Below, piece after piece: positions 1 through 64,000 of a DNA stretch of 64,000 bases (positions are counted from its first letter, which is position 1; the number at the start of each line of letters is the position of its first letter). This DNA comes from an uncultured Planctomycetales bacterium (GTDB taxonomy: Bacteria; Omnitrophota; Gorgyraeia; Zapsychrales; JANLHA01). The DNA lies in the NCBI GenBank assembly GCA_964489065.1, contig CAZAXH010000001.1, positions 85,106 to 149,105 on the forward strand, read 5' to 3'. The notes under the pieces are model-generated. The model ran no database searches and had not been told where the DNA came from. It worked only from the letters and a program-made list of their open reading frames with translations. The position numbers and the translations under genes are program-made.

Positions 1-334
1 TCTATATTCACCGTTTCCTCATCGATGTCCGCGAACACCGGCTTCCCTCCGCAGTACACGACGCAGTTCGCCGAAGCCAGAAACGTCACCGGGGACGTGA
101 TGACTTCATCTCCGGAGCCGATCCCCGCGGCCAGGCAGGCCGTGTGAAGCGCCGCCGTGCCGTTGGATACGGCCACGGCGTATTTCGCTCCGGTGTAGCG
201 GCACAGGGCCTCTTCAAACTCCCTGATCTTCGGGCCCTGCGACAGCCAGTCCGACCGGAGCACATCCGTCACCGCTTTGATATCGTCTTTCGTGATGGTT
301 TGCCGGCCGTACGAAATATTTTTTTTATGGGTCT
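1..334 (-). CDS. DegT/DnrJ/EryC1/StrS-family sugar aminotransferase (PseC-like), N-terminal part; gene runs off the 5' edge of the window
   Basis: The reverse complement of 1-334 translates to MDRKTHKKNISYGRQTITKDDIKAVTDVLRSDWLSQGPKIREFEEALCRYTGAKYAVAVSNGTAALH. This carries the GRQ...GP...FE...NGT.AL signature of PLP-dependent DegT-family aminotransferases. The ATG lies at 332-334. The gene is adjacent to a PseB-like gene. Confidence 0.65.
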
Positions 335-346
335 TCCTATCCATTG

Positions 347-1792
347 TTACTTTTTAATAAACTCCTTGAGCTTTTTGAAAACACCCCACTCCGTCACGGC
401 GCGGTAAATCCGCATCATCCGGTAGGAGCAATGCAGGCGGGCGACAAAGCACCGGGCCAGCAGTTTCCAGCGCGGGCGGTGTCCTTTATAAACGTCATAA
501 TCAAACCAGACGAAATACTGCATCAGTTTCCTCCGGGACAGGCCTTTCAAATTCAGGACAGGACGGGAACGCTCCCGCTCGACATCAAGATGCGCCGGCA
601 AAAGGCCCATGTCCCGGCACATCCGATGAATTTCGGTGCCGGGATACGGGAAAAAAATCGAGTGGGAAGGCCACATATCCGGCTGACAGGCGCGGTTAAC
701 CGCGATCGTTTCCCGGATGTCCTCCTCGGTTTCCGTGGGCAAGCCGATCATATTTAAAAAATGCACTTTAAGGCCGTTCTCCCGGGCGAGAGACGCGGTG
801 CGGATAATGTCCTCGTTGGAATAATGCCGTTTCATAATCTGCCTGCGGACACGCTCGCTTCCCGACTCCACCCCCACGTTAATGAACGTAAAGCCGCTTC
901 CCCGCATGGCGGCGAACAAAGGACCGAAATCCGTGTTGGGGGTCACCCGGATATTGACTCCGAATTCCAACGGGGCCGTCCTGCGGCTGTTAAAGACCGC
1001 CAACGCGCGGCACAACTCCAGGGCCCAGGGGATATTCACGTTGAAGGTCTCAACCTCGAAATATACTTCCCGAACGGCGGCCTGCCGCGCCGTGATTTCC
1101 TCAAGCTCGGCTACAACATTCCCGGCGGAACGGCAGCGCACGTACGCGCCCGTCGCGAGCGTCTTTAAAGCGTGATTGGAACAGTACGTGCACTGAAACG
1201 GGCACCCGCGCCCCAACAGGACGGACGGCCGGCTGTTCAGGTCCAGGGTCCAGGGCCGCCACATCTCCCGGTCCGGGAACGGGAGTTCATCGATATTCTC
1301 CCAGAACGGCCGCAAACGGTTCCTGACCACCCGTCCGTTGTGCTTCACCCACAGGTTCTCAATATTTTCGGGCGAACGGCCCCCCTCCAGGCACTCGACC
1401 AGATCCAGAGTCGGAAATTCCCCCTCGCCGAGACAAACCGCGTCCAAATCCGTCTCCAGCCCGTCCTCGGGGTTCAGCGATAGGTGGCAGCCGCCCCCCA
1501 GGAAAAAAATCCCGGGGAATTCCGCTTTTATCTTTTTTATCCAACGGGCGATAAAAGGGAACTCGCTCGTGACCGAGGAGAAGCACAGGACCGCCGGATT
1601 AAAATCGTTTATAAAAGCGCGGACAGCCTCCATCCGCGTATCTTTCGTCACCACGAACAAGGACGTGCGATGCCCGTGTTTCTTCAACAGCGCCGAGATA
1701 TAGGAAATCCCGAAATTCATTTCTTCCTGATATTGAAGCGGCTTTTCAGGAGAAAACACATTTTGCGAAGAAAAGACAAACGCGATATTCAT
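347..1792 (-). CDS. B12-binding domain radical SAM protein (class B radical SAM)
   Basis: 481 aa. N-terminal Rossmann-like B12-binding region, CxxxCxxC motif (GRGCPFQCTYCSNH), TIM-barrel-length radical SAM core. Embedded in a sugar-modification cluster. Confidence 0.75.
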   Translation of the reverse strand: MNIAFVFSSQNVFSPEKPLQYQEEMNFGISYISALLKKHGHRTSLFVVTKDTRMEAVRAFINDFNPAVLCFSSVTSEFPFIARWIKKIKAEFPGIFFLGGGCHLSLNPEDGLETDLDAVCLGEGEFPTLDLVECLEGGRSPENIENLWVKHNGRVVRNRLRPFWENIDELPFPDREMWRPWTLDLNSRPSVLLGRGCPFQCTYCSNHALKTLATGAYVRCRSAGNVVAELEEITARQAAVREVYFEVETFNVNIPWALELCRALAVFNSRRTAPLEFGVNIRVTPNTDFGPLFAAMRGSGFTFINVGVESGSERVRRQIMKRHYSNEDIIRTASLARENGLKVHFLNMIGLPTETEEDIRETIAVNRACQPDMWPSHSIFFPYPGTEIHRMCRDMGLLPAHLDVERERSRPVLNLKGLSRRKLMQYFVWFDYDVYKGHRPRWKLLARCFVARLHCSYRMMRIYRAVTEWGVFKKLKEFIKK

Positions 1793-1807
1793 AACGCTCC
1801 GGCCGGA

Positions 1808-2797
1808 TTAAAGTCCGGCGATGACCTGCTTCAGTTGTTCGACCGTAAGCCATTGCTGGTTCGTGTCGCTGGTGTAGGAGAACCCTTCCGGGACGGACGA
1901 CAATTTATCATAATGACGGTGCACCGCTTTCGTGTCGTAAAACTGCGGCAGAATGACATAGTTATCCCCGTCGATTTTCGTGTTCCGGGATTCATCCCCG
2001 GAAATCAATGTCTCATGGACTTTTTCCCCCGGGCGGATGCCGACGATTTTAAATGTGCACTCCGGCTCGATCGCCCGGGCCAGATCAACGATCTTCATGG
2101 AAGGGACCCGCGGGATAAACACCTCTCCCCCTTCGGACGTTTCCAGCGCCTTAATCACGAGCTGGACACCCTGCTCCAGCGTGATCCAGAAGCGGGTCAT
2201 CCGTTCGTCGGTGAGCGGGAACTCCCGGCATTCTTTGCTTTTCAGATTCAGGAACAGCGGAATCACGCTCCCCCGCGACCCCATCACGTTCCCGTAACGG
2301 ACCGCGGCAAACTTGACCCTCCCGCCGGCGAAAGCGTTGGCGGCGATAAAGATTTTCTCCGCGACAAGTTTGGTCGCTCCGTAAAGGTTGACCGGGTTCA
2401 CGGCCTTGTCGGTGGAGAGGGCGATCACCTTTTTGACCCCGGCGTCAATCGCCGCGTTGACGATATTGTCGGCGCCGATGACGTTGGTCTTGACCGCTTC
2501 CGTCGGATTATATTCCAGCGCCGGCACCTGCTTAAGCGCGGCGGCATGAACCACGTAATCGACCCCTTCGAAAGCCCGGTAAAGCCGGTCGCGGTCGCGG
2601 ATATCCCCCAGGAAATACCGGATCGGATATTTCCTGTCAGGGAAAACCCGGGACATTTCAAACTGTTTGTACTCGTCCCGGCTGAAAATAATAAGTTTCT
2701 TCAGCTGATATTTATTCAACAGGGTTTCCGTGAACTTTTTCCCGAAAGACCCTGTCCCGCCGGTCACCAGCACCACTTTCTGATTCAGCATGAGCAC
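1808..2797 (-). CDS. pseB: UDP-N-acetylglucosamine 4,6-dehydratase (inverting), PseB/FlaA1-type
   Basis: 329 aa. VVLVTGGTGSFGKKF N-terminus, YGATK catalytic motif, and RFWITL...GGEVF(I)P..PS(M)K...L segments that are collinear with Helicobacter PseB. Confidence 0.8.
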   Translation of the reverse strand: MLMLNQKVVLVTGGTGSFGKKFTETLLNKYQLKKLIIFSRDEYKQFEMSRVFPDRKYPIRYFLGDIRDRDRLYRAFEGVDYVVHAAALKQVPALEYNPTEAVKTNVIGADNIVNAAIDAGVKKVIALSTDKAVNPVNLYGATKLVAEKIFIAANAFAGGRVKFAAVRYGNVMGSRGSVIPLFLNLKSKECREFPLTDERMTRFWITLEQGVQLVIKALETSEGGEVFIPRVPSMKIVDLARAIEPECTFKIVGIRPGEKVHETLISGDESRNTKIDGDNYVILPQFYDTKAVHRHYDKLSSVPEGFSYTSDTNQQWLTVEQLKQVIAGL

Positions 2798-2817
2798 TCC
2801 TTCATAAAATAAACGCG

Positions 2818-3801
2818 TTATCCGTTAAAAGATTTCCGTTTAAGCGCCCGGTACTCCGCGATCGTCCGCTCCACACCCTCAGCAAGCGAGATGCGAGGCG
2901 TGAAGCCCAGAGCTTTCATCCGGCTTACGTCCATACATTTCCGGGCCATACCGTCAGGTTTGCCCGCATCCCATGCCAACCGGCCCCGGAACCCGGCTTT
3001 ATCAGCGATCAATTCCGCCAGAGAACGGATCGTCACCTCCGCTCCGCTTCCCACATTAATAAATTCCGGGGAATCATAATACTCCAGCATGAACAGGATC
3101 GCGGCCGCCGCATCATCCACATGCAAGAACTCCCTCAAAGGGCGGCCTGTCCCCCAGAGGGGAACCTCGTCCCGGCCTTCATCCACCGCATCAACCGTCT
3201 TTTTCACCAAAGCGGAAAGGACATGCGACCGTTGCAGGTCAAAACAATCGTTCGTCCCGTAAAGATTACACGGCATCAGACTGATTCCGGGAAACCCGTA
3301 TTGCCGATTATAATATTCCACCATTTTCAACCCCGCGATCTTAGCCAGGGCATACCCTTCATTGGTCGGTTCCAGAGCTCCGGTCAATAAATATTCTTCT
3401 TTCATGGGCTGCGGGCACTCCCGGGGAAAAATGCAGGAGCTGCCCAGGAAACAAAATTTTTTGACGCCATGCACATACGCCTGATGGATGATATTGTTCT
3501 GGATCACCAAATTTTCATAAAGGAATTCCGCCTTGTGCTCATTATTCGCCTTAATGCCTCCCACCCGCGCCGCGGCGTCGACCACGATATCGGGCTTCTC
3601 CAGGCTGAAAAATTTTTTAACCGCTTCGGTATCCGTCAAATCCAGTTCGACCCGGGACCTTAATACAAAATTCGTAAACCCCCGGGCTTTCAACTGCCGC
3701 ACCACGGCAGAACCGACCATGCCATTATGCCCGGCTACAAAAATTTTATGGTCTAGCCGTATTTCAAACACCTTTTTCACAAAACACCTCGTTTCTAACA
3801 A
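2818..3801 (-). CDS. fcl: GDP-L-fucose synthase (GDP-4-keto-6-deoxy-D-mannose 3,5-epimerase/4-reductase)
   Basis: 327 aa. KIFVAGHNGMVGSAVVRQL N-terminus and typical Fcl length and SDR motifs. The ORF-track start is TTG at 3801, so the true start is uncertain. Confidence 0.8.
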   Translation of the reverse strand: MLETRCFVKKVFEIRLDHKIFVAGHNGMVGSAVVRQLKARGFTNFVLRSRVELDLTDTEAVKKFFSLEKPDIVVDAAARVGGIKANNEHKAEFLYENLVIQNNIIHQAYVHGVKKFCFLGSSCIFPRECPQPMKEEYLLTGALEPTNEGYALAKIAGLKMVEYYNRQYGFPGISLMPCNLYGTNDCFDLQRSHVLSALVKKTVDAVDEGRDEVPLWGTGRPLREFLHVDDAAAAILFMLEYYDSPEFINVGSGAEVTIRSLAELIADKAGFRGRLAWDAGKPDGMARKCMDVSRMKALGFTPRISLAEGVERTIAEYRALKRKSFNG

Positions 3802-3849
3802 TCAAAGGACCCATTCGCATTTCTAGTTTACACTCCCTTAGGTCGTGTA
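3800..3849 (+). repeat. Intergenic repeat family, copy A1 (truncated: AATCAAAGG leader fused directly to the 3' hairpin module)
   Basis: aatcaaaggacccATTCGCATTTCTAGTTTACACTCCCTTAGGTCGTGTA. The imperfect palindrome GTTTACAC-N11-GTGTAAAC is shared with copies at 3881-3960, 36861-37030 and 38901-39075. Confidence 0.8.
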
Positions 3850-3880
3850 TTAAAAACCCGCATCCTTCAGCTCGTTCGCA

Positions 3881-3960
3881 TGGCTCACTCGCCTCAGGAT
3901 CAATTCGCATTTCTAGTTTACACTCCCTTAGGTCGTGTAAACTAAATGCTCATTGAATAA
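3881..3960 (+). repeat. Intergenic repeat family, copy A2 (middle plus 3' modules); overlaps the 3' end of the 3942..4511 CDS
   Basis: tggctcactcgcctcaggatcaattcgcatttctagtttacactcccttaggtcgtgtaaactaaatgctcattgaataa. Near-identical to the 3' halves of copies B and C. Confidence 0.8.
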
Positions 3961-4511
3961 CTTTCCCGGGCCAGGGTTTCGACCAGATCGACTTTTTTAC
4001 CGGGGGTCCATCCCGGCGGATCCGTTTGCGGCGGGCAAATAAAAAGCACCCCGTCTTTCAGCCCGTCCTGCTCCTCGGGAAGAAACCGGAACCGGCACCC
4101 CAGGAATTCCTCTTCTTTAAAAACCGCCTCCACGAGCCAGGCCACCTCTTCATCCCCGCAGGCCCAAAAATTTCTTTCCCCTCCGCGGTAAAAGCCACGC
4201 ACGATATCCCGGATCGTCTGCTTAAAACGCTTGATAGACTGAATCGTTTGCAACGTGTAATCCCGGGATTGTTCCAGTCGCTCGGACACCCCTTTAGGCG
4301 TCAGCGTATATTCAACTTTTCTTTTAGTAACCTGGCGGATATGAATATACCCCTGCTCCATCAGGCGGCGCAGAAGCATATTGGTGGCACCCAGAGAAAT
4401 GTTTAAATGACGAGAAAAGTCACGCTGGCTGGCGGCGCTTTCCGATCCGATGATATTGATGAGTTCGGCTTCTTTTGTGTTCAGGGTATCTTTGATCACA
4501 GGGGCTCCCAT
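3942..4511 (-). CDS. Winged-helix (MarR-like) transcriptional regulator
   Basis: 189 aa. N-terminal region SQRDFSRHLNISLGATNMLLRRLMEQGYIHIRQV resembles a MarR/PadR-type wHTH. The last six codons lie inside repeat copy A2. Confidence 0.45.
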   Translation of the reverse strand: MGAPVIKDTLNTKEAELINIIGSESAASQRDFSRHLNISLGATNMLLRRLMEQGYIHIRQVTKRKVEYTLTPKGVSERLEQSRDYTLQTIQSIKRFKQTIRDIVRGFYRGGERNFWACGDEEVAWLVEAVFKEEEFLGCRFRFLPEEQDGLKDGVLFICPPQTDPPGWTPGKKVDLVETLARESYSMSI

Positions 4512-4634
4512 TCATGCGTGTTCAAGACCTGAACATATTATTAATAATATTACTTATTGTCAAGGGGTATTCTTGTTATGTTCCCCTTACTTTCAAATAT
4601 TATTCCAAAATTTTAAAGCATTGGGATATAACAA

Positions 4635-6041
4635 CTAACGGAATTTTATCTTTTTCATGGCAAAAAAACACATCTTAAAAAGCAGCAACCCGTGACGGAA
4701 GCGCTGGATCTGGGTCGTGCCGTATGTCCTGTCCCGGTAACGGATCGGCAACTCCAGGACTTTGAGATTCAATTTGACCGCGCCGAAAATAAGGTCAAAA
4801 TCGCCGAAAGGATCAAACGGGCCGAAATAAGCCCGGTTAGCGGCCAGTTCCTCATAATCACGCTTAAACAGCACTTTGGTCCCGCACAGGGTGTCTTTGA
4901 AACGCTGGCCTAAAAGCCAGCTGAAAAAAATCCCGAAGAATTTATTCGCCAGAAGATTCAGAAAGCGCATAGCCTGCTTTTCCATGGGATAAACCAACCG
5001 GCAGCCGTTTATGAATTCTCCCCGGTTATGCCGGATCGCATCATAAAACTTAGGCATATCCTCGGGAGGAACGGTTAAATCCGCATCCAGGATCATCAGG
5101 ATCTCCCCGGAAGCCCGGCTGAACCCCATCCGCACGGCATCCCCTTTCCCTTTTCCCGTCTGCTTAAAAAGTTTTATGTCTTTCTCCGGATATTTCTGCA
5201 TGACCCGTTCCACTTCCTCATACGTCCCGTCCCGGGATCCGCCTTCGACGAAAATAAACTCCTGATGCCGGCCGAAAGCCGGGGTGCGCAGGATTGCCTG
5301 TTCAATGTTCCCTTTCTCGTTCCGGCAGGGGACCAAAATTGTCACGGAAAAATCCCGTTCAAACTCAAAAAGCGGGCGGGCGATCACAATGTGGTTTAAG
5401 GTAAGCGCGTTAAAAACCGGCAAGGGCGCGATGAAACGGTTGATAAGATAACTCAACCCCCAGATAGGGACGGGGAACAGAATCGCCCGTTCCGTCTTAA
5501 CCGGTTCATATCCCGTCAGTGTCAGAAAGTTACACAGATCATGATACGTCAGCCAGTTCTGAATTTTCTGCCGGATCTTCAACCCGGCTTTCTCCCCGAA
5601 TTTAAGAATATACTGCCAGAGATAACTGTAATACTCGATGATAATCCGCGTATGCGCATGGCAGAACGGCCGGAGGCCGTTCAGAAACACCTGGATATCA
5701 TCCAGTTCCCCCAGCACCCCGGACAGGATGATGAAATCAAATTTATCCTGGCAGGAAAAATCTTTCAGGGCGCAGGCTTCGAACTTAAGATGCGGGTATT
5801 TCCGGGCCGCGAACTCCACGGAGCGCGCACTGATATCGATCCCCACGCCTACGGATGGTTTCAGTTCGTTTAACAGGTCGCCGGTCGAGCAGCCGACCTC
5901 CAGAATTTTCTTCCCGGGCGGGATCAGGTATCGGTATTGCTTATAAAGCAGTTCATAGTAATACCGGTTTTTCCTCCGGAAGCGGTCGCGCTGCTCAGCC
6001 AGATTGTCATAATGCTCGGCGATCGAATTAAGGGCGGTCAT
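4635..6041 (-). CDS. Bifunctional class I SAM-dependent methyltransferase / family-2 glycosyltransferase fusion
   Basis: N-terminal half has VGCSTGDL (methyltransferase motif I). C-terminal half has the GT2 features ILVPCRNEK and DADLT. The ORF track starts at 6125, but the ATG at 6039-6041 forms an ATGA overlap with the stop of the upstream epimerase gene, so 6041 is the preferred start. Confidence 0.65.
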
Positions 6042-7114
6042 GCGTGGTCTCCTTGTTTCCAGCGGTCCTGGTTCAATTCCCATATTTGAGAGAAGGTTGT
6101 CCGAAGATTGAATTTCTGTTCCCATTGCGGATAGTGCGCGGTGAACTTTTTCAAACTGCTGATATACCAGATGTGATCCCCCGGCCGGTTTTCGTCTTTA
6201 TAGTCCCAGTGAAGCGCCCGGCCGCAGATGTCTTCACACAACCGGATCGCCTCTAGGATGGAACAGCTGCTGGCCCGACCTCCCCCTATGTTGTAAACTT
6301 CCCCCGGCCGCGGGGCCTGATAAAAACAATAAAACGCGTGGACCAGGTCAAAACTGTGAATATTATCCCGCACCTGTTTCCCTTTATAACCCAACACGGT
6401 ATACGGCGTGCCGGTCATGCAGCATTTCATCAAATACGACAAAAACCCGTGCAGGGCCGCTCCGGAATGCCGGGGGCCGGTCAGGCATCCTCCCCGGAAA
6501 CACCCGGTCTTGAGCCCGAAATACCGGCCGTATTCCTGGACCAAAATATCGGCCGCCAGCTTGGACGCCCCGAATAACGAGTGTTGGCTCTGGTCGATGC
6601 TCATGGTTTCATCAATCCCATCGAACAAAGGGTGCTGTTCCTCGAGGTCCCAGCGGGTTTCCCGCTCTTTCAAAGGGAGACGGTTAGGGGTATCGCCATA
6701 AACCTTATTGGTGCTGGTAAAAATGAATACCGCTCCCGGGCAATGCCGGCGGGTCATTTCCAGCAGGTTCAAAGTTCCATTGGCGTTCACCGTAAAATCA
6801 GTCACCGGCTCCCGGGCCGCCCAATCATGGGAAGGCTGGGCCGCGGTATGAATCACGAGTTTGATGTCCCGCCCGTATTGTGCAAAAAGCGCTTCCAAGG
6901 CGTCGATGTCCCGGATATCGGCAGCCCTGTGGTCATATCCGGGGATCTTTTCCCGAAGGGCTGCGGCGTTCCAGCGCGTTGACGCCTCTTCTCCGAAAAA
7001 AAACCGCCTCATATCATTATCAATCCCGACCGGCTTAAACCCCCGGGAGCCAAAAAATTCCACCGCTTCCGACCCGACCAACCCCGCGGATCCGGTTATC
7101 AGGACGACATCCAT
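6038..7114 (-). CDS. NAD-dependent epimerase/dehydratase (SDR family, CDP/UDP-sugar epimerase-like)
   Basis: 358 aa. [19 protein letters not shown] Rossmann N-terminus and YGASK-type catalytic motif ([11 protein letters not shown]). Confidence 0.7.
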
Positions 7115-7126
7115 CTCTTCTTCTCC

Positions 7127-7963
7127 TTAAACGCCCTTCTGATTTTCAGGCTTCTTTTCCACCTCGATATAATAAAACATGCTCAGCCACGGGCTCAAAG
7201 GCGACAGCAACCACTCCAGCCCTTTGACCAGAAAATACCCCCAGGTAGGCAACAACTGCCGGAAGGACACCCCTCCGCTCAGCAAATAAGCCAAAGGCCC
7301 GAACGGACGGAAACTTTTCAAAGCCAGCCGCCGGTACCGCTGGCTAAAAACTTCCTGGTCCCGCCGGAAAACGATCCATGGCAGGGCCCCGTTGCCGCAC
7401 GACAAAGCGCCATCGCCCTCCACGCCCCAGCCCGAGGAAGGGTCAAACGTCTCGTGGTGAAAATTCTGGTAGACCCATCGGCCCCAGCAGGAATTCGCCG
7501 GTTCGATCATAACGATTTTCCCCCCGGGACGCAAACACCGGTCCATCTCGCTAAAAAAAGCGTGCGTGTCTTTAACATGATGAAAAACATTCAACATCAC
7601 AAAGGCACTGACCGACCCGTTCTTAAACGGGCTCTGATCGACGCGGAAACACACATCCACATGAGGCAGGAACAGGATGTCCGAAGTGATGACCTCCGGC
7701 AGAACGTCCTTGAGCAGTCCTCCCCCGCTGCCCAACTCCACAATCGCGCCCGGAGGAACGGCCTGTAAGCCGTTGGCTAATCTGCGGTAAAAATCCAGGT
7801 AAAGCTTTTTCAAGAACGGCTTTTTCCGGATGATATCCCGGTGAATCAGCGTGGATTGGGGATCATCCAAATCGCAGATCAAAGCCGCTTCCGGAAGTTT
7901 TAAGAAATCCAGGAATTTCATCATACCTTTAAATATCAGGATGCCTCCCGACATCCTGGACAA
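7127..7963 (-). CDS. Class I SAM-dependent methyltransferase
   Basis: 278 aa. VELGSGGGLL (motif I) and PGGKIVMIEP (motif post-II). Confidence 0.6.
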   Translation of the reverse strand: MSRMSGGILIFKGMMKFLDFLKLPEAALICDLDDPQSTLIHRDIIRKKPFLKKLYLDFYRRLANGLQAVPPGAIVELGSGGGLLKDVLPEVITSDILFLPHVDVCFRVDQSPFKNGSVSAFVMLNVFHHVKDTHAFFSEMDRCLRPGGKIVMIEPANSCWGRWVYQNFHHETFDPSSGWGVEGDGALSCGNGALPWIVFRRDQEVFSQRYRRLALKSFRPFGPLAYLLSGGVSFRQLLPTWGYFLVKGLEWLLSPLSPWLSMFYYIEVEKKPENQKGV

Positions 7964-8184
7964 TAACGTTTTCGCCGCCCCTTCTGGTTTTGCATCCCGT
8001 CAGGATGTTTTCATTGTATTACAAAACGGCTCTCCGCAGAAACGGTATTTTATCATTCTCCAAAAAACCTGGAAAAGATTTTAGGAAGATTCCTCCCACC
8101 ATGTTAAAATAATTCCCGTTCCCATACCGGGGGGATCCCGCGCCAGCAATATCATAAACATATAAAAAGGACAGACTGCGACCC

Positions 8185-9057
8185 ATGAAAAAACTAACCG
8201 ACATTTTCGCGCGTAAAGAGCGCACTTTTTCTTTTGAACTTTTTCCGGCCAAGACCGAAAAAGGTCATCAAAATTTGCTGGCCACCATAGCCGAACTCGT
8301 CACCCTTGAACCGGATTATATCTCCTGCACATACGGGGCCGGCGGAGGAAGCCGGGAGCGGACCTTTGATGTCGTCCAGCATATTCAGGATACGTATCAC
8401 GTGCCGGGAGTGGCCCATTTAACCTGCGTCTGCCACACCCGGGACGATATCAAGTCCATCCTGGACCACATCCGACAGAGAGACATTTGTAACGTACTCG
8501 CGTTAAGGGGCGACCCGCCGAAGGATAATCCGGACTGGCGGCCGGGGCCAGACAACTTTCAATATTCCAGCGAACTCTGCGCGTTTATCCGCCGGCATCA
8601 TGGCGACTTCTTCGCTGTCGGCGTCGCCGGCTTCCCGGAGGGACACATTATCTGCCCGGATCGGGACAAAGACGCCCATTACCTTAAAACAAAAATCGAT
8701 AACGGCGCCGATTTTGTCACCACCCAATTATTCTTCAACAATCAGGATTATTTCGATTACGTGCAAAGGTTACGGAATCTGGGAGTCAAAGCAAGAGTTA
8801 TTCCGGGAATACTCCCGGTCACGAATTACGACAACTTAATCCGTTTCTGCCAAAACTGCGGGACAACCGTGCCGCAGGAGGTTCACGACATTTTCCTCCC
8901 CATCAAGGATGACCCGGACCGCTGTCTGGAAGAAGGAATAAATTTCGCGGTCAGGCAATGCCGGGACCTGCTGGATCGCGGCGCGCCGGGCCTGCACTTT
9001 TACGCCCTGAACAAGCTCCATCCCGTGGACACCATCCTTAACGCGGTTCGCGGATAA
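8185..9057 (+). CDS. metF: 5,10-methylenetetrahydrofolate reductase
   Basis: 290 aa. SFELFPAKT...YISCTYGAGGGSRERT...HLTCV...LALRGDPP are hallmarks of MetF. Confidence 0.85.
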   Translation: MKKLTDIFARKERTFSFELFPAKTEKGHQNLLATIAELVTLEPDYISCTYGAGGGSRERTFDVVQHIQDTYHVPGVAHLTCVCHTRDDIKSILDHIRQRDICNVLALRGDPPKDNPDWRPGPDNFQYSSELCAFIRRHHGDFFAVGVAGFPEGHIICPDRDKDAHYLKTKIDNGADFVTTQLFFNNQDYFDYVQRLRNLGVKARVIPGILPVTNYDNLIRFCQNCGTTVPQEVHDIFLPIKDDPDRCLEEGINFAVRQCRDLLDRGAPGLHFYALNKLHPVDTILNAVRG

Positions 9058-9060
9058 ATA

Positions 9061-10038
9061 TCAGCGGGACATATCCGCCGGCCAATCCTCTTCCCGGGCG
9101 CCCAGCTCGTCAATATATTTTCGCAGGGAATTCTTCATTCTCTGCGTTATCTTATATCCATCGACTTTTTTCAGTATCTCATCCCGGCTGTGCCCTTTTT
9201 TATAAAGATTTTTCAGCACACCTTCAAAGACCGCTTTGAATCCGTAACGCCCGATCCCTTTTGAAATCACAACCAGGACACCCAGCACTCCCAGGCCACC
9301 GATCACCCCCCAGGGGCCTCCGAGCAGGGCCAAGCCTTCGACAACCGCGGCCGCCCCGACCACGCCGGTTATTTCCACAGCCAGCACCAGCACCAGCGCC
9401 GGGATACCCAATTGAGAAATCCTGGCAATCAACTCGTCATATTTCCAATTATCTCCATCTCGGACCGCCTCTTTTATGTTCCCGGGAACACGGCCGACGG
9501 CGTAAGCCCCGATCACAGCCGTATCCTTCACCTTTTCCGAGCCCCCACGCATCCCGTTCACCAGCTTATCCTTCACGGTGTTCCCGGCCCGCAAAGGCGC
9601 ATTCACAAAAGCTTTGGTCCCGTCCAGGGCGGACCGGCCCAGTTTTTTCCAGAAACCAAACGCCTCATTCATGCGGATGACATACAGCTTCAAAAGAAAC
9701 CGCAGAAGAAACACAGTCAAAACATAGGATAAAAAGGCGTTAATAAATAGCGCCGTGTTTGTCGTCAAAGACTGCGACTGCGGATACACCGCGGTAATTT
9801 TTCCGGAAAGGGTCGTGAAATAATCAAAAACAATCCAGAACAGGAATACCGAATACGCCAGAGACGCTTTAACAAGAAAAATCCTGGCTCTGTTTTTTTT
9901 CTTCCTGACGCCCGGCGTTTTCTGGTCTTCTCTGACGATATGATTGTACCGGACGCGGACGGCTTCCAGAAGAAGCACGGTAACGACAAAATATAAGATT
10001 GTTTCTTTATTCCTCCTGATCCCAGCAAAAAACATCAT
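9061..10038 (-). CDS. Hypothetical polytopic membrane protein
   Basis: 325 aa. Several hydrophobic helices and a Gly-rich hydrophobic segment (GLALLGGPWGVIGGLGVLGVLVV). No recognisable catalytic motif. Confidence 0.35.
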   Translation of the reverse strand: MMFFAGIRRNKETILYFVVTVLLLEAVRVRYNHIVREDQKTPGVRKKKNRARIFLVKASLAYSVFLFWIVFDYFTTLSGKITAVYPQSQSLTTNTALFINAFLSYVLTVFLLRFLLKLYVIRMNEAFGFWKKLGRSALDGTKAFVNAPLRAGNTVKDKLVNGMRGGSEKVKDTAVIGAYAVGRVPGNIKEAVRDGDNWKYDELIARISQLGIPALVLVLAVEITGVVGAAAVVEGLALLGGPWGVIGGLGVLGVLVVISKGIGRYGFKAVFEGVLKNLYKKGHSRDEILKKVDGYKITQRMKNSLRKYIDELGAREEDWPADMSR

Positions 10039-10112
10039 TCCCCCCTCGTGTTCGAAAAAGCCGTCCTTACCTTAAGACAAAAAATATTCGTCGCTTCCAT
10101 GATAAATAATTT

Positions 10113-11669
10113 CTAAAATAAACTCATCTGGTCATCCTGCGGCGTTCGTCTTTTATTTTTCAAAGCGGCCTGTTCATACTCGGCCAGACTGGTTTCGAAA
10201 TCCTTCAAAAAAGGGGACGCCCGGGGATGGAATGTCTGCCCGAACAACAAACGCTTTCTGGCGCGTAAAAGATATAACCGCTCGCGGGCCCTGGTCATAC
10301 CCACATAAAACAACCGGCGTTCTTCCCGGCTCTCGGCCTGAAGCCCGACCAGATTCAGCGGCAGCAGATTCTCCTCACACCCCACGATAAAAACAACGGG
10401 GAATTCCAGCCCTTTGGCGGCATGAAGCGTCATCAAAGACACACGTTCGGCGGTAACGCCTAACTCTTCGTACCGGGAAGGGCACACCGCTTCCGGCCCG
10501 TCTTCATCATTCTTATTCTCTCCGACGACATGGTACGGAATCCCCATGCGGTCAAAAGCCTGTTTCAGAAGTCTCGACTGTGTTTTAAGCCGGTAGAGAA
10601 CCGCGATATCGCCGAAACTCCGTTCCGCACCGCTTTCCGTAGCGACCCGGCCGGAATCCTGCGAAAACATGCTCGTGCCTCCGACGAGTTTCTCGATCTG
10701 GTGCACGACATATTCCGCCTCCGCTTTATCGGTTGCCGCCTCGAAAACCGTTAACTTCCCTTCCAGGTATAACTGCGCGGTCAAGACCGGGACAGCCCCG
10801 TCCGAATCCCGGGCCATCACCTGCCCCGAAGCCGCCAGGATTGTCTGCCCGGACCGGTAATTATCGCACAGCGTCACCCGGCGGGCGCCGGGGAAATCAT
10901 CCGAGAAACTCTGAAAAAAACGCTTATTCGCCCCCCGGAAACCGTAGATCGCCTGGTTGGGGTCCCCGATCGCGGTAATGCCCCCCTTCTCCCCCACCCA
11001 AAGTTTTAAAAAGGCGTGCTGGACAGGATTAATGTCCTGATATTCGTCCACAAAAACTTCCGGGACCTCCGACTGCAGGCCGGACAGGACAGCCGGATGC
11101 GCCCTTAAAAAATAAACCGTCTCGCATAACAGGTCATCAAAATCCAGCAACCCCCTTTCCCTCATGTGAGCATTGTAAAACATGACATCCTCGGGGACCG
11201 GACCGGAAAAAATCGTGGCCTTCCAACGGGAAACCGCCTCCAGCCTTTCCCGGAGCTGTTTATCGGTATCCCCCGGCCAAAGCGCGCGTCCGGCCTCCAG
11301 GGCCTGAACCGGGTCCGCGCATCGGAACCCGTCCGGGAGACCGCTCAAGGGCCCGGCGTCTTTCAGGATATTCAGGCAGACGGCGTGAAAAGTTCCCGTG
11401 ACCAGCCGGGGGAGAATGGTTTCGGCTTCGTCCGAACGCGCGATACGCGTTTTTATTTCTTCCGCGGCTTTTTGGGTAAACGTGATCGCACAGAATTTGT
11501 TCTTGGGGCCAGCGCGCCGTAAGCGGTACATCAGCCGGTGCGTCAGAGTGTGAGTTTTTCCGGTGCCCGGTCCGGCCACGATCAACAGGCGGGCCCCGGG
11601 TTCGGTTATCGCAGCCCATTGAGCGGAATTCACGGAATCTGGACGATCATAGTCCGTCATACAGGTCAC
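10113..11669 (-). CDS. UvrD/Rep-family superfamily-1 DNA helicase, minimal (518 aa)
   Basis: Walker A (AGPGTGKTHTL), DEYQD motif II (VDEYQDINPVQ), motif VI (GMTRARERLYL). Lacks the long C-terminal extension of canonical UvrD/PcrA. Start overlaps the upstream gene by 4 nt. Confidence 0.8.
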   Translation of the reverse strand: MTCMTDYDRPDSVNSAQWAAITEPGARLLIVAGPGTGKTHTLTHRLMYRLRRAGPKNKFCAITFTQKAAEEIKTRIARSDEAETILPRLVTGTFHAVCLNILKDAGPLSGLPDGFRCADPVQALEAGRALWPGDTDKQLRERLEAVSRWKATIFSGPVPEDVMFYNAHMRERGLLDFDDLLCETVYFLRAHPAVLSGLQSEVPEVFVDEYQDINPVQHAFLKLWVGEKGGITAIGDPNQAIYGFRGANKRFFQSFSDDFPGARRVTLCDNYRSGQTILAASGQVMARDSDGAVPVLTAQLYLEGKLTVFEAATDKAEAEYVVHQIEKLVGGTSMFSQDSGRVATESGAERSFGDIAVLYRLKTQSRLLKQAFDRMGIPYHVVGENKNDEDGPEAVCPSRYEELGVTAERVSLMTLHAAKGLEFPVVFIVGCEENLLPLNLVGLQAESREERRLFYVGMTRARERLYLLRARKRLLFGQTFHPRASPFLKDFETSLAEYEQAALKNKRRTPQDDQMSLF

Positions 11670-12961
11670 CTGAACAGGGTCATCTGATGATCAACCGTGT
11701 CTCTTTCATCATCGGAAAATATTTGCACTGTCCCGTACTCTCCGTCGTAACCGGCCGCGATCCGAACCTTCCCCTCCCGCACCCGGCGGATACCTTCCGC
11801 GATAAGCGTGCCGCTGACTTTTTGAATATCCGAAACCGGGATGTCCCGCAGGATCGCCATTTCATTGCCGAGTTTAGAAAGCATGTCCAGATATGCGGCC
11901 TGTACGGCCTTCGAGTTCACGCCCATAGACCGGGCTTCCGCGACCACTTCCGGGAGAGGAATCAAGCTGACGAAATCACGGGCATTGGGGGACCGGCGTC
12001 CTTCCGGATGATCGGCCAGTTCTTCCACGCGGGCCATGACCCCGACGGTCACCGGCTTGCCGCACACGGGGCACACCCCCTGATTCTCTCTGGTCTCCCG
12101 GGGATGCATCCGCGTATGGCATTGCCGATGCCCGTCAAAATGATACTTCCCTTCTTCCGGGAAGAATTCGACCGTGCCGACTAACCCGTCATGAGAAGGG
12201 TCCTGCAGGGCTTTATAAATTCCCGGATAAGAAAAAAAATCGGATTGAAAGACCGTGCTTTCCCGGCCCAATTTAGCCGGAGAATGCGCATCCGAGGACG
12301 ACACCATAACATACGGGTCCAACTGACTTAAACGCCAGTTCATCGGCGGGTCGGAAGAAAGACCGGTTTCGACGGCAAAGATATACCCGGAAAGATCGGC
12401 AAAACAATCTTCCAGGCGGTCAAACCCGCCTTTGGACCCCAGCGCCGAAAACCACGGCGTCCAGATATGCGCCGGAACCAAAAAGCTGGCCGGGTCAGAC
12501 CCCAAGACGATTTCCAGGAGATCCCGGGAATCCAGCCCTAAAATAGGCCGTCCGTCCGAACGGATATTGCCGATAGCGTCTAATTGTTTCTGAATCTTTT
12601 CCGCGACACTCAAATTGGGAGCGAAGACCACATTATGGACCTTGCGGACTTTATCCATCCGTTTATAGATATTCGAAATCTCCGTCGAAAGCATAAACCG
12701 CACTTCGCCCTGACAGGCCGCCGGCACACGGGATAACATCGGCCGGGCGATATCCCGGCGCAACGCATAAAAACCCTCTTCAGCGGGAACCAGTTTGTCC
12801 TGCAGCTCTTTGGCCCATCCCGGGTGCACGAAGTCGCCGGTGCTGACCACCTGAATCCCCTTCATCTGGGCCCAGACATATAAATGCTCCAAATTCAGCT
12901 CTTTGCTGGTTGCCCGGGAATAATGGGAATGAATATGTAAATCCGCGTAAAAAGGCATCAT
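11666..12961 (-). CDS. PHP-domain endonuclease with C-terminal zinc finger, EndoQ-like
   Basis: 431 aa. N-terminal ADLHIHSHYSRATS, then GTGDFVHPGW, GRPILGLD, PAHIWTPW, SSSDAHSPAKLGRE, GKYHFDGHRQCH...CPVCGKP and SKAV follow the order and spacing of the archaeal Endonuclease Q motifs as recalled from memory. Confidence 0.65.
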   Translation of the reverse strand: MMPFYADLHIHSHYSRATSKELNLEHLYVWAQMKGIQVVSTGDFVHPGWAKELQDKLVPAEEGFYALRRDIARPMLSRVPAACQGEVRFMLSTEISNIYKRMDKVRKVHNVVFAPNLSVAEKIQKQLDAIGNIRSDGRPILGLDSRDLLEIVLGSDPASFLVPAHIWTPWFSALGSKGGFDRLEDCFADLSGYIFAVETGLSSDPPMNWRLSQLDPYVMVSSSDAHSPAKLGRESTVFQSDFFSYPGIYKALQDPSHDGLVGTVEFFPEEGKYHFDGHRQCHTRMHPRETRENQGVCPVCGKPVTVGVMARVEELADHPEGRRSPNARDFVSLIPLPEVVAEARSMGVNSKAVQAAYLDMLSKLGNEMAILRDIPVSDIQKVSGTLIAEGIRRVREGKVRIAAGYDGEYGTVQIFSDDERDTVDHQMTLFR

Positions 12962-13205
12962 GTCCTTATTTATAGAACCCCGCGCATGACCACGGGCCTT
13001 ATTAACAATTCGCTTCGCAAAATGACCTGACCTCTTAACATAGGCGCGAACATTCCCGGGACGAAAGACCTTAGTAACCTCTCTCCTTCCCGGGCGCGCC
13101 CGGGGTCTTCTGCAAAGACGGATAAAAACCCCGGCCCCTCCCCGACCTCCCCCGAGGAATTGAGCCCATTATACAGAAAAACCGGCCCGACCGCAATCCT
13201 CCTTC

Positions 13206-15035
13206 TTAAACAACATTTGTCTCCCCCGCCCGGCTAGCCTGCCGCGCTATACGGCTGGAGAAAAACAACAGCAACGGCGGGGTCGCGTGGACGAAAAGGC
13301 GGGGGAAAACCTCGGGAGGAATTTCAGACAAACTTTCAAGAGGCGTGCCCATATGAGCCACCCAGACAAAAATCACCATGCCGGCCGACACCAGGCCCAG
13401 AAAAACTTCGGGTTCGGTCCATCGGAGCTTTTTCCGAAAAACAAAAACATAAAAACCCGCCAGCAGGGAATAGACGGGCATATTATTCGAGCAAAAATTC
13501 TTAGCGTTAATCTTTAAAAGCTGCAGAATCTTACCGGCCGACACCCCTTCTTTTAAATGTGTTAATGCCGAAGAATCCCCTCCGCGGCAGGATACCCAGT
13601 GCATCCAGCTTAACGGCAACCCGATAGATAAAAAGACAGCCCCTATCCAGGCCCCGGCCCGTTCAGACATCAACATCTTTCTGAAAAGCAGAACCATCGC
13701 CGCGCCCAGGATACCCGTGGCCACCATTCCTTCCAGTTTGCTTAAATTCAACCCCGTCAGCAAGATCAACGCCAGCCATAAATATCTTTTCTGATCCTTG
13801 GCATTCATCCACGCCAAAACAACGGTTAAAGCACCTGCCCAGAACGCCAGAAAAAGGTTTTCCGCGTTGGCAAAGGTGAAATGCACATACCACCACGGCT
13901 TGGTGAAATCATGACAAACGGAAACAAGGTAAAACAATAAAACGGAATAACGCCACGCCGGTTTCAAGCCCAAAAGCTGCAGAGCTTTCAAAACCTGGAT
14001 GACAAACACAAGAAAACACAGGGCCGACGTCCATTTCGCCAGTTCATCGTACATGCCGTCCAGCAGGGCGAACTGGGAAGCGATATTCAGGGGCCACAGC
14101 AGCGGGTAAGAGTTTAAATGCGTATATTCAAAATTCAAATGTTGATAATAATATAGCGTTTTCGATTTTAATATCCAGTGCGACATCCCGTCCCAGTCAA
14201 AGACCCCCGTTGAAACGGTGATCATAAAAACTCCCGCCGCAGCCGCAGCAACAAGACCGCCCAGGACCGGCGTGGCGAATCCGGCTGTCCGGCCTGGTCC
14301 GGTTGAAACCAGGCGGGTCTCTCCTTCTTTAAAGAAGACCAGCCGGCGCGACAGCCAGACTAAAAGAATCCCGAGCAGGGCCCATGTCCCCGAAACAACA
14401 CTGCGGGAAAGCGGAACCCCGAACAGCATCAGGATCCAGATTACGGCGGTGGGGAGCATAAAACCCAGGAGATAAGACGTGGCATAATACCAGAGGCGCC
14501 CCCACTCTTTGACCGCAACTCCCAGCGCCCGCAGCATAAAAACGCCGGTCAAAATATTGTAACCCGAAAAGAGAAGCACGGCGATGAGGACAACCGGCAA
14601 GGATGGTGAGGGGGACACCGCGGGAATCAAAGCCCCGGCCATCCAGGGCCGGGTATACAAAGAAACCGTGTCCGTGAGCGGGATTTCAATCCACTCCGCC
14701 GGTTCCCCGGGGGGGCGGTTCCTACCGTCTAAATGGAAATCGGAAACATCAACGATACGGTGCGGGAAAAGGAAATACCGCCAGATAACATAGGAAAACC
14801 CCTTACTTCTAAAAGACGTGCTCGCATCCGCTCCCTGCGGAAGGATGGCCCTCGCCTTCAGCGCCGCTCTGACGGACGGCTGTTGGCGGCGCAAATGTTC
14901 ATAATTAAAACCGCTCTGCGCAAATATCTTCGTGGATATATAAGTTTTCCTTGCGAGGAACCAGCCGCCAGCAAGAGTCACACAAAAGACGGGAAGGATC
15001 AAACACCACAAGAACAATGGAACCCAAAATTTCAT
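13206..15035 (-). CDS. Large polytopic integral membrane protein (12+ predicted helices), function unknown; possibly a GT-C-like or polymerase-like surface-glycan enzyme
   Basis: 609 aa, very hydrophobic throughout. No soluble domain signature recognised. Confidence 0.4.
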   Translation of the reverse strand: MKFWVPLFLWCLILPVFCVTLAGGWFLARKTYISTKIFAQSGFNYEHLRRQQPSVRAALKARAILPQGADASTSFRSKGFSYVIWRYFLFPHRIVDVSDFHLDGRNRPPGEPAEWIEIPLTDTVSLYTRPWMAGALIPAVSPSPSLPVVLIAVLLFSGYNILTGVFMLRALGVAVKEWGRLWYYATSYLLGFMLPTAVIWILMLFGVPLSRSVVSGTWALLGILLVWLSRRLVFFKEGETRLVSTGPGRTAGFATPVLGGLVAAAAAGVFMITVSTGVFDWDGMSHWILKSKTLYYYQHLNFEYTHLNSYPLLWPLNIASQFALLDGMYDELAKWTSALCFLVFVIQVLKALQLLGLKPAWRYSVLLFYLVSVCHDFTKPWWYVHFTFANAENLFLAFWAGALTVVLAWMNAKDQKRYLWLALILLTGLNLSKLEGMVATGILGAAMVLLFRKMLMSERAGAWIGAVFLSIGLPLSWMHWVSCRGGDSSALTHLKEGVSAGKILQLLKINAKNFCSNNMPVYSLLAGFYVFVFRKKLRWTEPEVFLGLVSAGMVIFVWVAHMGTPLESLSEIPPEVFPRLFVHATPPLLLFFSSRIARQASRAGETNVV

Positions 15036-15108
15036 TCCACCCCATTAAATCCGGACATAAAGAAATTAAACGTCCGGTTTCAATTTAAGAAAATCTGCAA
15101 AAATCACA

Positions 15109-15804
15109 CTACCCCGATACGGGCAGGAGCGTAAACCCCGACTGTCCGGCTTTAATTAAATAATATTCCGCCAAAATAAAAAGGACCAGCGCGCACAATT
15201 GTTTGATGCGATTGAGCCAAGGCCCAGATTTCGGCAATTGACTTAACAGCCCGCTGAACGTTCCCACCAGAATGAGCGAGGCGCCCACGCCGTAAGAAAA
15301 AACAAAAAGCAGGCTGATCGCATGGACAAGGTTTTGTTTGGAAGCCACGTAAAGCAGGACCGTCCCCAGGACCGGGGCCGTACAGGGGCCGACGATCAGG
15401 CCGCTAATCCCCCCCAGCAGAAAGACTGACCAGAGGTTCCTGGGCTTGAGACCGGCGGGCCGGTTAAACGCCAGGCCCGGAAGAGGAATAACATCCAGCA
15501 TGACCAGCGCGAAGATCAGCAGAAGATTCCCCACAATCCAAAACACAAGCGGAGAATTCTGAATCTGGCCGAAAACTTTCCTGGTTAAAGCCGCCACGAC
15601 CGCCAGGCCACAATAAATCACGGCCATTCCGAGGACATACACCAGCGAGATCACAAAGCCCATAAGCTTGCTGCCCCGGGTATTCACCCCGGCGATGATG
15701 CTCGCCACCACCGGAAGCGCCGGGTAAACGCACGGGGTGAAACTGACGGCCACCCCCGCCCCGAACACCAAGAAATAATCAAACACGTTCCCTTGCAGTT
15801 GCAT
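15109..15804 (-). CDS. ccdA: Cytochrome c-type biogenesis / thiol-disulfide transporter CcdA (DsbD transmembrane domain family)
   Basis: 231 aa. TPCVYPALPVVASIIAG with conserved Cys in TM1, second conserved Cys (GPCTAPVLG), six TM helices. Confidence 0.7.
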   Translation of the reverse strand: MQLQGNVFDYFLVFGAGVAVSFTPCVYPALPVVASIIAGVNTRGSKLMGFVISLVYVLGMAVIYCGLAVVAALTRKVFGQIQNSPLVFWIVGNLLLIFALVMLDVIPLPGLAFNRPAGLKPRNLWSVFLLGGISGLIVGPCTAPVLGTVLLYVASKQNLVHAISLLFVFSYGVGASLILVGTFSGLLSQLPKSGPWLNRIKQLCALVLFILAEYYLIKAGQSGFTLLPVSG

Positions 15805-15866
15805 GGCTTTACGTCATACCCCGCGGCACGCCCGGCCCCCTGCGGCCCGGCTTCCCAACGAGGGTT

Positions 15867-16682
15867 TTATTCCGATTTAAACGGAAATTTAATAACATTC
15901 GTGATCGTATCCGTCGTGCCTTTAATAATCTTGCCGGTTGTGTCCACAACCCCCTGAGTCAGGCCGCCGGCAGCATCAACGGTTCCGGAAACCGCAGATT
16001 TTAACCCGTTGATATTCAAATCCGGCAAATTGGCAAACGGAGTCTTTGTCAGGGTTTTAAAAACGATAATCTGCACCAGCCGGTTAGGGTCATCAATATT
16101 CTCAATTCTTTCATCCAGCCCGATCTTTGTTTCCGTCACCGCCGGATCCCCGCCTTTAGAATAATCTTTATACACCACCTTATCCACTTTCAGCTGCAAA
16201 ACGTCGATCCGCATCTCCGGCATGTCTTTCTTCCCGGGGGCCGGAGCCGTTTCCTGCGCCGGTTTCTCTCCGGTCTTCTGCTGCAAAGCTTTCAGATGGT
16301 CAAGATTCATTTTGCTGTCGGCATTCTTCACCAGGACAAACTCTTTCAGATAAAAGCGGACCTCTCTGACATGAATTTTTTTCTTCATCAAGGCCGGGAC
16401 ATCCAGGTTGACATACACTTCCGGGATATCCACCATGATTTTTTCCGGGAAGCCCTCCGGATTGTAAAGCTGCATCCCCTGAACGTGGACATAAGATTTC
16501 GTGAAACTGATATCCATACTCGCGATCTTCATCGGCAGGCCGGTCACGAGTTTGACACCCTGCTCAATCCCGGTTTTAATGACAATATTCTTCGCCACGA
16601 TCACGCCTATGACCAGCGCAACCAGTACAAACGCGATGAACTTAATCAGCTTTTTCATGAGTCGTTCCCTCCCAGGAAACAC
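15867..16682 (-). CDS. Hypothetical exported/membrane-anchored protein (N-terminal TM anchor)
   Basis: 271 aa. MKKLIKFIAFVLVALVIGVIVA anchor. Located between ccdA and the Mla operon. No catalytic motif. Confidence 0.4.
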   Translation of the reverse strand: MFPGRERLMKKLIKFIAFVLVALVIGVIVAKNIVIKTGIEQGVKLVTGLPMKIASMDISFTKSYVHVQGMQLYNPEGFPEKIMVDIPEVYVNLDVPALMKKKIHVREVRFYLKEFVLVKNADSKMNLDHLKALQQKTGEKPAQETAPAPGKKDMPEMRIDVLQLKVDKVVYKDYSKGGDPAVTETKIGLDERIENIDDPNRLVQIIVFKTLTKTPFANLPDLNINGLKSAVSGTVDAAGGLTQGVVDTTGKIIKGTTDTITNVIKFPFKSE

Positions 16683-16693
16683 ATCCGTCTACA

Positions 16694-16918
16694 TTATCCC
16701 TTTATTTCTTTTTTATAATACTTTAAACACTTTCGGCACAGGCCGTCTTGCTCCACCCATTCCGGGTGTTTCTTTTTGATCACATCGACAATATGCTTCT
16801 CCGTATGATCAATATACTGACGCAGATCCTCACTAACGGGTTTCCCGCATACCAGACAAATATATTCCATGGGCCGCTCTCCTCCCGGAATACCCTTAGG
16901 GAACGCTTCCCCGGACAT
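16694..16918 (-). CDS. Small zinc-ribbon protein
   Basis: 74 aa. Two CxxC pairs (CLVCGKP ... CRKCLKYY). Confidence 0.4.
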   Translation of the reverse strand: MSGEAFPKGIPGGERPMEYICLVCGKPVSEDLRQYIDHTEKHIVDVIKKKHPEWVEQDGLCRKCLKYYKKEIKG

Positions 16919-17623
16919 TTATTTCTTCGGCTTATACAGCAGCTTCCAGGGGTTGCTCTTAAGGTCGAAACTTAATTCTTCCAAATTTTTCGTCGTGCTG
17001 TTCGCATGCCCTATTATCTCGTCCACAAGATGCTGGTTCACCGCGAACCGCTCATGGATATTATCCGATAGAGAATGCACGTTCTTCATGGTCGCTCGCA
17101 TATCCGCGAGGACATCGTCGATCGCCTGAGCGTTCACTTTCAGCCGCTCATTGAGGTTGGAGGATATCCCTTCGATATTAGCGGCGATGCGTTCGCCCTT
17201 TTGAAGTATTTTTTCAAAACTGGCCTGCTCGGTCCCCGCAATCGCCTCCCCGGGGGCAAGGGACTCGCCGCTGATCTCGTCGGTCATAACCAGCCCGATA
17301 TACTTTTCCCCCATAAATCCCAGATTCTTCACGTGGGCTTCAACCCCTTTAAGAATTTTTATGTCCTGTTTAATCCACAGGGTCAACTCCACTTTCGGGG
17401 CCGGGCCGTAAACGATACGGATGTCCTTGACGCGACCGATCTCCAGGCCGTTAAGCGTTACCGGCGAGTTTAACTCGATGCCGTCCACGTTAACAAAATG
17501 AACTTTGATATCATAGCCCCGCTCTTTAAAATGGAAGTCTCCGGCCCTAACGGTTAATACAGCCAGAAAACATAAAACGATGGCGATCAAAATACCGACT
17601 CTGGTTTCATTATTGATCCTCAT
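16919..17623 (-). CDS. mlaD: Outer-membrane lipid asymmetry maintenance protein MlaD (MCE domain)
   Basis: 234 aa. N-terminal TM anchor plus MCE domain (VNVDGIELNSPVTLNGLEIGRVKDI). Directly downstream of mlaF and mlaE. Confidence 0.8.
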   Translation of the reverse strand: MRINNETRVGILIAIVLCFLAVLTVRAGDFHFKERGYDIKVHFVNVDGIELNSPVTLNGLEIGRVKDIRIVYGPAPKVELTLWIKQDIKILKGVEAHVKNLGFMGEKYIGLVMTDEISGESLAPGEAIAGTEQASFEKILQKGERIAANIEGISSNLNERLKVNAQAIDDVLADMRATMKNVHSLSDNIHERFAVNQHLVDEIIGHANSTTKNLEELSFDLKSNPWKLLYKPKK

Positions 17624-17665
17624 AGGCTTCTCCCTCTTGGCAGTTTTCTGTCCTCCGGTCCCCGT

Positions 17666-18517
17666 TTACGGTCCGCTGACAGGCGCCTCGTACCCGTTCT
17701 CCATGATATTAATGGGCCCCTCAATTTCGCCTTTAATAAACTGCTGGACGATCGCATTCCCGGAATTCTTGATTTCTTTCGGCGTCCCCACCTCCAGAAC
17801 CCGTCCCTGGTACAACATGGCCACGCGATTCGCAATGCGGAAAACACTTTCCATGTTGTGCGTGACAACCACGGACGTGAGCAACAGTTTCTTGTTTAAA
17901 TCCAGGATGAGCTTATCGACCACGGCGCACACAATCGGGTCCAGCCCCGCCGTGGGCTCATCATAAAAAACCACTTCCGGGTCCATCGCGATCGCCCTAG
18001 CCAGGCCGACGCGTTTCTTCATGCCACCCGAAAGCATGCTCGGCATTAAATGCTCATACCCCTGCAATCCAACCAAACTTAATTTCATCTTAACAATAAT
18101 GCTTATAATCTGGGGGTCCAGCTTCGTGTGTTCCCTCAAAGGCAGGCTGACATTCTCTTCCACCGTCATATAATCAAGCAGGGCCGCGGACTGGAAACTC
18201 ATCCCGAAGCGCCGCTTAATCCGTTCCTTTTCTTCCTCGGTCATTAAGGTCAGATCTTTCCCCTGGAAAAGTACCTGCCCCGCATCCGGTTTAATAGCTC
18301 CGGTCATATGTCTCAAGAGCGTGCTCTTCCCGCATCCGGATCCCCCCATGATAACAAAGGTTTCTCCCTGATAAACATCAAGGTTAATGCCGTCCAACAC
18401 CGTCCTGCCGTCAAAGGTTTTGACCAGATTTTTCACCGATATGGCCACCGGCCGATCTGCCATAAATCCCCCTTGCCCTCCCGGAAAATATTTTCGTGCC
18501 GCACCGGATAAGCCCAC
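17666..18517 (-). CDS. mlaF: Phospholipid ABC transporter ATP-binding protein MlaF
   Basis: Walker A GGSGCGKST, ABC signature LSGGMKKRVGLARA, Walker B VVFYDEPTAGLD. Confidence 0.85.
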   Translation of the reverse strand: MGLSGAARKYFPGGQGGFMADRPVAISVKNLVKTFDGRTVLDGINLDVYQGETFVIMGGSGCGKSTLLRHMTGAIKPDAGQVLFQGKDLTLMTEEEKERIKRRFGMSFQSAALLDYMTVEENVSLPLREHTKLDPQIISIIVKMKLSLVGLQGYEHLMPSMLSGGMKKRVGLARAIAMDPEVVFYDEPTAGLDPIVCAVVDKLILDLNKKLLLTSVVVTHNMESVFRIANRVAMLYQGRVLEVGTPKEIKNSGNAIVQQFIKGEIEGPINIMENGYEAPVSGP

Positions 18518-18520
18518 GCC

Positions 18521-19318
18521 TCACATGTTGTGAAAATAATAAATACCCGTGACGACACAATCCGCCACAATAATAAGAATAAAACTCGTCACAACGCTGA
18601 TCGTGGTATGCTTCCCGACCCCCACCGCCCCGCCCCGGGTCTTCAAGCCCTGATAAGCTCCCACCAGGACAATAATAATCGCGAACACAAACGATTTCGA
18701 CAGGCCGGTGTAAATATCCTTGAGCATCAAATACTTAAACGTGGTCTGAATATACAGATGTTGGTTAATCCCCAGGTTATGCACGCCGATCACATAGCCG
18801 CCCAAGATCCCGGAAACATCCCCCAGAACCGTTAAACAAGGCAACATCACGAAAAGGGAAAGCAGCTTAGGGGCGATCAGAAATCGGACCGGGTTGATAG
18901 CCATGGTTTCCAGGGCTTCGATCTGCTCATTCACCTGCATGGAACCGATTTCAGCGGTAATCGCCGCCCCGATACGGCCGGCCACGACAAGAGCAGTCAA
19001 CACCGGGCCTAGTTCCCGGCAGATTGAAACCGATGTCAGGCTTGCGACATAGATCGTGCCGCCCAATTTCGAGAGCTGATAAGCCGATTGCATCGCCAGG
19101 ACAACCCCGGTAAAAAACATAACAAAAAAGACAATCAGTATGGACTGGATGCCCATAAAAACCATCTGCTCAAAGACCGCCTGATGTTTGAGCGGTTTGT
19201 CCCTGAATGGACCGAAGAGGATCCAAAAAAATGTCTGCAGGCTCAGGTGCATGAATTCTGAGAACACCCTGATGCCGTAAACAACCGGGCTTCCTATTTT
19301 TTCAAAAAACTTTATCAT
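18521..19318 (-). CDS. mlaE: Phospholipid ABC transporter permease MlaE
   Basis: 265 aa. Five TM helices and MlaE-typical FVREMGPVLTALVVAGR-like segment (CRELGPVLTALVVAGRIGAAITAEIGSMQVNEQIEALE). Confidence 0.85.
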   Translation of the reverse strand: MIKFFEKIGSPVVYGIRVFSEFMHLSLQTFFWILFGPFRDKPLKHQAVFEQMVFMGIQSILIVFFVMFFTGVVLAMQSAYQLSKLGGTIYVASLTSVSICRELGPVLTALVVAGRIGAAITAEIGSMQVNEQIEALETMAINPVRFLIAPKLLSLFVMLPCLTVLGDVSGILGGYVIGVHNLGINQHLYIQTTFKYLMLKDIYTGLSKSFVFAIIIVLVGAYQGLKTRGGAVGVGKHTTISVVTSFILIIVADCVVTGIYYFHNM

Positions 19319-19377
19319 ATCTTTAGTATTTTACTTCGGCGCAAAGTATATCTCTCAAAGACGCCGGACCATAACCG

Positions 19378-19767
19378 CTATCCTGCCATAGTTAAAAGTT
19401 CCCGGACCTTCTCAAGAAACAACTTTGTATCTATCGGTTTGGGTAAATAGGCGTTCGCACCGACTTCCTTCCCAATGACAAAATCTTCTTCGGAAGCCCG
19501 TGAAGTCAAAAGAATAACCGGAATTCTCATGGCAATCTCTTGCGATTTCAGGAGGCGGCATATATTAAAACCGTTAATGATCGGCATCATCACGTCTAAA
19601 ACCACGAGATCCGGCGGGGTTTTGAGCGCCATCTCCAACCCCCGGGCCGCGTCATTCGTGGAAAGAACATTATACCCCTGGGCGCCCAAAAGCGTTTCCA
19701 CAAGCTTTAAAACACCCTGATCGTCATCGATAATCAGGATTCGCCCTTTTTTCGTTGCCGTATTCAT
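19378..19767 (-). CDS. Stand-alone response regulator receiver domain (CheY-like)
   Basis: 129 aa. ILIIDDD...DLVVLDVMMP...LTS...K receiver motifs. No output domain. Confidence 0.8.
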   Translation of the reverse strand: MNTATKKGRILIIDDDQGVLKLVETLLGAQGYNVLSTNDAARGLEMALKTPPDLVVLDVMMPIINGFNICRLLKSQEIAMRIPVILLTSRASEEDFVIGKEVGANAYLPKPIDTKLFLEKVRELLTMAG

Positions 19768-19937
19768 CGCAAAATAATTTTACCTATTTCTATAAATGAA
19801 AACAAGGGAATTGATCGAAATGTTGCCTCGGGGTGATGCCAAACAAGCGACCCCGGCGAAGGGCATGACAACATAGGCAAAACAGCCGTGCCAGGGCCTG
19901 GTCTTCCCCAAGAACGGCTTCCACAAGGAATTCGGCA

Positions 19938-22900
19938 TCATCCGGCCGCATCATAACCCAAGACCGGGCTCAACCACTTTTCCAGATCAGGAACCGGCAT
20001 CCCTTTTCTTCGGGCAAGGTCTTGCACCTGATCAAGGGCTATTTTCCCCAACCAGAAATATTTTGCCGCCGGATGGGAAAAATAAAATCCGCAAACGGAG
20101 GACGCGGGGATCATGGCGAAATTCTCGGTGAGACGGATCCCGGTGGTTTGTTCCACGTTCAACAGGCCGAACAACAACGGTTTCTCGGTATGGTCCGGGC
20201 ACGCAGGATAACCGGGAGCCGGGCGGATGCCCTGATAACGACACTGGAACAGCTCCTCGTTCGTCAGGTTTTCATCGGGAGCATACCCCCAATACTTTGT
20301 CCTGACCAGTTCATGCATACGCTCGGCAAAGGCTTCCGCCAGACGGTCGGACAAGGCCTTCACCAGAATACCGCGGTAGGAATCATGGTCCTTTTCATAC
20401 TTTTCCGCGAGTTCGGCCGTGCCAAACCCCGTGCTCACCGCGAATCCGCCGAGATAATCGGGGCGGCCCGTTGACCGGGGAGCGATAAAATCCGCAAGCG
20501 CGTAATACGGGCGCCCGTCATACTTCACGGCCTGTTGCCGCAAAGAATGGAAAGCAGTTAAAACATCCTTACGGCTTTCGTCCTCGTAAACTTCGATATC
20601 ATCCCCGACGCTGTTTGCGGGAAAGAAGCCCACCACCGCCCGGGCCTTCAGCAACTTCTGTCGCACGATCTCATCCAGCAACTGCTGCGCGTCCGCATAA
20701 AGCTTACGGGCTTCTCCCCCCTGCTGGGGGTCATCCAAGATTTTGGGAAAATGCCCTTTTAATTCCCAGGCCATAAAAAAGGGCGACCAGTCAATCTTCT
20801 CCCGGATTTCAGAAAGGTCAAAATGGTCAAAAACGCGGGTGCCCAAAAATTCCGGCGGCGTAAGCAGCGCCTGGGACCAATCCGTCTTAAGCCCTTTGCC
20901 CCGGGCTTCCGCCAGAGTCAAAAATTTCGTCTCGCTCCGGCGCCTGTCGAACTCTTCCCGGGCCGCCTGCTGTTCCGCCTGAATCTGTCCCGTAACCACT
21001 GTTTTCTGTTCCCCATCCAAGAGCTGACGGCTCAACTGCGCGCACCGGGACGCGTCTTTAATATGAACCACAAGCCCTTTATAGCAGGGGGCGATTTTTA
21101 CGGCCGTGTGCTGCAAAGAGGTCGTCGCCCCGCCGATTAAAATCGGGATCGTTAACCCGGCCTTGTCCATGTCCCGGGCAACATAGACCATCTCCTCCAG
21201 CGACGGCGTGATCAGCCCGCTCAACCCCACCATGTCGGCTTTTTCCCGTATCGCCGCCTCGACGATTTTTTCGGAAGGGACCATAACTCCTAAATCCACA
21301 ACCTCAAAATGGTTGCAGGCCAGGACCACGCTCACGATGTTCTTCCCGATATCGTGCACGTCGCCCTTCACGGTCGCCAGCAGAATTTTCCCTGCCCCGC
21401 GAGAAGACTTCCCGCTCTTTTCTTTTTCAATAAATGGCCTCAAATACGCCACGGCTTTCTTCATCACCCGGGCGCTTTTAACGACCTGGGGCAAAAACAT
21501 TTTCCCGGCACCGAACAAATCCCCGACGGTATTCATTCCTTTCATAAGCGGGCCTTCAATGACATCCAGAGGCCGCGGCGTTCTCTGGCGCACCTCCTCG
21601 GCGTCTTCCTCAATGTGTTCCACAAACCCCTTCACCAAGGCATGCGCGAGCCGATCTTCGGCCGGAAGACGCCGCCATTCCTGGTCGGCCGGCGCGGCCC
21701 TCCGCCCCTGCGTTTTGATCTGTTCGGCAAACACGACAAGACGTTCCGTCGCGTCCGGCCTTTTGTTCAAAAGAACGTCCTCAACGTGCCTCAAGAGATC
21801 TTGGGGGATTTCATCGTAAACAGCGATCATCCCCGCGTTGACAATCCCCATGTCCATCCCAGCCTGAATCGCGTGATATAAAAATGCCGCGTGCATCGCC
21901 TCCCGGACCACATTATTCCCCCGGAAAGAAAACGAAACATTACTCACCCCCCCGGAGACCCGGCAATGCGGCAAAGTGTTTTTAATCACACGCGTCGCTT
22001 CGATAAAATCCACGGCATAATTATTATGTTCTTCAATACCCGTCGCCACGGCAAAAACATTGGGGTCAAAAATAATGTCCTGGGGCCGAAATCCGACCTC
22101 CTCGGTCAGTATACGGTAAGCCCTCGTGCAGACATCCACTTTCCGGGCCTTCGAATCCGCCTGCCCTCGTTCGTCAAAAGCCATCACAACCACAGCTGCG
22201 CCCAACTTCTTCAACTCCGCGGCCTGTCGCTTAAAAACCTCTTCTCCTTCCTTCAGGGAAATGGAATTGACAATGGCCTTGCCCTGCACGCATTTCAGAC
22301 CCGCTTCAATCACGGGCCAGCGGGACGAATCGATCATAACGGGAACCCGGGCGATATCCGGTTCACTGGCAATAAGATTCAGGAATTTCACCATGGCTTT
22401 CCGGGAATCCAGCATCGCGTCATCCATATTCACGTCAACAATCTGGGCACCGGCCTCCACCTGCTGGCGGGCTACTGACAGGGCCTCTTCATACTGCTCG
22501 TTTTTAATCAAATCCGCGAATTTTTTGGAACCCGCGACATTGGTCCGTTCCCCGATATTAATAAAATTAGAGTCAGGCCGGATAACCAAGGCCTCCAATC
22601 CGCTCAAGCAGGTCCTCGCCGGAATATCAGGAAGGGCGCGCGGTCTAAACCCGGACACGGCGCGGCGGATCTCCCGGATATATTCCGGCGTGGTCCCGCA
22701 GCAACCACCGACGATATTGACATGCCCTTCCCGAGCGAAATCTGCGATCAGCCGAGCCATTTCCGACGGACTCTGGTCAAACCCGCCAAATCCGTCCGGC
22801 AGGCCCGCGTTAGGGTAACAACTGATATAACATGGCGCCAAACGGGACAACTCCGCAATATACGGCCGCAGCTTGTCCGCCCCCAGAGAGCAATTGAGCC

Positions 22901-23636
22901 CCACGGACAACGGGCCGGCATGCATCACGGAAATCCAAAACGCCTCCAGGGTCTGCCCGGAAAACATCCGGCCACTCGCGTCGGCAATCGTGCCGGAAAT
23001 CATAACCGGAATCCGGCGGCCGGCCCTTTCAAAGGCCCCCTCAATCGCGTAAAGGGCCGCTTTACAATTTAACGTGTCAAAAATCGTTTCAATCAAAAGG
23101 AAGTCCACTCCGCCATCCATAAGCCCGCGGACCTGCTCGGCGTACGCCGCGACCAGTTGGTCAAACGTGACCGCCCGGGAGCCAGGGTCATTCACATCCG
23201 TGGACATGGAAGCGGTCCGGTTCGTCGGGCCGATCGCCCCGGCCACAAAACGGGGCTGACTGGGATTTTGCCGCGTCATAGCCTCAGCGGCCCTGCGGGC
23301 AATCCTGGCGGACGCGATGTTAAATTCATACGCCTTCCCCTGCAATTGATAATCGGCCAGGCTGATCGCGTTGGCGCCGAAAGTATTCGTCTCAATGATA
23401 TCCGCTCCGGCGTCAAGATACGCACGGTGGATTTCTTCAATAATCTGCGGCTGGGTCAGCGAAAGGACATCCCCATTCCGTTTTAAATCCACAGGATGAT
23501 CCGCAAATATATCACCCCGCACCGCCTTCTCATCCAAATTATATTCCTGCACCATGGTGCCCATGGCCCCGTCTAGAATAAGAATCCTTTCTGCGAGGAG
23601 CTTAATAATCGGATGGGATAAACCGGCTGGCCGCAT
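19938..23636 (-). CDS. metH: Cobalamin-dependent methionine synthase
   Basis: 1232 aa. Hcy-binding, pterin-binding, B12-binding ([10 protein letters not shown]) and AdoMet-activation modules in canonical order. Confidence 0.95.
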
Positions 23637-23912
23637 AGACTCTCCCTGATGGATTTTATTTTAAAAATTAATCATGAAACAAAAAAACGCGCGTCTTAAG
23701 AAAGACGGCCTCTCTTATTTCTTTTATATCTTAAATCTATTATAGTCGGGAAAATTATAGTAAATATTTCCGGAAAATACCACTGCTTTCTGTGTTAAGC
23801 CACCAGAACGCACTGGGAAGTAGAATCATTTTCTCCTGGCTGAAAAGAATGACAACAGGTTTAGGTTATACCTCCGGGGAACAAGTTCATCTGACAGAAT
23901 TTACTCCTGGGC

Positions 23913-23956
23913 AGAAAAAATGAAAAGCCTACTCCTAGGCAAGAAATAGGCTTTTC
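23913..23956 (-). terminator. Rho-independent terminator-like hairpin (minus strand)
   Basis: On the minus strand: GAAAAGCCTA-loop-TAGGCTTTTC followed by ATTTTTTCT. Lies about 280 nt upstream of the metH start. Confidence 0.45.
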
Positions 23957-24211
23957 ATCATTTATTCGGCAGCCGGGCTTTCCTGTTAGGATCCTTGGCT
24001 TTGCGTCCCCGCCTTACAACGGGTTTGCTTTTTCGCTAAATGAACGTTTAGTAGACCGCTTTATGCGATCAACCCTTTCTTAGTTAAATATAATATATAA
24101 TGTTATTATTTGCAAACAAAATGCCATTAAATTAACTATTTAACAACAAACGGGTTACATACAAATTCGCCAAACGGCAAACCAAAAAGCAAAAAATCTC
24201 CCAAAACGACC

Positions 24212-24240
24212 TTGTCAAAAATTATTTCATCCCGTATAAT
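24212..24240 (+). promoter_or_regulatory. Sigma-70-type promoter candidate for the cinA-domain gene
   Basis: TTGTCA (24212-24217), 17-nt spacer, TATAAT (24235-24240). The ATG at 24248 falls 7-8 nt downstream, implying a leaderless mRNA. Confidence 0.4.
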
Positions 24241-24247
24241 AACTTTC

Positions 24248-24715
24248 ATGTTATTAGAAGAAAAGGTTGCTCTCCAGTTGTTATCCCGGGGGAAAAACCT
24301 AGCGGTCGCCGAATCATGCTCCGGCGGCTTACTAGGGCATCGTTTGACCAACATCCCGGGAAGTTCCCAATTCCTGATCGCCGACCTTGTTTGCTACAGC
24401 AATGACGCAAAAATGGTTCTTTTAAAAATTCCAGAGGAAACGCTGGTTTCCTGCGGAGCCGTTTCTGAAGCCGTGGCAGAGTTAATGGCCAGAAACGTGC
24501 GCGCCTTCTTTAAGGCCGACTATGGCATCGGTATAACCGGCATTGCTGGCCCGTCCGGAGGCACCAGGACAAAACCTGTCGGCTTAACGTTTATCGCCAT
24601 TGCCACCGAAGCCGAAGCCCTCTGCCTTAAATGCCATTTCCCGGGAAACCGGGCTAAAATCAAAAAAGCCGCCACAACAACGGCTTTAAACATGTTACTG
24701 GAATTTATAGGTTGA
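24248..24715 (+). CDS. CinA C-terminal domain protein (PncC-type nicotinamide-nucleotide amidohydrolase family)
   Basis: LAVAESCSGGLLGHRLTNIPGSS...GVS..AV..MA...GITGIAGPSGG is the CinA-C signature. The start is placed at the ATG at 24248 rather than the TTG at 24212, which coincides with the -35 box. Confidence 0.7.
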   Translation: MLLEEKVALQLLSRGKNLAVAESCSGGLLGHRLTNIPGSSQFLIADLVCYSNDAKMVLLKIPEETLVSCGAVSEAVAELMARNVRAFFKADYGIGITGIAGPSGGTRTKPVGLTFIAIATEAEALCLKCHFPGNRAKIKKAATTTALNMLLEFIG

Positions 24716-24748
24716 ACACTCGTTTACAGCTCTTTCCACCACCGCCCC

Positions 24749-25324
24749 ATGCCTGAGTCTGATACAATCCGGACTTTTATCGCCGTGGAACTCAACAAAC
24801 CCGTCCAAGACGAGTTGCAAAAAATCCAGGAACAGTTGAAGACCTGTCACCCGGATGTAAAATGGGTAAAACCGGCCAACATTCATCTGACTCTAAAATT
24901 CCTCGGTGAGGCGCCGATCGCTAAAATTGAAATGATCAAAGATCAGCTGCCCTCCTGGGTGGCCGGCATCAGTCCGTTTAGCATAACCCTCGATACACTG
25001 GGAGCTTTCCCCCATATCAGGCAACCCCGTGTGATCTGGGCCGGAATTCAGGAGGAGCCATCCAGCCCCCTGTTCCTCCTCACCGGGACGATTGAAAAAG
25101 AGACTCGCCGTCTCGGATTTGCAAAAGAAAAGAAAGCCTTCACCGCCCATATCACGATAGGCCGGGTCCGGTCAGCCAAAAACATCAAACCGCTGGCCAA
25201 AATACTGGCTCAATGTAAAGTCCCGGCTAACCTCACCCAGCCGGTCCAATCCATTTCCCTGTTAAAAAGCACCCTCACCCCCCAGGGCCCGATATACGAC
25301 ATCTTATCCACCGTCAGCCTATAA
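24749..25324 (+). CDS. thpR: RNA 2',3'-cyclic phosphodiesterase (2H family, ThpR/LigT)
   Basis: 191 aa. Two H-x-T-x motifs (HLTLKF and HITIGR). Confidence 0.8.
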   Translation: MPESDTIRTFIAVELNKPVQDELQKIQEQLKTCHPDVKWVKPANIHLTLKFLGEAPIAKIEMIKDQLPSWVAGISPFSITLDTLGAFPHIRQPRVIWAGIQEEPSSPLFLLTGTIEKETRRLGFAKEKKAFTAHITIGRVRSAKNIKPLAKILAQCKVPANLTQPVQSISLLKSTLTPQGPIYDILSTVSL

Positions 25325-25426
25325 GCTCGATTCACGATTCTTTTATCCCTCTTCGAGGGCAAAAAAATCACAACCATAGCCTGATGACAAAACATCGTCC
25401 TCTTTAAAATTTACTTACGTTATTCT

Positions 25427-25894
25427 TTAAAACTGAATTCCCGTCAGGCGGATCGCGACATGCATAACGAGATTCGTGTAGACTCCCGCGACAATATCAT
25501 CCAGCATAATTCCTGTGCCGCCGTGGCGGCTTTCAAATTTATTGGCCGGATAAATCTTAAACATGTCAAACGCCCGAAAGAGGAAAAAAGCGGTCCACAT
25601 AACCCTGGGGACCGGGGGAAGGAGAAAAAAAGAAATCAGAACTCCAGACACTTCATCGATGACAACACACCCGGGATCTTTTCGCCCAGTCATCTTCTCC
25701 ATGACGCCTCCGGAGAAAAACCCCCAGGCCGTAACAGCCCCAAGGCTAGCCAGATACAGGGGCACATGCCCCTGCAGAAGCCAATAAAAAAGAACAGCCA
25801 CGGCACTGGTGAACGTGCCCGGGGCGACCGGGAAATACCCGCAATAAAAAAAAGTAGCGCCTATCTTATGAAACCATTCTAGCTGTTTATTCAT
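25427..25894 (-). CDS. pgpA: Phosphatidylglycerophosphatase A
   Basis: 155 aa. VIDEVSG motif and PgpA-type membrane topology. Confidence 0.7.
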   Translation of the reverse strand: MNKQLEWFHKIGATFFYCGYFPVAPGTFTSAVAVLFYWLLQGHVPLYLASLGAVTAWGFFSGGVMEKMTGRKDPGCVVIDEVSGVLISFFLLPPVPRVMWTAFFLFRAFDMFKIYPANKFESRHGGTGIMLDDIVAGVYTNLVMHVAIRLTGIQF

Positions 25895-25915
25895 GGGGCA
25901 AAAATCCGGGGGATA

Positions 25916-26503
25916 TTAAGTATTTGCGAGGCAGACCCGGTTATTGAAAAGATAAATGATCCCGGAATAAAGGGTGGCAATCACCGTCATGATCAAAAGC
26001 ACGTCAATACTGATCTGCCAAAACTGAAGAAAGAACTGTCCCCCAAACATTTCCCGGGCACGAAAGATGTGGAGGTCTTGCAGCACCAGAGACAAAAGGA
26101 TGACCCAAATTGAAGACATTTGTAAAACAGTTTTAATTTTCCCGGCCCGCTCGGCTGCCAGAATTTTCCCTAAAAGCATGGCCGTGAGCCGGAAGCCCGT
26201 CAACAGGATTTCCCTTAACGCGATCAGATAAAAAATCCAGCTGGCGACAATATGCATCCGCATGAAAATGTAAAACGCCGACAGGATTAAAAATTTGTCC
26301 GCGATAGGATCCATAATCTTGCCGAAATTGCTGACCTGGTTGTGTTTCTTGGCAAAATAGCCGTCATAATAGTCCGTCACAGATGCTAAAACGAAAAAGA
26401 ATCCGGCCAGGCAGACCGAAAACACATCCCCCTGTTTAATAAAAAAAATAAATCCCAGGGTTAAAAAAATACGGGATAACGTTAATAAATTAGGCACGTT
26501 CAT
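25916..26503 (-). CDS. pgsA: CDP-diacylglycerol--glycerol-3-phosphate 3-phosphatidyltransferase
   Basis: 195 aa. CDP-alcohol phosphatidyltransferase motif DYYDGYFAKK...G...DPIADK. Confidence 0.8.
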   Translation of the reverse strand: MNVPNLLTLSRIFLTLGFIFFIKQGDVFSVCLAGFFFVLASVTDYYDGYFAKKHNQVSNFGKIMDPIADKFLILSAFYIFMRMHIVASWIFYLIALREILLTGFRLTAMLLGKILAAERAGKIKTVLQMSSIWVILLSLVLQDLHIFRAREMFGGQFFLQFWQISIDVLLIMTVIATLYSGIIYLFNNRVCLANT

Positions 26504-27885
26504 ACAAGCTCTCCAACCAGGTCATATTCCAAAGCATCTGTGATTTTAACTTGGACAAAAGTTCCGGCAGGGATATCCTTGTCGGAACGAACGAAAACTG
26601 AACCATCCACTTCCGGGGCGTCATATTCCGTACGGGCAATATACACATTTTCCTCCGGTTTTTGTTTTTCGTCAACCAAAACCCTAAAAATTCCTCCCAC
26701 GCTATCCTGTAAGGCCTTTTGAGAAATTTTCTGCTGGCATCGCATCAGGGCATCATAACGCCGGCGTTTAACAGAATCCGGGACAGGGGCCGGAAAGTGA
26801 AATGCCGGGGTCCCTTCTTCCGGAGAAAATATAAACGCCCCGGCCCGGTCAAAATGCACCTCTTGAAGGAAATCCAGCAATTCCTGGAATTCCGCTTCTG
26901 TTTCCCCGGGGAAGCCAACAATAAAACTCGAACGCAAACGCACCCCCGGGATACGATTCCGTATTCTAGCCAGCAAATCTCTCGTCTGGGAGGAAGAAAG
27001 GCCTCTATTCATTCTATCCAGAATACGGTCATTAATGTGTTGCAGCGGGATATCGATATATTTGCATATCTTCCCTTCCTCCGCCACCACGCTAATCAAC
27101 TCATCCGTTACATGCGCCGGATACGTGTACAGTAACCTGATCCACTCGATGCTCCGGCTCACCCGGCAAATCTCCCGTAACAAAGCCGGAAGCTCTTTGC
27201 TCGCATAAAGATCCATCCCATAAGCCGTAATGTCCTGCCCGATGATATTCAGTTCCTTCACGCCCCGCCGGTCAAGACGGGCCACATCTTCCAAAATCGC
27301 CTCCCTTTTCCTGGACTGTATCCGTCCTTTAATCAAGGGAATCGCGCAAAAACTGCAATGATTATAACAGCCTTCACAAATTTTAAGATAAGCGAAATGG
27401 GCCGGCGTTAAATAGACTTGCTCCGGGACGAACTGCGTTTCAAACGGATGAACGCCGGCCAGGCCGTCAATCTCCGTAAACTCAGCCGCCAACTCCTTGC
27501 TGTAGCGCTGCGACAAACAGCCTATGACAAACAGCTTTTCGATCTTCCCCCGACGTTTTAAGTCCACCAGGTCCACAATCGTATCCACGGATTCCTGTTT
27601 GGCATCCTCAATAAACCCGCAGGTGTTCAGGATAACGGTCGTCGCCTGGTCGGGCTCCACAATACGGCATTCCGCCCGCTTTAACCGCCCCAAGATTTCC
27701 TGGGCATCCACTAAATTACGCACGCACCCCAAATTAATAAGGCCGACTTTCTCTCCGGGCTTAAAATGCAGCAACAGGGAACCCCAATCCTGCACCGGAA
27801 TCGATTTTTTGTTTTTCTCTAATGTCATTCTATTGGATCCGGGGATCCTTCTGCCGGCCTTATACCAATGTTTCCCAAAATTCAT
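26500..27885 (-). CDS. rimO: Ribosomal protein S12 methylthiotransferase RimO (MiaB-family MTTase)
   Basis: 461 aa. N-terminal MTTase domain (NTCGFIEDAKQES), radical SAM CEGCYNHCSFCAIP, C-terminal TRAM domain. 4-nt overlap with pgsA. Confidence 0.75.
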   Translation of the reverse strand: MNFGKHWYKAGRRIPGSNRMTLEKNKKSIPVQDWGSLLLHFKPGEKVGLINLGCVRNLVDAQEILGRLKRAECRIVEPDQATTVILNTCGFIEDAKQESVDTIVDLVDLKRRGKIEKLFVIGCLSQRYSKELAAEFTEIDGLAGVHPFETQFVPEQVYLTPAHFAYLKICEGCYNHCSFCAIPLIKGRIQSRKREAILEDVARLDRRGVKELNIIGQDITAYGMDLYASKELPALLREICRVSRSIEWIRLLYTYPAHVTDELISVVAEEGKICKYIDIPLQHINDRILDRMNRGLSSSQTRDLLARIRNRIPGVRLRSSFIVGFPGETEAEFQELLDFLQEVHFDRAGAFIFSPEEGTPAFHFPAPVPDSVKRRRYDALMRCQQKISQKALQDSVGGIFRVLVDEKQKPEENVYIARTEYDAPEVDGSVFVRSDKDIPAGTFVQVKITDALEYDLVGELV

Positions 27886-27920
27886 AACGGAGATAACTAT
27901 CTGGTTGGAATCTCGAAGGG

Positions 27921-28805
27921 TTACTGCTTGACTGAAAATCCGTCCTTGGTAATAACCACCCGCCGGGCGGAGCGATCATTGCGGCCCAGTTCTCCCAGGA
28001 CTTTCCCATTGACTTCGTATTCAAGAGAATGGATATTTTTTCCAGACAGCTCGATAGACTGCTCAGCCTCCCACGTTTCAGTCGCTCCGCTGTTTAAGAT
28101 GGACTGAAAAACCAGGCTCCCATCGACTTTAACCTGTAACCAGCCGCTCTTCTTCGCCTTAACCGTCAAACGCACTTCTTTTGCCTGTTTCGCCGGAGGA
28201 GACGGAGAGGGTTCCTCTTCCTTCAGAGGAGCTTCATCCCGGGGAGTGGCTACCGGCGCAAGGGAGCCCGATTTCTTTTCCTCGGGTTTCTTCTCCTCCT
28301 TGGCCGGGTCCTTTTTGTCCGTTGCCTCAGGGACAACAGCAAGAACAGCGGCGGGGCCCCCGGCCATTTTGTTCTGCCGATGAGCCTGGATACAGCCGGC
28401 TATCCTCAGGATCAAAAAGACGGAAAACACAACAGCCAGGCCTTTCAGCAAAAGCTGCTGATTCTCCTTGGTCAGGTATTTCTGAAAATCAAAACGGGCC
28501 AAAACATCCGCAGGGGAAGTCCCCGGGGTTTCTTCCTTAACTCGCTCAAACGGCTTTCCCTTTCCGGTCGCCGGATCTAAAACCTGATTAGCGTCCACCC
28601 CGAGATACTGGGCATACATCTTAACAAACCCCTTAATATAAAAAGGAGAGAGCGTTCGAACCGTATACCCTTCTTCAATGGCCTTAAGGACATCCATCGG
28701 GATCTTCGTTGATTCATGAACCGTCGATAACGACAGCCCCTGAGCTTCTCTGGCTTCCTTAAGAACTTCTCCTCGAGGGCGTTGATATTGCCTGACGTCA
28801 GTCAT
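27921..28805 (-). CDS. rodZ: RodZ-like cytoskeleton protein (N-terminal XRE-type HTH, TM segment, Pro/Glu/Lys-rich linker, C-terminal DUF4115-like domain)
   Basis: 294 aa. LGEVLKEAREAQGLSLSTVHESTKI HTH, then a hydrophobic segment (LAVVFSVFLILRIAG) and a low-complexity KPEEKK linker. Confidence 0.55.
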   Translation of the reverse strand: MTDVRQYQRPRGEVLKEAREAQGLSLSTVHESTKIPMDVLKAIEEGYTVRTLSPFYIKGFVKMYAQYLGVDANQVLDPATGKGKPFERVKEETPGTSPADVLARFDFQKYLTKENQQLLLKGLAVVFSVFLILRIAGCIQAHRQNKMAGGPAAVLAVVPEATDKKDPAKEEKKPEEKKSGSLAPVATPRDEAPLKEEEPSPSPPAKQAKEVRLTVKAKKSGWLQVKVDGSLVFQSILNSGATETWEAEQSIELSGKNIHSLEYEVNGKVLGELGRNDRSARRVVITKDGFSVKQ

Positions 28806-31054
28806 TAAGCCTCACTCCCGTTTTTGTTCATGTGTTCCATCAGCCATTCTTCACGATCCACCAAAATATCCCGGGGCTTACTGCCGCAATAGGGTCCGAC
28901 AAGCCCGTTCTGTTCCATCATGTCAATAAGGCGGGCCGCGCGGGTGTACCCCAGCCTCATCCGCCGTTGCAGTATTGAAACCGAAGCCTGATTGGTTTCG
29001 ATCACCAGCCGGACCGCTTCCTCATAAAGCTCGTCTTTGTTTTCCCCGTCCGCGTCTCCTCCGGATTTCTGTGACGTCAAAATCGTATCGTCATAAGTCG
29101 GGCTCTGCTGATTTTTAATAAAGTTAATTACGTTATGCACCTCTTCATCCGTCACAAAACTGCATTGACCGCGTGTCGGCTTGGCGTCTCCCGGCTTCAT
29201 AAAAAGCATATCTCCTTTTCCTAACAGAGTCTCCGCCCCATTCATATCCAACACCGTACGGGAATCGACCTTAGAAGCGACCTTAAAAGAAATCCTGGCC
29301 GGGAAGTTCGCCTTAATCACCCCGGTAATAACATCAACCGAGGGCCGCTGGGTCGCCAGGATCAGATGGATGCCCACGGCCCGCGACAACTGGGCCAAAC
29401 GGGTGATGGCGCTCTCTACGGTCTTGGCCGACACCTGCATCAAGTCCGCCAGCTCGTCGATGATAATGATAATATACGGGAGATTCAATCCCCGCGCATG
29501 GTAAGCTTTGATATTCCTCACCCCTGCCTTGGACAACATCTGATAACGGTTTTCCATCTCCCCGACCACCCAATTTAACGCAGCAGACACTTTTTTATGG
29601 TCCGTCACCGCCGGACACAGCATATGAGGGATATCATTGTACTGCGTCAACTCAACCATTTTCGGGTCAACCATGAGAAACTTCACCTCATCGGGCGTTG
29701 CGTTAAATAATACGGACATGATCAGGCTGTTGACACAAACGGTTTTTCCGGCTCCGGTGGTCCCTGCGATCAAAAGATGCGGCATATCCCCCAGATCCGC
29801 TACAATAGGGTGGCCTGAAATGTCCTTTCCGATCGCGAGCATTAATTTCGATTTTGATTTCTGAAAATTGCTCCCTTGTAAAACTTCTTTAAGAAAAACG
29901 GCCGCTGTCGAGCTGTTCGGGACCTCTATGCCCACTCTGTTCTTGCCGGGGATAGGAGCCACGATGCGAACAGCCGCCGCCCGCATGGCTAAGGCGATAT
30001 CGTCCGATAACGTGGTGATCCTCTGAATTTTCACCCCGGGAGCGGGCTCCAGCTCATACCGGGTGATCACCGGGCCCCGTTCAATATCCGCCACCCGGGC
30101 GCTGACATTAAAATCATTCAAGGTGTTCTCCAGGGTCCTGGCCCCCTCTTCCAAATCGCTCTGCAGCCGGGTTGTCGAAATCTGCGGGGGGGAAGATAAT
30201 AAATCGAGACTCGGGACAGCATAGTCGCCCACAACGTTAGGATGGGATGAGCCGCCCGTGTCCTCGGGTTCCTTGGTCTTGGTAATATGTATCCGGGGCT
30301 TGCTCGGGGCGGTTGACGCCGTTAAAGATTCCGGAGATTCTTCTCCGTCTTCTTCATACTCTTCTTCTCCCGGATCTTCTGCCGCCGGGGATTTTAGGGA
30401 AGGACCTTTCTTGGACTTCTCGTTATAGGCAGGGATGGCTTTGAACCGTGGTTGAGGTTTGGTGAGTTTTTGGGCTTTTCTTTTTTCCGCCCATTCAAGC
30501 ATTCCGTCCCGGGAACACAATAAAACAGACCGCAAGCTATCCATCAATTTAAAAAGCAACGGCGAAACAAGAAATTCTCCTGTCAGGACAAGCGTCATCG
30601 CTCCCAAAGTGAGTAAAATGATGTACGCGCCGGTCGGGCTTAAATACCGGACCAAATAGTCCGACGTCACAAAACCGATGATCCCGCCCCGTTCAAACCG
30701 CGAAACGCTCATCCCGTCCCCGGTCATAGACAAAAGGGCGCTTATAACGCAAAAAAGGACAAAGGCGATAAACACCTTCGAGAAAGTAAAATCCAGATCC
30801 TGCTGGGAAAACTTGTTCCAACTCCAGAAAAAGAGGAAAAGAATCAGGCAATAAGCGCTGTAACCAAAAGCGAAAAGAAGTGCTCCGGCCGCATAGGCCC
30901 CCACCACGCCAACTAAATTTTTTACAGGAACATACGGCTGAGAATTATACCAAGGCAAATCATCCGGGATAAAAGAAATGAGGCTGGCCAGAAGAATTAA
31001 TCCTATGGCAAGAACAATGATCCCCTGGATTTCATTGAAAAGTTCCTTTTTCAT
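28805..31054 (-). CDS. ftsK: DNA translocase FtsK
   Basis: 749 aa. N-terminal TM helices, Pro/Glu-rich linker, motor domain with Walker A (GTTGAGKT) and C-terminal gamma winged-helix (ILQRRMRLGYTRAARLID). Confidence 0.9.
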   Translation of the reverse strand: MKKELFNEIQGIIVLAIGLILLASLISFIPDDLPWYNSQPYVPVKNLVGVVGAYAAGALLFAFGYSAYCLILFLFFWSWNKFSQQDLDFTFSKVFIAFVLFCVISALLSMTGDGMSVSRFERGGIIGFVTSDYLVRYLSPTGAYIILLTLGAMTLVLTGEFLVSPLLFKLMDSLRSVLLCSRDGMLEWAEKRKAQKLTKPQPRFKAIPAYNEKSKKGPSLKSPAAEDPGEEEYEEDGEESPESLTASTAPSKPRIHITKTKEPEDTGGSSHPNVVGDYAVPSLDLLSSPPQISTTRLQSDLEEGARTLENTLNDFNVSARVADIERGPVITRYELEPAPGVKIQRITTLSDDIALAMRAAAVRIVAPIPGKNRVGIEVPNSSTAAVFLKEVLQGSNFQKSKSKLMLAIGKDISGHPIVADLGDMPHLLIAGTTGAGKTVCVNSLIMSVLFNATPDEVKFLMVDPKMVELTQYNDIPHMLCPAVTDHKKVSAALNWVVGEMENRYQMLSKAGVRNIKAYHARGLNLPYIIIIIDELADLMQVSAKTVESAITRLAQLSRAVGIHLILATQRPSVDVITGVIKANFPARISFKVASKVDSRTVLDMNGAETLLGKGDMLFMKPGDAKPTRGQCSFVTDEEVHNVINFIKNQQSPTYDDTILTSQKSGGDADGENKDELYEEAVRLVIETNQASVSILQRRMRLGYTRAARLIDMMEQNGLVGPYCGSKPRDILVDREEWLMEHMNKNGSEA

Positions 31055-31317
31055 AAGGAATTAATCATTATTGAAACTGGGTTCTCATTAAGAATTAAGG
31101 TATGGGTTCGGTCCGAAAGCGGCACCCTGACGGCCCCCTAAGGGATACAACGATGAAACCTCTCGAAAAAAACAATGATGATGAAGAAACCAGGACCAAA
31201 TTACATCAAAACAATTAAACGGGAGATCATATCGCTGAAAGACCTCCCAAGGATCTCATTCTTTATTTTCTACCGAATCATAAAAATTGCAAACTATTTC
31301 TAATATTTATGCCAGTA

Positions 31318-33429
31318 TTATTCTTCGGCTTCCGCCTGCTTCTTGCTAAGATTAATCCGCTTCAATTTGTCAATTTCAATCAGCTTCACTTTAAAACGGT
31401 CGCCTTCGTGCACAACGCTGGTGCAGTCCTTCACATAACTGGTGGACAACTCTGACACATGCACCAATCCTTCTTTCCCGGGCAGAAATTCCACGAAGGC
31501 CCCGAAATTCATCACACGTTTTACCGTCCCCATATAAATTTTCCCGATTTCGGGTTCTTCGACCAGCCCCTTGACGATAGCCAGCGCCTTTTCCGCGGCA
31601 GCACGGTCTGTGGAAGCGATGAGCACCTTGCCGTCATCTTCAATGTCAATCGAAGTCACGCCAGAATCTTCCATGATCTTCTTTATAACTTTCCCTCCCG
31701 GCCCGATCACTTCTCCGATTTTATCCGTCGGAATCTGACAAGACAGGATTCTGGGGGCATATTCTGAAAGCTCTTCCCTCGGAGAGGCGATAGCGGCATG
31801 CATTTTATCAAGAATAAGCAACCGCGCTTCCCTGGCTTGCTCCAGGGCCTTTGAAAGGAGTTCCAAGCTGACATTCTTAATTTTTAAATCCAGCTGAATA
31901 GCCGTTACCCCTTTCCGGGTTCCCGCCACTTTAAAATCCATGTCCCCGAAATGATCTTCCAGTCCCATAATATCGGTTAAAAGGATGGCCTTATCATCAT
32001 ACGTAATCAACCCAATGGATATCCCGGCCACCGTATCTTTGATCGGCACACCGGCATCCATCAAGGACAAACAGCCGGAACAGACCGAGGCCATGCTGGA
32101 TGACCCGTTGGACTCCAGGATTTCAGACACAACCCGTATCGTGTAAGGAAACTCCTCTTTAGAGGGCAAGACAGGGACAAGCGCTCTGGCAGACAGGGCC
32201 CCATGCCCGATCTCCCTCCGCCCCGGCCCTCGCATTGGCTTGGTCTCCCCAACGCTAAAAGACGGAAAATTATAATGAAGCATAAAATTTTTATACGTGG
32301 TTTCTTCCAAAGATTCAATGAGCTGTTCATCCCGTTTCGTCCCCAAGGTGACAATGGCCAGACTCTGCGTCTGCCCGCGGGTAAAGAGGCTGGCCCCGTG
32401 CGTGCGCGGCAAGACATTCACCTCACAGGATATGGGGCGTATTTCCTTCAACCCCCGGCCGTCGGCACGGCGGCCTTCTTCAATAATCAGGCGACGCACC
32501 TCCTCGTATTCAATCTGGTCAAAAATCCGGCGTAGCAGGGCCTCTGAAATAACCTCATCCTCGTTCTGTTTAAATGTTTCAAAGACCGACATGTCCCGCA
32601 CCAATCCTTCAAACAGCTCATGCAGGGCTTCTTCCCGCTCACTTTTTTCGCCGATCTTATAGATCTCCGCCAAACGGTCTTTACACAGTCCCCTGATTTT
32701 TTCGACCAAGGCCGGATGGGGTAACCGGACCTCAACATTTATTTTGGGTTTGCCGATTTGTCGCTGCAACTCACTTTGTATCGCCGCAATGGGGAGCAAG
32801 GCCTCATAACCGAATCTAAGGGCATTCAGTATCTTCTCTTCCGGGACAGCTTTCGCATCCCCCTCAATCATGGTGAGCCCTTTCTCGTGACCGACTAAAA
32901 TAAAGTCCAGCTCGCTCTCGTCTCTCTGTTGGTAGGTCGGGTTTAAAACAAACTCTCCGTCAACACAACCAACCCGTACCGCACCCAAAGGAAACTCAAA
33001 AGGAATATCCGAGACTAAAAGGGCCGCGGACGCTCCAACCAAAGCCAAAATATCCGGGTCATATTCCCCATCACTACTCAAAACAGAGGCGACAATCTGC
33101 ACATCATTATATAATCCATCCGGGAATAACGGCCGTATAGGCCGGTCAATCACCCTGGCGGTCAGAATCTCTTTTTCCGTTGGGCGGCCTTCTCTTTTAA
33201 AAAAGCCTCCGGGAATACGGCCTGCGGAATACGTTTTTTCCTGATATTCCACCATAAGCGGGAAAAAATCAACCCCTTCTTTAGGCTTTCTTGCCATACA
33301 AGCAGTCACTAAAACGACATTACCCCCATAGGTGACCGTAACCGCCCCGTTCGCTTGCTTAGCGAGCCGGCCACTTTCAATAATTAGATTCTGGGCACCG
33401 AAAGGAATTTCAATTCGTCCTAACGTCAT
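31318..33429 (-). CDS. pnp: Polyribonucleotide nucleotidyltransferase (PNPase)
   Basis: 703 aa. Two RNase PH domains, KH and S1 domains. rpsO lies immediately upstream. Confidence 0.95.
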   Translation of the reverse strand: MTLGRIEIPFGAQNLIIESGRLAKQANGAVTVTYGGNVVLVTACMARKPKEGVDFFPLMVEYQEKTYSAGRIPGGFFKREGRPTEKEILTARVIDRPIRPLFPDGLYNDVQIVASVLSSDGEYDPDILALVGASAALLVSDIPFEFPLGAVRVGCVDGEFVLNPTYQQRDESELDFILVGHEKGLTMIEGDAKAVPEEKILNALRFGYEALLPIAAIQSELQRQIGKPKINVEVRLPHPALVEKIRGLCKDRLAEIYKIGEKSEREEALHELFEGLVRDMSVFETFKQNEDEVISEALLRRIFDQIEYEEVRRLIIEEGRRADGRGLKEIRPISCEVNVLPRTHGASLFTRGQTQSLAIVTLGTKRDEQLIESLEETTYKNFMLHYNFPSFSVGETKPMRGPGRREIGHGALSARALVPVLPSKEEFPYTIRVVSEILESNGSSSMASVCSGCLSLMDAGVPIKDTVAGISIGLITYDDKAILLTDIMGLEDHFGDMDFKVAGTRKGVTAIQLDLKIKNVSLELLSKALEQAREARLLILDKMHAAIASPREELSEYAPRILSCQIPTDKIGEVIGPGGKVIKKIMEDSGVTSIDIEDDGKVLIASTDRAAAEKALAIVKGLVEEPEIGKIYMGTVKRVMNFGAFVEFLPGKEGLVHVSELSTSYVKDCTSVVHEGDRFKVKLIEIDKLKRINLSKKQAEAEE

Positions 33430-33438
33430 GAATTAACC

Positions 33439-33708
33439 TCATTTACGTAAATCAAGTTTTTTAATGGTTTCTTCGTATCTCTGGGGATTCTTACTTTTCA
33501 GGTAGGATAAAAGACGCCGCCTTTTACCAATCATCATAAGCAACCCGCGCCGGGAATGGAAATCCTTGCGATGGACCTTTAAATGTTCCGAGAGATAATT
33601 AATTTTTTCAGTCAACAAAGCCACCTGGACCTCTGCCGATCCCGTATCTTTGGCATGAATTCTGAAATTATCGATCACTTCACTTTTTCTTTCCTTAAGT
33701 AACACCAA
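33439..33708 (-). CDS. rpsO: 30S ribosomal protein S15
   Basis: 89 aa. HAKDTGS...[14 protein letters not shown] is the classic S15 sequence. Confidence 0.95.
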
Positions 33709-33826
33709 TTTTCCTTCTCCTCCTTAAACAGTTAATATTTTCAATATTTATAAACGTGGGGTATTATACACTCTGCCTTCTCAATAGTCAAGCTTCATAA
33801 ATCCACGCCCAAGGAAGCACTCCCGA

Positions 33827-34210
33827 TCAATTTTGAGCCGGTGCCTCGCCAGGCGGAAGCGCCTTAGGCCGTGCGGGCTTACGGGCGGGGCGCTTTCTGG
33901 GGGTTTTTAAATTCTGCTGCAACTGCCCCAAATTTTTCTCCAGTTTATGATATTCCACAATTAATTTTTTCATTTTCGGGGAATGGGGGCCGGGGAATTT
34001 AGCCTTCATATATTCCTTCCCCAACAGATGAAACAGGTGTTCCTGTTTTAACTTCAGCGCCGCTGAATCTATATGGATCTTCCCCACTCGGGAAAACTTG
34101 ACAACCTCCTCCTCACCACGTTTGGCGATCTTTAATGCCTCCTCACTGACCCGCTTCAATTCCTTTTTAATCTTAGGCCATTCTTTTTTAAAATCATATT
34201 GCTCTTCCAT
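33827..34210 (-). CDS. Hypothetical coiled-coil protein with basic Pro-rich tail
   Basis: 127 aa, Lys/Glu-rich. No motif recognised. Confidence 0.3.
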   Translation of the reverse strand: MEEQYDFKKEWPKIKKELKRVSEEALKIAKRGEEEVVKFSRVGKIHIDSAALKLKQEHLFHLLGKEYMKAKFPGPHSPKMKKLIVEYHKLEKNLGQLQQNLKTPRKRPARKPARPKALPPGEAPAQN

Positions 34211-34361
34211 CTCCCTCCCCTCCTTTTATGCAAATCTGATATTGACTTCATGTTACATAATCTGGAGAATTAACGTATTCAATGTGCCATATTTTGCATT
34301 AAATATCAAGAACTATTATCTTCCTATTGAAGATTTTAATTTTTTTAGCTATACTAAAACC

Positions 34362-34589
34362 ATGAAAGGTTTTATTTTTGCATTAGTCGGAGTGGCCTGG
34401 ATGTTAGTCCTCTATTTCGGATGGATGACCTTTGTCGGGCGGACTTATTCCGGCGCCCCGGAAACCAACTCCACCGAAACACTAAAACAAAAAAGATACA
34501 CCACGCGGCAGGCGGAAGACATCAAAAAAAAGCAGCGCCTCCTGCTGCAAGAACGAGAACAACGCATGCGAGATATTCAACGTCGATAA
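34362..34589 (+). CDS. Small membrane protein (single TM), hypothetical
   Basis: The ATG at 34362 is preceded by a TATACT box and gives MKGFIFALVGVAWMLVLYFGW... with a basic C-terminus. The upstream part of the 34098 ORF overlaps the opposite-strand gene and is discounted. Confidence 0.3.
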   Translation: MKGFIFALVGVAWMLVLYFGWMTFVGRTYSGAPETNSTETLKQKRYTTRQAEDIKKKQRLLLQEREQRMRDIQRR

Positions 34590-34605
34590 CCTCAGGCTAA
34601 CATTC

Positions 34606-34869
34606 ATGAAAAGCAAAAAGATAACCCCACGTAATGTTTGGTGGCTTCTTTTTTTTGCCCTTTGGCTGGGCAGCTTAGCCGGGTGCGAAAAGACTTCCCC
34701 GTCTTCAGAAGAAACCCCGGCCTCCGGAGCCGCGCTTGAAAATCTTTTTGCCGGATCAGGGGACATGGAAAAAACGCAAGAAGCCAGAAAATTGCAGCAG
34801 GAAAAAATGCTCCAACAGCAAAAAGAACTACAAAAAAAACGTCTCGATTCCTACGACCCCCACCGTTAA
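34606..34869 (+). CDS. Small lipoprotein (lipobox LAGC)
   Basis: 87 aa. Signal peptide WWLLFFALWLGSLAGC followed by a low-complexity Gln/Lys-rich mature region. Confidence 0.4.
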   Translation: MKSKKITPRNVWWLLFFALWLGSLAGCEKTSPSSEETPASGAALENLFAGSGDMEKTQEARKLQQEKMLQQQKELQKKRLDSYDPHR

Positions 34870-34956
34870 AGACCTCAGCCCCTGCCTTCAGGATTTCCGC
34901 CAGAAGATATTTCTGAAAAATTATGACCGCAAAGACGACACATCGGGAAGCTTTCT

Positions 34957-36780
34957 CTATAACCGTAAAAGGCCGGGATAAAGCAACGAATGGGCCTGGT
35001 TCCCAAATGCAGGTTCACCAGATATCCCCTGCACTTGCCCCAACGCCCGGAGAAAACGCCGCTCATTGAGTACGCGTAACGGGACAAGGCCGTCTTTTTG
35101 CAGGAACAGGACATCCGTATCTGGGACACGCCGGGCTTTAGACATAAAAAGAAAGCCCTGTTTAATACTGGCGGGGAAGGAAGCGACAATCATCTGGGCT
35201 TGTTTTAATTTATCCGCGTCCGGCAAACAACTGGTCTCAGACGGATTACAGGCGGGATCGAAAAAGTACTGCCGGCCGAATAAAACAGCGCCCACCGCTT
35301 CAATGGCCTTCGGGTTATCCGGTTCCAAATCAATGGCATAAGGTACTAATGTTTTAAAACCCGAAGCAAAAAGCGTATGACGCAACACAGGCCAGGAAAT
35401 TTTTGATAAAGGCCCGCTCTTCTCCGAAGACAAAAAGGCCGAGGAAGCCATAACCGCGTACCCCTCGGGCGCTATATGGGCGGCGACCAGCCGGAAAAAC
35501 TCCCAGGTATAATACTGCCCCGTAGCGAAATCAACGGCGTTGGGATAGTGGACATAAACAGCGTCAAATTCATCTTTGTTGTTTTTCAGAAAGCTGAAGG
35601 CCTCCTGAAAGACGAGTTGAATCCTGGGATCCTGTAACGCCCCGGCCATAATGCTGTAACTCATCACCGGCTCCCCCTCCAGCAAGGCCATCACGGATTC
35701 ATCAATTCCAGCCACGGTGATCTTCTCTATTCCGGTATATTTCACGATATCTTTCAATAAAAAAAGCCCTGTGTCCCCCAACACTAAAACCCGCCGAGGC
35801 ACATTCCCTCTGAGGGAAACCGGGATATGAACAAAATATTCCTGGAAAAATTCATCCCACTGGGAATTCATGATTAACTGCTGATTCCAAAAAAACAGAT
35901 ACCCCCAGGGATAAGCAGGATCTTCCAAATATTTCTTACTATAAGATGTCAGCAACCAAATATCCAGGGGATTAGGAGAAAATGGAACAATATCAACATA
36001 CCCATTATGCACTGGATGACGGATAACATCAGGCCAGGATTCTTTAACCCGCAAAATATCGGGCAAGCGATGGACAGGTTCAACGAAATATGTCTTTTTC
36101 AAAAAATACTGTCCCACAAGGGACACCCGGATCATCACGATAACAATAAAAACCGTCAACGCGCTCGCGACTATAATGTGCCTCTTCTGGTTTACAGCTT
36201 GATTTCCCAACAGCAGAATCAAAACCCACATGACAGCCAGCAGGGATAACCCCAAACCCAGCCCCAGCAGCGCCAAGTCTCTATGGACCCAAGGCAACAG
36301 CGTGGCCAATAAACCCGCCGCGCCATATCCTAAAAACTGTAATCTCATCTGCCAGACCATGGAAGCCTTAGGATATTCTGTTTCCCGGGACCAGCACATA
36401 AATTCAGCAAGCAGCCTTCCAGACAACCAGCTGATCATAAAAATCAGCCCGGCTAATCCCACGATAAAAACACCCCGGCCTCCCAGCCCGCCAAACTGAT
36501 CTGAAAAATATAAGCTTACAAAATAAAAAATATAAAGTACTGGGATGGCGGCGGCCACAATAGCGCTAAAAAAAAGCCCGGGCATAATAACAGCGAACCG
36601 GCCCTCGGACGGTCGCCGCAGCCCTTTCCAAAACCCGATGGCATGCATGCCAAGATAGGCCCCGACAACCAGGCTAAACCAGAACACCTCGTTGTGAAAA
36701 AATAAACTCAAAATTTGAGCCATGAATAATACGACACAAAAACTGCAGGCAGAAAGGATAAAAATAATTAGCGGCATCAT
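34957..36780 (-). CDS. Fusion of polytopic membrane domain with C-terminal spermidine-synthase-like (class I MTase fold) domain
   Basis: 607 aa. N-terminal half has about 8 TM helices. C-terminal RVLVLGDTGLFLLKDIVKYTGIEKITVAGIDESV resembles the spermidine/spermine synthase VLIIGGGDGG...VE.D motif. Confidence 0.5.
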   Translation of the reverse strand: MMPLIIFILSACSFCVVLFMAQILSLFFHNEVFWFSLVVGAYLGMHAIGFWKGLRRPSEGRFAVIMPGLFFSAIVAAAIPVLYIFYFVSLYFSDQFGGLGGRGVFIVGLAGLIFMISWLSGRLLAEFMCWSRETEYPKASMVWQMRLQFLGYGAAGLLATLLPWVHRDLALLGLGLGLSLLAVMWVLILLLGNQAVNQKRHIIVASALTVFIVIVMIRVSLVGQYFLKKTYFVEPVHRLPDILRVKESWPDVIRHPVHNGYVDIVPFSPNPLDIWLLTSYSKKYLEDPAYPWGYLFFWNQQLIMNSQWDEFFQEYFVHIPVSLRGNVPRRVLVLGDTGLFLLKDIVKYTGIEKITVAGIDESVMALLEGEPVMSYSIMAGALQDPRIQLVFQEAFSFLKNNKDEFDAVYVHYPNAVDFATGQYYTWEFFRLVAAHIAPEGYAVMASSAFLSSEKSGPLSKISWPVLRHTLFASGFKTLVPYAIDLEPDNPKAIEAVGAVLFGRQYFFDPACNPSETSCLPDADKLKQAQMIVASFPASIKQGFLFMSKARRVPDTDVLFLQKDGLVPLRVLNERRFLRALGQVQGISGEPAFGNQAHSLLYPGLLRL

Positions 36781-36860
36781 AAATAATCAGCCTCCCGAAA
36801 AATGGCCAAAATTGCAGGAAACCGGATGTCTCTTCCCGGGAATATCTGTGGCCTGTTATA

Positions 36861-37030
36861 AATCAAAGGCATGAACCCCGCAGAACAAGCTCTGGACTCC
36901 ATTAACCGCAGTAAGCCGCGAGGAATTCTCTTGATTAAACCAATATTCTTCGACTCACTCGCTCAGGATCAATTCGCATTTCTCATTTACACTCCCTTGG
37001 GTCGTGTAAACTCAATGCTCATGGAATAAA
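36861..37030 (+). repeat. Intergenic repeat family, copy B (full length: 5' module, middle module, 3' hairpin module)
   Basis: AAATCAAAGGcatgaaCCCCgcagaacaagctCTGGACTCcATTAACCGCagtaagccgcgagg...cgactcactcgct...aattcgcatttctcatttacactcccttgggtcgtgtaaactcaatgctcatggaataaa. Confidence 0.85.
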
Positions 37031-37143
37031 AAATTCCCCGGCCCGGGTAGTATTTTAATATATCCCCCGCGTTTTGCAAGAAAAGATACTGCCGAAATTC
37101 ATTTCCAAAAAGGCCGACAGACATAACGGCAGAAGGTTCCACG

Positions 37144-38493
37144 CTATGGGGTCGGGGTTGGAGTTGGGGTCGGCGTCCGGGTTGGCGTCGGCGTCGGAGT
37201 GTTGGTTGGAGTCGGCGTCACTGTCGGTGTTGGCGTCACCGTTGGTGTTGGCGTCACTGTCGGCGTCGGCGTGTTGGTTGGAGTCGGCGTCGGAGTCGGC
37301 GTATTAGTCGGCGTCGGCGTCGGGGTTGGAGTCGGCGTCGGAGTCCGGGTCGGGGTCGGCGTCGGAGTCGGGGTACAGCTAGGAACTGTACAGGGAATTG
37401 TCGAAGGCGGTTGGGTTGTAGAATTGCAATAGGAGTTCGCAACAGTTGAGCCGCCCATGTCCTCACACCAAACCGGCCGGACACACGTTCCTCCGTTGGG
37501 AACACTCGGAGTTCCGCAGGTGCCAGTACAGGGGCCGCACGCACCGAAATCCCACGAACACCACCCGCAATCGGCATAACAGGCGTCACAATCTTCGGTC
37601 GCGGGGTAATTACATGTCCCGTCTCCGCATAATGAACCGCAGTCCCAGGAGCAGTTAACACTCGTTTCACCCGCGCAGGAATCACAAACAAAATTACCGC
37701 ATACCGCCGTACAGTCCGACGTACAGGCCACAGTCCCTCCCCCGCCGCAATATGACTCCAAACTCGTCGTGCAAACCAAATCCCCGCAACAGGGCTGGCA
37801 CGCCACGCAGGATAAACAGGCCCCGGGAGCCGTACAATCAAAGGAGGGATGACCGCAAACAATCGGGCAGTCAGCCGCGCAACTCAAAGGATCCTCGTTG
37901 CAGATCCCGTCCCCGCAACATGGCGAACACGCCGCGCAAATGCCGCATTGCCCGGCACAATTAAAGCCCGGCTCCCCGCAAACCGGAGTTCCGCAATCCG
38001 TTGGGCAGGAAAGATACGTCTCCCCGCCGCTGCATGCCCCGTCCCCGCAGCACGGCTGACAGGCCGCGCAACCGGCACAATTTGCCGGCAGGTCACAATT
38101 AAACGTCGGATCCCCGCATTCCGGAGGGCAGTCGGCCGGACAGTTGGTCTTATCTTCCACATAAAGCGGGGGAATATTAACATTATCACAGCTCCCGTTT
38201 CCACAGCACGGCGAACAGGCCGGACAATTCGTGCATCCTTCAACATCAAAACTAAGTCTAACCTGCCAACAATATACCAAATCCGGGCAGGTCAAGGATA
38301 CAAAACAATTATCGGCGGTACATATTTCTGCAGTTTCGGCATTAATTTGATTAAGGGACTGCTTAAAACTTCCCATAACTGCGCCGCGGAAAGGGCCGAA
38401 AGGCCCGATAAAAGACAGGATAGCGACAACCACAACTGCGACAAGCAGTAAATATTCGATAATTTGTTGTGCCGTCTTATTGATGAGTCGCAT
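37144..38493 (-). CDS. Chimeric Flp/class-III-signal-peptide-like pilin: N-terminal pilin-type hydrophobic segment, five or six Cys-rich repeats (CxxCxPCCGDGxC ... CPxDC) and a C-terminal (Thr-Pro)n tail
   Basis: 449 aa. N-terminus [28 protein letters not shown]. Repeats [56 protein letters not shown]. Tail is about 80 residues of [16 protein letters not shown]... Confidence 0.55.
37150..37380. repeat. Hexanucleotide-periodic tandem repeat (GGCGTC/GGAGTC units) encoding the (TP)n tail
   Basis: 230 bp of near-perfect 6- and 12-bp periodicity (ggggtcggcgtcggagtc...). Confidence 0.8.
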
Positions 38494-38626
38494 ATTTTAA
38501 AAATTTTTTTAAAAATAACGAAAACCAGAAGCAGTATATCATATTTCTCCAGAAACCAGAAAATATTCTTCTAAAACAGAGTCTTGGCAAGACAACATAA
38601 AAGGATTTCATCCACAGGAAAGGGAT

Positions 38627-38845
38627 TTAGGGGTTAAGAAGCGTCAACGTGCCGGCAGCATCACCCCAAACCATCCCAGCAACATCCACCATCCCCTGTA
38701 CCGGAGCATTAAGAGACCGTTCATACCCGGTTCGGAACTCACCGCCCGGGCTCATAAATACAAAAATGACAACCACAACGATTGTAAATAATAGTAAGAA
38801 TTCAATCGTGTGTTGCCCTGAGTGATTATGAATCATTTTTAACAT
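38627..38845 (-). CDS. Flp-family type IVb pilin (class III signal peptide)
   Basis: 72 aa. MLKMIHNHSGQHTIEFLLLFTIVVVVIFV matches the Flp prepilin G/xxxxEF(Y) processing motif followed by a hydrophobic helix. Confidence 0.6.
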   Translation of the reverse strand: MLKMIHNHSGQHTIEFLLLFTIVVVVIFVFMSPGGEFRTGYERSLNAPVQGMVDVAGMVWGDAAGTLTLLNP

Positions 38846-38900
38846 TTTCCTCGCCTCACGGTATAGTATATCATATTTTAAATAAAAATAAAGAATTCAG

Positions 38901-39075
38901 AAATCAAAGATATAAACCCCAGAGCGCAAGTCTGGACTCAATTAACCGCAGCAAGCTGCGGGGTATTAAACCACCATCCTTCGATTCGTTCTCGTGGCTC
39001 ACTCGCCAGAGGAACAATTCGCATTTCTAATTTACACTCCCTTGGGTCGTGCAAACTAAATGCTCATTGAATAAA
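38901..39075 (+). repeat. Intergenic repeat family, copy C (full length)
   Basis: AAATCAAAGAtataaaCCCCagagcgcaagtCTGGACTCAATTAACCGCagcaagctgcgggg...gtggctcactcgcc...aattcgcatttctaatttacactcccttgggtcgtgcaaactaaatgctcattgaataaa. Sits 55 nt upstream of the Flp pilin start. Confidence 0.85.
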
Positions 39076-39150
39076 ATCCAGAATTATAACACTTTTAATA
39101 CTAAATGGTTAGAAAATCTACCCAAAAACAAAACATAAAGTCAACCACGA

Positions 39151-39585
39151 TCAGTTATGCTCCCGGGCGCTTAAGATACGGCTTATCATCTCTTGCTCAT
39201 AAGCTTTCTCAATTTTTACAAGTTCCCCGCTCCCCAAGAAAGATCGGACGGCCTTTTTCACCGCCTCCAATCTTTTACGAAGATACCAATAATCCGCCTT
39301 GAGATCCCCCTTGCGGCCTTCTTCATACTTATCCGCATAAGCGCTCTTTTTCTTATGCTCCATATATTGCTGAAAGGCAACAATTTTAACATGAAATTTC
39401 TTGCCCTGGGTGGTATCTTTGAGCTCTGGAGCTTTGTGGAACTCTTTCAGCAAAAAGTCATCCACATCCAATTGGGTAAACTTACGGTCTATCCGTTCCA
39501 AATCTTCTTTGGTCGTCTTATAACACCAGATGAGATAACGTCGGTATAAATTTCTTTCTTCCGGAGTCATCTTTCTCTTTCGCAT
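39151..39585 (-). CDS. Hypothetical charged soluble protein
   Basis: 144 aa, Lys/Glu/Arg-rich. No motif recognised. Confidence 0.35.
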   Translation of the reverse strand: MRKRKMTPEERNLYRRYLIWCYKTTKEDLERIDRKFTQLDVDDFLLKEFHKAPELKDTTQGKKFHVKIVAFQQYMEHKKKSAYADKYEEGRKGDLKADYWYLRKRLEAVKKAVRSFLGSGELVKIEKAYEQEMISRILSAREHN

Positions 39586-39622
39586 AAATCAAACCTCCTT
39601 TAACACCCGTCTTTGAGCCGGG

Positions 39623-41770
39623 TTAAAACACGGGCGTCATAATACGGCTCATTGTTCGATGAACAATAAAAGTCCCTCCATTTTGAAAAACGACCTCCCC
39701 CAAGGCACGCAACTGATCAGAACGCAGCGCCGGATAGGCTTCGCGTTCCTTGTCGCCCACAAAAATATAATCCACCATATATTTCTCAAACATCCTGGCA
39801 GACAATAAGGAAAAAGGTTCTTCATACATGCTCTTCACTTCCTCTATGCGGGGAGCCGGAATATCATACGACCCCCTCCACAGCCATTCATGCACCGGCC
39901 ATCCGACCACAGTGGGAAGCCCCGTGAACGCGGAAACCCGGCTGAAGTCGGAATAACTCGTCCCCACGGCCTCCAATATGACCGGTTGTCCGAAGACTTG
40001 GGCATTCAGCCATAATATAGCGGCGTAATCTTCCGGATATTTTTCTTTCAACCAATGGAGTCCGTTAAGCCCTTTAAAATTTTTAAATCCATACCGGTCC
40101 CGGTAACCAAAATAAGGATAGATCAAAAGCAGGCATAGGATCACGGAAATCCCGGTCGTTACGGCCGCCTGAATCCCTTCCCGAACCCTGTTGGCGGGGA
40201 TAAAATCTTTGAGCCAGATAAAACCCGACACCCAGCCCGTCGCGACTCCCATAAAAATAAAGCCCTCCAGGGTAAATTTAAACATCGTGTTCGCCCGGGG
40301 GTGTTCGGGATAAATATCCTTCACATAAATCACTTCCGGGATAATAATTAAAACCCAGGCCGCTATAATAAGCGTCAGGAGAAAGCCAAGGACACCCTGC
40401 TTTTTTCTCCGCACGGCACTGGCCACGCCCAAAAGAGCCCGATTCTGATGATCCGCGACCAAAAACGCGATCACGCTGAGAGCCCCTAACCCGCCCCATA
40501 CAACCAGCAAACGCCAGAAATCCGAACTCTCCTCCACCCATCTGACCCCACTGGATATTGAACGAAAATGTATCCACCAAAAGGACGAAACCCCGGCCGC
40601 CGCCGTCCCAATAAGCAGGATAGACGCGCACACATGCCCGAAACGGGACGGATAGAACATAACCAAAGTCATGCCGCATAAAAACAACAAAAGCGCGTAC
40701 ACTCCCCCGGACCAGGCGCTCGTCATAAAACAAACTCCCAACATCATGCCCGCCATCAAGGCCCTGGCATAAATTTTGCCCACCCGCTCGGAAACGAGAA
40801 CCGCATGATACCACAAAAAAACACATAACAGCAAACTGATCACCAAAGGAAAATTCCAGACATGGGCGTGCAGGTCACCAACGATTAATGAATAAGCCGG
40901 AAATTCATGGATAGTTTGCGGTATAAACCGGGTGGCGTCCGGGTACCAATAACCTTTCCAGCCGTGATTTTTGATTCCGTACCAAATCGTATGCGTGTTC
41001 CCGGCAAAGGCAACCAAAGAAACCGACACCAGGCCACCCCATAGCAACGGTTTTCTTGTGGCCTCCGTCTCAGTGCTTTTACAGATCAGATTCAAGACCA
41101 GACTGAACGTTTCCGCCATAAAAAGACCCATAATAAGCCCCAGCAGTAAATTATAACTATACGGCAACTCCAGGGACCAGTACCTGGTCATAACAGCACC
41201 CAGGAAATGGCCGAACGTATAATAATTCATAGTCTCCCCGGCAAACCACATATCCAAGACAGGGAAGGTCGGCGCACGCAGATAAGATGCGATAAGACCG
41301 ACATCCATGAATTTCTCCAAATCATTAATATCCGGCCCAAAACACCGGGCGACACCGAGAAATAAAAATCCGAAGGTGAATATAATCTCTTCCGCCACCA
41401 GCCATTTCCAACGCTCCTGCAAGAACAGGACGATTTCATCTTTGTTAAAATGAAAAACCCCCATGCTTACCACTGCAACACAGAAGAAGACACCAAGCAA
41501 TCCTCCCTGATTGTTGACGGGAAAACCCCAATGGGCCAACACCCATACCGGCATGGCCAACACCAGCCATATCAGCAGCCGGCCGAAAGCCCAGCCTGCG
41601 TCATAAAGCGTATTGCGGAGCCGGACAATCAGGACCGGCATCGCGAAAAGCTGCAGAAGCGACGTCATGAACCACGCTAAAATAATCAAACCAATATCTT
41701 TCATGCTTCTATGGCCCTTCCCTCTCCAACGGCCGCGCAGCCGCCCGCCCTGTATTCCTTCCCGGAGCAA
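39623..41770 (-). CDS. Large polytopic membrane protein (15+ TM helices), putative GT-C-fold glycosyltransferase
   Basis: 715 aa. Highly hydrophobic N-terminal two-thirds with a soluble C-terminal approximately 150 aa. Located in a cluster with DPM1-like GT2 and other GT-C-like genes. Confidence 0.5.
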   Translation of the reverse strand: MLREGIQGGRLRGRWRGKGHRSMKDIGLIILAWFMTSLLQLFAMPVLIVRLRNTLYDAGWAFGRLLIWLVLAMPVWVLAHWGFPVNNQGGLLGVFFCVAVVSMGVFHFNKDEIVLFLQERWKWLVAEEIIFTFGFLFLGVARCFGPDINDLEKFMDVGLIASYLRAPTFPVLDMWFAGETMNYYTFGHFLGAVMTRYWSLELPYSYNLLLGLIMGLFMAETFSLVLNLICKSTETEATRKPLLWGGLVSVSLVAFAGNTHTIWYGIKNHGWKGYWYPDATRFIPQTIHEFPAYSLIVGDLHAHVWNFPLVISLLLCVFLWYHAVLVSERVGKIYARALMAGMMLGVCFMTSAWSGGVYALLLFLCGMTLVMFYPSRFGHVCASILLIGTAAAGVSSFWWIHFRSISSGVRWVEESSDFWRLLVVWGGLGALSVIAFLVADHQNRALLGVASAVRRKKQGVLGFLLTLIIAAWVLIIIPEVIYVKDIYPEHPRANTMFKFTLEGFIFMGVATGWVSGFIWLKDFIPANRVREGIQAAVTTGISVILCLLLIYPYFGYRDRYGFKNFKGLNGLHWLKEKYPEDYAAILWLNAQVFGQPVILEAVGTSYSDFSRVSAFTGLPTVVGWPVHEWLWRGSYDIPAPRIEEVKSMYEEPFSLLSARMFEKYMVDYIFVGDKEREAYPALRSDQLRALGEVVFQNGGTFIVHRTMSRIMTPVF

Positions 41771-41897
41771 GACAGCCCCCGGAATTATCGTATTTGCTTT
41801 TTTATTCAGGTTTCTCTTGTGTTATAATAAAACACGAATTCACCGAACGAAACAAAAATATCCTTTTTTCTTCCCATTCAGTACCCATAAGGGCCTT

Positions 41898-42938
41898 ATG
41901 AATATCCTTATTACCGGAGCTTCAGGTTTTCTGGGAACGTACTGTTCCCAGGCGCTGCGTCAAGATAACCACAAACTAACACTCGTTGATATCGCGCCTC
42001 CGGAAAGCGAACGGCAAACACCAAGCTGCCGGTTTGAGAATGTCGACATACGCCGGGAACTCGCCATCGCCCCCCTCATCCGGGAGGCCGACATCGTCAT
42101 CCACGCGGCCGCGGCCTTACCGCTCTGGAAACGCGGCGATATTTTTTCAACGAATGTGGACGGCACGCGAAACATTTTAACGGCGGCCCGAGCGCACGGG
42201 GTCCGAAGGGTGGTCTATATCTCATCCACCGCCGTGTACGGGATTCCGAAAAGGCATCCGATCCTGGAGGATGATCGGCTCATGGGTGTGGGCCCATACG
42301 GTGAGTCTAAAATTCTGGCCGAAAAGCTGTGCCTTGACTTTATGAAAAAGGGGCTGAATGTCACCATCCTGCGGCCCAAAACGTTTCTGGGGACCGGCCG
42401 GCTGGGAGTTTTTGAAATCCTGTTTGACTGGGTTCATGACGGGAAAAAAATCCCGGTCATCGGCAGCGGACAGAATCGTTACCAGCTGCTCGCCGTTGAC
42501 GACCTTGTGGAGGTGATCTCCCTTTGCGTGCAGAACTCTTCCGAGGAATACAACGGCGTGTTTAACGTGGCGGCGGAAGCATTTGGAACCGTCCGGGAAG
42601 ACCTAGAGGCGCTCTTTGATTTCGCTCAATCCGGGTCACGGCTGCTGCCGACGCCCGCGCCTTTGGTCAAAAGCGCCCTGCGTTTCTTTGAAATGCTCCG
42701 CCTCTCCCCTCTTTATCAATGGGTGTATGACACGGCGGACAAGGATTCCTTCGTTTCCATCGACAAGCTAAAAAAGACGTTTCACTGGTCTCCCCGTTTT
42801 TCCAACGCTCAAATCCTGATCAAGACCTACGCGTGGTATCTTAAAAACTATTCCCTCATTAAAAGCAGGCAGGCCGGGATCACCCATACCGCGGCGTGGA
42901 AACAGGGGCTGCTGGGGCTGGTCAAAAAATTCATGTGA
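41898..42938 (+). CDS. NAD-dependent epimerase/dehydratase (SDR family)
   Basis: The ATG at 41898 gives MNILITGASGFLGTYCSQAL (GxxGxxG Rossmann) and a YGESK catalytic motif. The upstream part of the 41613 ORF is non-homologous. Confidence 0.7.
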   Translation: MNILITGASGFLGTYCSQALRQDNHKLTLVDIAPPESERQTPSCRFENVDIRRELAIAPLIREADIVIHAAAALPLWKRGDIFSTNVDGTRNILTAARAHGVRRVVYISSTAVYGIPKRHPILEDDRLMGVGPYGESKILAEKLCLDFMKKGLNVTILRPKTFLGTGRLGVFEILFDWVHDGKKIPVIGSGQNRYQLLAVDDLVEVISLCVQNSSEEYNGVFNVAAEAFGTVREDLEALFDFAQSGSRLLPTPAPLVKSALRFFEMLRLSPLYQWVYDTADKDSFVSIDKLKKTFHWSPRFSNAQILIKTYAWYLKNYSLIKSRQAGITHTAAWKQGLLGLVKKFM

Positions 42939-42971
42939 TTCGAGGGCTCACCCGGGGGCTGCTCCTGTCTT

Positions 42972-44708
42972 TTAAAAATCTTTCGTGGCGACTGGCTCGC
43001 CCGGGGCGACATCCCGCAACAAATCCCCGTCCAAGATAGACGTTCCCTCCCCTTGTTTCCTGAAAATATAAACCCGCGGGTGATCGTAAACGGAAAAGGA
43101 CTCATCCGCCCCGTCGTCCGGGATAAAGAAGCGCCGGCCGCCCAACGTTATCCCGGGATAAGAAACAAATTCCGCCACTTTATAAAAACCGAGCTCCCCC
43201 GAAAAAAGTTTGCGGTAATATTCCCCGGTGCGGGGATAACACTGCCGATAAACCCCGCAATCCGTGAGCCGTGATAGGGGGACAAAAAGCTTTTGAGAGG
43301 CAATAATGATATAATCCGCTTCCGCCAATCTTTGCGCGATTCCTTCCCATTTCCTGGCGTCATCCGGCTGATCGTAAAGCGGTAATTCCACAAAATGATA
43401 TTTTTCCACACCAAATAACGGCAGACGCTCATCCCAATGCTCCACCGCCAAAGTCGTCCCGGTCGGGATATGACGGTTAATCCAGCGCGAGGCCTCAACA
43501 CGGGTCAGCGGACGGCGGTAAATATCCATAAAAAAACCAACCCGCAAAACCAGGGCCCCGTACACAACAATTAAACAAATCCGCTGAATGCGTTTTGTTT
43601 TCATCACCCCTAAAACCCACTCCAGGCCCAGGGCGGCCATAACAGCGCCGAAGGGATACAAAGGCAACATGTAACGCATGAACTTCACCGCCGTGTGGCC
43701 CACAACGGCAAAATAATAAAGGTTCAGCAAAACATACACTACAATCAGCAGGCTGGGCGCCGCCCCCTTTCGAAACCGGGCCGGCCAATGCCCGATAAAA
43801 ACGGCTAATCCGCACAGCATAAAAAACGACAATACCGGCCCCATCCCCCACACAAACATGTTTTCCAAATAATAAGAATACGCCTTTGTGCCGACATATT
43901 GCAGGGTATAAGGGAAAACATACGGATCCCGGCTCATCCGCAACTGCAGCATCGTATCCTGCAGAAACCTTGAAAAATGCACATACGCGTACGGCATCAG
44001 GACCATGTGGCCAACCCCAAGGGTCAGGAGAAAAACAAGGCCGTATTTCAAAGGCCGGCCGGTGGGTTTCATGAAAACCCAGCGTGCCGGGCTCACTTGC
44101 CAGGCCAAAAGAAAAAAGATCACCGGGAGAAAAATAGCCGGCGTTATTTTCGTGGCCAGCAAAGCGGCCGTGGTCAAACCCAGGCCGGCCGCCCGGAGCG
44201 CCGAAGCCCTTTGCAAATAATTTAAAAGGAAAATAAAAAGAAGCGTCATGAAAAAATTCACCAGGTTGTCAACAACATAAAAATTACTGTTCTGAATGGG
44301 GAAAAAACTCAGCGCATAGAACGCTGCCGCGGCCAGCGCCAGGCGGGGACGTTGAAACACGCCTCCGGCCAGGCGGTAAACGAGGTAGACAACAAGGGTG
44401 TCCAGCAGGGACGCCAAAACCCGTCCCACGAAAAGCATCCCGTCATAATTCGCCCAGTCCGTGTGAAACAGCGCGTCACTCCATTGCGCCACAGCCCTCA
44501 AAAGATAAACAGGGAATGACCCATAATTGAAAAAGTCCGGGTCCAAATGGCGGAACAGATGGACCCGGCAGGCAACCAGCATCAGCATCCGTTCATCCGG
44601 GTGTTGCTGATAACCGTAATCCCAATTCACGCCGTAAAAACGGAAGCCCGCGGCGGTCAGAAGGATCATGATCAAAAAAAGGGTTGTTGGAAACGGCCGT
44701 GTTCTCAT
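42972..44708 (-). CDS. GT-C-fold glycosyltransferase, family 39/83-like (PMT/ArnT-type, lipid-phosphate-sugar dependent)
   Basis: 578 aa. N-terminus RFYGVNWDYGYQQHPDER is a DE-type motif in the first periplasmic loop, typical of PMT/ArnT enzymes. About 12 TM helices plus a C-terminal soluble domain. Confidence 0.55.
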   Translation of the reverse strand: MRTRPFPTTLFLIMILLTAAGFRFYGVNWDYGYQQHPDERMLMLVACRVHLFRHLDPDFFNYGSFPVYLLRAVAQWSDALFHTDWANYDGMLFVGRVLASLLDTLVVYLVYRLAGGVFQRPRLALAAAAFYALSFFPIQNSNFYVVDNLVNFFMTLLFIFLLNYLQRASALRAAGLGLTTAALLATKITPAIFLPVIFFLLAWQVSPARWVFMKPTGRPLKYGLVFLLTLGVGHMVLMPYAYVHFSRFLQDTMLQLRMSRDPYVFPYTLQYVGTKAYSYYLENMFVWGMGPVLSFFMLCGLAVFIGHWPARFRKGAAPSLLIVVYVLLNLYYFAVVGHTAVKFMRYMLPLYPFGAVMAALGLEWVLGVMKTKRIQRICLIVVYGALVLRVGFFMDIYRRPLTRVEASRWINRHIPTGTTLAVEHWDERLPLFGVEKYHFVELPLYDQPDDARKWEGIAQRLAEADYIIIASQKLFVPLSRLTDCGVYRQCYPRTGEYYRKLFSGELGFYKVAEFVSYPGITLGGRRFFIPDDGADESFSVYDHPRVYIFRKQGEGTSILDGDLLRDVAPGEPVATKDF

Positions 44709-44721
44709 GATAATCCTTATA

Positions 44722-46386
44722 CTAAAGGGCCTGGCCGGCGCATTCTTCCCCGACCGAATAAATCCGGTACCCTTCCTGATGGCTGAACACCGGTTCCCAG
44801 GTTTTCAAAACCGAGCTCTCGCGGATATCGGTATCGGGCCAGGCGCCGCGGCCCGGCTCCACCACGATATAATCAATTTTCTCCTGCTTCAAAACCCTGC
44901 AAGCCGACACGGTGTCGGTTGTTGGGAGAAACACCGGCTCGATAGTCCGCAGTCTTTCATAAGCCGGTAGCCCGGCGGACCAAGGGAAATAAACATAACC
45001 GATATAGATCCGCCGTCCCAATAAAGACGGCGGGCAGTACATCCCGGCCGTGCACAGGTACACCGCATCCGCCAGCGTGTTATCTTTAAGCCAAACCGCG
45101 GTCGGAGAGCGGCGATAATCCCTCAATTCTCCTTGATGATCGTTCAATATCGGGAACACATCCACGACCCCAGAAAAGGTCAACGCGAAAAGAAGAAGCA
45201 GGACGGCCGCCTTGGCCCAACGGGATCCCGACAAACACGACGCAAGGAAGCCCGCCACCGCGACCTGAATGGAGATCATAAAGAAATTAACCAGCTTATG
45301 ATTGTTGAACATGTCCGGAGAAAACCGCCAGAGATTGCTGACGGCAAAAAAAACCAACGCCACTCCCATCCAAATTTTCACTGTTTTTTTTCCCCACACA
45401 AAAACCGCCGGGATCATCACCGAGTAAAGCCCTAGGTTATAAAACCAATATCTCCCCCATTCCAAAAAATTTTTTGGCTGCTGAACAAAGCCCGGGCAGT
45501 ACACAATCTCCGGCGGCGACCCAGCGCGGATATACCACAAAGCCGGGACAGCGCACACAAACAGTAAAAAATAATAAAACCCCAGGGGACGAATCAGGGC
45601 CGGCGAGAAAATAAACCAAAGAATGACATACGTCAAAACAATCGGGATAATCACATGATGCAACAAAGGGGACAAGGCCGCCACCAGGACAATCGCGATC
45701 CTATAGCGGCGGGAAAGCAGCCTTCCTTCCCCAACGTATTTGAGCAGCGGCCACAAGCAGGCTAAAGCGAAAGCATAACTCAGCGCCAGATGCCTTTGAT
45801 TGGTATAAATATTCAGCGTCCAGAAAATACTGACAAGCCCATTCCAGGGACCGAAGCTGGAAAAATGCTGGGCGGTGGCAATATCTTTCCAGGAACCCCA
45901 ATGCAGAGGATGCTTCTGGAAAAAAAACAAAAAGGATAAAGAGCCGTTCAGCAAAAACAGCCCCACGGTGATAAGCCCCGCTGACCGCCTGGCGAACATC
46001 AATCTCCCCAGCCTGTAAAGAAGCCATAATAAAAACGTCAAGCCCGCGGCGCTCAGCAAATTTAAAGCCGCCGCAATATTCATCCCTGCCTTTTCCAGCA
46101 GTCCCACCCAGGAATAAAAAAGAAAATGGTAACGGATAGGTTCCCCAGCAAAAAGCGGGTGCTCGAGCGAGTAATTATCCCCGAGGGAGAAAGACCGAAT
46201 CAACGGGATATGCGCCCCGAAATCACTCCACAATTTTTCCCTGATCAAAAAAGTGTCATTCCGGTACTGAAAGGTATGCTGCATAAGAAACCAGCTCAGC
46301 GCGAAAAAAACCAGCAGCAAGGCGGCATCAAGAATCTTAGTCCCGGAAAGGGTGTTTAGAGGAAATATAGGGCTTCGGAATTTCAT
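44722..46386 (-). CDS. Polytopic membrane protein, GT-C-like (second paralogous-architecture enzyme)
   Basis: 554 aa. Same hydrophobic-core plus C-terminal soluble-domain architecture as the 42972 gene. No explicit DE motif identified. Confidence 0.45.
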   Translation of the reverse strand: MKFRSPIFPLNTLSGTKILDAALLLVFFALSWFLMQHTFQYRNDTFLIREKLWSDFGAHIPLIRSFSLGDNYSLEHPLFAGEPIRYHFLFYSWVGLLEKAGMNIAAALNLLSAAGLTFLLWLLYRLGRLMFARRSAGLITVGLFLLNGSLSFLFFFQKHPLHWGSWKDIATAQHFSSFGPWNGLVSIFWTLNIYTNQRHLALSYAFALACLWPLLKYVGEGRLLSRRYRIAIVLVAALSPLLHHVIIPIVLTYVILWFIFSPALIRPLGFYYFLLFVCAVPALWYIRAGSPPEIVYCPGFVQQPKNFLEWGRYWFYNLGLYSVMIPAVFVWGKKTVKIWMGVALVFFAVSNLWRFSPDMFNNHKLVNFFMISIQVAVAGFLASCLSGSRWAKAAVLLLLFALTFSGVVDVFPILNDHQGELRDYRRSPTAVWLKDNTLADAVYLCTAGMYCPPSLLGRRIYIGYVYFPWSAGLPAYERLRTIEPVFLPTTDTVSACRVLKQEKIDYIVVEPGRGAWPDTDIRESSVLKTWEPVFSHQEGYRIYSVGEECAGQAL

Positions 46387-46443
46387 AGCGATAGGACGGC
46401 CCTTCTTACCCGCCGTCTGAAAACCACCTCAACATGGTCCCGT

Positions 46444-47742
46444 TCAAGCGAAATAACGCTGCATAAAAGCGGAGACAGAACTTAAAATCCCGTCCATATT
46501 CAAATAATCCCAATGTCCGCTGCGGCCGACAAGATACAGCCCGAGACGCTCTAAGTGACGGGTCACTCTGTCTTTAACCGGGGCCGCGTCAACCGTGGGG
46601 ATAGGATAAGTGTAGGCCACGCGCTTCATCTCCGTGAGCGCGACATCCTCCCGCTTTGGAAGGATCCCCAGGCGGAGCAGATCCTCAACCACTCTTTCGC
46701 GCAAGGTTTCCGGCGACAAACCATCCTTCCCGTTTTTATCGGTAATTTCGGCGACAAGAGCCGGGGGGAAAGAAGGGCTGAAATTGTGCATCATGGTGAT
46801 CCGGAAAAAAATTTCCGTTTCCTTAAAAAAAGCCCAATGGCAGTCATTTAAAAGGGAGAACGCCGCCCCTGTCTTAAGTCCAACCATGACGAAATATGTG
46901 TCGTTCCATTTTAACTGCGGATAATAAGACTCCACGCCTTTGACGCTGATCATTTTCAACAGGTCCACCAAAGGAAGCGTGGAAATCACGGTATCCGCCT
47001 GTTCTTCGACGCCGTCCGAAGTGATAATCCGCCACCCGGAGGAATCCCGTCTGAGCTCCTTCACCTCCTTATAAAGATCAATCCGCGGCTCCAGACCCCG
47101 AGCCGTGTGGTCCATGAGCGCCTGAATCCCGTTCCGGGGATAAATAAATTTCCACTGATAAATTCGGCCGATCACTTCTTTTCCCAAAACGGCCAACAAA
47201 AAATTTTTTAATGACGCCGGATGAATCTTGGCGTTCACCAAGTCCATGGAAATCTGCTGAAGTTCGCAGTTCCATATCTTGCGGTTATACGGCGTCATAA
47301 AATGCTTGGCGATACCGAATCCCAAACCGTGATCGATCCAATCCTGCAAATCCTTGAATTCCGTCTGGGCCCGAAGCTTCGCCAACAGATACCCGCAAAT
47401 ACATTCCATCCGGTCCCGGGAGGGCAGACCCTTGATCCCCTCTTCAAAGGGATAATTGATCAGATAGCGGCGGGACATCCGGCCGGTATGATAAATAGAA
47501 ACACGCCGCTCCGCCGGGACATAATCCAACGGAAGGGCGTGCAGATATTCGGTCATCCCCGGGTCACGGCTATAAAGCGCGTGAACGCCGAAATCCCACC
47601 GATACTCACCGCTTATATTGGTTCTGGCCAAACCGCCGATCTGCCCCTCTTTTTCGAGGATTTTAAAATCGCGGCCTTTTAAGGCAAGCTGCCTTCCGCA
47701 TTCCAATCCGGCTAATCCGGCGCCCAGGATGACTGTCTTCAT
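46444..47742 (-). CDS. FAD-dependent oxidoreductase (amine-oxidase / UDP-galactopyranose-mutase-like Rossmann flavoprotein)
   Basis: 432 aa. N-terminal VILGAGLAGLECGRQLALKGRDFKILEKEGQIGG dinucleotide-binding motif. Confidence 0.6.
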   Translation of the reverse strand: MKTVILGAGLAGLECGRQLALKGRDFKILEKEGQIGGLARTNISGEYRWDFGVHALYSRDPGMTEYLHALPLDYVPAERRVSIYHTGRMSRRYLINYPFEEGIKGLPSRDRMECICGYLLAKLRAQTEFKDLQDWIDHGLGFGIAKHFMTPYNRKIWNCELQQISMDLVNAKIHPASLKNFLLAVLGKEVIGRIYQWKFIYPRNGIQALMDHTARGLEPRIDLYKEVKELRRDSSGWRIITSDGVEEQADTVISTLPLVDLLKMISVKGVESYYPQLKWNDTYFVMVGLKTGAAFSLLNDCHWAFFKETEIFFRITMMHNFSPSFPPALVAEITDKNGKDGLSPETLRERVVEDLLRLGILPKREDVALTEMKRVAYTYPIPTVDAAPVKDRVTRHLERLGLYLVGRSGHWDYLNMDGILSSVSAFMQRYFA

Positions 47743-48465
47743 CTAAGCAATCCTCCTGTAATATTCCCGCTTAAGTTTGAAAAGCCCCCCCAAAAGGCCC
47801 CAGACAATCCCCGGGAGGCGTGCCGGGCGGAAAATAGATGTTCCTCCAACCGGGCGGGGGTAATGACGGACAGGGATTTCCCTGACTTTATAACCGGACA
47901 AATGCGCCCTCAGGATAAATTCTGACATAACGCAATATTTCATATATTTCAACCGGGGGAGAACCCGTTCGATGACATCCCGCCGGATAAGCTTAAACCC
48001 GGAATCAATGTCTTTCATCCAAAGCCCGAACAGCGCCCCTATCAAATAGTTATACGTGAACGACAAAACCCTCCGATGGACGGGATCTTTCCGGGGCGTT
48101 TTGCACCCGCTTATAATATCACATGCGGAAACCCCGTTCAGCAATTTATGAATATCCTCGGGGTCATGCTGGCCGTCCGAATCGCTGAACAGCACCCACG
48201 GAGTACGGGCCAAAGACAAGGCGTCTTTAAACGCCCGCGTATATCCCTTCCTCTCGGGGGAACTGACAAGCGTAAACGGAATTTCCTTTTGCAGTTGAAG
48301 AAGGATATCCTTTGTGCCGTCGTCACTCCCGTCTTCCACGATCAGGAAGGTGACCGGAACCCCGCAGTGCATCACCGCGGCATAAAAATCCCGGACAACC
48401 TTTTCAATAATCCGGGATTCATTATAAACGGGCATGATCAAAGTCAGGGGTTCATCCATCATCAC
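47743..48465 (-). CDS. Family-2 glycosyltransferase, polyprenol-phosphate sugar synthase type (DPM1/ArnC-like)
   Basis: 240 aa. LIMPVYNES...IVEDGSDDGT...DSDGQHDP motifs. Confidence 0.75.
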   Translation of the reverse strand: MMMDEPLTLIMPVYNESRIIEKVVRDFYAAVMHCGVPVTFLIVEDGSDDGTKDILLQLQKEIPFTLVSSPERKGYTRAFKDALSLARTPWVLFSDSDGQHDPEDIHKLLNGVSACDIISGCKTPRKDPVHRRVLSFTYNYLIGALFGLWMKDIDSGFKLIRRDVIERVLPRLKYMKYCVMSEFILRAHLSGYKVREIPVRHYPRPVGGTSIFRPARLPGIVWGLLGGLFKLKREYYRRIA

Positions 48466-48498
48466 AAGTCTCGCGGTGTTTCAACCGGCAACATCATT

Positions 48499-49755
48499 TT
48501 ATCGTCCAGGCGCAGCGCCATACTCCCAGTCTAAATACGGCACAATAAACCGCGCCAGGGCCTCTCCGATAAACGTATAGCCTTCCGGTTTATAATGACA
48601 GTGGTCGTACAACATGTCCTGCCCATCCCGCGCGTATTTATCCCTTAACGCCGGAAGCAGGTCCAGATAAGGAAGCCGGCGCTTTCGCATTTCCGTGACA
48701 AATCGCTGCTGGGGTTCATTTCTTAATATTTGCGACGTAATTTGCGGCCTGACCGGAAAAAACACGAAAGCCAATTTAAAATCGGCGTCACGGCTCACCG
48801 TCCTCATCATATCAACGATCGGCAACATTTTCTGCCAGGCCCCCTCATCCCAGGCGTAGCCCCAATCCTGGAACGCGTTATGAATCTCCCAGTTAAACCC
48901 TTCTTCCGTATCCCACTCATGAGTTGCTTTCATGGGATGCGTTCCGGCGAAACGCTCTCTGGCCGCTTTGCGGTCATCGGGGAGCTGTTGTTCCCACTGA
49001 TATTCCTTATATAAAGCCCGCAACTTATCGATCTTGACCAGCACCAGTCTGGCCAAACGGCTGAACGTCAGCCATTCCGGAAGCCGGACAACTTTAAGCA
49101 AAGGGGATTCATGCGCATCATTAAGATACAGCCCCACCAGCACGATATCCGGTTTAACCGAAAGACCTGTTTCCATCAGCAGGGCAAACTCATTCTGCAG
49201 ATCAACGGCCCCGATCCCCGCGTTAATCACTTCCAGGCGGCGGCCGGGGAACATCCGCCGCAAGGCCTGCTCCATCACCGCCGGATAGGTCTGATCCTGC
49301 GAAACAAAATCCCCGAATGTGATGCTGTCTCCCAGGACAAGGATGCGGAGTTCCCCCGGCTGTTTGGGGCCAATGTCCCGGTGCCGGAAGCCCAGCGAAT
49401 TCGTCCGGATTTCGATGTCGGTCTGGGATAAAGCGTGATGACGCACCAGACCATGGGCATTTTTCTTCAAACGGGTCCCGGTATGCGAATACAAAAAAAA
49501 TCCCCCGGGGAGTTTCTCGCTGACAATCGTGCCGTCGTCACGGACACTGAAATCACCGTATTCCGTAAAATCGTTTTCGCCGGGTTTATTTAAATTTTCA
49601 ATGACTAGGCTCGGCGGCACCTTTACAAAAAGGCGGACACTCGCCTCCAAAATGGCCAATGTCGCCAGCACGCTTAAAACCACAAGCCCCCCAAGAACAT
49701 ACCATTGATCCCGTTTCCCGCCCACCCTCTCTCCGGATTCCTTATCCAGAATCAT
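48499..49755 (-). CDS. Membrane-anchored SGNH/GDSL-family hydrolase (putative glycan O-acyl esterase or acyltransferase)
   Basis: 418 aa. N-terminal TM plus ILVLGDSITFGD (SGNH block I). Confidence 0.55.
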   Translation of the reverse strand: MILDKESGERVGGKRDQWYVLGGLVVLSVLATLAILEASVRLFVKVPPSLVIENLNKPGENDFTEYGDFSVRDDGTIVSEKLPGGFFLYSHTGTRLKKNAHGLVRHHALSQTDIEIRTNSLGFRHRDIGPKQPGELRILVLGDSITFGDFVSQDQTYPAVMEQALRRMFPGRRLEVINAGIGAVDLQNEFALLMETGLSVKPDIVLVGLYLNDAHESPLLKVVRLPEWLTFSRLARLVLVKIDKLRALYKEYQWEQQLPDDRKAARERFAGTHPMKATHEWDTEEGFNWEIHNAFQDWGYAWDEGAWQKMLPIVDMMRTVSRDADFKLAFVFFPVRPQITSQILRNEPQQRFVTEMRKRRLPYLDLLPALRDKYARDGQDMLYDHCHYKPEGYTFIGEALARFIVPYLDWEYGAAPGR

Positions 49756-50464
49756 ACCCCGCCTCCCTGACTTCCCTGCCGATATAATTCACCTTGTACC
49801 ACCACATAAAAATCAGGTCAACAATGGTAGAGACAAAATATAAACGCGTCAAAGAAAATTTAGAGCGGCCATAGGGCCGGAGCCGGTGATGAACCGGCAT
49901 GACTTTATAAGAATATCCCGCAAGTTTAAAAAGGACCGGTATAAAACGGTGCACGCCCCGCATGGGCAGCAGGCTCTGAAGGGCCTGACGTTTCATCACT
50001 TTGAGGCCACATCCCGTGTCGCGCACATCATCACCCAAAACAAGCTTCCGGAAAAAGAAAGCAATGCGAGAAATGATAATTTTACTCCGGGGATCGCACC
50101 TCTTTTCCCGGGAACCAAAGACCGCGTCAACGCGCTCCAGTTCCGGCAGCATCGTGACAGCATCGCGGAAATCATTCTGCCCGTCCCCATCCATCATCAC
50201 GATGACCTCCCCCCGGGCAAAAGCCAATCCGGCAAAAAGCGCGGCGTCTTTTCCCCGGTTTCTGGAAAACGATAAAATTTTAAGGGAACTTAATGTTTGC
50301 GCATAACGGGTGAGTGCCTCTCTCGTCCCGTCCCGGCTGCCGTCATCCACAGCGATAATTTCACAGTCAAACGCCTTGTCCTGAACAACAGACTGAACTT
50401 CATCCAGGACGCAGGCCACATTATCCTGTTCATCATAAAACGGGATAATCAGCGATATTTTCAT
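49742..50464 (-). CDS. Family-2 glycosyltransferase, polyprenol-phosphate sugar synthase type (second copy)
   Basis: 240 aa. SLIIPFYDEQDN...IAVDDGSRDGT...DGDGQNDF motifs. 14-nt overlap with the upstream gene. Confidence 0.75.
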   Translation of the reverse strand: MKISLIIPFYDEQDNVACVLDEVQSVVQDKAFDCEIIAVDDGSRDGTREALTRYAQTLSSLKILSFSRNRGKDAALFAGLAFARGEVIVMMDGDGQNDFRDAVTMLPELERVDAVFGSREKRCDPRSKIIISRIAFFFRKLVLGDDVRDTGCGLKVMKRQALQSLLPMRGVHRFIPVLFKLAGYSYKVMPVHHRLRPYGRSKFSLTRLYFVSTIVDLIFMWWYKVNYIGREVREAGYDSG

Positions 50465-50545
50465 AACATATCCCTTTTAAACCTTTTTATAAAAAAAATC
50501 TGAACAGCCAACTGTGTCGCCCCCGGGAAAGTAAACATTTAAAAA

Positions 50546-51445
50546 TTAAAAATAAATAACGGCCGCGCAGACAATAAGCCAAAGCAAAACCGTTAATTTC
50601 AGGACATGGTCTTTCCAGAGTATCCGGACAGGATCTCCGCCCAGCAAACGCATATCCACCAGATAAATATAGCGGAAAATCCCGTAATAGGCCAAAGGAA
50701 CCGTGTAAATCAGGGCATGGGTATGGAATTTCGCGACCGTTTCCTTATCCATGACATACAACGCGTAACTCATAATTAAAGATGAAGCGATGATGGAGAT
50801 CATCCGGTCAATATAATACCGTGTATAGACATCTCCCCCCCCGTTATTTTGAGGCCCGAAATCAAGGTCATATTTACGCTTATTAAACCCGATAAACAAC
50901 GCCAACAGGACAGAACATATCAGGATCCAGCTGGATAAACTGACTTCGCTGACAATTCCACCGGCGGCGATCCGAAGGTAATAAAAAACGCCTATACAAA
51001 ACACATCAATAATAACGATTCGTTTAAGATATCGGGAATAAATCAGATTCAGGGAAAAATAAACCAGCAGTATTCCCGCGGCCCGGAGGTTTAAAAAATA
51101 CGCGCAGGACAATGAAACCGCTGAAAGGGCCAGGATCATAATGACGGCCTGACGGCCCGTCATTAAACCGGCGGCTAAAGGCCGGGTGCATTTATCCGGG
51201 TGCTTCTTGTCTTCCTCCAGGTCATACAGGTCATTGAACAGATACACCGCGCTGGAAGCTAGGGCAAAGGCAACACTCATGCCTAAAGTTTTTAGAAATG
51301 CCTGGGGCTCAAAAAGTTTACTTCCGAAAATAAGCGGCAAAAATATAAAAGCGCTTTTCACCCACTGATGCGGGCGAAGCGCTTTGAAAACAATTTGAGC
51401 CGAAAGTGTGAATTCCGGTTTAAGAGACAACTGTATTCTCATCAA
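50546..51445 (-). CDS. UbiA-family prenyltransferase, decaprenyl-phosphate phosphoribosyltransferase-like
   Basis: 299 aa. ALRPHQWVKSAFIFLPLIFG start and NDLYDLEEDKKHP Asp-rich motif, 8-9 TM helices. Confidence 0.65.
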   Translation of the reverse strand: MMRIQLSLKPEFTLSAQIVFKALRPHQWVKSAFIFLPLIFGSKLFEPQAFLKTLGMSVAFALASSAVYLFNDLYDLEEDKKHPDKCTRPLAAGLMTGRQAVIMILALSAVSLSCAYFLNLRAAGILLVYFSLNLIYSRYLKRIVIIDVFCIGVFYYLRIAAGGIVSEVSLSSWILICSVLLALFIGFNKRKYDLDFGPQNNGGGDVYTRYYIDRMISIIASSLIMSYALYVMDKETVAKFHTHALIYTVPLAYYGIFRYIYLVDMRLLGGDPVRILWKDHVLKLTVLLWLIVCAAVIYF

Positions 51446-51633
51446 ATTTTTCCTTAAATAACTATCGGCATACGGCTAACCCAGGGCAAAGGATGCAATC
51501 TTTCAATATGACTCCCGAATTTAAGAACCTGATCACAACACCTTACGCTCTAGAACATTACAAAATGAATTATAACAAAAAGACATCTCCTGTCAATTGG
51601 CTCAACCCTGGGATTCACGGTTTATAAAAAACA

Positions 51634-52374
51634 TCAACGCACCATTGTCTTATAAATAACATCGCCTTCTTTAACGCAATGGTCAACTTTTAATCCGACT
51701 AACTGTCCTTTCTTAACAGATTTAACATCCAGGCTCTCAACCTGAAGCGAGTTCACTTTCTGTTTCAATTCCGTTCCTCTGCCCTTAATAATAATATTGT
51801 CCCCCAGGAATAAGGCGGCCCCGTCAATCTTCACCACGCAGACCATTATCTTGTTAAAATAATGGGTTATATTCCCCACCCTCACCATCTTTGTCTGGCC
51901 ATTCCCAAGATTTCTCCCCACCGCATTCTTCCCAGATCCCCTGGTATTTTCGCATCCCGGCTGGCCTGATCGCACGCCGGCCTGCTTCCCTTTATTAATC
52001 CCCCCAGAGGAGCGGACACTCCCGGCGGGCCTTCGTTTAGCCACCCTATTCCCGGTCCGTTTCTCCAGAGCCCTTGCGACAACGCAGGCTGGTTTCTGGG
52101 TTTTAGAAAATTCTTTTCGCGCCGCCCCGGAAGCAACACCCACGGTCTTAACAGGCCGGGGTGCCCGAAGTTTTAAGCCCGTTCTTTTCTTTTTCTGCAC
52201 CGGCCTGGAAGATGTCCGGCGGAGAGGGGCTTGGGGGCGGGAAGATGCCTTCCGGACGGGAGGCCTTCTTCCCGGAACCTTTTTTCGGGAAGAAGGTTTT
52301 ATGATTTTCTCAAAGAATGAAAGGATATTGTCGAATAGAAACCCCATAATATAAAAAAAGGCACATATTGACAA
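51634..52374 (-). CDS. Hypothetical protein; highly basic, disordered N-terminal region with an approximately 84-aa beta-rich C-terminal domain (possibly a stand-alone small protein starting at 51888)
   Basis: The N-terminal 160 aa are Arg/Lys/Pro/Ser-rich. The C-terminus MVRVGNITHYFNKIMVCVVKIDGAALFLGDNIIIKGRG...GDVIYK resembles translation-factor domain-II-like barrels. Confidence 0.3.
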   Translation of the reverse strand: MSICAFFYIMGFLFDNILSFFEKIIKPSSRKKVPGRRPPVRKASSRPQAPLRRTSSRPVQKKKRTGLKLRAPRPVKTVGVASGAARKEFSKTQKPACVVARALEKRTGNRVAKRRPAGSVRSSGGINKGKQAGVRSGQPGCENTRGSGKNAVGRNLGNGQTKMVRVGNITHYFNKIMVCVVKIDGAALFLGDNIIIKGRGTELKQKVNSLQVESLDVKSVKKGQLVGLKVDHCVKEGDVIYKTMVR

Positions 52375-52413
52375 AACGAGAAGAGAAGAGCAACACCGGG
52401 GACCCAGAAAAAT

Positions 52414-52740
52414 CTATAATGTTATTTTCTCTGCAATACTGGCAATCAGCGGCAAGTTAAAAATCTTCCCCCGCAAGGCGGCAACGATACCAGAAAAGGA
52501 GATCAGCCCGAGGCAAAAAAATCCGATCCTCAAAACGGCAGGGAATATTATACTCAAAATAAACACCGCCACTTCACCGATAAATATAACCAAGCCCTGT
52601 TTCGCATGAGACAGGACAAACTCATTGTCTTTTTTGAATATAAGCGGAATGATACAAAAAATGGATAAATAGGCCAACAATGCGAAAACCTTACCCTCTA
52701 CAATCTGGTCATCTCCGGCGTCAGTCGTCTTCTTAGGCAT
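52414..52740 (-). CDS. DUF4870-family small membrane protein
   Basis: 108 aa. LLAYLSIFCIIPLIF...HAKQGL signature. Confidence 0.5.
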   Translation of the reverse strand: MPKKTTDAGDDQIVEGKVFALLAYLSIFCIIPLIFKKDNEFVLSHAKQGLVIFIGEVAVFILSIIFPAVLRIGFFCLGLISFSGIVAALRGKIFNLPLIASIAEKITL

Positions 52741-53911
52741 TCAAGGGGACCTCCAGGAGCGAATTGATGTCCCCAAAAGAATTCCGTTCCTGGCGGGGGT
52801 TGGCCGGATCCTCTTTCCACCGGCCATCCACAATAAACTGATATTTATACATTCCCGGCTGCAGAGGAACCTTAACGACCCAGCGGTCTCCTTCCAAGCG
52901 CATCCGGCAATTCTCATCCAAAGACCAATCATTGAAACTCCCCGTCACATAAACCGAACGGGCATCCGGCGCGGACAGAGTAAATGTCATGGGACACATT
53001 TCATTCACATGGGCCTTAATGGCATCCTGCATCCTTTCGGACAGCGCCTGGGAGAATTCTTCCGCCGGTTGTTCAGGAGCAACCCGAGGAGCTTGTTCCG
53101 TTTTGGCTGACTGCGACTCCGCAACGGCCGGCTCCGGCCGGGCCTCGGCTTTCGGCTCCTCAACGGCGATGATCTCCTTAGCCAAGCTAAAATAATCTTT
53201 AGCCCCCCGGCAATATTTGTCATAAACCGTCACGGTTTGCCCCATGACAGCGGATTCCTTCAGTTTAACATTAATATGCACGATGGTATCAAACAGGACA
53301 TCTTGGAATTTTTCCCGGATCGTGGACATCATCGAGAAAGAGTGGCGCAGACGGGAATCAAACATCGTAATTAATATTTTATAGCCGACCTGATGATTCA
53401 GGCGGTCCCGAATCAAATGGATAATATCCAGCAGATGATCCACCCCCTGCATCGAGAACCGGCTGGTTTCAACCGGGATAATGACCTCATCCGAGGCCCG
53501 GATGGAGTTGACGGTCAGGATACCCAAACTCGGAGGGCAGTCAATAATAATATAATCATAATCATTTTTAATCTCATTGATAATTTCGAGGATCTTCGTT
53601 TCGCGGCCGATCTCGTCGGCGAGTTCCTGTTCAAGAGTTCCGACGAGGATGCTGGACGGTACGATATCAAAATTCGCATCAACCTTTTTAATAATATTAC
53701 GGATTTTCAGTTTGCGGGGCGTTAATTTCGATATCACGTTATAAAGGCTGTCCTGATCCTCAAAATTCAATCCTAAGGAAGCGTGGGACTGCGGGTCCAA
53801 GTCAATCAGAAGAGTCCTCTTGCCATTATGGCTTAACGCCGAGGAAAGGTTAATCGCCGTTGTGGTTTTGCCACACCCTCCTTTTTGATTCGCGACAGAT
53901 ATAATTCTCAT
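52733..53911 (-). CDS. ParA/MinD-family P-loop ATPase fused to a C-terminal AMPK-beta-type glycogen-binding domain (CBM48-like)
   Basis: 392 aa. Deviant Walker A MRIISVANQKGGCGKTTTAINL. Pro/Ala/Glu-rich linker. C-terminus VYVTGSFNDWSLDE...GMYKYQFIVDGRWKEDPANP...GDINSLLEV matches the VYLSGSFNNWS...YKFFVDGQW..DP glycogen-binding domain consensus. Confidence 0.75.
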   Translation of the reverse strand: MRIISVANQKGGCGKTTTAINLSSALSHNGKRTLLIDLDPQSHASLGLNFEDQDSLYNVISKLTPRKLKIRNIIKKVDANFDIVPSSILVGTLEQELADEIGRETKILEIINEIKNDYDYIIIDCPPSLGILTVNSIRASDEVIIPVETSRFSMQGVDHLLDIIHLIRDRLNHQVGYKILITMFDSRLRHSFSMMSTIREKFQDVLFDTIVHINVKLKESAVMGQTVTVYDKYCRGAKDYFSLAKEIIAVEEPKAEARPEPAVAESQSAKTEQAPRVAPEQPAEEFSQALSERMQDAIKAHVNEMCPMTFTLSAPDARSVYVTGSFNDWSLDENCRMRLEGDRWVVKVPLQPGMYKYQFIVDGRWKEDPANPRQERNSFGDINSLLEVPLNA

Positions 53912-53929
53912 TTTACACCAGCCTCCTTT

Positions 53930-54514
53930 TTAGCTAGAAAAGCAAATTTCATCTATAAGAATAATTCCTCTTTGTTTTTCGGCGTTCCATGATTCGAGGA
54001 TGAAAGACACCTCGGTGATGCCCGTCCAGTCAGTGATCTGGTTGAAATCATCAAACGGGACGGCAACGCGTTTCCAGTCCAACTTTATTCCATCGATAAA
54101 AACGGACGAAGACTCATTAAGACGGTTGCGGATTTCCACCCGGACGATGCCGGGGTAGCCATCCTCCAAACCGCGCACCGCGAATTGCAAAGAGCGGTAT
54201 TTCCCGGCGTTAATCTGAGGCGTCGTCAAGGAAAACGTTTTAACGGGCGGATAGGGATACGTCAAATCATAGTTGATCCGCAACGGCCCCTTATTCAAAG
54301 AATAGATAACCTTATTATCAAAAAAATCTTTTTTATGCGCGAGGAAGGCGGTGAACCCGTAAAAAGCGCTTGCGAAAATAACCAAGGTAATGACAATATT
54401 AATTAACAACCAAGCATTAAATTGCTTCTTTTTTTCTTTCTCATGCTTGCTTTTTTTCCCTATATAAACCTGCGCCAGATGGTCATAAATCTCATCTCTG
54501 GTCATTGGAAACAC
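53930..54514 (-). CDS. Hypothetical single-pass membrane protein with extracytoplasmic domain (first gene of the ParA-fusion operon)
   Basis: 194 aa. Lys-rich N-terminus and TM helix LLINIVITLVIFASAFYGF. Confidence 0.4.
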   Translation of the reverse strand: MFPMTRDEIYDHLAQVYIGKKSKHEKEKKKQFNAWLLINIVITLVIFASAFYGFTAFLAHKKDFFDNKVIYSLNKGPLRINYDLTYPYPPVKTFSLTTPQINAGKYRSLQFAVRGLEDGYPGIVRVEIRNRLNESSSVFIDGIKLDWKRVAVPFDDFNQITDWTGITEVSFILESWNAEKQRGIILIDEICFSS

Positions 54515-54798
54515 CTCGATTAAAATAATTTAAACCGCGGAGCAGACGCCAACCCACGATGCTTTTTATTGATTTAATTTTATAATAACAAATAAATACT
54601 GTTTTCAAAACACAATTTTACTTTTTTTAAATAAATTAATGTCTTTTTCCCGTCGGGAATAAACGCGGCTTACAACAATCGGCGAAAATCCTCCCTAATA
54701 AAGCCGTTCTTCCCGCCCCGCGCCGGAGAAAAGACAAAAAAAGCCCCCGCTTTTTTAAGCGGGGGCTTGATGTTCAAAACAGAAACGATGCGAGTTAA

Positions 54799-56178
54799 TT
54801 AAAAATTAACAATTGCGTTTAACATCAACTGATAAGCCCGGCGGTCATTCGCGGTCGTAAACGTCGTCCCCGGGAAAAACAGCCCATAGCTGGCGCCGAT
54901 TTTCACATCTTCGGTGTAGTCATAGGCCAAGTCAAGGGTGAGTTCATCTCCCAACTTCTCGTCGGTATCCGTGGCTGTGGTGATTGATGTGCCGTCCGGC
55001 TGAAGAAGAGTCAAACTGGTCAACCCGTTGCCGTCGGTATCCGCTAACGGCTTGTCCAGCCACAGCCCGTTCCATTCGATGCCCGCGGTTAAATCTTCCA
55101 GCGGGACGATGGATCCGCGCACTTTCACAACATGGACATCTGTCTGGCTAAACAGTGTATTGTAGATTTTTCCGTTGGACTGGTCTTCGAACATCGGATC
55201 CCAGGCCTCGTAATCATCGGTCAAATCTGACGGGTCGCTGTCACCGGACACATACGTGTACGCCGTCGTCAAAACCGGGCTCCAGCTCTTGGTGCTCTCA
55301 AACGGAACCATGTAATTGGCGATCAACTGGGCCCCGGCCGCCTTGCGGTCAGCGCTCTGGGCCGTCCCATAATTTTTATTACCGAACTGATAAGCGACTT
55401 CCGCGGACAGAGAAAGGCTATCCATAATATTCGCCGCGAGGTGCACACCCGGCATATAAACGGTATCCGCTTTCACCCCCAAGGCGTCGTCTTTGACACT
55501 CTGGTCAATCTTGGCCCAGAAATAGGGTTCCAGGACCGTCCCGCTATTATCGCCCAATTCCCAGTTGGCGTTCATCCCAAAGAGGTCAATATCATCGTCC
55601 TGGCTTCCAACGCCCAGAAGATTGTTGGAGGCGACTTTGGCAGCCACAATGTCAATCGTCAGCGGGCTGTAATCAAAGATCATCCGAACGGCATCCGCCG
55701 CGTTTCTCTTTGTCATATCGCCGGCTACGCCTCTTAAGCTGCCGGAAAGCTCGTCGCTCATCCCCGCAGAGGAAATAACGAACGCGTTTCCATAAACAAA
55801 ATTCTGCCGCCCGACAACGACCGTTAACGGAGAATACAGCATCTCTCTTAAGGTCACGTAGGCCAAGTTCAGGTCGACGTCATTGTCGCCATAGGTATCT
55901 TCGCCGTCTTCACCCCAAACCCGCTCGTTAATCAGCCCCACCGTGGCGCTGACATTATCCGTCAGGTCAGAATCAATTCTGAGCCGGGTCTGTGTGAGCA
56001 GCATGTTCTGATAAAACTGCTTGTCATTCGTGACGACCCCCTGAGCCCCCAAGTCAAACTGGTCTCTCACCATCCACGTAGAATCGACATCCCCGCTGAC
56101 TTTGATATTCTGGACGCTAGCGGCAGCCGGTAAAGCCATCAAAGCCACGGCAAGCAATGTTAACCCTATTTTTTTCAT
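54799..56178 (-). CDS. Outer-membrane beta-barrel porin (putative)
   Basis: 459 aa. Signal peptide MKKIGLTLLAVALMALPAAAS, alternating amphipathic beta-strand pattern rich in Gly/Asp/Tyr, C-terminal ...AIVNF (terminal Phe). Confidence 0.55.
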   Translation of the reverse strand: MKKIGLTLLAVALMALPAAASVQNIKVSGDVDSTWMVRDQFDLGAQGVVTNDKQFYQNMLLTQTRLRIDSDLTDNVSATVGLINERVWGEDGEDTYGDNDVDLNLAYVTLREMLYSPLTVVVGRQNFVYGNAFVISSAGMSDELSGSLRGVAGDMTKRNAADAVRMIFDYSPLTIDIVAAKVASNNLLGVGSQDDDIDLFGMNANWELGDNSGTVLEPYFWAKIDQSVKDDALGVKADTVYMPGVHLAANIMDSLSLSAEVAYQFGNKNYGTAQSADRKAAGAQLIANYMVPFESTKSWSPVLTTAYTYVSGDSDPSDLTDDYEAWDPMFEDQSNGKIYNTLFSQTDVHVVKVRGSIVPLEDLTAGIEWNGLWLDKPLADTDGNGLTSLTLLQPDGTSITTATDTDEKLGDELTLDLAYDYTEDVKIGASYGLFFPGTTFTTANDRRAYQLMLNAIVNF

Positions 56179-56449
56179 ATTTTAATCTCCTTCTAGTTGC
56201 CGGCGAACCGGCAATTATATAATGAACTAGATATATTATGGTCTAGCTAATAGCTTCATTAGACCAGAGCTTGATGATCCCCGACGATAAAATAAGCATC
56301 CCTCCCTTCCTGTGTCTGATTGGAATCATCACTGGGTTAGGAAATTCAAACGTGAGATATTTTCACACATAGATATAAGAGAGTCAACAACTTTTGAAGA
56401 AATTTTGCAGAAAGGGCAAAGAAACAATTTCTTATTCCCTTTATAAAAG

Positions 56450-56523
56450 TGCGCCTGGGTGGACTCGAACCACCCACGCCGGCCTTAGGAGAGCCGCGCT
56501 CTATCCATCTGAGCTACAGGCGC
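56450..56523 (-). tRNA. tRNA-Arg (anticodon CCT)
   Basis: Reverse complement GCGCCTGTAGCTCAGATGGATAGAGCGCGGCTCTCCTAAGGCCGGCGTGGGTGGTTCGAGTCCACCCAGGCGCA folds as a cloverleaf. 7-bp acceptor stem, GCTC/GAGC D-stem, anticodon loop CTCCTAA, GGTGG-TTCGAGT-CCACC T-arm. CCA is not encoded. Confidence 0.85.
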
Positions 56524-56710
56524 ACGATTTATGACATGGCGCAAGGCCAACCGATAGCGGCACCGCCCCCATTTAATCACTAAACACTTCCACTGTCAAT
56601 GAGATTCACAAAGACATGGCTTAAAGAAACACCCGTTAGCATGAATTCTTTTCCCGAATCAAACGTATAGACCCCTTTCCTCCCAACACAACCGAGACGG
56701 CCTAAATCCA

Positions 56711-58492
56711 TCACAGCGACTGCAAGCGCTCCAGCTCCCGTTTAACACCCTGAACTTCAGGGTGCGCGGTAAAGAACGCCCTATATTCTCTAATAATATT
56801 CTCCCGCAGATTCCCATTGCCGGGGTTAATCTCTTCAGCGTTCCGAAAGGCCGTCAATGCATCTTCAACCCGCCCTCTATCAAAATAAAGTTTCCCCAAA
56901 TAAAAAAAAGCGTTGAAATGCCCTGGTTCTGCTGCAACGGTCTGCTGTAAATATTGCTCAGCCAAACAGACTTGTCCGGAATAATAAAAAATTCTCCCCA
57001 AGCCAAATAACGCAGGGGCATGCCGGGGGCGGAGCTTTAATGCTTTCTGATAATACGTGACAGCCTGAACAACCCGCTGGGCACGAACCGCCGCCCTCCC
57101 CTCCTCTCCCGGGTTGGCCAAGCCCCCTTGATGATTAAACTGCACAGACTTTAAAACCAGGAACAAATCATTTTGCCCGACCAAAGCGTCCGCATACTTA
57201 CTAAGGACCAGTGCCTGAATTAACCCGGGTTGCCCCTCCCAATGCGTTTCCACCTGATGCCGCCACAGAGTTGTTCCGTCTTTCCAGACAACGACCTGTC
57301 TGCGGGTCTGCACCGACAAGAACAAAATCCCGCAGACGACCCCGGTCACAAGCAGGCCCTGATAAATCTTTTTTCCCCGGCTCAATTGGTACCCGAAGGA
57401 AATCACCCCAGCCGTCCAACAGCAAAATCCCAGGCTGGGTAAATACATAAACCGGTCAGCCACGACATGAGAATCAGCCCCGTAATCAAATCGGAAAAGA
57501 AAGAAAGCCGATGCCACATACCAAAAGAAAGCCAACAAAAACAGCCGGGACCGGCGCAACACAACCAACGCGGCAACCAGCAAAACAAAGAACAGCGCCC
57601 CCGAAAAAAGGGATGCGTTATGGATTGTCACCGGAAATGGGGGAGCATAGAAGACCACAAAAAAATCCGGATAAAAAAATTTCTTTAGATGAAACGTCAG
57701 GCACCAAATCCAGGTCAGCCAAGACTCCGGGAACGATACCGGGGCGCGCCGCATATGCAAGGCATACGTCACCCACACGATCGGGAACAACACGGCGCCG
57801 CATATAAATTTCTCCAGCCAGGCATACACAGTGAATCTTCTTTCAAAATACCAATCAAGGAGCAATAAAATAAACGGCAAACTTAACGCCATCGGCTTGG
57901 ACAAAACGCTTAAAAAGCCGCCAACAAGCGCTAACGCCCACCAAATCCGGGCGCGGGGATGCACGCCGCGCTCTCCGCCTAAGGAAGGCCGGATCAACCC
58001 CGCCCGGGACAGATACGTCACATAGCAACAAACCGCCACAAGATAAAACATGGAATATAACACATCTTTACGTTCCGTCACCCAAGCGACCGACTCGACA
58101 TGCATCGGATGCACGCCAAAAATCAACCCCGCCAGCAGCCCGGCGGCCAGGGACAAGCCAAAGGCCCGGGCGAGCCAAACAACCAGAGCCACGTTCATAA
58201 GATGCAACAAGAGATTATGCCGATGAAACACAAAAGGATGAAATCCCCACCGGGCATGCTCCCAGGCGAAGGAAAGAAGTGATAAAGGAATATAGGTCTT
58301 ATTGACGGTCGTCGAAAACATTAACCGCACATGCGGCGCGTCCAAAGAACGTATAAACGGATTCTGCAGAAGATGCACATCATCGTCATAATTAACAAAT
58401 CCGTTTTGCAGGGTTGGGGCCAACGCCCAGGCGACCCAGAAAAGGACCAGGCAAAAACAAAGGGCATTTTTCTTGTTGAATGCTGGCACCAT
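56711..58492 (-). CDS. TMTC/PMT-2-like membrane protein with C-terminal TPR repeats (putative O-glycosyl/mannosyltransferase)
   Basis: 593 aa. N-terminus FVNYDDDVHLLQNPFIRS (DE-type loop motif), about 10 TM helices, C-terminal TPR-like AYYQKALKL...GLGRIFYYSGQ...AFFYLGKLYF repeats. Confidence 0.55.
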   Translation of the reverse strand: MVPAFNKKNALCFCLVLFWVAWALAPTLQNGFVNYDDDVHLLQNPFIRSLDAPHVRLMFSTTVNKTYIPLSLLSFAWEHARWGFHPFVFHRHNLLLHLMNVALVVWLARAFGLSLAAGLLAGLIFGVHPMHVESVAWVTERKDVLYSMFYLVAVCCYVTYLSRAGLIRPSLGGERGVHPRARIWWALALVGGFLSVLSKPMALSLPFILLLLDWYFERRFTVYAWLEKFICGAVLFPIVWVTYALHMRRAPVSFPESWLTWIWCLTFHLKKFFYPDFFVVFYAPPFPVTIHNASLFSGALFFVLLVAALVVLRRSRLFLLAFFWYVASAFFLFRFDYGADSHVVADRFMYLPSLGFCCWTAGVISFGYQLSRGKKIYQGLLVTGVVCGILFLSVQTRRQVVVWKDGTTLWRHQVETHWEGQPGLIQALVLSKYADALVGQNDLFLVLKSVQFNHQGGLANPGEEGRAAVRAQRVVQAVTYYQKALKLRPRHAPALFGLGRIFYYSGQVCLAEQYLQQTVAAEPGHFNAFFYLGKLYFDRGRVEDALTAFRNAEEINPGNGNLRENIIREYRAFFTAHPEVQGVKRELERLQSL

Positions 58493-58579
58493 ACCAGAAA
58501 GAATGAGGGCTTAAACAAAGACACGGGCCCGAAAGCCCGGGGGGAACACGCCGGGCATCGTCTCCGGCATGAAAAAGAA

Positions 58580-59119
58580 TTAAAATGTAATCACAGAGTA
58601 AACGGGAAATCCTTTTAATTTCCGGCGGCCTTTCAGAAATTCCAGTTCAACCAGAAACGCCATCCCAACGATCCGGGCTTTAAATCCTTTGACCAGTTTA
58701 GCGACGGCCTGGACCGTCCCCCCCGTCGCCAGAAGGTCGTCAACAATCAAAACACGGGCGTCTTTCTTCAGCCCATCCACATGCATCTCCAACGTGTCCG
58801 TGCCGTATTCCAGGGAATATGTCACGCTTTTCGTTCTATACGGCAATTTGCCTTTCTTGCGCACGGGGACAAAAGCCGCTCCCAGTTTATAGGCCAGCAC
58901 CGACCCAAAAATAAACCCCCGGGACTCAATCGCGACCACCGCGTCAATTTCTTTGTCCTTGTATTCTTTGGCGAGGATGTCCATAGATTGCTTAAACGCA
59001 CGGGGATCCTGTAATAAGGTAGTGATATCTTTAAATAGGATTCCCGGTTTCGGGAAGTCCGGAACATCCCGTATGGTGGCGGCGAGCCTCTGGGACAGCG
59101 TGTTTGTCGTATTCATCAT
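58580..59119 (-). CDS. apt: Adenine phosphoribosyltransferase
   Basis: 179 aa. PDFPKPGILFKDIT and the PRPP-binding motif VLIVDDLLATGGT. Confidence 0.9.
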   Translation of the reverse strand: MMNTTNTLSQRLAATIRDVPDFPKPGILFKDITTLLQDPRAFKQSMDILAKEYKDKEIDAVVAIESRGFIFGSVLAYKLGAAFVPVRKKGKLPYRTKSVTYSLEYGTDTLEMHVDGLKKDARVLIVDDLLATGGTVQAVAKLVKGFKARIVGMAFLVELEFLKGRRKLKGFPVYSVITF

Positions 59120-59143
59120 TCTCCCTCTCCAGATAAATGGATA

Positions 59144-59220
59144 AAATCAAAAGTATGAACCCCAAGCAAGCCCTGGACTCAATTAACCGCAACAAGCCGC
59201 GGGGTATGAAACCAACGCCG
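59144..59220 (+). repeat. Intergenic repeat family, copy D (5' module only), 25-35 nt upstream of the apt start codon
   Basis: AAATCAAAAGtatgaaCCCCaagcaagcCCTGGACTCAATTAACCGCaacaagccgcgggg. Matches the 5' modules of copies B and C. Confidence 0.8.
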
Positions 59221-59224
59221 AGCG

Positions 59225-60103
59225 TCAAGATGCCGGTTCCCCGGCGTCCTGGCAGGCCTTGGCGGCCGACTTTCTTTTTATAAGCCGGGTCGGCAGTGTC
59301 ATTTTCACCGGCAATTGCGCTTTACCACAACTCACCAGGAACAACTGCTCGACGCCCAGCCGTCCCATTTCCACAAGAGGCTGAAAGACCGTGGTGAGCG
59401 GGACGGAACTCACCGAAGCCAGAGGGCTGTCATCAAACCCAACTACAGAAATGTCTTCCGGAACCCGCAGGTTCAATTGCCGGGCGACATGGATCGCCTC
59501 CAGCGCCATAACGTCAGACGCCGCGAAAATAGCCGTCGGCCGTTCTTTCAATTTAAGCAGTTTCCGGGCGGCCTCCCGCGCCGGAGTGCGGAGAAAATCT
59601 CCGTGCGTAATAAAATGTTTCGGGACAGAAACATTTTCAGCAGACAGGGCGTCTTCAAACCCCTGAAGCCGCTTCTCTCCGGCTTGGGTTGTCTGATCAC
59701 CGGCGATGGTCGCGATGCGGGTGTGCCCCAGCCCCCGCAGGTATTTCACAATCTCAAATGAAGCCTTGTAATTATCAACCGCAATACAGTTGATCGGTTC
59801 CTGCAGGGCGTTGTTCAGCACAAAGGTCGGGATCCCCCGGCAAATCGTTTTCTTGACGACATGGACGTCATTATCAATATCCGCGAAAATAACACCCTCA
59901 ATATAGTTGCGGTCCAGCAAAATCGAATCCAGCCATCCCCGGTGATCATAGCGGTCCGTGATATGAATCAGGACATCAATCTTCAACCGGCTGGCCGCGA
60001 GGCTGACGCCTTTAATGATCTCGCCGGCGTAAAAGGAATGAAAGAAATCCTCAAAACTCGGAATTGTCAGCACAAAAGTGTTTTTAATTTTTTTAGCTTT
60101 CAT
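59225..60103 (-). CDS. LacI/periplasmic-binding-protein-fold sugar-binding domain protein apparently lacking an N-terminal HTH
   Basis: Starting at the internal ATG (60103) avoids a 140-nt overlap with the sigma-factor gene. LacI-type ligand-binding fold segments (RIATIAGD..., AIFAASDVMALEAI, VVGFDDSPLA). No HTH-LacI motif upstream in frame. Confidence 0.45.
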   Translation of the reverse strand: MKAKKIKNTFVLTIPSFEDFFHSFYAGEIIKGVSLAASRLKIDVLIHITDRYDHRGWLDSILLDRNYIEGVIFADIDNDVHVVKKTICRGIPTFVLNNALQEPINCIAVDNYKASFEIVKYLRGLGHTRIATIAGDQTTQAGEKRLQGFEDALSAENVSVPKHFITHGDFLRTPAREAARKLLKLKERPTAIFAASDVMALEAIHVARQLNLRVPEDISVVGFDDSPLASVSSVPLTTVFQPLVEMGRLGVEQLFLVSCGKAQLPVKMTLPTRLIKRKSAAKACQDAGEPAS

Positions 60104-60914
60104 CCCGGCCCGCTTCCTGTTGCTTAATAAGCAATTGAATTTTTTTAATAGTGGCCGCCTCGATTTGCCGCACCCGTTCCCGGGAGACGCCCATTTTCTT
60201 GGCAATTTCAGCCAAAGTAAAAGTCTTGCCATCCTCCAGGCCGTAGCGCATCATCAAAATCTTTTTCTCCCGGTCGCTCAGCAGGCTCAGGTAGCTCTGC
60301 GCCCGCTCCCGGTTAAAGAAAACCTCCAACTGCTCATCCGGGCTTACCGAGCTCTGATCCTCAATAAGATCTTTCACCTGGCTGTCTCCGTCACTGCCGA
60401 TAGGCGCATCAAGGCTGGACATTTTGGCAATCGCCCGTTCCAACTCCCGGACTTTCTCAACCGTGATTTGGAGCTTCCGGGCAACCTCGCTGATGCGGGG
60501 CTTCCTCCTTAATTTATGCGTCAGGGCCTCCACCGCCTTTTTGTATTTCAGTATTTCTTCGTTCATGTAAACCGGAACCCGGATCATTTTGCCCTGGTCA
60601 ATGATCGCGCGGGATATCCCCTGTTTGATCCACCAGGCGGAATAGGTGGAAAACCGGAACCCCTTTTCCGGGTCGAATTTCTCGATACTCTTCATCAACC
60701 CGATATTCCCTTCCTCTATTAAATCGCTTAAAGGAACGCCTAAATTCATATACCGTTTGGCAATACTGATGACCAGCCTCAGGTTCGAGCGGATCATTCT
60801 GTTTCGGGCTTCCTGATCGCCGTCTTTGGCTTTCCGGGCCAGATCAACTTCTTCTTGGGGAGTCAATAAAGGAATTTTACGGACATCTTTGAGGTAGGCC
60901 TTAATGGGATCCAT
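60093..60914 (-). CDS. Sigma-70 family RNA polymerase sigma factor (compact, regions 2-4)
   Basis: 273 aa. Region 2 DLIEEGNIGLMKSIEKFDPEKGFRFSTYSAWWIKQ and region 4 TLAEIAKKMGVSRERVRQIEAATIKKI. Confidence 0.8.
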   Translation of the reverse strand: MDPIKAYLKDVRKIPLLTPQEEVDLARKAKDGDQEARNRMIRSNLRLVISIAKRYMNLGVPLSDLIEEGNIGLMKSIEKFDPEKGFRFSTYSAWWIKQGISRAIIDQGKMIRVPVYMNEEILKYKKAVEALTHKLRRKPRISEVARKLQITVEKVRELERAIAKMSSLDAPIGSDGDSQVKDLIEDQSSVSPDEQLEVFFNRERAQSYLSLLSDREKKILMMRYGLEDGKTFTLAEIAKKMGVSRERVRQIEAATIKKIQLLIKQQEAGRDES

Positions 60915-61034
60915 GAAGCTCCTTTAATTACAATAATAATTTGTTGCAAAAAAACATTATCATTTAAGAAAGGACAGATAGGAGCGGGACCAAAACTCTC
61001 CCGCTCCTATCTGCTTTTCCTCACTTATATGATA

Positions 61035-63824
61035 TTAACGTGTTGTCTTTTTCTTGGCAACTTTTTTCTGAGCTTTCTTAGCGGGCTTTTTGCATTTACA
61101 CTCTCCGCATAAGGCCGCCTGCGCCGCCGCCAGCCTGGCAATAGGGACGCGGAACGGAGAACAACTCACGTAATTCATTCCGACCTTCTGGCAGAACGCG
61201 ATGGATTTCGGGTCGCCGCCATGTTCGCCACAGATACCAATCTTCAACTCCGGCCGAACCGACCGCCCCCGCTCCACACCGGTGGCGATAAGCTGCCCAA
61301 CCCCTTCTTCATCGATACTGCTAAACGGATCTTCCGGCAGGATGTCTGTTTCCAGGTAATCCGGCAGAAAACCGCCCACATCATCCCGGGAAAACCCGAA
61401 ACTCATCTGGGTCAGGTCGTTGGTCCCAAAAGAGAAGAATTCCGCAATTCCCGCGATCTTATCCGCGGTCAGGGCGGCCCGGGGGATTTCGATCATCGTT
61501 CCGAACATATATTTGACCTGCTTCATATTATACTTTTCGCAGACCTCCGCATGCACCCTCTGGACAATTTCTTTCTGGCTCTCAAGTTCCTTCACCGAAC
61601 ACACCACCGGCACCATGATTTCCGGAAAAACTTTCTTCCCTTCCTTGGCGCATTCCACGGACGCTTCGAGAATGGCCCGGATCTGCATCTCGGAAACCTC
61701 CGGATACGTGATCCCCAGACGGACACCACGGTGCCCCATCATAGGGTTGGATTCCCGCAAACCCGAAGCCCGTTTTTCCAGATCCTCCAGGGAAACGCCG
61801 AGGCTTTCCGCAAGTTGCTTAAAAGCTTCTTCATTATGCGGAACGAATTCGTGCAAAGGAGGATCCAGCAACCGGATCGTGACCGGGTACCCGTCCATCG
61901 CCGAGAGTGTCCCCTTAATGTCTTTCTTCATATAAGGGAACAGTTCATCCAAGGCTTTCCGGCGCTCTTCGACATCTTTAGATACGATCATTTTTCTGAG
62001 CTTAAACAACGGCTGCTCGGAATTCTGCCCATAAAACATATGTTCCGTCCGAAAGAGGCCGATTCCTTCCGCCCCAAAAGCGCGCGCCTTAGCCGCGTCA
62101 TCCGGAGTGTCAGCGTTAGTACGGATCTTCAAGGTGCGGATTTGATCGCAGACCTTAAGGAAATCATTTAACAGCTGATTTTCCGCGGCGGCGTCGATCA
62201 TCGGCAGTTGGCCTTCATAAACCTTGCCTTTGGTTCCATTGAGGGTGATCCAATCCCCTTCCCGCAGCGTCCTGGACCCGATTTTCATGAGTTTATTGCC
62301 AATATCCGTTTCGATTTCAGAACAGCCGACGATACAGCATTTTCCCCAGCCGCGCGCGACAAGAGCGGCGTGAGAAGTCATCCCGCCCCGTGCCGTCAGA
62401 ATGGCTTCTGCGGCCCGCATCCCTTCAACGTCCTCCGGATTGGTCTCTTCCCGGACAAGGATCACGCGTTTGCCGTTTTTGCGCCAGGCGACCGCGTCCT
62501 CGGCGGTAAAAACAATCTGCCCGGCCGCCCCGCCCGGGCCAGCCGGAAGGCCGGACCCCAGCAAGACCGCTGTTTTTTCTTTAGCCGGATCAATGATCGG
62601 GTGCAGCAGTTCATCCAGTTGGGCAGGGGTAACCCGGCTCACAGCCTCCTGCGGCCCTATCAGTTTTTCTTTAAGCATTTCCGTCGCCATCTTTAACGCA
62701 GCCGGACCGTTCCTTTTCCCCACCCGGCACTGCAGCATGTACAGGACTCCCCCTTCAATCGTGAATTCGATGTCCTGCATATCATGATAATGCTTTTCCA
62801 GCCGGTTACGGATATCCACCAGCTGTTTGTAAATATCCGGTGACCGCTGCTCAAGCGTTTCCAGATTCTTGTTATATTCGCTCTGGGAATACGTGTTGAT
62901 CGGGGCCGGAGTCCGGATGCCCGCCACGACGTCCTCCCCCTGGGCGTTGACGAGGAACTCCCCGTAAAAATTATTGTCCCCGTTGCCCGGGTTACGGGTG
63001 AAGGCGACCCCGGTCGCGGAGTCATCCCCCATGTTCCCGAACGCCATGCTCTGGACATTAACCGCCGTGCCCCATTCATGCGGGATCCCCTCGATAATAC
63101 GGTAGGAGATAGCCCGTTTCCCGTTCCACGAGGCGAAAACAGCGCCGATGCCGCCCCATAACTGATCCATGGCGTTCTCCGGGAATTCTTTCCCCAGGAC
63201 TTCCTTAATTTTGACTTTATAATCCGCGCAAATTTTCTTCAGAACTTCAGCGGTCAGGTCGGAATCATTCTTGATCCCCTGTTCTTTTTTATAGCGGTCC
63301 AAAATCTGCTCCAACTGGCGGCGGATGCCCTTGCCTTCCTCCGGCTCTATTCCGGCGGCCTTTTCCATAACCACGTCCGCGTACATGGTTAACAAACGGC
63401 GGTACGCGTCGTAAACAAAACGTTCATTCTTGGTTTTCGCGACCAGCCCCGGGATGGTTTTAGGCGTGAGCCCGACGTTAAGAACCGTTTCCATCATCCC
63501 CGGCATCGATTTCCTGGCGCCGGAACGGACAGACACCAAAAGCGGGTTCTTGGGGTCCCCGAATTTCTTGCCGGTCAGCTTTTCGACTTTCTGAAGAGCC
63601 GCGACGACCTCGGCTTTAAGTTCAGGCGGGTATTTTTTCTTGTTCGCGTAATAATACGTGCAGACTTCCGTAGTAATTGTGAACCCCGGCGGAACCGGAA
63701 GACGCAGGTCTTTGTGCCCGGCCATTTCCGCCAGGTTCGCCCCTTTACCACCCAAGAGGTTTTTCATTTCCGCTTTTCCGTCCGCTTTCCCTCCTCCGAA
63801 GGAATAGACATACTTTTTAGCCAT
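61035..63824 (-). CDS. ppdK: Pyruvate, phosphate dikinase
   Basis: 929 aa. N-terminal MAKKYVYSFGGGKADGKAEMKNLLGGKGANLAEM, catalytic His region (GGMTSHAALVARGWG), C-terminal PEP-utilizing TIM barrel. Confidence 0.95.
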   Translation of the reverse strand: MAKKYVYSFGGGKADGKAEMKNLLGGKGANLAEMAGHKDLRLPVPPGFTITTEVCTYYYANKKKYPPELKAEVVAALQKVEKLTGKKFGDPKNPLLVSVRSGARKSMPGMMETVLNVGLTPKTIPGLVAKTKNERFVYDAYRRLLTMYADVVMEKAAGIEPEEGKGIRRQLEQILDRYKKEQGIKNDSDLTAEVLKKICADYKVKIKEVLGKEFPENAMDQLWGGIGAVFASWNGKRAISYRIIEGIPHEWGTAVNVQSMAFGNMGDDSATGVAFTRNPGNGDNNFYGEFLVNAQGEDVVAGIRTPAPINTYSQSEYNKNLETLEQRSPDIYKQLVDIRNRLEKHYHDMQDIEFTIEGGVLYMLQCRVGKRNGPAALKMATEMLKEKLIGPQEAVSRVTPAQLDELLHPIIDPAKEKTAVLLGSGLPAGPGGAAGQIVFTAEDAVAWRKNGKRVILVREETNPEDVEGMRAAEAILTARGGMTSHAALVARGWGKCCIVGCSEIETDIGNKLMKIGSRTLREGDWITLNGTKGKVYEGQLPMIDAAAENQLLNDFLKVCDQIRTLKIRTNADTPDDAAKARAFGAEGIGLFRTEHMFYGQNSEQPLFKLRKMIVSKDVEERRKALDELFPYMKKDIKGTLSAMDGYPVTIRLLDPPLHEFVPHNEEAFKQLAESLGVSLEDLEKRASGLRESNPMMGHRGVRLGITYPEVSEMQIRAILEASVECAKEGKKVFPEIMVPVVCSVKELESQKEIVQRVHAEVCEKYNMKQVKYMFGTMIEIPRAALTADKIAGIAEFFSFGTNDLTQMSFGFSRDDVGGFLPDYLETDILPEDPFSSIDEEGVGQLIATGVERGRSVRPELKIGICGEHGGDPKSIAFCQKVGMNYVSCSPFRVPIARLAAAQAALCGECKCKKPAKKAQKKVAKKKTTR

Positions 63825-63873
63825 CGCTCATCAACCTTTCTTTTATAAGGGTTATACAGTTTTCAAAAGAATG

Positions 63874-64000
63874 TTACGCATTGAAATGACACAACAAATA
63901 CTCCCTCAGCCGGTCAACCGGCACCCGGTCCTGGGTCATCGTGTCACGGGAACGGACCGTCACCTGCCGATCCTCCAGCGACTGGACATCCACCGTGACG
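63874..64000 (-). CDS. C-terminal fragment of a class IIa aminoacyl-tRNA synthetase anticodon-binding domain (GlyRS/ProRS-like); gene begins beyond the window
   Basis: The reverse complement translates to ...VTVDVQSLEDRQVTVRSRDTMTQDRVPVDRLREYLLCHFNA*. The R.RDTM.Q.RV....L..YL pattern is typical of the C-terminus of these synthetases. Confidence 0.4.
   Translation of the reverse strand, partial: VTVDVQSLEDRQVTVRSRDTMTQDRVPVDRLREYLLCHFNA

Follow-up and report, generated by a model that had tools for sequence, protein, structure and literature searches.

A modular hairpin repeat in intergenic gaps of one Omnitrophota clade is probably a non-autonomous, BOX-like element

A small modular repeat occupies five gaps in the window, the whole 64,000-nucleotide stretch of DNA analysed here, whose GC content of 50.8% does not bear out its earlier description as GC-rich. 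Module-based re-mapping recovered the four copies of the earlier note at their positions and in one common orientation, the first spanning 3800-3960, and added a fifth site that had been overlooked, a 19-nt remnant consisting of the leader alone (Table 1). All window copies lie on the + strand, each within a gap between minus-strand genes. Judged by sequence, the likeness among copies is far above chance expectation: nhmmer E-values range from 4e-12 to 5e-25 for the window copies, some of which were among the seed alignments, and independent copies from metagenome-assembled genomes (MAGs) match the window by BLAST with E-values of 1e-16 to 1e-57.

The genes named beside the copies were confirmed by Pfam: an Epimerase-family, fcl-like gene at the 3800 site, a spermidine-synthase fusion at the 36861 site (a 607-aa protein with a spermine/spermidine synthase domain), a pilin, and a phosphoribosyltransferase at the 59145 site, the closest homologues of which are annotated as adenine phosphoribosyltransferase (apt). 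The 72-aa ORF at the pilin site (38627-38845, minus) has a weak class III (Flp-type) signal peptide, and the copy at that site lies upstream of its conserved extended -10 promoter. Directly before the 36861 copy runs the T-tract of a terminator-like hairpin trailing the upstream gene (37144-38493, minus), and 80 nt after the copy the 607-aa gene starts; at the first site the terminal module and the stop codon of a winged-helix gene lying upstream (ORF 3942-4511, minus) overlap. The element was also said to abut the fcl start codon, which holds only if the TTG at 3801 is the start; a GTG at about 3780, some 20 nt off, is likelier, and is favoured by the orthologous ORF in relative L010 and by a GAGGTG ribosome-binding site.

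Table 1. Copies and modules of the repeat in the window
Position	Strand	Feature	Evidence
3800..3849	+	Leader AATCAAAGG (3800-3808) fused to a truncated unit with only the 3' core ATTCGCATTTCTAGTTTACAC-TCCCTTAGGTC-GTGTA	Sequence; nhmmer unit match 3804-3849, E 4e-12
3850..3939	+	One complete unit of ~90 nt: junction TTAAAAACC, middle hairpin ATCCTTCAG...CTCAGGAT around GGCTCACTCGC, then 3' core	nhmmer E 4.8e-25
3940..3961	+	Terminal module T (AACTAAATGCTCATTGAATAA), closing the long imperfect hairpin	Sequence
36861..37031	+	A-U-T copy, middle hairpin degenerate, terminal stem partly disrupted	nhmmer; empty orthologous site in L067
38902..39076	+	Best-preserved A-U-T copy: A 38902-38972, unit 38973-39053, T 39054-39076	nhmmer; empty orthologous sites in L068 and L069
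56657..56675	+	Leader-only remnant AATCAAACGTATAGACCCC, between a TPR gene and tRNA-Arg	Relatives L062 and L019, with a full A-U-T element at the same place
59145..59213	+	A-only copy (leader and two hairpins), between a LacI-like gene and the adenine phosphoribosyltransferase (apt) gene	nhmmer; relatives

The repeat is modular, as had been described, but the module that truly repeats is a unit of ~90 nt made up of the middle hairpin and the 3' core. The architecture is A-(U)n-T, in which A is the leader with two short hairpins, U is this unit in 0 to 5 or more tandem copies, and T closes an imperfect hairpin of ~20 bp; internal units carry just one half of this long palindrome. Observed forms include A, AUT, AUUT up to AUUUUUT, UT and UUUUUT, and the order at 3800-3960 is leader, truncated unit, full unit and terminal module. 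Within one element all modules run head-to-tail in a single orientation, with a junction motif, GTAT(T)AAAC, recurring after every module and a unit period of 89-92 nt, a variation that rules out peptide coding through the arrays. Between copies and between genomes, the 3' core, TTTACAC-TCCCTT.GGTC-GTG, hardly varies; 35 of 35 terminal units have the same core and loop flanks (TCCC...GGTC) amid variable surrounding sequence.

Scans of public genomes and metagenomes, a check of the kind proposed in the earlier note, found the family to be dispersed across related genomes. Public genomes yielded 12 loci, all from one Candidatus Omnitrophota MAG, and metagenomes yielded 48 further loci, mostly from one activated-sludge assembly; together these represent ~47 distinct sites once orthologous loci are merged. 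Every assignable site belongs to a single Candidatus Omnitrophota clade, sampled from sludge and digesters, and no similarity to the element was found in the viral contigs, plasmids and phages searched. The genes flanking the elements, in the window and in the sampled loci of relatives, are functionally unrelated and of a housekeeping kind, as are those beside atypically oriented copies.

The state of orthologous sites varies among relatives: some are full, others truncated, expanded or empty. At the apt site the element is absent from L065 and L066, has the form A-U3-T in L062 and L063 and A-U2-T in L064, and is present as A only in the window. (The relatives with an empty apt site are more distant than the carriers of A-U3-T and A-U2-T.) The 36861 site is empty in L067, where the junction reads ...TTTTTTTATTT|ATAAGAGG and the neighbouring 607-aa protein is 90% identical, and the 38901 site is empty in both L068 and L069. 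By sequence comparison, these three independent empty sites show that a discrete block, CAATGAG...TTTGATT on the gene-coding strand, was inserted beside a pre-existing TTATT. At least one empty relative per site already has this motif at the insertion point (L065 at the apt site, L067, and L068/L069), and the more distant L066 has only the approximate form TAATT at the apt site. Across the family, 31-38 of 39 distinct flanks have TTTATT before the element, and the sequence is random beyond -7 and past the other end. Insertion spots are AT-rich intergenic spacers, such as terminator T-tracts and regions just upstream of promoters.

These observations bear on the earlier suggestion that the element inserts next to start codons. 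On the coding strand, a start codon does follow 20-80 nt after the end of window copies, and in many relatives the A end lies 10-40 nt from a ribosome-binding site. At most sites, equally, only about 0-70 nt separate the T end from the upstream stop codon, and insertion at TTATT in short AT-rich spacers explains the placement better.

Hairpins lie near both ends of the inserted block, the terminal one ~20 bp long (GCATTT...AAATGC) and those of the A module 6 bp (CCGCAG/CTGCGG), and the two are unrelated to each other. The ends AATCAAAGG and TCATTGAAT match as inverted repeats at only 5-7 of 8-10 positions, and comparison of empty with filled sites, ambiguous by rotation, gave no convincing target duplication. 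An ATT duplication was considered and rejected, as the end variants of L010, L008, L019 and L060 disagree (4/5) and only those of L001 agree. A classical MITE was rejected for want of terminal inverted repeats plus a target-site duplication, and an integron attC site was rejected because empty sites miss only the element and keep the adjacent genes, in housekeeping surroundings where no integrase was seen.

Elements also change after insertion. Unit number differs at orthologous sites (U3, U2 and 0 at the apt site; U4 versus U3 between L006 and L047), and the breakpoints of these changes and of module deletions fall at GTAT(T)AAAC. In the lineage of the window the A hairpins and a middle hairpin have been lost at the fcl site, the leader being kept, where the orthologous elements of L010 and L014 are A-U-U-T; additionally, U3-T is missing at the apt site and all but the leader is gone at the TPR site. 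Among near-identical genomes we found no very recent insertion polymorphism, and the differences between the closest genomes are deletions and changes in unit number.

The statement that the element always has the same orientation and always lies 5' of a gene is true of the window, where nearly all genes are on the minus strand, but not of the family. Between co-directional genes, 23 elements are antisense and 4 are sense, and further sites lie between divergent or convergent genes or before a tRNA. When the flanks are read in element orientation, 32 sites have a negative GC skew, 5 a positive one and 10 a value near zero, so that the strand bearing TTATT is the G-rich strand at 32 sites versus 5; skew is also negative at 8 of the 8 sites with one discordant neighbour gene. 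Replication bias and transcription bias are not cleanly separable here, because genes and GC skew are co-oriented.

Covariation, a check raised by the earlier note, gave a divided answer: there are compensatory changes in the middle and terminal hairpins, but no significant covariation in the A hairpins. Pairing in the middle stem and terminal hairpin reaches 94.7%, six pairs are changed on both sides, and 0 of 500 shuffles reached as high a value. On the coding strand, both A hairpins read G-CUUG-C, conserved internal loops read tandem GA/GA, and the main loop holds an invariant, Shine-Dalgarno-like GGGAG; a kink-turn reading of the GA/GA loops is ruled out, as there is no adjoining 3-nt bulge. 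The minus strand of the best copy folds better than shuffled sequence (z = -2.8). Stems show 24 G-T wobbles versus 12 A-C mismatches, 15 of the 24 coming from one column, and this count gives no usable strand asymmetry, with no excess of G-U over A-C on either strand. A sigma-70 scan of the coding strand found no promoter inside any window copy, and Rfam, searched across the entire window at gathering thresholds and across 36.7-39.2 kb with E as high as 10, returned nothing on the element. The Rfam matches in the window are a c-di-GMP-I riboswitch, tRNA and noise.

We considered whether the repeat could be a structured cis-regulatory leader RNA, with hairpins in the 5' UTR that control transcription or translation of the downstream gene. 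Its place before start codons on the coding strand of the window, its nearness to ribosome-binding sites in many relatives, the compensatory changes in the terminal hairpin, the conserved hairpin and loop motifs and the favourable minus-strand fold of the best copy all speak for such an RNA. We nevertheless judge it very unlikely. The downstream genes share no common function; four sites between co-directional genes have the opposite orientation, and others lie between divergent or convergent genes or before a tRNA; and the element is truncated, expanded or absent at the same genes in relatives. The extended -10 stands between the element and the pilin gene, and the 36861 element comes after a terminator-like hairpin. 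The lack of G-U excess, the absence of an Rfam match, the variable period and the change of unit number between near-identical sites point the same way. Both the leader RNA and the promoter cassette of the earlier note are thus disfavoured by unrelated genes, opposite orientations, loss in relatives, the promoter at the pilin gene and the Rfam result, and membership of the leader RNAs or riboswitches was rejected on fixed orientation, orthologous conservation and a coherent gene set, none of which is found. A related proposal is exapted transcription punctuation, in which the A module would be an intrinsic terminator or attenuator and the stable T hairpin would protect mRNA 3' ends between genes, a role suggested before for some REP/BIME and pneumococcal SPRITE repeats; PMC3049150 summarises earlier cases of BIME attenuation and of mRNA stabilisation by repeats. 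Read on the coding strand, the A module has two GC hairpins and then a U-rich tail, and a scan flagged the first A hairpin with GTTTATATCT as terminator-like (minus strand, 38936-38918). The T end is close to the upstream stop codon at most sites, and the orientation bias would suit selection on a transcribed structure. Against this, an A module 10-40 nt before the next ribosome-binding site leaves no space for a promoter after the terminator, relatives tolerate A-less and T-less derivatives at the same sites, and the T hairpin has no U tail. With covariation in the A hairpins not significant and a separate terminator-like hairpin already preceding the 36861 element, we think this role unlikely as an explanation of the repeat.

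The near-invariant 3' core could instead reflect a host function, for example a protein-binding site. In its full form, this reading makes the repeat a binding-site array for a host DNA-binding or nucleoid-associated protein, with TTTACAC-N11-GTGTAAA as operator and copy number tuning local occupancy. The invariant core and flanks of terminal units, the regular spacing of units at ~90 nt and wobble pairs without strand asymmetry would fit such an array. It is highly improbable all the same: compensatory changes in the outer stem favour intrastrand pairing over duplex recognition, internal units contain just half of the long palindrome, the sampled loci offer no candidate regulator linked to the elements, and sites are freely lost between relatives. 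Almost no probability attaches to a local segmental duplication or a CRISPR-like array with spacers, which might be suggested by the 36861 and 38901 copies lying just 2 kb apart and flanking a two-gene block, and by arrays in which ~44 strongly conserved nucleotides alternate with ~46 more variable ones. The ~47 unlinked sites in several genomes, the repetition of the element alone and not of its flanking genes, and empty sites that show insertion of the element alone exclude segmental duplication, the outcome that the earlier note had set against its own readings. A CRISPR array was likewise rejected, because what separates the cores is again a conserved hairpin module, which does not vary within an array and recurs both within and between arrays.

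We conclude that the copies are probably members of a lineage-restricted family of small, non-coding, non-autonomous interspersed repeats of A-(U)n-T structure, functionally analogous to the pneumococcal BOX element. Most likely, the repeat is selfish and has been inserted into AT-rich intergenic gaps of one Omnitrophota group, and is not a regulatory leader RNA. Dispersal, empty sites lacking a discrete block, and module differences at orthologous sites support the REP/BIME/MITE-like mobile element that the earlier note had offered as its other reading. Mobilisation may depend on a single-strand-DNA enzyme encoded elsewhere in the genome, of HUH/Y1 type and IS200/IS605- or REP-like, which would account for the hairpins, the fixed 5' pentanucleotide and the strand bias. 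Unit number would change by slippage or unequal recombination at GTAT(T)AAAC. If adjacent genes are affected, for instance through stabilising hairpins or an attenuating, terminator-like A module, this may be incidental and not the element's reason to exist.

Across ~0.5 Mb of sampled loci there is no transposase or other recurrent ORF of that kind beside the elements, which weighs against the mobilisation proposed, and neither an autonomous parent element nor a full-length relative was found in these loci. Only response regulators and family-2 glycosyltransferases recur as neighbours, and these were rejected as transposase candidates. A bolder version of the mobile repeat, which we hold to be quite unlikely, makes it the non-autonomous partner of an undescribed Omnitrophota HUH-type single-strand-DNA system, with recognition of two unlike ends, insertion 3' of TTATT on the lagging-strand template and an internally amplifying 90-nt unit. 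Since the invariant coding-strand loop of this unit shows GGGAG between tandem G-A pairs, arrays before ribosome-binding sites would double as copy-number-variable modulators of translation or ribosome standby. If true, this would be a mobile repeat with an acquired, tunable effect on expression.

Good descriptions of small interspersed repeats exist for cultured Proteobacteria and Firmicutes. Omnitrophota are an uncultivated phylum of very small cells, and our literature search, as far as it reached, found no small interspersed repeat described for them. The family is therefore a new one of a known kind, the BOX/REP-like interspersed repeats. By itself it opens no long-standing question, and the more interesting leader-RNA reading is unsupported. 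Its filled, truncated, expanded and empty orthologous sites provide a usable case for studying how hairpin repeats without inverted ends spread. Additionally, many metagenome contigs terminate inside arrays, and knowing the family should aid binning and scaffolding of genomes from this clade. Arrays can be mistaken for CRISPRs or short ORFs (16 spurious ORFs in one cluster came from arrays alone), and variable unit number offers a ready strain-typing marker.

Comparison with known systems places the repeat among several families without equating it with any. Correia elements of Neisseria and enterobacterial ERIC sequences are likewise about 100-170 nt long, intergenic and often co-transcribed. 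Both have clear terminal inverted repeats, with a TA target duplication in the case of Correia, and tandem internal modules are not known from either. Reports of their effects on adjacent mRNAs, which depend on orientation, are summarised in PMC3049150. IS200/IS605 elements go in 3' of a particular tetra- or pentanucleotide, with the lagging-strand template as their target, and like the repeat described here they lack terminal inverted repeats and clear target duplication and have hairpins near their ends (PMC5027513). Here, too, one end always adjoins a short target, the T-rich TTATT, and the orientation bias would be compatible with an active strand on the lagging-strand template, although gene direction and skew are co-oriented. 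The ends of IS200/IS605 elements normally bear similar hairpins, whereas the left-end and right-end hairpins of the Omnitrophota element are dissimilar; no tnpA, tnpB or full-length relative was found in the sampled loci, and a tandemly amplifying internal unit is foreign to that family.

REP and BIME sequences are also numerous intergenic imperfect palindromes, arranged in mosaic clusters and often just past stop codons (PMC3333891, PMC3116915, PMC8266576). They also resemble the subterminal hairpins of IS200/IS605 and are thought to be non-autonomous, moved by a Y1/HUH enzyme encoded elsewhere (RAYT/TnpA-REP). REPs are 20-40 nt long and typically form inverted pairs in BIMEs or REPINs, whereas the modules here are longer, of three kinds and head-to-tail; there is no GTAG-type tetranucleotide at the hairpin foot, and no RAYT (Y1/HUH) gene was seen within the ~0.5 Mb of sampled loci.

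BOX of Streptococcus pneumoniae differs in that its terminal inverted repeats resemble those of ISSpn2, the proposed basis of its mobilisation (PMC3049150); the Omnitrophota element has no convincing terminal inverted repeat and no parent IS in the sampled loci. Its internal unit of ~90 nt, the 5' hairpin arm common to unit and terminal module, and its host, an uncultivated Omnitrophota clade, also set it apart, and sequence homology across phyla is not expected. The likeness is one of kind, not of homology. BOX is built as boxA-boxBn-boxC, with a boxB copy number that varies between strains (Croucher et al. 2011, PMC3049150), and both are composites of distinct 5' and 3' end modules around variable tandem internal modules. 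Both are intergenic, are predicted to form stem-loops if transcribed, and have no coding capacity. In both, the number of internal modules varies between strains and truncated forms are common.

We provide evidence that the modular repeat in this region, a real and well-defined new family of a known kind, is most likely a non-autonomous interspersed element. The four window copies described in the earlier note are all present, all on the + strand, and follow the architecture A-(U)n-T. Module A comprises a leader (AATCAAAGGTATAAACCCC) and two hairpins with 6-bp stems (CCAGAG-CAAG-CTCTGG and CCGCAG-CAAG-CTGCGG). The unit U spans ~90 nt (period 89-92 nt) and contains a middle hairpin, whose arms ATCCTTCGG...CTGAAGGAT surround CTCGTTCG...GGCTCACTCG, and a core, AATTCGCATTTCTAGTTTACAC-TCCCTTGGGTC-GTGTA. 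T (AACTAAATGCTCATTGAATAAA), present after the last unit only, folds back into an imperfect hairpin of ~20 bp in the order TCAAT/ATTGA, TC/TC internal loop, GCATTT/AAATGC, CT bulge and AGTTTACAC/GTGTAAACT, of which internal units retain just the innermost 5 bp. The junction motif GTAT(T)AAAC recurs behind the leader, the A hairpins and every unit, and the breakpoints of deletion derivatives fall at it; forms seen include A alone, AUT, AUUT up to AUUUUUT, UT and UUUUUT.

Among the facts fitting a non-autonomous repeat are hairpins with compensatory changes. With 35 distinct terminal units aligned, pairing in the middle stem and terminal hairpin reached 94.7% and six stem pairs had changed on both sides, a level reached by 0 of 500 shuffles; examples are G-C to A-T (columns 89/116, six sequences) and U-A to G-C (columns 37/68, five sequences). 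The A hairpins were 87% paired, and their covariation was not significant. Wobble and A-C pair counts in the stems gave no usable strand asymmetry, and thus the structure could operate in single-stranded DNA or in a transcript of either strand. Two TC/TC internal loops are conserved in the long hairpin (alignment A2 columns 78-79/124-125 and 97-98/107-108) and would appear on the coding strand as tandem G-A/G-A pairs; the invariant segment of the loop would there be GGGAG, which is Shine-Dalgarno-like.

Three loci from other genomes or metagenomes carry unusual modules. In L022, conversion of the 5' arm of the terminal hairpin has made it perfectly complementary to the 3' arm over 22 bp (TCAATGAGCATTTAGTTTACAC...GTGTAAACTAAATGCTCATTGA), and without the bulge and TC/TC loop its T module matches both strands. 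An unrelated 7-bp hairpin (GTCCCGC-TTAA-GCGGGAC) replaces the second A hairpin at the same position in L060, the sequence being swapped and the structure kept. In L011, an unrelated stretch of ~127 nt that contains hairpins itself (such as CCACGGCTAAAAGCCGTGG) separates the A module from the unit, and may be a second repeat family that landed inside the first.

Positions of the elements and other features discussed (window coordinates unless a locus is named)
Feature	Position	Strand	Remark
Copy at fcl site	3800-3960	+	
B12-dependent methionine synthase gene	19938-23636	-	full length
Terminator-like inverted repeat	23915-23963		hairpin, after the riboswitch
c-di-GMP-I riboswitch	23965-24039	-	60.9 bits
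Copy at 36861 site	from 36861	+	
Direct-repeat family D1	37138-37422		top direct-repeat family
Gene for 449-aa protein	37144-38493	-	
Second gene between copies	38627-38845	-	
Copy at 38901 site	38902-39076	+	
Gene for 144-aa protein	39151-39585	-	upstream of the 38901 copy
Remnant at TPR/tRNA-Arg site	56657-56675		19 nt of leader
Copy at apt site	59145-59213	+	
Converted terminal hairpin	L022 7-121		
A module with replaced hairpin	L060 1562-1655	-	
Insert between A and unit	L011 2634-2759		

The family is dispersed and, within the regions sampled, restricted to one narrow clade. An exact search for the 3' core, with each prokaryotic species represented by one genome, found 12 loci, all in JAGOJP01, a Candidatus Omnitrophota MAG from a sludge digester. 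Metagenomes added 48 loci, most from the activated-sludge assembly UPTA01 and a few from JGI samples; viral contigs, plasmids and phages held none. The window is distinct from the JAGOJP01 and UPTA01 assemblies and syntenic with both at 90-96% identity. Using nhmmer profiles of the modules, we catalogued 75 instances, or ~47 distinct sites once orthologous ones were merged. On 20-kb loci of four more distant genomes these profiles had no match below E = 0.7, the two sole matches being weak A-profile hits of about 5 bits in L068, which argues that the family is confined to this clade in the regions sampled. Many loci start or end inside an array (L016, L020, L025, L028, L032, L036, L048-L050, L052, L054, L055 and L057), at a demonstrable contig end in L016, L020, L025 and L036; thus, these metagenome assemblies appear to break often at the repeat.

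Orthologous sites occur full, reduced and empty. The fcl site is A-U-U-T in both relatives (L010 and L014); the A hairpins and one of the middle hairpins have been lost from the window copy. The apt site reads A-U3-T in the MAG and GCA_035432205 and A-U2-T in GCA_035431705. Module A stands alone there in the window and in a Logan contig whose adenine phosphoribosyltransferase (Apt) protein is identical. Gene order is shared by two more distantly related Omnitrophota, both on ~3.35-Mb contigs, in which the site lacks an element (Apt 86% and 79% identical; spacers of 34 nt and 57 nt). Relatives have A-U-T at the TPR/tRNA-Arg site, where the window keeps a leader remnant only. The 36861 site is empty in L067, whose neighbouring 607-aa protein is 90% identical: on the coding strand, ...TTTTTTTATTT|ATAAGAGG corresponds to ...TTTTTTATT, the inserted block (CCATGAGC...CCTTTGATT) and TATAACAGG in the window, with the insertion directly behind the T-tract of a terminator-like hairpin. 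Two relatives (607-aa protein 71% and 63% identical) are empty at the 38901 site, reading AATTTTATT|TTGTCTCC, and the filled site reads GATTTTATT, the inserted block (CAATGAGC...TCTTTGATT) and TCTGAATTC.

The insertion target is short. In 31-38 of 39 distinct flanks, TTTATT stands ahead of CAATGAG (coding strand), and sequence is random both beyond position -7 and behind ...TTTGATT. TTATT was already present at the insertion point in all three empty sites (L065, L067 and L068/L069); L066, which is more distant, has the motif in approximate form only. Compared as inverted repeats, the two ends were not convincing. A duplication of ATT is possible through junction rotation; end variants are concordant in one element (L001, ACT and ACT) and discordant in four others, and we therefore claim no target duplication.

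The earlier note had offered two readings, a leader RNA or promoter cassette and a small non-autonomous mobile element. Every window copy separates two co-directional genes of the minus strand, with one end near the downstream gene start and the other near the upstream gene stop. Across sites with co-directional neighbours, as placed by a greedy longest-ORF gene call, 23 elements are antisense to both genes versus 4 sense (exact two-sided binomial, ~3e-4); the neighbours diverge at another 5-6 sites and converge at 2. In element orientation, the ±4-kb flanks have negative GC skew at 32 sites, positive skew at 5 and skew near zero at 10; wherever one neighbouring gene is discordant (8 sites), the skew is negative. 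Inside the window, + strand skew is negative throughout 1-64000 (mean about -0.13) and the minus strand holds nearly all long ORFs, so gene-relative and replication-relative orientation are inseparable there; the whole window appears to lie on a single replichore with very strong gene-strand bias. Its GC content is 50.8%, at odds with its description as GC-rich.

On the coding strand, a terminator scan finds the A module terminator-like, and the RNA is more stably folded than its shuffles in the best copy (z = -2.8), though not in the degenerate 36861 copy (z = -1.1). Effects on neighbouring genes would be plausible. An Rfam search of the window at gathering thresholds, relaxed to E up to 10 over 36.7-39.2 kb, gave no match on the element. 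The neighbours are functionally unrelated to one another and include genes for the following proteins: Epimerase-family (fcl-like), adenine phosphoribosyltransferase, pilin-like, FtsW/RodA-family, GTP cyclohydrolase I, short-chain dehydrogenase, thiamine-pyrophosphate enzyme, ABC transporter, response regulator and glycosyltransferase. At the 38901 site an extended -10, conserved in all three sequences (TGATATACT, TGATATAAT and TGTTATAAT), separates the element from the pilin-like gene, placing the element upstream of the promoter and outside the 5' UTR. These unrelated neighbours and promoter position, the orientation exceptions, the discrete insertion and the modular gain and loss at fixed sites leave the leader RNA unsupported. 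The last two, with the dispersed, lineage-restricted distribution, support the mobile repeat.

Rfam matches elsewhere in the window were confined to a tRNA and a c-di-GMP-I riboswitch. The latter lies ~330 nt upstream of a B12-dependent methionine synthase gene, an unusual gene for this class, with no convincing ORF in the interval. In both genes between the 36861 and 38901 copies, the first segment resembles a class III (Flp-type) signal peptide. The 449-aa product, without a match in Pfam, combines repeated Cys-rich modules with a long tail of Thr-Pro repeats, the part encoded by D1. The 144-aa gene, which has no significant Pfam match, is conserved beside a DUF2298 membrane protein gene in relatives (neighbouring 607-aa protein 63-71% identical).

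The value of the new family is descriptive and moderate, and the surprise low; a leader RNA would have been more interesting. In its ends the element resembles IS200/IS605-/REP-type single-strand elements, with no inverted ends, hairpins, one end always at a fixed pentanucleotide, and an orientation by which the active strand would lie on the lagging-strand template (PMC5027513). These end features suggest that it may be mobilized by a single-strand IS200/IS605- or REP-type route. Against this likeness, its two end hairpins are unlike each other, and ~0.5 Mb of loci held no enzyme and no transposase-like or other recurrent ORF beside elements. In build, the repeat resembles pneumococcal BOX, which also combines end modules with a variable tandem internal module, the copy number of which changes between strains (PMC3049150).

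What the first reader, a model, noticed from the sequence alone, without database searches (positions are those of the whole stretch)
10113..12961. EndoQ-like PHP/zinc-finger endonuclease translationally coupled to a minimal UvrD-like helicase
The 431-aa protein carries the ordered Endonuclease Q motifs: DLHIHSHYS, GTGD..HPxW, GRP, PAH.xTPW, SDAHSP..LGRE, GKYH...C, and a CPxCG zinc ribbon. EndoQ incises 5' of deaminated or abnormal bases (dU, hypoxanthine, AP sites) and is chiefly archaeal, with scattered bacterial homologues.

Its stop overlaps by 4 nt (ATGA) the start of a 518-aa SF1 helicase that keeps all UvrD core motifs but lacks the usual C-terminal extension. That size is similar to stand-alone defence helicases such as GajB. 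A dedicated nuclease-helicase two-gene module is the typical grammar of both repair cassettes and anti-phage systems.

One hypothesis is that the pair restricts invading DNA containing dU or hypoxanthine (uracil-DNA phages) or processes deamination damage. I am not aware of a described EndoQ-helicase system.
Basis: partly seen in the sequence, partly recalled or inferred. Interest (0 to 1): 0.7.

Follow-up and report, generated by a model that had tools for sequence, protein, structure and literature searches.

The report
Clamp-tethered EndoQ nuclease with dedicated helicase
This is a real two-gene unit, a damaged-base-nicking enzyme (Endonuclease Q) followed by its own small UvrD-type helicase, and it is the split form of a nuclease-helicase fusion found across many bacterial phyla that looks like an undescribed DNA-repair module rather than an anti-phage system.

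Summary
Both ORFs are at the stated coordinates. The 431-aa protein is a full-length Endonuclease Q. It matches PfuEndoQ by sequence (E 1.6e-49) and by fold (TM 0.81/0.87). All metal ligands and most lesion-pocket residues are kept. The zinc site is H-C-C-C rather than C4.

The helicase is UvrD/PcrA/Rep-like with all core motifs. It lacks the whole 2B subdomain as well as the C-terminal domain. Its likely start is ATG 11660 (515 aa), 5 nt after the EndoQ stop. There is no ATGA overlap.

The pairing is not chance. In 73 of 77 informative genomes from at least 17 phyla, the helicase is fused to EndoQ (61), directly downstream (9), or downstream but interrupted (3). Characterised EndoQs (Thermococcus, Bacillales type) stand alone.

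Both window proteins end in a beta-clamp-binding-type motif (QMTLF, QMSLF). About 90% of homologues carry it, against 0 of 568 control ORFs.

The family is absent from phage and viral collections and occurs on 1 of 72,556 plasmids. Neighbours are housekeeping genes, with no defence islands.

Best reading: clamp-tethered nick-and-unwind repair of deaminated or abasic bases. I found no paper describing the EndoQ-helicase link.

The parts
11666..12961 (-). Endonuclease Q gene (431 aa): PHP catalytic domain, Zn-binding domain, C-terminal helical domain and a disordered tail
   Evidence: phmmer to PfuEndoQ 5zb8 gives E 1.6e-49 over residues 6-415. The AF2 model has pLDDT 87.5, and Foldseek to 5zb8/7k30 gives TMq 0.81 and TMt 0.87. 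TIGR00375 scores 181.6 bits, below its 326.6 cut-off.
12929..12937 (-). First metal-binding motif, H9-x-H11 (Pfu H8/H10). The other ligands are E94, H109, H165, D224 and H226.
   Evidence: Residue mapping onto PfuEndoQ. Ligand identities and mutant data come from PMC5961232.
12062..12130 (-). Zn-binding site H278, C281, C297, C300 (Pfu C249/C252/C268/C271). The first Cys is replaced by His throughout the helicase-linked bacterial clade.
   Evidence: GKYHxDGHRxC...CPxCG is seen in all bacterial members examined.
11672..11686 (-). EndoQ C-terminal QMTLF, a beta-clamp-binding-type motif, one residue before the stop
   Evidence: Qxx[LM]F occurs in the last 14 aa of 104 of 116 stand-alone homologues, against 0 of 568 control ORFs. 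The tail is disordered in the model. A clamp-motif consensus in bacterial EndoQ was already noted in PMC4858679.
11666..11671 (-). AGGTGA Shine-Dalgarno-like sequence for the helicase. It overlaps the EndoQ stop codon TGA and lies 5 nt upstream of ATG 11660.
   Evidence: Read directly from the sequence.
10113..11660 (-). UvrD/PcrA/Rep-type SF1A helicase gene. It is 515 aa from ATG 11660, or 518 aa if GTG 11669 is used.
   Evidence: Pfam UvrD-helicase 2.1e-54 and UvrD_C 1.9e-36. PDB UvrD1 1.4e-63 and PcrA 1.1e-59. AF2 pLDDT 81.8, with Foldseek to UvrD/PcrA/Rep at TMq 0.70-0.74. All motifs are present. The identical public protein P0121 is 515 aa.
10452..10511 (-). 20-residue disordered loop (helicase residues 384-403) in place of the 2B subdomain
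   Evidence: The alignment jumps from UvrD1 residue 405 to 591. pLDDT is below 50 for residues 384-403. The insert at this site ranges from 0 to 174 aa among relatives.
10116..10130 (-). Helicase C-terminal QMSLF, a beta-clamp-binding-type motif at the extreme C-terminus, preceded by the basic stretch KNKRR
   Evidence: 101 of 111 partner helicases and 88 of 129 fusion proteins end with Qxx[LM]F.

Best explanation
The pair is a dedicated two-protein DNA-repair module. It is the split form of a bacterial EndoQ-UvrD-type helicase fusion.

Proposed mechanism (all steps inferred):
1. EndoQ flips out a deaminated or missing base (dU, dI or an AP site) and nicks the strand immediately 5' of it. This leaves a 3'-OH.
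2. The partner helicase enters at that nick and unwinds the lesion-bearing strand. Tracking 3'->5' on the intact strand, as PcrA and UvrD do at nicks, would achieve this.
3. A clamp-bound polymerase resynthesises the patch. A flap nuclease and a ligase finish the repair.
4. Both proteins carry their own C-terminal QLxLF-type tail. They could therefore be recruited to, and perhaps sit together on, the dimeric beta sliding clamp. This would mirror PCNA stimulation of archaeal EndoQ.
5. Loss of the 2B subdomain should make the helicase a constitutively active monomer. 2B is autoinhibitory in Rep and UvrD (my knowledge of Rep-delta-2B work). Control would then be left to EndoQ and the clamp.

What is shown here: homology, catalytic-residue conservation, conserved fusion or adjacency, motif conservation, and chromosomal housekeeping context. 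What is inferred: substrate, clamp binding, helicase loading and direction, and the downstream steps.
For: EndoQ identity:
- Full-length sequence and fold match to PfuEndoQ.
- Metal ligands H8/H10/E76/H84/H139/D193/H195 are all conserved. Pocket residues T142/E167/G169/L170/S171 are conserved.

Helicase competence:
- All SF1 motifs are present.
- The motif residues are invariant across 71 partner helicases.

Functional linkage:
- EndoQ-helicase gene order is kept in Omnitrophota despite different flanking genes.
- 129 of the 150 best cluster representatives are at least 950 aa, the length of fusions; the five of these checked with Pfam carry the UvrD-helicase domains.
- Among 77 informative GTDB loci: 61 fused, 9 adjacent, 3 interrupted, 4 without a helicase.
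- EndoQ and helicase identities covary across loci (r = 0.69).

Clamp motif:
- It is found in 104 of 116 EndoQs, 101 of 111 helicases and 88 of 129 fusion C-termini.
- 51 of 129 fusions also keep an internal copy, 46 of them at one fixed offset. The chance rate is 0.5%.
- 0 of 568 control ORFs carry it.
- The consensus QLxLF/QLSLF is given in PMC4549789.
- Archaeal EndoQ binds PCNA through a C-terminal PIP box and is stimulated by it (PMC4858679).

Repair rather than defence:
- The window context is housekeeping: MTHFR, DsbD, AsmA, MlaDEF and MetH.
- No family recurs in more than 3 of 141 immediate neighbours. PADLOC gives only generic hits among them.
- There are no relatives in viral contigs or phage records, and one plasmid hit in 72,556.
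- A helicase step after EndoQ incision was already postulated for archaea (PMC4357722).
Against: - There are no biochemical data for any member of this helicase-linked clade.
- The protein scores below the TIGR00375 equivalog cut-off.
- It is only about 34% identical to Pfu EndoQ and 26% to the Bacillales-type EndoQ.
- The Zn site has one Cys replaced by His. Pocket positions L168 and N191 differ. Substrate range could therefore differ.
- Clamp binding is inferred from a short linear motif only.
- Characterised EndoQs work without a dedicated helicase, so the helicase's role is not established.
- The 80 loci examined are the best-scoring 80 of at least 555. They are biased towards this clade.
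- The literature library is incomplete. The 2017 B. pumilus EndoQ paper and the 2021 PNAS structure paper are not held.
Confidence: 0.65

Rival explanations
1. Anti-phage or anti-foreign-DNA restriction. EndoQ nicks invading DNA that contains dU or hypoxanthine (for example uracil-DNA phages), and the helicase drives its degradation.
For: Nuclease plus SF1-helicase is a common defence arrangement. PADLOC GajB and DRT helicase models hit the helicase. A review reports that an antiviral role was suggested for Bacillus EndoQ and that it is insensitive to the phage Ugi inhibitor (PMC8307549).
Against: - EndoQ has no PADLOC hit.
- The helicase is far closer to UvrD/PcrA than to GajB.
- There is no GajA or other defence partner.
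- Neighbours in the window and in 80 genomes are housekeeping and non-recurrent.
- The family is absent from IMG/VR and phage records, and occurs on 1 of 72,556 plasmids.
- EndoQ stays 50-67% identical across at least 17 phyla. In my experience defence genes turn over faster than that.
- Clamp-binding tails point to the host replisome.
Confidence: 0.1
2. A helicase-nuclease machine for another DNA transaction, such as end resection, flap or fork processing, or removal of embedded ribonucleotides. The EndoQ-like domain would have drifted from deaminated-base recognition.
For: - UvrD-like helicase plus nuclease fusions (AddA, RecB, AdnAB) are next in the fold search after the UvrD/PcrA/Rep chains (first at rank 26).
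- The clade is divergent from characterised EndoQs and falls below the TIGR00375 cut-off.
- The Zn site and two pocket positions differ.
- In eight Desulfobacterota loci the gene lies beside dnaN-gyrB, and an RdgC family is matched among the immediate neighbours.
Against: - The lesion-pocket residues that exclude normal T and A (H139, G169, S171, per PMC8307549) are conserved, as are T142, E167 and L170.
- The whole three-domain EndoQ fold is kept.
- The nuclease-N, helicase-C domain order and the PHP chemistry differ from the AddA/RecB helicase-nucleases as I recall them (helicase N-terminal, PD-(D/E)xK-type nuclease C-terminal).
Confidence: 0.2
3. Chance adjacency of EndoQ with an ordinary truncated PcrA/UvrD paralogue that has no functional link to it.
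For: UvrD-family paralogues are common. Four of 77 loci have EndoQ without a downstream helicase. Characterised EndoQs are stand-alone.
Against: - The helicase is fused or adjacent in 73 of 77 loci across at least 17 phyla.
- Gene fusions dominate the family.
- The gene order is conserved amid unrelated flanks.
- Both partners share the C-terminal motif.
- Their divergence is correlated.
Confidence: 0.02

Closest known systems
Archaeal Endonuclease Q (P. furiosus PF1551 / T. kodakarensis TK0887; PDB 5ZB8, 7K30)
   Same: - The same three-domain fold (TM 0.81/0.87).
- All metal ligands and most lesion-pocket residues are kept.
- Both have a C-terminal sliding-clamp-binding tail: a PIP box in archaea, a QLxLF type here.
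   Different: - About 30-34% identity.
- The Zn site is H-C-C-C instead of C4.
- The clamp partner would be bacterial beta, not PCNA.
- The archaeal enzymes are stand-alone, about 420 aa, with no helicase neighbour. This clade is fused to, or followed by, a UvrD-type helicase.
Bacillales-type bacterial EndoQ (B. pumilus / B. subtilis type; seen here in Brevibacillus laterosporus WP_031414379.1)
   Same: It is a bacterial EndoQ family member with the same catalytic motifs.
   Different: - Only 26.5% identical.
- C4 zinc site.
- No C-terminal QxxLF motif.
- It sits next to a NUDIX hydrolase and spoIIM, with no helicase.
UvrD / PcrA / Rep SF1A helicases
   Same: - They are the best sequence and fold matches.
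- All helicase motifs are shared, and the 1A/1B/2A core is retained.
- They are known to act at nicks made by a partner nuclease: UvrC in nucleotide excision repair, MutH/MutL in mismatch repair, RepD in rolling-circle replication (my knowledge).
   Different: - The 2B subdomain is replaced by a 20-residue loop.
- There is no C-terminal Tudor-like domain. A basic linker plus a clamp-binding-type motif takes its place.
- Scores are far below the PcrA, UvrD and Rep equivalog cut-offs (304.7 against 911 for PcrA).
- It is genetically tied to EndoQ.
Gabija GajB (defence UvrD-like helicase)
   Same: Similar size (about 500 aa) and SF1A family. PADLOC GajB models hit at 3.4e-72.
   Different: - The match to solved GajB is only 1e-13, over about 60 residues around Walker A.
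- GajB is not among the top 50 fold hits.
- There is no GajA partner and no defence context.
AddAB / RecBCD / AdnAB helicase-nucleases
   Same: A UvrD-like motor is physically coupled to a nuclease. They are next in the fold search after the UvrD/PcrA/Rep chains (first at rank 26).
   Different: As I recall them, those enzymes have the helicase N-terminal to a PD-(D/E)xK-type nuclease and act on double-strand ends. Here a lesion-specific PHP-type nicking enzyme is N-terminal (or a separate protein).

Membership tests
Endonuclease Q | Full-length homology and three-domain fold (PHP, Zn-binding, C-terminal helical) | tested here: met
   phmmer E 1.6e-49 over residues 6-415. Foldseek to 5zb8/7k30 gives TMq 0.81 and TMt 0.87. 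The next hits are PHP-domain only, with TMq 0.37 or lower.
Endonuclease Q | Metal-coordinating residues H8, H10, E76, H84, H139, D193 (plus H195) | tested here: met
   They map to H9, H11, E94, H109, H165, D224 and H226. Their roles are described in PMC5961232.
Endonuclease Q | Lesion-recognition pocket (H139, T142, E167, L168, G169, L170, S171, N191, D193) | tested here: met
   Seven of nine residues are identical. L168->T and N191->S are positions that contact through the main chain in Pfu.
Endonuclease Q | C4 zinc-binding site (C249, C252, C268, C271) | tested here: inconclusive
   The site here is H278, C281, C297, C300. The first ligand is His in the whole helicase-linked clade. It is plausibly still a Zn site, but this was not demonstrated.
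Endonuclease Q | NCBIfam TIGR00375 equivalog score cut-off | tested here: not met
   181.6 bits against a cut-off of 326.6. NCBI nevertheless names close homologues 'endonuclease Q family protein'.
Endonuclease Q | C-terminal sliding-clamp interaction motif | tested here: met
   QMTLF sits one residue before the stop. The motif is conserved in 104 of 116 homologues. Binding itself was not tested.
Endonuclease Q | Incision immediately 5' of dU, dI or AP sites | not testable with these tools
   This requires a biochemical assay.
UvrD/PcrA/Rep (SF1A) helicases | Conserved helicase motifs Q, I, Ia, II, III, IV, V, VI | tested here: met
   All eight motifs were found. The motif residues are invariant in 71 partner helicases.
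UvrD/PcrA/Rep (SF1A) helicases | Four-subdomain architecture 1A/1B/2A/2B | tested here: not met
   2B is absent. The alignment skips UvrD1 residues 405-591, and residues 384-403 form a disordered loop.
UvrD/PcrA/Rep (SF1A) helicases | Equivalog-level identity to PcrA, UvrD or Rep (NCBIfam cut-offs) | tested here: not met
   PcrA 304.7 against 911.2. UvrD 265 against 1144. Rep 279 against 951.
Gabija (GajA/GajB) | GajB-type helicase encoded next to a GajA OLD-family ATPase/TOPRIM nuclease | tested here: not met
   The upstream partner is EndoQ, which has no PADLOC hit. The nearest genes on either side give no Pfam match; beyond them lie MTHFR and DsbD/AsmA, with none matching a GajA-like ATPase or TOPRIM family. 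Solved GajB matches only at 1e-13.
Anti-phage defence systems in general | Location in defence islands or on mobile elements, with patchy distribution | tested here: not met
   Among 141 immediate neighbours from 80 genomes there are only generic PADLOC hits, each in 2 members or fewer. There are no IMG/VR or phage matches, and 1 plasmid in 72,556.
AddAB/RecBCD-type helicase-nucleases | PD-(D/E)xK (RecB-family) nuclease domain C-terminal to the motor | tested here: not met
   The helicase ends after motif VI with a linker and QMSLF. Pfam finds no nuclease domain in it. The nuclease here is a PHP/EndoQ type encoded upstream.

The most novel reading that the evidence does not exclude
EndoQ and its dedicated 2B-less (or fused) UvrD-type helicase assemble on one beta-clamp dimer. 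Together they form a self-contained, glycosylase-independent 'nick-and-unwind' excision pathway for deaminated and abasic bases. This would be a general bacterial repair route present in at least 17 phyla that has gone unrecognised because the fusions are annotated simply as UvrD/PcrA/Rep helicases.
Probability: 0.4. Interest if true: 0.75.

Novelty: new variant of a known kind. Interest (0 to 1): 0.55.

Why it matters
What happens after EndoQ nicks DNA is an acknowledged open question. The discoverers proposed either strand-displacement synthesis or removal by an unidentified helicase (PMC4357722). In this large bacterial clade the genome supplies the answer candidate directly: a helicase fused to EndoQ or co-transcribed with it, with both parts carrying clamp-binding tails. 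That makes the downstream pathway testable with two proteins plus DnaN.

The work also corrects the view that EndoQ is essentially archaeal. It explains a recurrent mis-annotation, in which stand-alone EndoQs are named 'DNA helicase II/PcrA' and fusions are named 'Rep' or 'UvrD-helicase domain-containing protein'. It also provides natural 2B-less SF1A helicases for testing the autoinhibition model of UvrD/Rep.

Tried and rejected
- **Gabija or other defence assignment: rejected.** PADLOC GajB hits are generic. EndoQ has no PADLOC hit, and there is no GajA.
- **Mobile-element origin: rejected.** The IMG/VR scan confirmed no relative. The phage records gave no match. The plasmid collection gave one hit, a Bacillus-type EndoQ on a 733-kb replicon.
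- **A conserved third gene: none found.** All-against-all clustering of 568 flank ORFs found only lineage-specific synteny (dnaN and gyrB in eight Desulfobacterota loci). Pfam and PADLOC scans of 141 immediate neighbours found no family in more than 3 members.
- **Promoter and terminator scan of 9800-13400: uninformative.** Counts were close to the shuffled expectation.
- **Rfam scan of the window.** Nothing was found near the locus.
- **Literature searches.** I searched for an EndoQ-UvrD or PHP-UvrD fusion or operon, for COG1379/TIGR00375/MJ0043/YqxK, and for EndoQ with defence. No description of the link was found. The clamp motif on bacterial EndoQ turned out to be already noted, so I do not claim it as new.
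- **Phylogeny against housekeeping UvrD.** I did not build a rooted tree of partner helicases against housekeeping UvrD. Identity alone (33-54%) does not separate them cleanly from a neighbouring ordinary UvrD in L045.


Full report
**Observation**

The 431-aa ORF is at 11666..12961 (-). A UvrD-like ORF directly downstream ends at 10113.

The junction reads ...CAG ATG ACC CTG TTC AGG TGA CCTGT ATG ACG.... The 4-nt overlap is therefore GTGA, not ATGA. It applies only if GTG 11669 is the start.

ATG 11660 is the more likely start. It is preceded by AGGTGA at a 5-nt spacing. The 100%-identical public protein P0121 is 515 aa long, which fits this start. Either way the genes are tightly packed on one strand. 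The helicase's ribosome-binding site lies over the EndoQ stop codon.

**EndoQ identity**

- phmmer against the PDB matches PfuEndoQ (5zb8) at E 1.6e-49 over residues 6-415.
- Mapping onto the Pfu numbering shows every metal ligand conserved: H8/H10/E76/H84/H139/D193/H195 become H9/H11/E94/H109/H165/D224/H226.
- Seven of nine lesion-pocket residues are conserved (residue roles from PMC5961232, and PMC8307549).
- The Zn site has His in place of the first Cys (H278/C281/C297/C300). This holds across the whole bacterial clade examined.
- An AF2 model (pLDDT 87.5) superposes on 5zb8/7k30 with TM 0.81/0.87. The next hits are isolated PHP domains with TMq 0.37 or lower.
- The protein scores below the TIGR00375 equivalog cut-off (181.6 against 326.6). 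It is thus a divergent branch of the family.

**The helicase**

- Pfam, NCBIfam and the PDB place it in the UvrD/PcrA/Rep group. All SF1 motifs are present.
- The motif residues are invariant across 71 homologues.
- The alignment to M. tuberculosis UvrD1 jumps from residue 405 to 591 while the query moves only from 384 to 408.
- In the AF2 model (pLDDT 81.8) residues 384-403 form a disordered loop. The 2B subdomain is therefore missing, not only the C-terminal extension.
- Foldseek returns UvrD, PcrA and Rep (TMq 0.70-0.74). No GajB appears in the top 50.
- The strong PADLOC GajB hits reflect generic UvrD similarity. Solved GajB matches only at 1e-13, around Walker A.

**Is the pairing conserved?**

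Yes, strongly.

- In four Omnitrophota genomes with unrelated flanking genes, EndoQ is followed by a 426-574-aa UvrD-type helicase on the same strand. It is directly adjacent in three; in L004/L005 a 176-aa ORF lies between.
- An exhaustive HMMER search of 1.84 billion cluster representatives found 3,914 relatives (1,081 at E<=1e-30). Of the best 150, 129 are at least 950 aa with EndoQ at the N-terminus.
- The five of these long representatives that were scanned with Pfam all carry a UvrD helicase C-terminal to EndoQ. One named example is Neomoorella glycerini WP_156272870.1, annotated 'UvrD-helicase domain-containing protein' or 'Rep'.
The 80 best come from at least 17 phyla. These include Omnitrophota, Planctomycetota, Chloroflexota, Myxococcota, Desulfobacterota, Actinomycetota, Clostridia, Bacteroidota, Melainabacteria, Elusimicrobia and CPR.
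- Of 77 loci with enough downstream sequence, 61 are fused and 9 are split but adjacent. Three have the helicase interrupted by a frameshift or stop, and 4 have no helicase.
- EndoQ and helicase identities to the window proteins covary (r = 0.69).
- The insert at the 2B position ranges from 0 to about 174 aa. The window carries the minimal end of a continuum.

By contrast, the characterised EndoQs stand alone. T. kodakarensis TK0887 has no helicase neighbour, and all 120 Thermococcales hits are about 420 aa or shorter, none with a helicase domain. A Bacillales-type EndoQ lies between a NUDIX hydrolase and spoIIM.

**Clamp-binding tails**

EndoQ ends ...DHQMTLFR and the helicase ends ...DDQMSLF.

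| Set | Qxx[LM]F in last 14 residues |
|---|---|
| Stand-alone EndoQ homologues | 104 of 116 |
| Partner helicases | 101 of 111 |
| Fusion proteins | 88 of 129 |
| Control flank ORFs | 0 of 568 |

- The commonest forms are QLTLF, QLSLF, QMSLF and QLDLF.
- 51 of 129 fusions also keep an internal copy after the EndoQ domain. In 46 of them it lies at one fixed offset. The chance rate is 0.5%.
- This matches the bacterial beta-clamp-binding consensus QLxLF/QLSLF (PMC4549789).
- The tails are disordered in both models.
- Archaeal EndoQ binds PCNA through a C-terminal PIP box and is stimulated by it. The same paper already remarked that bacterial EndoQ homologues carry a beta-clamp motif consensus (PMC4858679). 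The EndoQ motif is therefore not new. I found no mention of the matching motif on the partner helicase.
- The Bacillales-type EndoQ examined here lacks the motif.

**Repair or defence?**

- The window context is housekeeping: MTHFR, DsbD, AsmA-like, MlaDEF and MetH. It is syntenic with a 3.3-Mb relative.
- Clustering 568 flank ORFs from 80 genomes found no recurrent partner beyond lineage-specific synteny. In eight Desulfobacterota loci dnaN and gyrB lie just upstream.
- Among 141 immediate neighbours no Pfam family occurs more than three times. PADLOC hits are generic (kinases, methyltransferases) and occur in 2 members or fewer.
- The family is absent from 2.9 million IMG/VR contigs and from 50,697 phage records. 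It occurs on 1 of 72,556 plasmids.
- EndoQ stays 50-67% identical across phyla.
- Together with the clamp tails, this favours a replication-linked genome-maintenance role over anti-phage restriction.

**Mechanism (inferred)**

1. EndoQ nicks 5' of dU, dI or an AP site.
2. The helicase enters at the nick and peels off the lesion-bearing strand.
3. A clamp-bound polymerase, a flap nuclease and a ligase complete the patch.
4. Two tails and a dimeric clamp would allow both proteins to sit on one clamp.
5. Loss of the autoinhibitory 2B domain (my knowledge of Rep-delta-2B work) predicts a constitutively active monomer.

A helicase step after EndoQ incision was postulated for archaea but never identified (PMC4357722).

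**Literature and novelty**

Searches for EndoQ with UvrD or helicase, PHP domain with UvrD, COG1379/TIGR00375/YqxK, and EndoQ with defence found no description of the fusion or operon. The library is incomplete, and two key EndoQ papers are not held.

The window locus is an ordinary member of a very widespread module. The module itself appears undescribed, although it is visible in databases under helicase names. I rate it a new variant of a known kind, with moderate interest.

Noticed in passing
window 23965-24039 (-), upstream of ORF 19938-23636 (-): A c-di-GMP-I riboswitch aptamer (Rfam RF01051, 60.9 bits, E 1.9e-09) lies 329 nt upstream of a 1232-aa ORF. That ORF is a cobalamin-dependent methionine synthase (MetH) by synteny with L001. 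No ORF of 30 aa or more lies between them on that strand. As far as I know, this is an unusual gene for this riboswitch class to precede.
   Followed up: partly
L021, L024, L044, L048, L057, L073, L075, L083 (upstream flanks): In eight Desulfobacterota genomes the EndoQ(-helicase) gene lies 0.4-3.3 kb from dnaN (the beta clamp), and gyrB lies beyond dnaN in seven of them. An RdgC family is matched by three of the immediate neighbours scanned. This is lineage-specific synteny, but suggestive given the clamp-binding tails.
   Followed up: partly
P0035, P0079, P0085, P0101; P0480: Stand-alone EndoQ proteins of about 430 aa are named 'DNA helicase II / PcrA' or 'DNA helicase UvrD' by some sources. 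One Thermococcus barophilus EndoQ carries such a name in UniRef. These names may have been transferred from EndoQ-helicase fusion proteins.
   Followed up: partly
L004 9307-9837 and L005 8905-9435: In one Omnitrophota lineage a 176-aa ORF with no Pfam hit is inserted between EndoQ and the helicase. It could be an extra component or a spurious gene call.
   Followed up: no
window 1-64000: Nearly all long ORFs are on the minus strand, and GC skew is negative throughout. This fits a single replichore with strong co-orientation of genes with replication.
   Followed up: no
window 9061-10038 (-) and 13206-15035 (-): The genes flanking the module encode 325-aa and 609-aa proteins with no Pfam match; their sequences look like multi-pass membrane proteins to my eye. 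The 609-aa gene has a same-position counterpart in the syntenic relative L001; the 325-aa gene's position there is occupied by 194-aa and 307-aa ORFs, also without Pfam hits.
   Followed up: no
L039, L040, L082, L083: In L039, L082 and L083 a frameshift or an early stop interrupts the helicase part of the gene; in L040 an in-frame stop lies at the junction with the helicase. These could be assembly errors or real decay of the module in some lineages.
   Followed up: no

What the first reader, a model, noticed from the sequence alone, without database searches (positions are those of the whole stretch)
39623..51445. Lipid-carrier glycosylation cluster with three GT-C-like enzymes, two DPM1-like GT2s, a UbiA-type prenyl-phosphate sugar synthase, a flavoprotein and an SDR epimerase
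UbiA-family enzymes of this type make decaprenyl-phospho-ribose in Corynebacterineae. That product is then epimerised at C2 by an FAD oxidase plus an SDR reductase to give the arabinose donor, which GT-C arabinosyltransferases consume. This cluster contains a UbiA-like enzyme, a Rossmann-type FAD oxidoreductase (the GR2/UGM-like type, not the VAO-type DprE1), an SDR epimerase on the opposite strand, two DPM1-like polyprenol-phosphate hexose synthases, an SGNH esterase or acyltransferase, and three large GT-C-like membrane proteins, one with a PMT/ArnT-type DE loop.

Together this looks like a periplasmic, lipid-linked-sugar-dependent glycosylation system in a diderm, producing either a furanose-containing glycan or protein O-glycosylation. 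It is analogous to, but enzymatically distinct from, the mycobacterial DPA pathway.
Basis: inference. Interest (0 to 1): 0.6.

Follow-up and report, generated by a model that had tools for sequence, protein, structure and literature searches.

The report
Lipid-carrier furanose glycosylation operon, Omnitrophota
An uncultured Omnitrophota bacterium carries an operon that most likely loads sugars, including five-membered-ring (furanose) sugars, onto a membrane lipid carrier and attaches them to surface molecules outside the cytoplasm; it is a new mix of known enzyme types, not a new mechanism.

Summary
The operon encodes:
- a UbiA enzyme that passes NCBI's curated cut-off for decaprenyl-phosphate phosphoribosyltransferase;
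- two ArnC/DPM1-like GT2 enzymes;
- a membrane-anchored SGNH protein;
- a flavoprotein;
- an extended SDR on the opposite strand;
- three GT-C proteins. Two were confirmed by AlphaFold plus Foldseek. The third is DUF2298 and is homologous to one of those two.

The proposed mechanism is only partly right. The flavoprotein is not a DprE1 substitute. It is a full-length relative of eukaryotic-type UDP-galactopyranose mutase and keeps most of that enzyme's substrate-binding and active-site residues. Its family pairs with a small GT2 in 32 of 80 genomes, almost always without UbiA.

The best reading is a periplasmic glycosylation system with several donors:
- polyprenyl-P-ribofuranose from UbiA;
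- an NDP-furanose, probably UDP-Galf, from the mutase;
- polyprenyl-P-sugars from the GT2 enzymes.

The closest known system is the three-component pentofuranose pathway (Kelly et al. 2024). The Mycobacterium tuberculosis glf–glfT2–ubiA–aftB locus has parallel gene content.

The GT-C and SDR core is shared with candidate-phyla-radiation (CPR) Microgenomates; the SDR is 60% identical. A neighbouring pilin-like protein with a (Thr-Pro)n tail is a candidate acceptor. I call it a new variant of a known kind, of moderate interest.

The parts
51569..51596 (-). Candidate operon promoter: TTGACA, 16-nt spacer, TATAAT with TG extension; second hexamer ends about 125 bp upstream of the UbiA start
   Evidence: The only 12/12 consensus match in 36800-52600. 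This is a consensus match only and has not been shown to function.
50546..51442 (-). UbiA-superfamily polyprenyl-phosphate 5-phosphoribosyltransferase (PPPRS/DPPRS type)
   Evidence: NF008977 scores 242.7 bits against a cut-off of 234. Residues 10-298 align with 9-300 of M. tuberculosis DPPRS 8j8j, E 7e-36; the next PDB family (4-hydroxybenzoate octaprenyltransferase) is at 5e-4. The loop-II motif N-D-L-Y-D-L-E-E-D fits the NDxxDxxxD pattern.
49742..50464 (-). GT2 'b': polyprenyl-phosphate sugar synthase-like glycosyltransferase (PgfS/ArnC-like)
   Evidence: Pfam Glycos_transf_2, E 1e-25. Top NCBIfam hits are PgfS 1e-35 and ArnC 3e-27, both below the equivalog cut-offs.
48499..49755 (-). SGNH/GDSL hydrolase or acyltransferase with an N-terminal membrane anchor; overlaps GT2b by 14 bp
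   Evidence: Lipase_GDSL_2 scores 35.6 bits against a cut-off of 32.9. The N-terminus is basic and is followed by a hydrophobic helix. A close homologue sits in the operon in every related Omnitrophota locus that covers this position, and a weak GDSL-type neighbour follows the 554-family gene in L092.
47743..48465 (-). GT2 'a': ArnC/DPM1-like glycosyltransferase; its stop codon abuts the flavoprotein start codon
   Evidence: Glycos_transf_2, E 3e-23. Best solved relatives are ArnC 2.8e-13, archaeal Dol-P-Man synthase 5mlz 2.4e-8 and GtrB 1e-4; no galactofuranosyltransferase is among the hits. A GT2 found by iterated search with the two window GT2s lies next to the flavoprotein in 32 of 80 genome loci.
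46444..47742 (-). Eukaryotic-type UDP-galactopyranose-mutase-like flavoenzyme (predicted NDP-sugar pyranose/furanose mutase)
   Evidence: The family profile matches A. fumigatus and T. cruzi UGM end to end, E 9e-84 and 2e-82; the next family is at 6e-16, N-terminus only. AfUGM residues H63, Y104, F106, Y162, N163, W167, W315, R327, Y419, R447 and Y453 are conserved. Substitutions are R182K, Q107E and Y317F. Residue roles are taken from PMC3322874.
44722..46386 (-). GT-C-fold glycosyltransferase, a divergent DUF2298-type family (554 aa)
   Evidence: AlphaFold2 pLDDT 90.2. The 24 Foldseek PDB hits with E <= 0.001 are all GT-C enzymes: DPY19 8.8e-9, STT3/AglB/PglB, AftA, ArnT, AftD. Eight of 45 homologues hit Pfam DUF2298. 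D55 in the first loop is invariant.
42972..44708 (-). GT-C-fold glycosyltransferase, PMT_2/GT39-like (578 aa), with an invariant HPDER loop
   Evidence: AlphaFold2 pLDDT 87.5. Top Foldseek hits are all GT-C: STT3 5e-8, AglB, ALG12/ALG9, Pmt4 8e-5, AftD, PglB. Most homologues carry PF13231 and NCBI names them GT39. The window protein itself scores below the PMT cut-off, 19.5 bits against 22.7.
41898..42938 (+). Extended SDR (NAD-dependent epimerase/dehydratase family), convergent with the 578-aa gene and divergent from the DUF2298 gene
   Evidence: Pfam Epimerase, E 1e-40. GxxGxxG and YGESK motifs are present. Best PDB hits are UDP-GlcA decarboxylase 1.5e-17 and GalE-type epimerases, and no equivalog cut-off is reached. 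It is 60% identical, without gaps, to the SDR of the CPR locus L007.
39623..41704 (-). DUF2298 / Chlor_Arch_YYY membrane protein (693 aa from the probable start); GT-C-like by homology
   Evidence: TIGR03662 scores 395.9 bits against a cut-off of 300.25; PF10060 E 3.5e-75. Its family profile aligns with the 554-aa family over 456 columns, hhalign probability 97.4%, E 1e-11. No structure was modelled here.
39151..39585 (-). Conserved 144-aa charged soluble protein immediately downstream of DUF2298; function unknown; may be co-transcribed
   Evidence: Present in the same position in L006, L010, L089 and L090. No family hit.
38627..38845 (-). 72-aa pilin-like protein with a class III (type IV pilin-like) signal peptide
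   Evidence: PF04021 Class_IIIsignal, E 4.8e-4, below the cut-off. A 79-aa gene occupies the same position in L089 and L090; its sequence was not compared.
37144..38493 (-). 449-aa secreted Cys-rich protein with the same QxxIEY pilin-like N-terminus and a C-terminal (Thr-Pro)n tail of about 90 residues (about 37147-37428); candidate O-glycosylation acceptor (inference only)
   Evidence: Sequence. The same architecture is conserved next to the cluster in L090 and L089 (phmmer E 1e-223).

Best explanation
This is one operon, plus a divergent gene pair, for extracytoplasmic glycosylation that uses polyprenyl-phosphate-linked sugar donors. It lies in a Candidatus Omnitrophota bacterium.

**Cytoplasmic face**
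1. The UbiA-type enzyme transfers ribofuranose-5-phosphate from PRPP to polyprenyl phosphate. A phosphatase not encoded in this window then yields polyprenyl-P-ribofuranose.
2. The UGM-like flavoenzyme converts a nucleotide pyranose sugar, most likely UDP-Galp, into the furanose form.
3. The two ArnC/DPM1-like GT2 enzymes load sugars from nucleotide donors onto polyprenyl phosphate. GT2a, whose stop codon abuts the mutase start codon, probably uses the mutase product.
4. The extended SDR is an NAD-dependent epimerase. It acts either on a UDP-sugar that feeds these steps or, like ORF13 of Citrobacter youngae O2, on the lipid-linked pentofuranose.

**Periplasmic face**
After flipping by an unidentified flippase, three GT-C enzymes (one PMT_2-like, two DUF2298-type) transfer the sugars to a periplasmic or surface acceptor. 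The membrane-anchored SGNH protein may add or remove an acyl group. A plausible acceptor is the neighbouring pilin-like protein with a (Thr-Pro)n tail.

**Shown here:** family and fold assignments, conservation of key residues, and synteny.
**Inferred:** every substrate, the pairing of donors with GT-C enzymes, the membrane topology and the acceptor.
For: - **UbiA is the PPPRS type.** It passes a curated cut-off, aligns over its full length with solved DPPRS and has the NDxxDxxxD motif. The role of that motif is described in PMC11127046.
- **The flavoprotein is UGM-like.** E 9e-84 end to end. The residues that contact the diphosphate (R327, Y162, Y419, Y453; R182 becomes K), the ribose (N163), the uracil (Y104, F106) and the His-63 loop are conserved.
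- **Mutase and GT2 form a pair.** A same-strand GT2 lies next to the UGM-like gene in 32 of 80 genome loci across bacterial and archaeal phyla. In Woesebacteria the neighbour is a sugar-phosphate nucleotidyltransferase.
- **GT2a resembles polyprenyl-P sugar synthases.** Its nearest solved relatives are ArnC, Dol-P-Man synthase and GtrB. The top NCBIfam hits of GT2a are all polyprenyl-P sugar synthases; for GT2b the top two and the fourth are.
- **The large membrane proteins are GT-C.** The two modelled proteins have the GT-C fold with invariant first-loop acidic residues. The DUF2298 protein is homologous to one of them.
- **The genes look co-transcribed.** They are tightly packed or overlapping on one strand behind a perfect sigma-70 consensus.
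- **The cluster is conserved** in five related assemblies.
- **There is a published precedent** for PPPRS + GT-C + optional SDR epimerase (PMC11127046).
Against: - No 5-phosphatase (PAP2 or HAD/PRP type) and no MATE, SMR or GtrA-type flippase was found among the window ORFs scanned. Two components of the published three-component scheme are therefore missing locally.
- None of the GT2, SDR or flavoprotein hits reaches an equivalog cut-off, so no substrate is established.
- The flavoprotein has R182K, Q107E and Y317F relative to A. fumigatus UGM. R182K lowers activity in that enzyme. Q107 contacts uracil, so the nucleotide or the sugar may differ.
- In CPR relatives the GT-C + SDR core occurs with a different flavoprotein (PRK07233 type) and with no UbiA within 10 kb. 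No GT-C family can therefore be tied to a particular donor.
- The link to the acceptor rests on adjacency only.
Confidence: 0.7

Rival explanations
1. The flavoprotein oxidises polyprenyl-P-ribose at C2 and the SDR reduces the keto intermediate. This gives polyprenyl-P-arabinofuranose for GT-C arabinosyltransferases, so the pair is a non-homologous replacement for DprE1/DprE2.
For: - A PPPRS-type UbiA, a flavoprotein, an SDR and GT-C enzymes lie in one cluster.
- On one unrelated high-GC metagenome contig (L104), a UGM-like flavoprotein gene overlaps a PPPRS-like UbiA gene.
- In CPR loci an oxidase-like flavoprotein (PRK07233) and the same SDR flank the 554-family GT-C. An oxidase and reductase pair acting on a lipid-linked sugar is therefore conceivable in that version of the cluster.
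Against: - The window flavoprotein keeps the UDP-binding and catalytic residues of UGM.
- Of 80 genome loci with a family member, only L010 has a UbiA, and a small GT2 is the common neighbour.
- The SDR occurs in CPR loci that have no UbiA within 10 kb.
- The SDR is an extended, 346-aa, GalE-type enzyme, not the classical DprE2 type.
- In the published systems Araf correlates with true DprE1/DprE2 homologues.
Confidence: 0.08
2. A Kelly-type pentofuranose system with an ORF13-like epimerase. The SDR alone epimerises polyprenyl-P-ribofuranose (for example to xylofuranose). The UGM and GT2 genes supply a separate Galf or hexose decoration.
For: - C. youngae O2 ORF13 is a GalE-like SDR with TGxxGxxG and YxxxK motifs, and it alone converts the Ribf side chain to Xylf.
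- The window SDR has both motifs and matches no nucleotide-sugar equivalog.
- Its best NCBIfam hit (HpnA), and OleD further down the list, belong to families named for lipid pathways.
Against: - The same SDR (60% identical) sits in CPR clusters that lack a nearby UbiA.
Confidence: 0.25
3. A lactococcal PSP-like or mycobacterial galactan-like assembly. One GT2 primes polyprenyl phosphate with a sugar. The other GT2 is a cytoplasmic Leloir galactofuranosyltransferase that uses UDP-Galf to extend the lipid-linked oligosaccharide. The GT-C enzymes then polymerise or ligate the flipped oligosaccharide, and do not transfer single sugars.
For: - In lactococci a GT2 makes GlcNAc-P-C55. This is elongated in the cytoplasm, including with Galf from UDP-Galf, then flipped and handled by GT-C enzymes WpsH and WpsJ (PMC10821137).
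- From established knowledge, the M. tuberculosis locus glf (Rv3809c), glfT2 (Rv3808c, a GT2), Rv3807c, ubiA (Rv3806c) and aftB (Rv3805c, a GT-C) has the same family content as this operon.
Against: - GT2a is 240 aa, and its solved relatives are ArnC, Dol-P-Man synthase and GtrB. No galactofuranosyltransferase appears at E <= 0.001.
- No Wzx-type flippase is present in the operon.
Confidence: 0.2
4. The genes are neighbours without a common function, that is, a chance aggregation of envelope genes.
For: Synteny among genomes at 56-97% identity is expected from relatedness alone.
Against: - Gene boundaries are overlapping or abutting and the genes share one strand.
- The GT-C + SDR + DUF2298 core is retained across phyla, between Omnitrophota and CPR.
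- Every gene belongs to a glycan-assembly family.
Confidence: 0.03

Closest known systems
Three-component extracytoplasmic pentofuranose glycosylation (Citrobacter youngae O1/O2 ORF12-15; Kelly et al., PNAS 2024, PMC11127046)
   Same: Both have a UbiA-type polyprenyl phosphoribose synthase with the NDxxDxxxD motif, GT-C transferase(s) acting outside the cytoplasm, and an optional GalE-like SDR epimerase that diversifies the pentose.
   Different: - The synthase here has no fused HAD phosphatase domain, and no separate phosphatase or MATE flippase was found in the window.
- There are three GT-C enzymes of other sequence families (PMT_2-like and DUF2298-type), and GT136 membership was not testable.
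- This operon additionally has two ArnC-like GT2 enzymes, a UGM-like mutase and an SGNH protein.
- The host is an uncultured Omnitrophota bacterium and the acceptor is unknown.
Mycobacterial arabinogalactan locus and DPA pathway (Rv3805c aftB, Rv3806c ubiA, Rv3807c, Rv3808c glfT2, Rv3809c glf; DprE1/DprE2)
   Same: A DPPRS-type UbiA (full-length homology to 8j8j), a UGM, a GT2 and GT-C enzymes are encoded together. Furanose sugars come from two routes, PRPP and UDP-Galf.
   Different: - There is no VAO-type DprE1, no classical-SDR DprE2 and no PAP2 phosphatase.
- The UGM is the eukaryotic type, not the prokaryotic Glf type (TIGR00031 scores 23 bits against a cut-off of 303.75).
- The GT2 enzymes are 240-aa and ArnC-like, not the 637-aa GlfT2.
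- The GT-C enzymes show only fold-level similarity to AftA and AftD.
GtrB/GtrC-type and ArnC/ArnT-type periplasmic glycosylation; Streptococcus mutans Pgf (PgfS, PgfE, PgfM1, PgfM2)
   Same: A GT2 loads a sugar on undecaprenyl phosphate, a GT-C transfers it outside the cytoplasm, and an SDR epimerase is encoded alongside. GT2b's best NCBIfam hit is PgfS (1e-35), and GT2a's best solved relative is ArnC.
   Different: All scores are far below the equivalog cut-offs. The GT2 enzymes lack the two C-terminal transmembrane helices. No GtrA-like flippase is present. Furanose-supplying enzymes are added.
Pseudomonas aeruginosa group IV pilin D-arabinofuranosylation (PPPRS, DprE1/E2 homologues, TfpW GT-C)
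   Same: A PPPRS-type UbiA and GT-C enzyme(s) are encoded close to pilin-like genes. Thr/Ser-rich pilin sequence is the likely acceptor.
   Different: There are no DprE1/E2 homologues here. The pilin-like neighbours have class III or Flp-like signals and a (Thr-Pro)n tail. Glycosylation of them is purely inferred.

Membership tests
Polyprenyl-phosphate 5-phosphoribosyltransferase (DPPRS/PPPRS, UbiA superfamily) | Reaches the curated NCBIfam score for decaprenyl-phosphate phosphoribosyltransferase | tested here: met
   NF008977 scores 242.7 bits against a cut-off of 234. Haem O synthase and the quinone, menaquinone and other named prenyltransferase models score 55 bits or less.
Polyprenyl-phosphate 5-phosphoribosyltransferase (DPPRS/PPPRS, UbiA superfamily) | Full-length homology to the solved enzyme and the loop-II NDxxDxxxD motif needed for activity | tested here: met
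   Residues 10-298 align with 9-300 of 8j8j, E 7e-36. NDLYDLEED aligns with NDVRDVEAD. Motif roles are from PMC11127046.
Polyprenyl-phosphate 5-phosphoribosyltransferase (DPPRS/PPPRS, UbiA superfamily) | PRPP-dependent formation of polyprenyl-P-ribose-5-P | not testable with these tools
   Needs a membrane enzyme assay.
Three-component pentofuranose system (PMC11127046) | A phosphoribose 5-phosphatase (fused HAD/PRP domain or separate PAP2-type enzyme) | tested here: not met
   The UbiA protein is 298 aa with no extra domain. No PAP2 or HAD hit appeared among the window ORFs scanned. The only lipid phosphatase is PgpA at 25427-25894, next to a CDP-alcohol phosphatidyltransferase gene. One may be encoded elsewhere in the genome.
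Three-component pentofuranose system (PMC11127046) | A dedicated flippase (MATE or SMR family) in the locus | tested here: not met
   No MATE, SMR, GtrA or Wzx family hit in or beside the operon, and the intergenic gaps are too short to hide one.
Three-component pentofuranose system (PMC11127046) | A GT-C transferase of family GT136 | tested here: inconclusive
   The GT-C fold is shown for two proteins. No GT136 sequence or model was available, so family membership could not be tested.
Mycobacterial DPA epimerase pair (DprE1/DprE2) | VAO-type FAD oxidase (DprE1) plus classical short SDR of about 250 aa (DprE2) | tested here: not met
   The flavoprotein is of the Amino_oxidase/UGM type. The SDR is a 346-aa extended epimerase/dehydratase type.
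UDP-galactopyranose mutase (eukaryotic type) | End-to-end homology to solved UGM | tested here: met
   The family profile matches 3ute/3uka at E 9e-84 and 4dsg at 2e-82 over profile positions 4-432. The single sequence gives E 7e-28 and 26.8% identity over 400 residues.
UDP-galactopyranose mutase (eukaryotic type) | Catalytic and substrate-binding residues (His-63 loop, R182, R327, Y162, Y317, Y419, Y453, N163, Y104, Q107, W315) | tested here: inconclusive
   Conserved: H63, Y104, F106, Y162, N163, W167, W315, R327, Y419, R447, Y453. Changed: R182K, Q107E, Y317F, G62V. These changes are compatible with a mutase, possibly with a different nucleotide or sugar.
UDP-galactopyranose mutase (eukaryotic type) | Curated family score | tested here: not met
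   TIGR00031 (prokaryotic UGM) scores 23.1 bits against 303.75. PRK07208.1-3 (unnamed) scores 149.8 against 380. No curated model for eukaryotic-type UGM is in the libraries.
GT-C fold glycosyltransferases | Multi-helix membrane domain with the GT-C architecture, an acidic residue in the first extracytoplasmic loop, and a C-terminal soluble domain | tested here: met
   - 554-aa protein: the 24 Foldseek hits with E <= 0.001 are all GT-C, and D55 is invariant.
- 578-aa protein: the top 24 hits are all GT-C, and D38/E39 are invariant.
- 715-aa protein: homology to the 554 family at 97.4% probability over 456 columns; not modelled.
GT39 protein O-mannosyltransferase (PMT) | Pfam PMT/PMT_2 above threshold, DE motif in loop 1, MIR domains in loop 5 | tested here: not met
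   The window protein scores 19.5 bits on PMT against a cut-off of 22.7. The DE motif is present. No MIR domain was detected. Homologues hit PMT_2 and NCBI names them GT39. It is PMT_2-like, not a demonstrated GT39 member.
Polyprenyl-phosphate glycosyltransferases of GT2 (DPM1/ArnC/GtrB) | GT2 catalytic domain whose closest characterised relatives are lipid-phosphate sugar synthases | tested here: met
   Pfam GT2, E 3e-23 and 1e-25. For GT2a the PDB hits are ArnC, DPMS and GtrB. The top NCBIfam hits are DPhHxTase, AglJ, ArnC, PpgS and PgfS for GT2a, and PgfS, ArnC and PpgS for GT2b, all below the equivalog cut-offs.
DUF2298 / TIGR03662 Chlor_Arch_YYY | Curated score | tested here: met
   395.9 bits against a cut-off of 300.25; PF10060 scores 254 bits.

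The most novel reading that the evidence does not exclude
The conserved pair of UGM-like mutase and small ArnC-like GT2 makes a polyprenyl-phosphate-linked hexofuranose (for example undecaprenyl-P-Galf). I found no report of this class of lipid donor in two full-text literature searches. A DUF2298-type GT-C family with no characterised member would then use it to galactofuranosylate a surface protein or glycan outside the cytoplasm. In this operon that route is combined with the PRPP-derived polyprenyl-P-ribofuranose route, so one machine would decorate a (Thr-Pro)n-tailed pilin-like protein with two kinds of furanose. The GT-C + SDR core would have moved horizontally between CPR Microgenomates and Omnitrophota.
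Probability: 0.2. Interest if true: 0.7.

Novelty: new variant of a known kind. Interest (0 to 1): 0.45.

Why it matters
Furanose sugars are absent from mammals and sit at the centre of the cell envelopes of several pathogens. Known routes put them into glycans in one of two ways: in the cytoplasm from UDP-Galf or PRPP, or outside the cytoplasm from polyprenyl-P-pentofuranoses.

This operon joins a PRPP-dependent lipid-pentofuranose synthase, a eukaryotic-type UGM homologue and ArnC-like GT2 enzymes with GT-C families that have no characterised member. It does so in two poorly understood groups, Omnitrophota and CPR Microgenomates.

If the mutase and GT2 pair makes a lipid-linked hexofuranose, that would add a new donor class to bacterial and archaeal glycobiology. 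It would also give DUF2298 proteins a function. Even on the conservative reading, the finding gives concrete, testable candidates for surface glycosylation in ultra-small uncultured bacteria.

Tried and rejected
1. Sequence and profile searches of the 554-aa and 578-aa proteins against PDB sequences found nothing useful. Only structure prediction plus Foldseek resolved them.
2. hhalign of the 554-family profile against the single DUF2298 sequence gave 0.45% probability. It rose to 97.4% only with a six-sequence DUF2298 alignment. The 554 family against the 578 family gave no convincing alignment.
3. I first assumed that the flavoprotein in the CPR 'GT2, flavoprotein, GT-C' core was the same UGM-like enzyme. 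It is not. It is PRK07233-type and lacks every UGM motif. I dropped the idea that 'UGM + GT-C' is a core conserved across phyla.
4. I tested whether large membrane proteins near UGM-like genes in other phyla are GT-C enzymes. Of ten tested, six were H+-pyrophosphatases, MFS or SSF transporters and three had no family hit. Only one, in the Omnitrophota locus L009, had a PMT_2 hit; its 603-aa neighbour had none.
5. A PPPRS-adjacent 559-aa DUF6798 protein in L097 shows only a weak C-terminal resemblance to the 554 family. It therefore cannot be used to assign the pentofuranose donor to that GT-C.
6. Literature searches for a lipid-phosphate galactofuranose donor, and for Galf in Methanospirillum, returned nothing. 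DUF2298 is mentioned in only two unrelated papers.
7. The supplement of PMC11127046 did not yield an ORF13 sequence for comparison.
8. An exact-sequence look-up of the window flavoprotein found no record.
9. The metagenome scan with UbiA returned only 12 loci, most of them short.

Full report
**Observation**

The region 39623-51445 holds nine genes. Eight are on the minus strand and one, the SDR, is on the plus strand. Spacing is tight:
- the SGNH gene overlaps GT2b by 14 bp;
- the stop codon of GT2a abuts the start codon of the flavoprotein;
- the 554-aa and 578-aa genes are 13 bp apart.

The only perfect sigma-70 consensus in 36.8-52.6 kb (TTGACA, 16 nt, TATAAT, with a TG extension) lies about 125 bp upstream of the UbiA start, on the same strand. 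This is a consensus match, not proof of function.

Two starts need correcting. The SDR most likely begins at 41898 (346 aa) and the DUF2298 gene at 41704 (693 aa). These are the lengths seen in homologues.

**Organism and context**

A GenBank metagenome-assembled genome, 'Candidatus Omnitrophota bacterium isolate Go_SlDig_bin_317', carries the same genes in the same order. Its flavoprotein is 97% identical (L010).

The window also encodes MlaD/E/F, an AsmA-like protein and an Alginate_exp-family outer-membrane protein, so the host is a diderm.

The whole cluster and its flanks are conserved in four further Omnitrophota-like assemblies at 56-82% flavoprotein identity (L001/L090, L006, L089). 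These carry one or two additional large membrane proteins or extra GT genes. The locus is therefore a variable glycosylation island.

**The UbiA homologue**

- It reaches NCBI's curated cut-off for decaprenyl-phosphate phosphoribosyltransferase (NF008977, 242.7 bits against 234). Haem O synthase and the quinone, menaquinone and other named prenyltransferase models score 55 bits or less.
- It aligns over its whole length with the solved M. tuberculosis enzyme 8j8j (E 7e-36). The next PDB family is at 5e-4.
- It carries NDLYDLEED. This fits the NDxxDxxxD loop that is required for activity in the mycobacterial and Citrobacter enzymes (PMC11127046).

**The three large membrane proteins**

- *715-aa ORF.* It is DUF2298 / TIGR03662 (395.9 bits against 300.25).
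- *554-aa protein.* It has no Pfam, NCBIfam or PDB sequence hit. With 45 homologues AlphaFold2 gave pLDDT 90.2. The 24 Foldseek PDB hits with E <= 0.001 are all GT-C enzymes: DPY19, STT3/AglB/PglB, AftA, ArnT and AftD. Eight of 45 homologues hit Pfam DUF2298. A DUF2298 family profile aligns with the 554 family over 456 columns at 97.4% probability. The 554-aa and 715-aa proteins are therefore distant paralogue types, and DUF2298 is GT-C-like by homology.
- *578-aa protein.* It is sub-threshold on Pfam PMT. Its homologues carry PMT_2 and NCBI names them GT39. Its model (pLDDT 87.5) matches STT3, AglB, ALG9/ALG12, Pmt4, AftD and PglB. H36-P37-D38-E39-R40 is invariant.

The second refutation condition is not met either.

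None of the three can be placed in a CAZy family with the tools available. GT136, the family of the only characterised extracytoplasmic ribofuranosyltransferase, could not be tested.

**The flavoprotein**

- A 39-sequence family profile matches Aspergillus fumigatus and Trypanosoma cruzi UDP-galactopyranose mutases end to end (E 9e-84 and 2e-82). The next family, amine oxidases, matches only the N-terminal FAD-binding motif at 6e-16.
- I mapped the A. fumigatus residues whose roles are described in PMC3322874 onto the window protein:
  - the His-63 loop is kept (H54);
  - the diphosphate ligands R327, Y162, Y419 and Y453 are kept (R314, Y152, Y379, Y413);
  - the ribose ligand N163 and W167 are kept;
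  - the uracil-stacking Y104 and F106 are kept;
  - the eukaryote-specific W315 is kept.
- The differences are R182K, Q107E and Y317F.
- Family members occur next to a sugar-phosphate nucleotidyltransferase in Woesebacteria.
- In 32 of 80 representative genomes a small GT2 lies directly beside the gene on the same strand. These genomes span Omnitrophota, Micrarchaeota, Aenigmatarchaeota, Bathyarchaeia, Methanoregula, Planctomycetota and Polyangia. Only one of those 80 loci has a UbiA.

The protein is best read as a nucleotide-sugar pyranose/furanose mutase that works with GT2a, not as a DprE1 analogue. The Q107E change and the nucleotidyltransferase neighbours leave the identity of the nucleotide and the sugar open.

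**The GT2 enzymes, the SDR and the SGNH protein**

- *GT2a.* Its solved relatives are ArnC (2.8e-13), archaeal Dol-P-Man synthase (2.4e-8) and GtrB (1e-4). No galactofuranosyltransferase is among the hits.
- *GT2b.* Its best NCBIfam hits are PgfS and ArnC.
- *SDR.* It has GxxGxxG and YGESK motifs, hits UDP-GlcA decarboxylase and GalE-type structures only weakly, and reaches no equivalog cut-off.
- *SGNH protein.* It has a basic N-terminus and one hydrophobic helix, which suggests a periplasmic catalytic domain. This is an inference from the sequence.

**Comparison across phyla**

The closest non-Omnitrophota homologues of the 554-aa and 578-aa proteins are in CPR Microgenomates, at 40-47% identity. 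In CPR contigs (L007, L008, L091), and on one short contig of unassigned phylum (L092), the following core recurs: the 554-family GT-C, a protein of about 195 aa (absent from L092), the SDR, one to three PMT_2-like GT-C enzymes, and DUF2298.

The SDR is 60% identical to its L007 counterpart, with no gap over all 346 residues. That points to horizontal transfer and strong constraint.

Two things differ in the three CPR loci where that position is covered (L007, L008, L091):
- No UbiA lies within 10 kb.
- The flavoprotein upstream of the 554-family gene is a different enzyme. It is PRK07233-type (406-461 bits against a cut-off of 252) and lacks every UGM motif.

The Omnitrophota operon therefore looks like a CPR-type GT-C/SDR core to which a PPPRS, an SGNH protein, a second GT2 and the mutase and GT2 pair have been added. 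A consequence is that no GT-C can be assigned to a particular donor from co-occurrence.

**Known systems**

The nearest published system is the three-component pathway for extracytoplasmic pentofuranose addition (PMC11127046). It consists of a PPPRS, a phosphatase, a MATE flippase, a GT-C and an optional epimerase. The epimerase is an SDR for Xylf or DprE1/DprE2 for Araf.

The window has the PPPRS, GT-C enzymes and an SDR. It has no recognisable phosphatase or flippase.

From established knowledge, the M. tuberculosis locus Rv3805c-Rv3809c (aftB, ubiA, Rv3807c, glfT2, glf) has strikingly parallel family content: GT-C, PPPRS, GT2 and UGM. One high-GC metagenome contig (L104) has a UGM-like gene overlapping a PPPRS-like gene. 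This supports the idea that the two furanose routes tend to be co-encoded. It does not show that the flavoprotein acts on the lipid-linked ribose.

A lactococcal-type model is a live rival. In that model a GT2 primes C55-P, cytoplasmic enzymes elongate the chain with Galf, and GT-C enzymes ligate the flipped product (PMC10821137).

**Candidate acceptor**

Just downstream of the cluster, on the same strand, lie two proteins with class III or Flp-like signal peptides:
- a 72-aa protein (PF04021, E 4.8e-4, sub-threshold);
- a 449-aa Cys-rich protein that ends in about 90 residues of (Thr-Pro)n.

The large protein is conserved in the same position in L089 and L090. One CPR locus (L008) has PilN and PilO genes and two Ser/Thr/Pro-rich membrane-anchored proteins next to its cluster. 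This suggests protein O-glycosylation, as with PMT enzymes or Pseudomonas TfpW. It rests on adjacency alone.

**Verdict**

This is a new variant of known lipid-carrier glycosylation systems, in an understudied phylum, and it involves GT-C families with no characterised member.

The most novel reading that the evidence leaves open is a lipid-linked hexofuranose donor made by the mutase and GT2 pair. It is untested, and I put it at about 20%.

Noticed in passing
window 347-7963 (- strand): A second, separate nucleotide-sugar and glycan gene cluster. It encodes a B12-binding radical SAM enzyme, a Polysacc_synt_2 (PseB/CapD-like) dehydratase, two further epimerase/dehydratase SDRs, a methyltransferase-GT2 fusion and a methyltransferase.
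   Followed up: no
L007:8705-9994, L008:8719-10017, L091:8690-10000: In CPR Microgenomates the gene just upstream of the 554-family GT-C is a PRK07233-type flavoprotein (phytoene-desaturase/HpnE-like; NF005560 scores 406 and 461 bits in L007 and L008 against a cut-off of 252). It has no UGM motifs. Its role is unknown: it could be an oxidase acting on a lipid-linked sugar or on the polyprenol itself.
   Followed up: partly
window 41898-42938 vs L007:12370-13410: The SDR is 60% identical, with no gaps over all 346 residues, between this Omnitrophota bacterium and a CPR bacterium. The adjacent GT-C enzymes are far less conserved (40-47%). This suggests horizontal transfer and an unusually constrained enzyme.
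   Followed up: partly
L009-L088 (80 genome loci): A gene pair of a eukaryotic-type UGM-like flavoprotein and a small ArnC/DPM1-like GT2 of about 240 aa is adjacent on the same strand in 32 of 80 genomes from many bacterial and archaeal phyla. Outside Omnitrophota it has no nearby GT-C. It may be a widespread two-gene module for making a lipid-linked furanose or a furanosyl lipid.
   Followed up: partly
L104:165-1996: On a short high-GC metagenome contig, a UGM-like (PRK07208-type) flavoprotein gene overlaps the start of a PPPRS-like UbiA gene (49% identity to the window UbiA over residues 19-92). This is the only such adjacency seen outside the Omnitrophota cluster.
   Followed up: partly
L097:6788-10852: A PPPRS-like UbiA (41% identity) is preceded, with overlap, by a GT87-family GT-C and a 559-aa membrane protein with a DUF6798 C-terminal domain. 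Seven of 45 members of the 554 family also hit that domain.
   Followed up: partly
window 37144-38493: The 449-aa protein contains about eight tandem Cys-rich modules of the form C-x2-C-x-(P)CCGDG-x-C, placed between a pilin-like N-terminus and the (Thr-Pro)n tail. It matches no Pfam family. In L089 the public gene calls read this gene in the wrong frame.
   Followed up: partly
window 52414-56178 (- strand): A conserved neighbouring gene set recurs next to the cluster in L001/L090 and L006, and in part in L089. It comprises a ParA/MinD-type ATPase fused to a glycogen-binding CBM48/AMPK1_CBM domain, a DUF4870/MamF-like small membrane protein, a 194-aa protein with a weak CBM_11 hit and an Alginate_exp-family outer-membrane protein. 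Its function is unknown.
   Followed up: no
window 34957-36780 (- strand): A 607-aa protein with a multi-helix membrane N-terminus and a spermine/spermidine-synthase domain (E 3e-14). It is conserved downstream of the pilin-like genes in L089 and L090.
   Followed up: no
L001/L090:11957-15274; L089:11694-13181: Close relatives carry one or two extra large membrane proteins (562 and 532 aa, or 495 aa) between the 578-aa GT-C and the SDR. They have no Pfam hit and no phmmer similarity to the window's GT-C enzymes. The locus appears to be a hot spot for gain and loss of putative GT-C genes.
   Followed up: no
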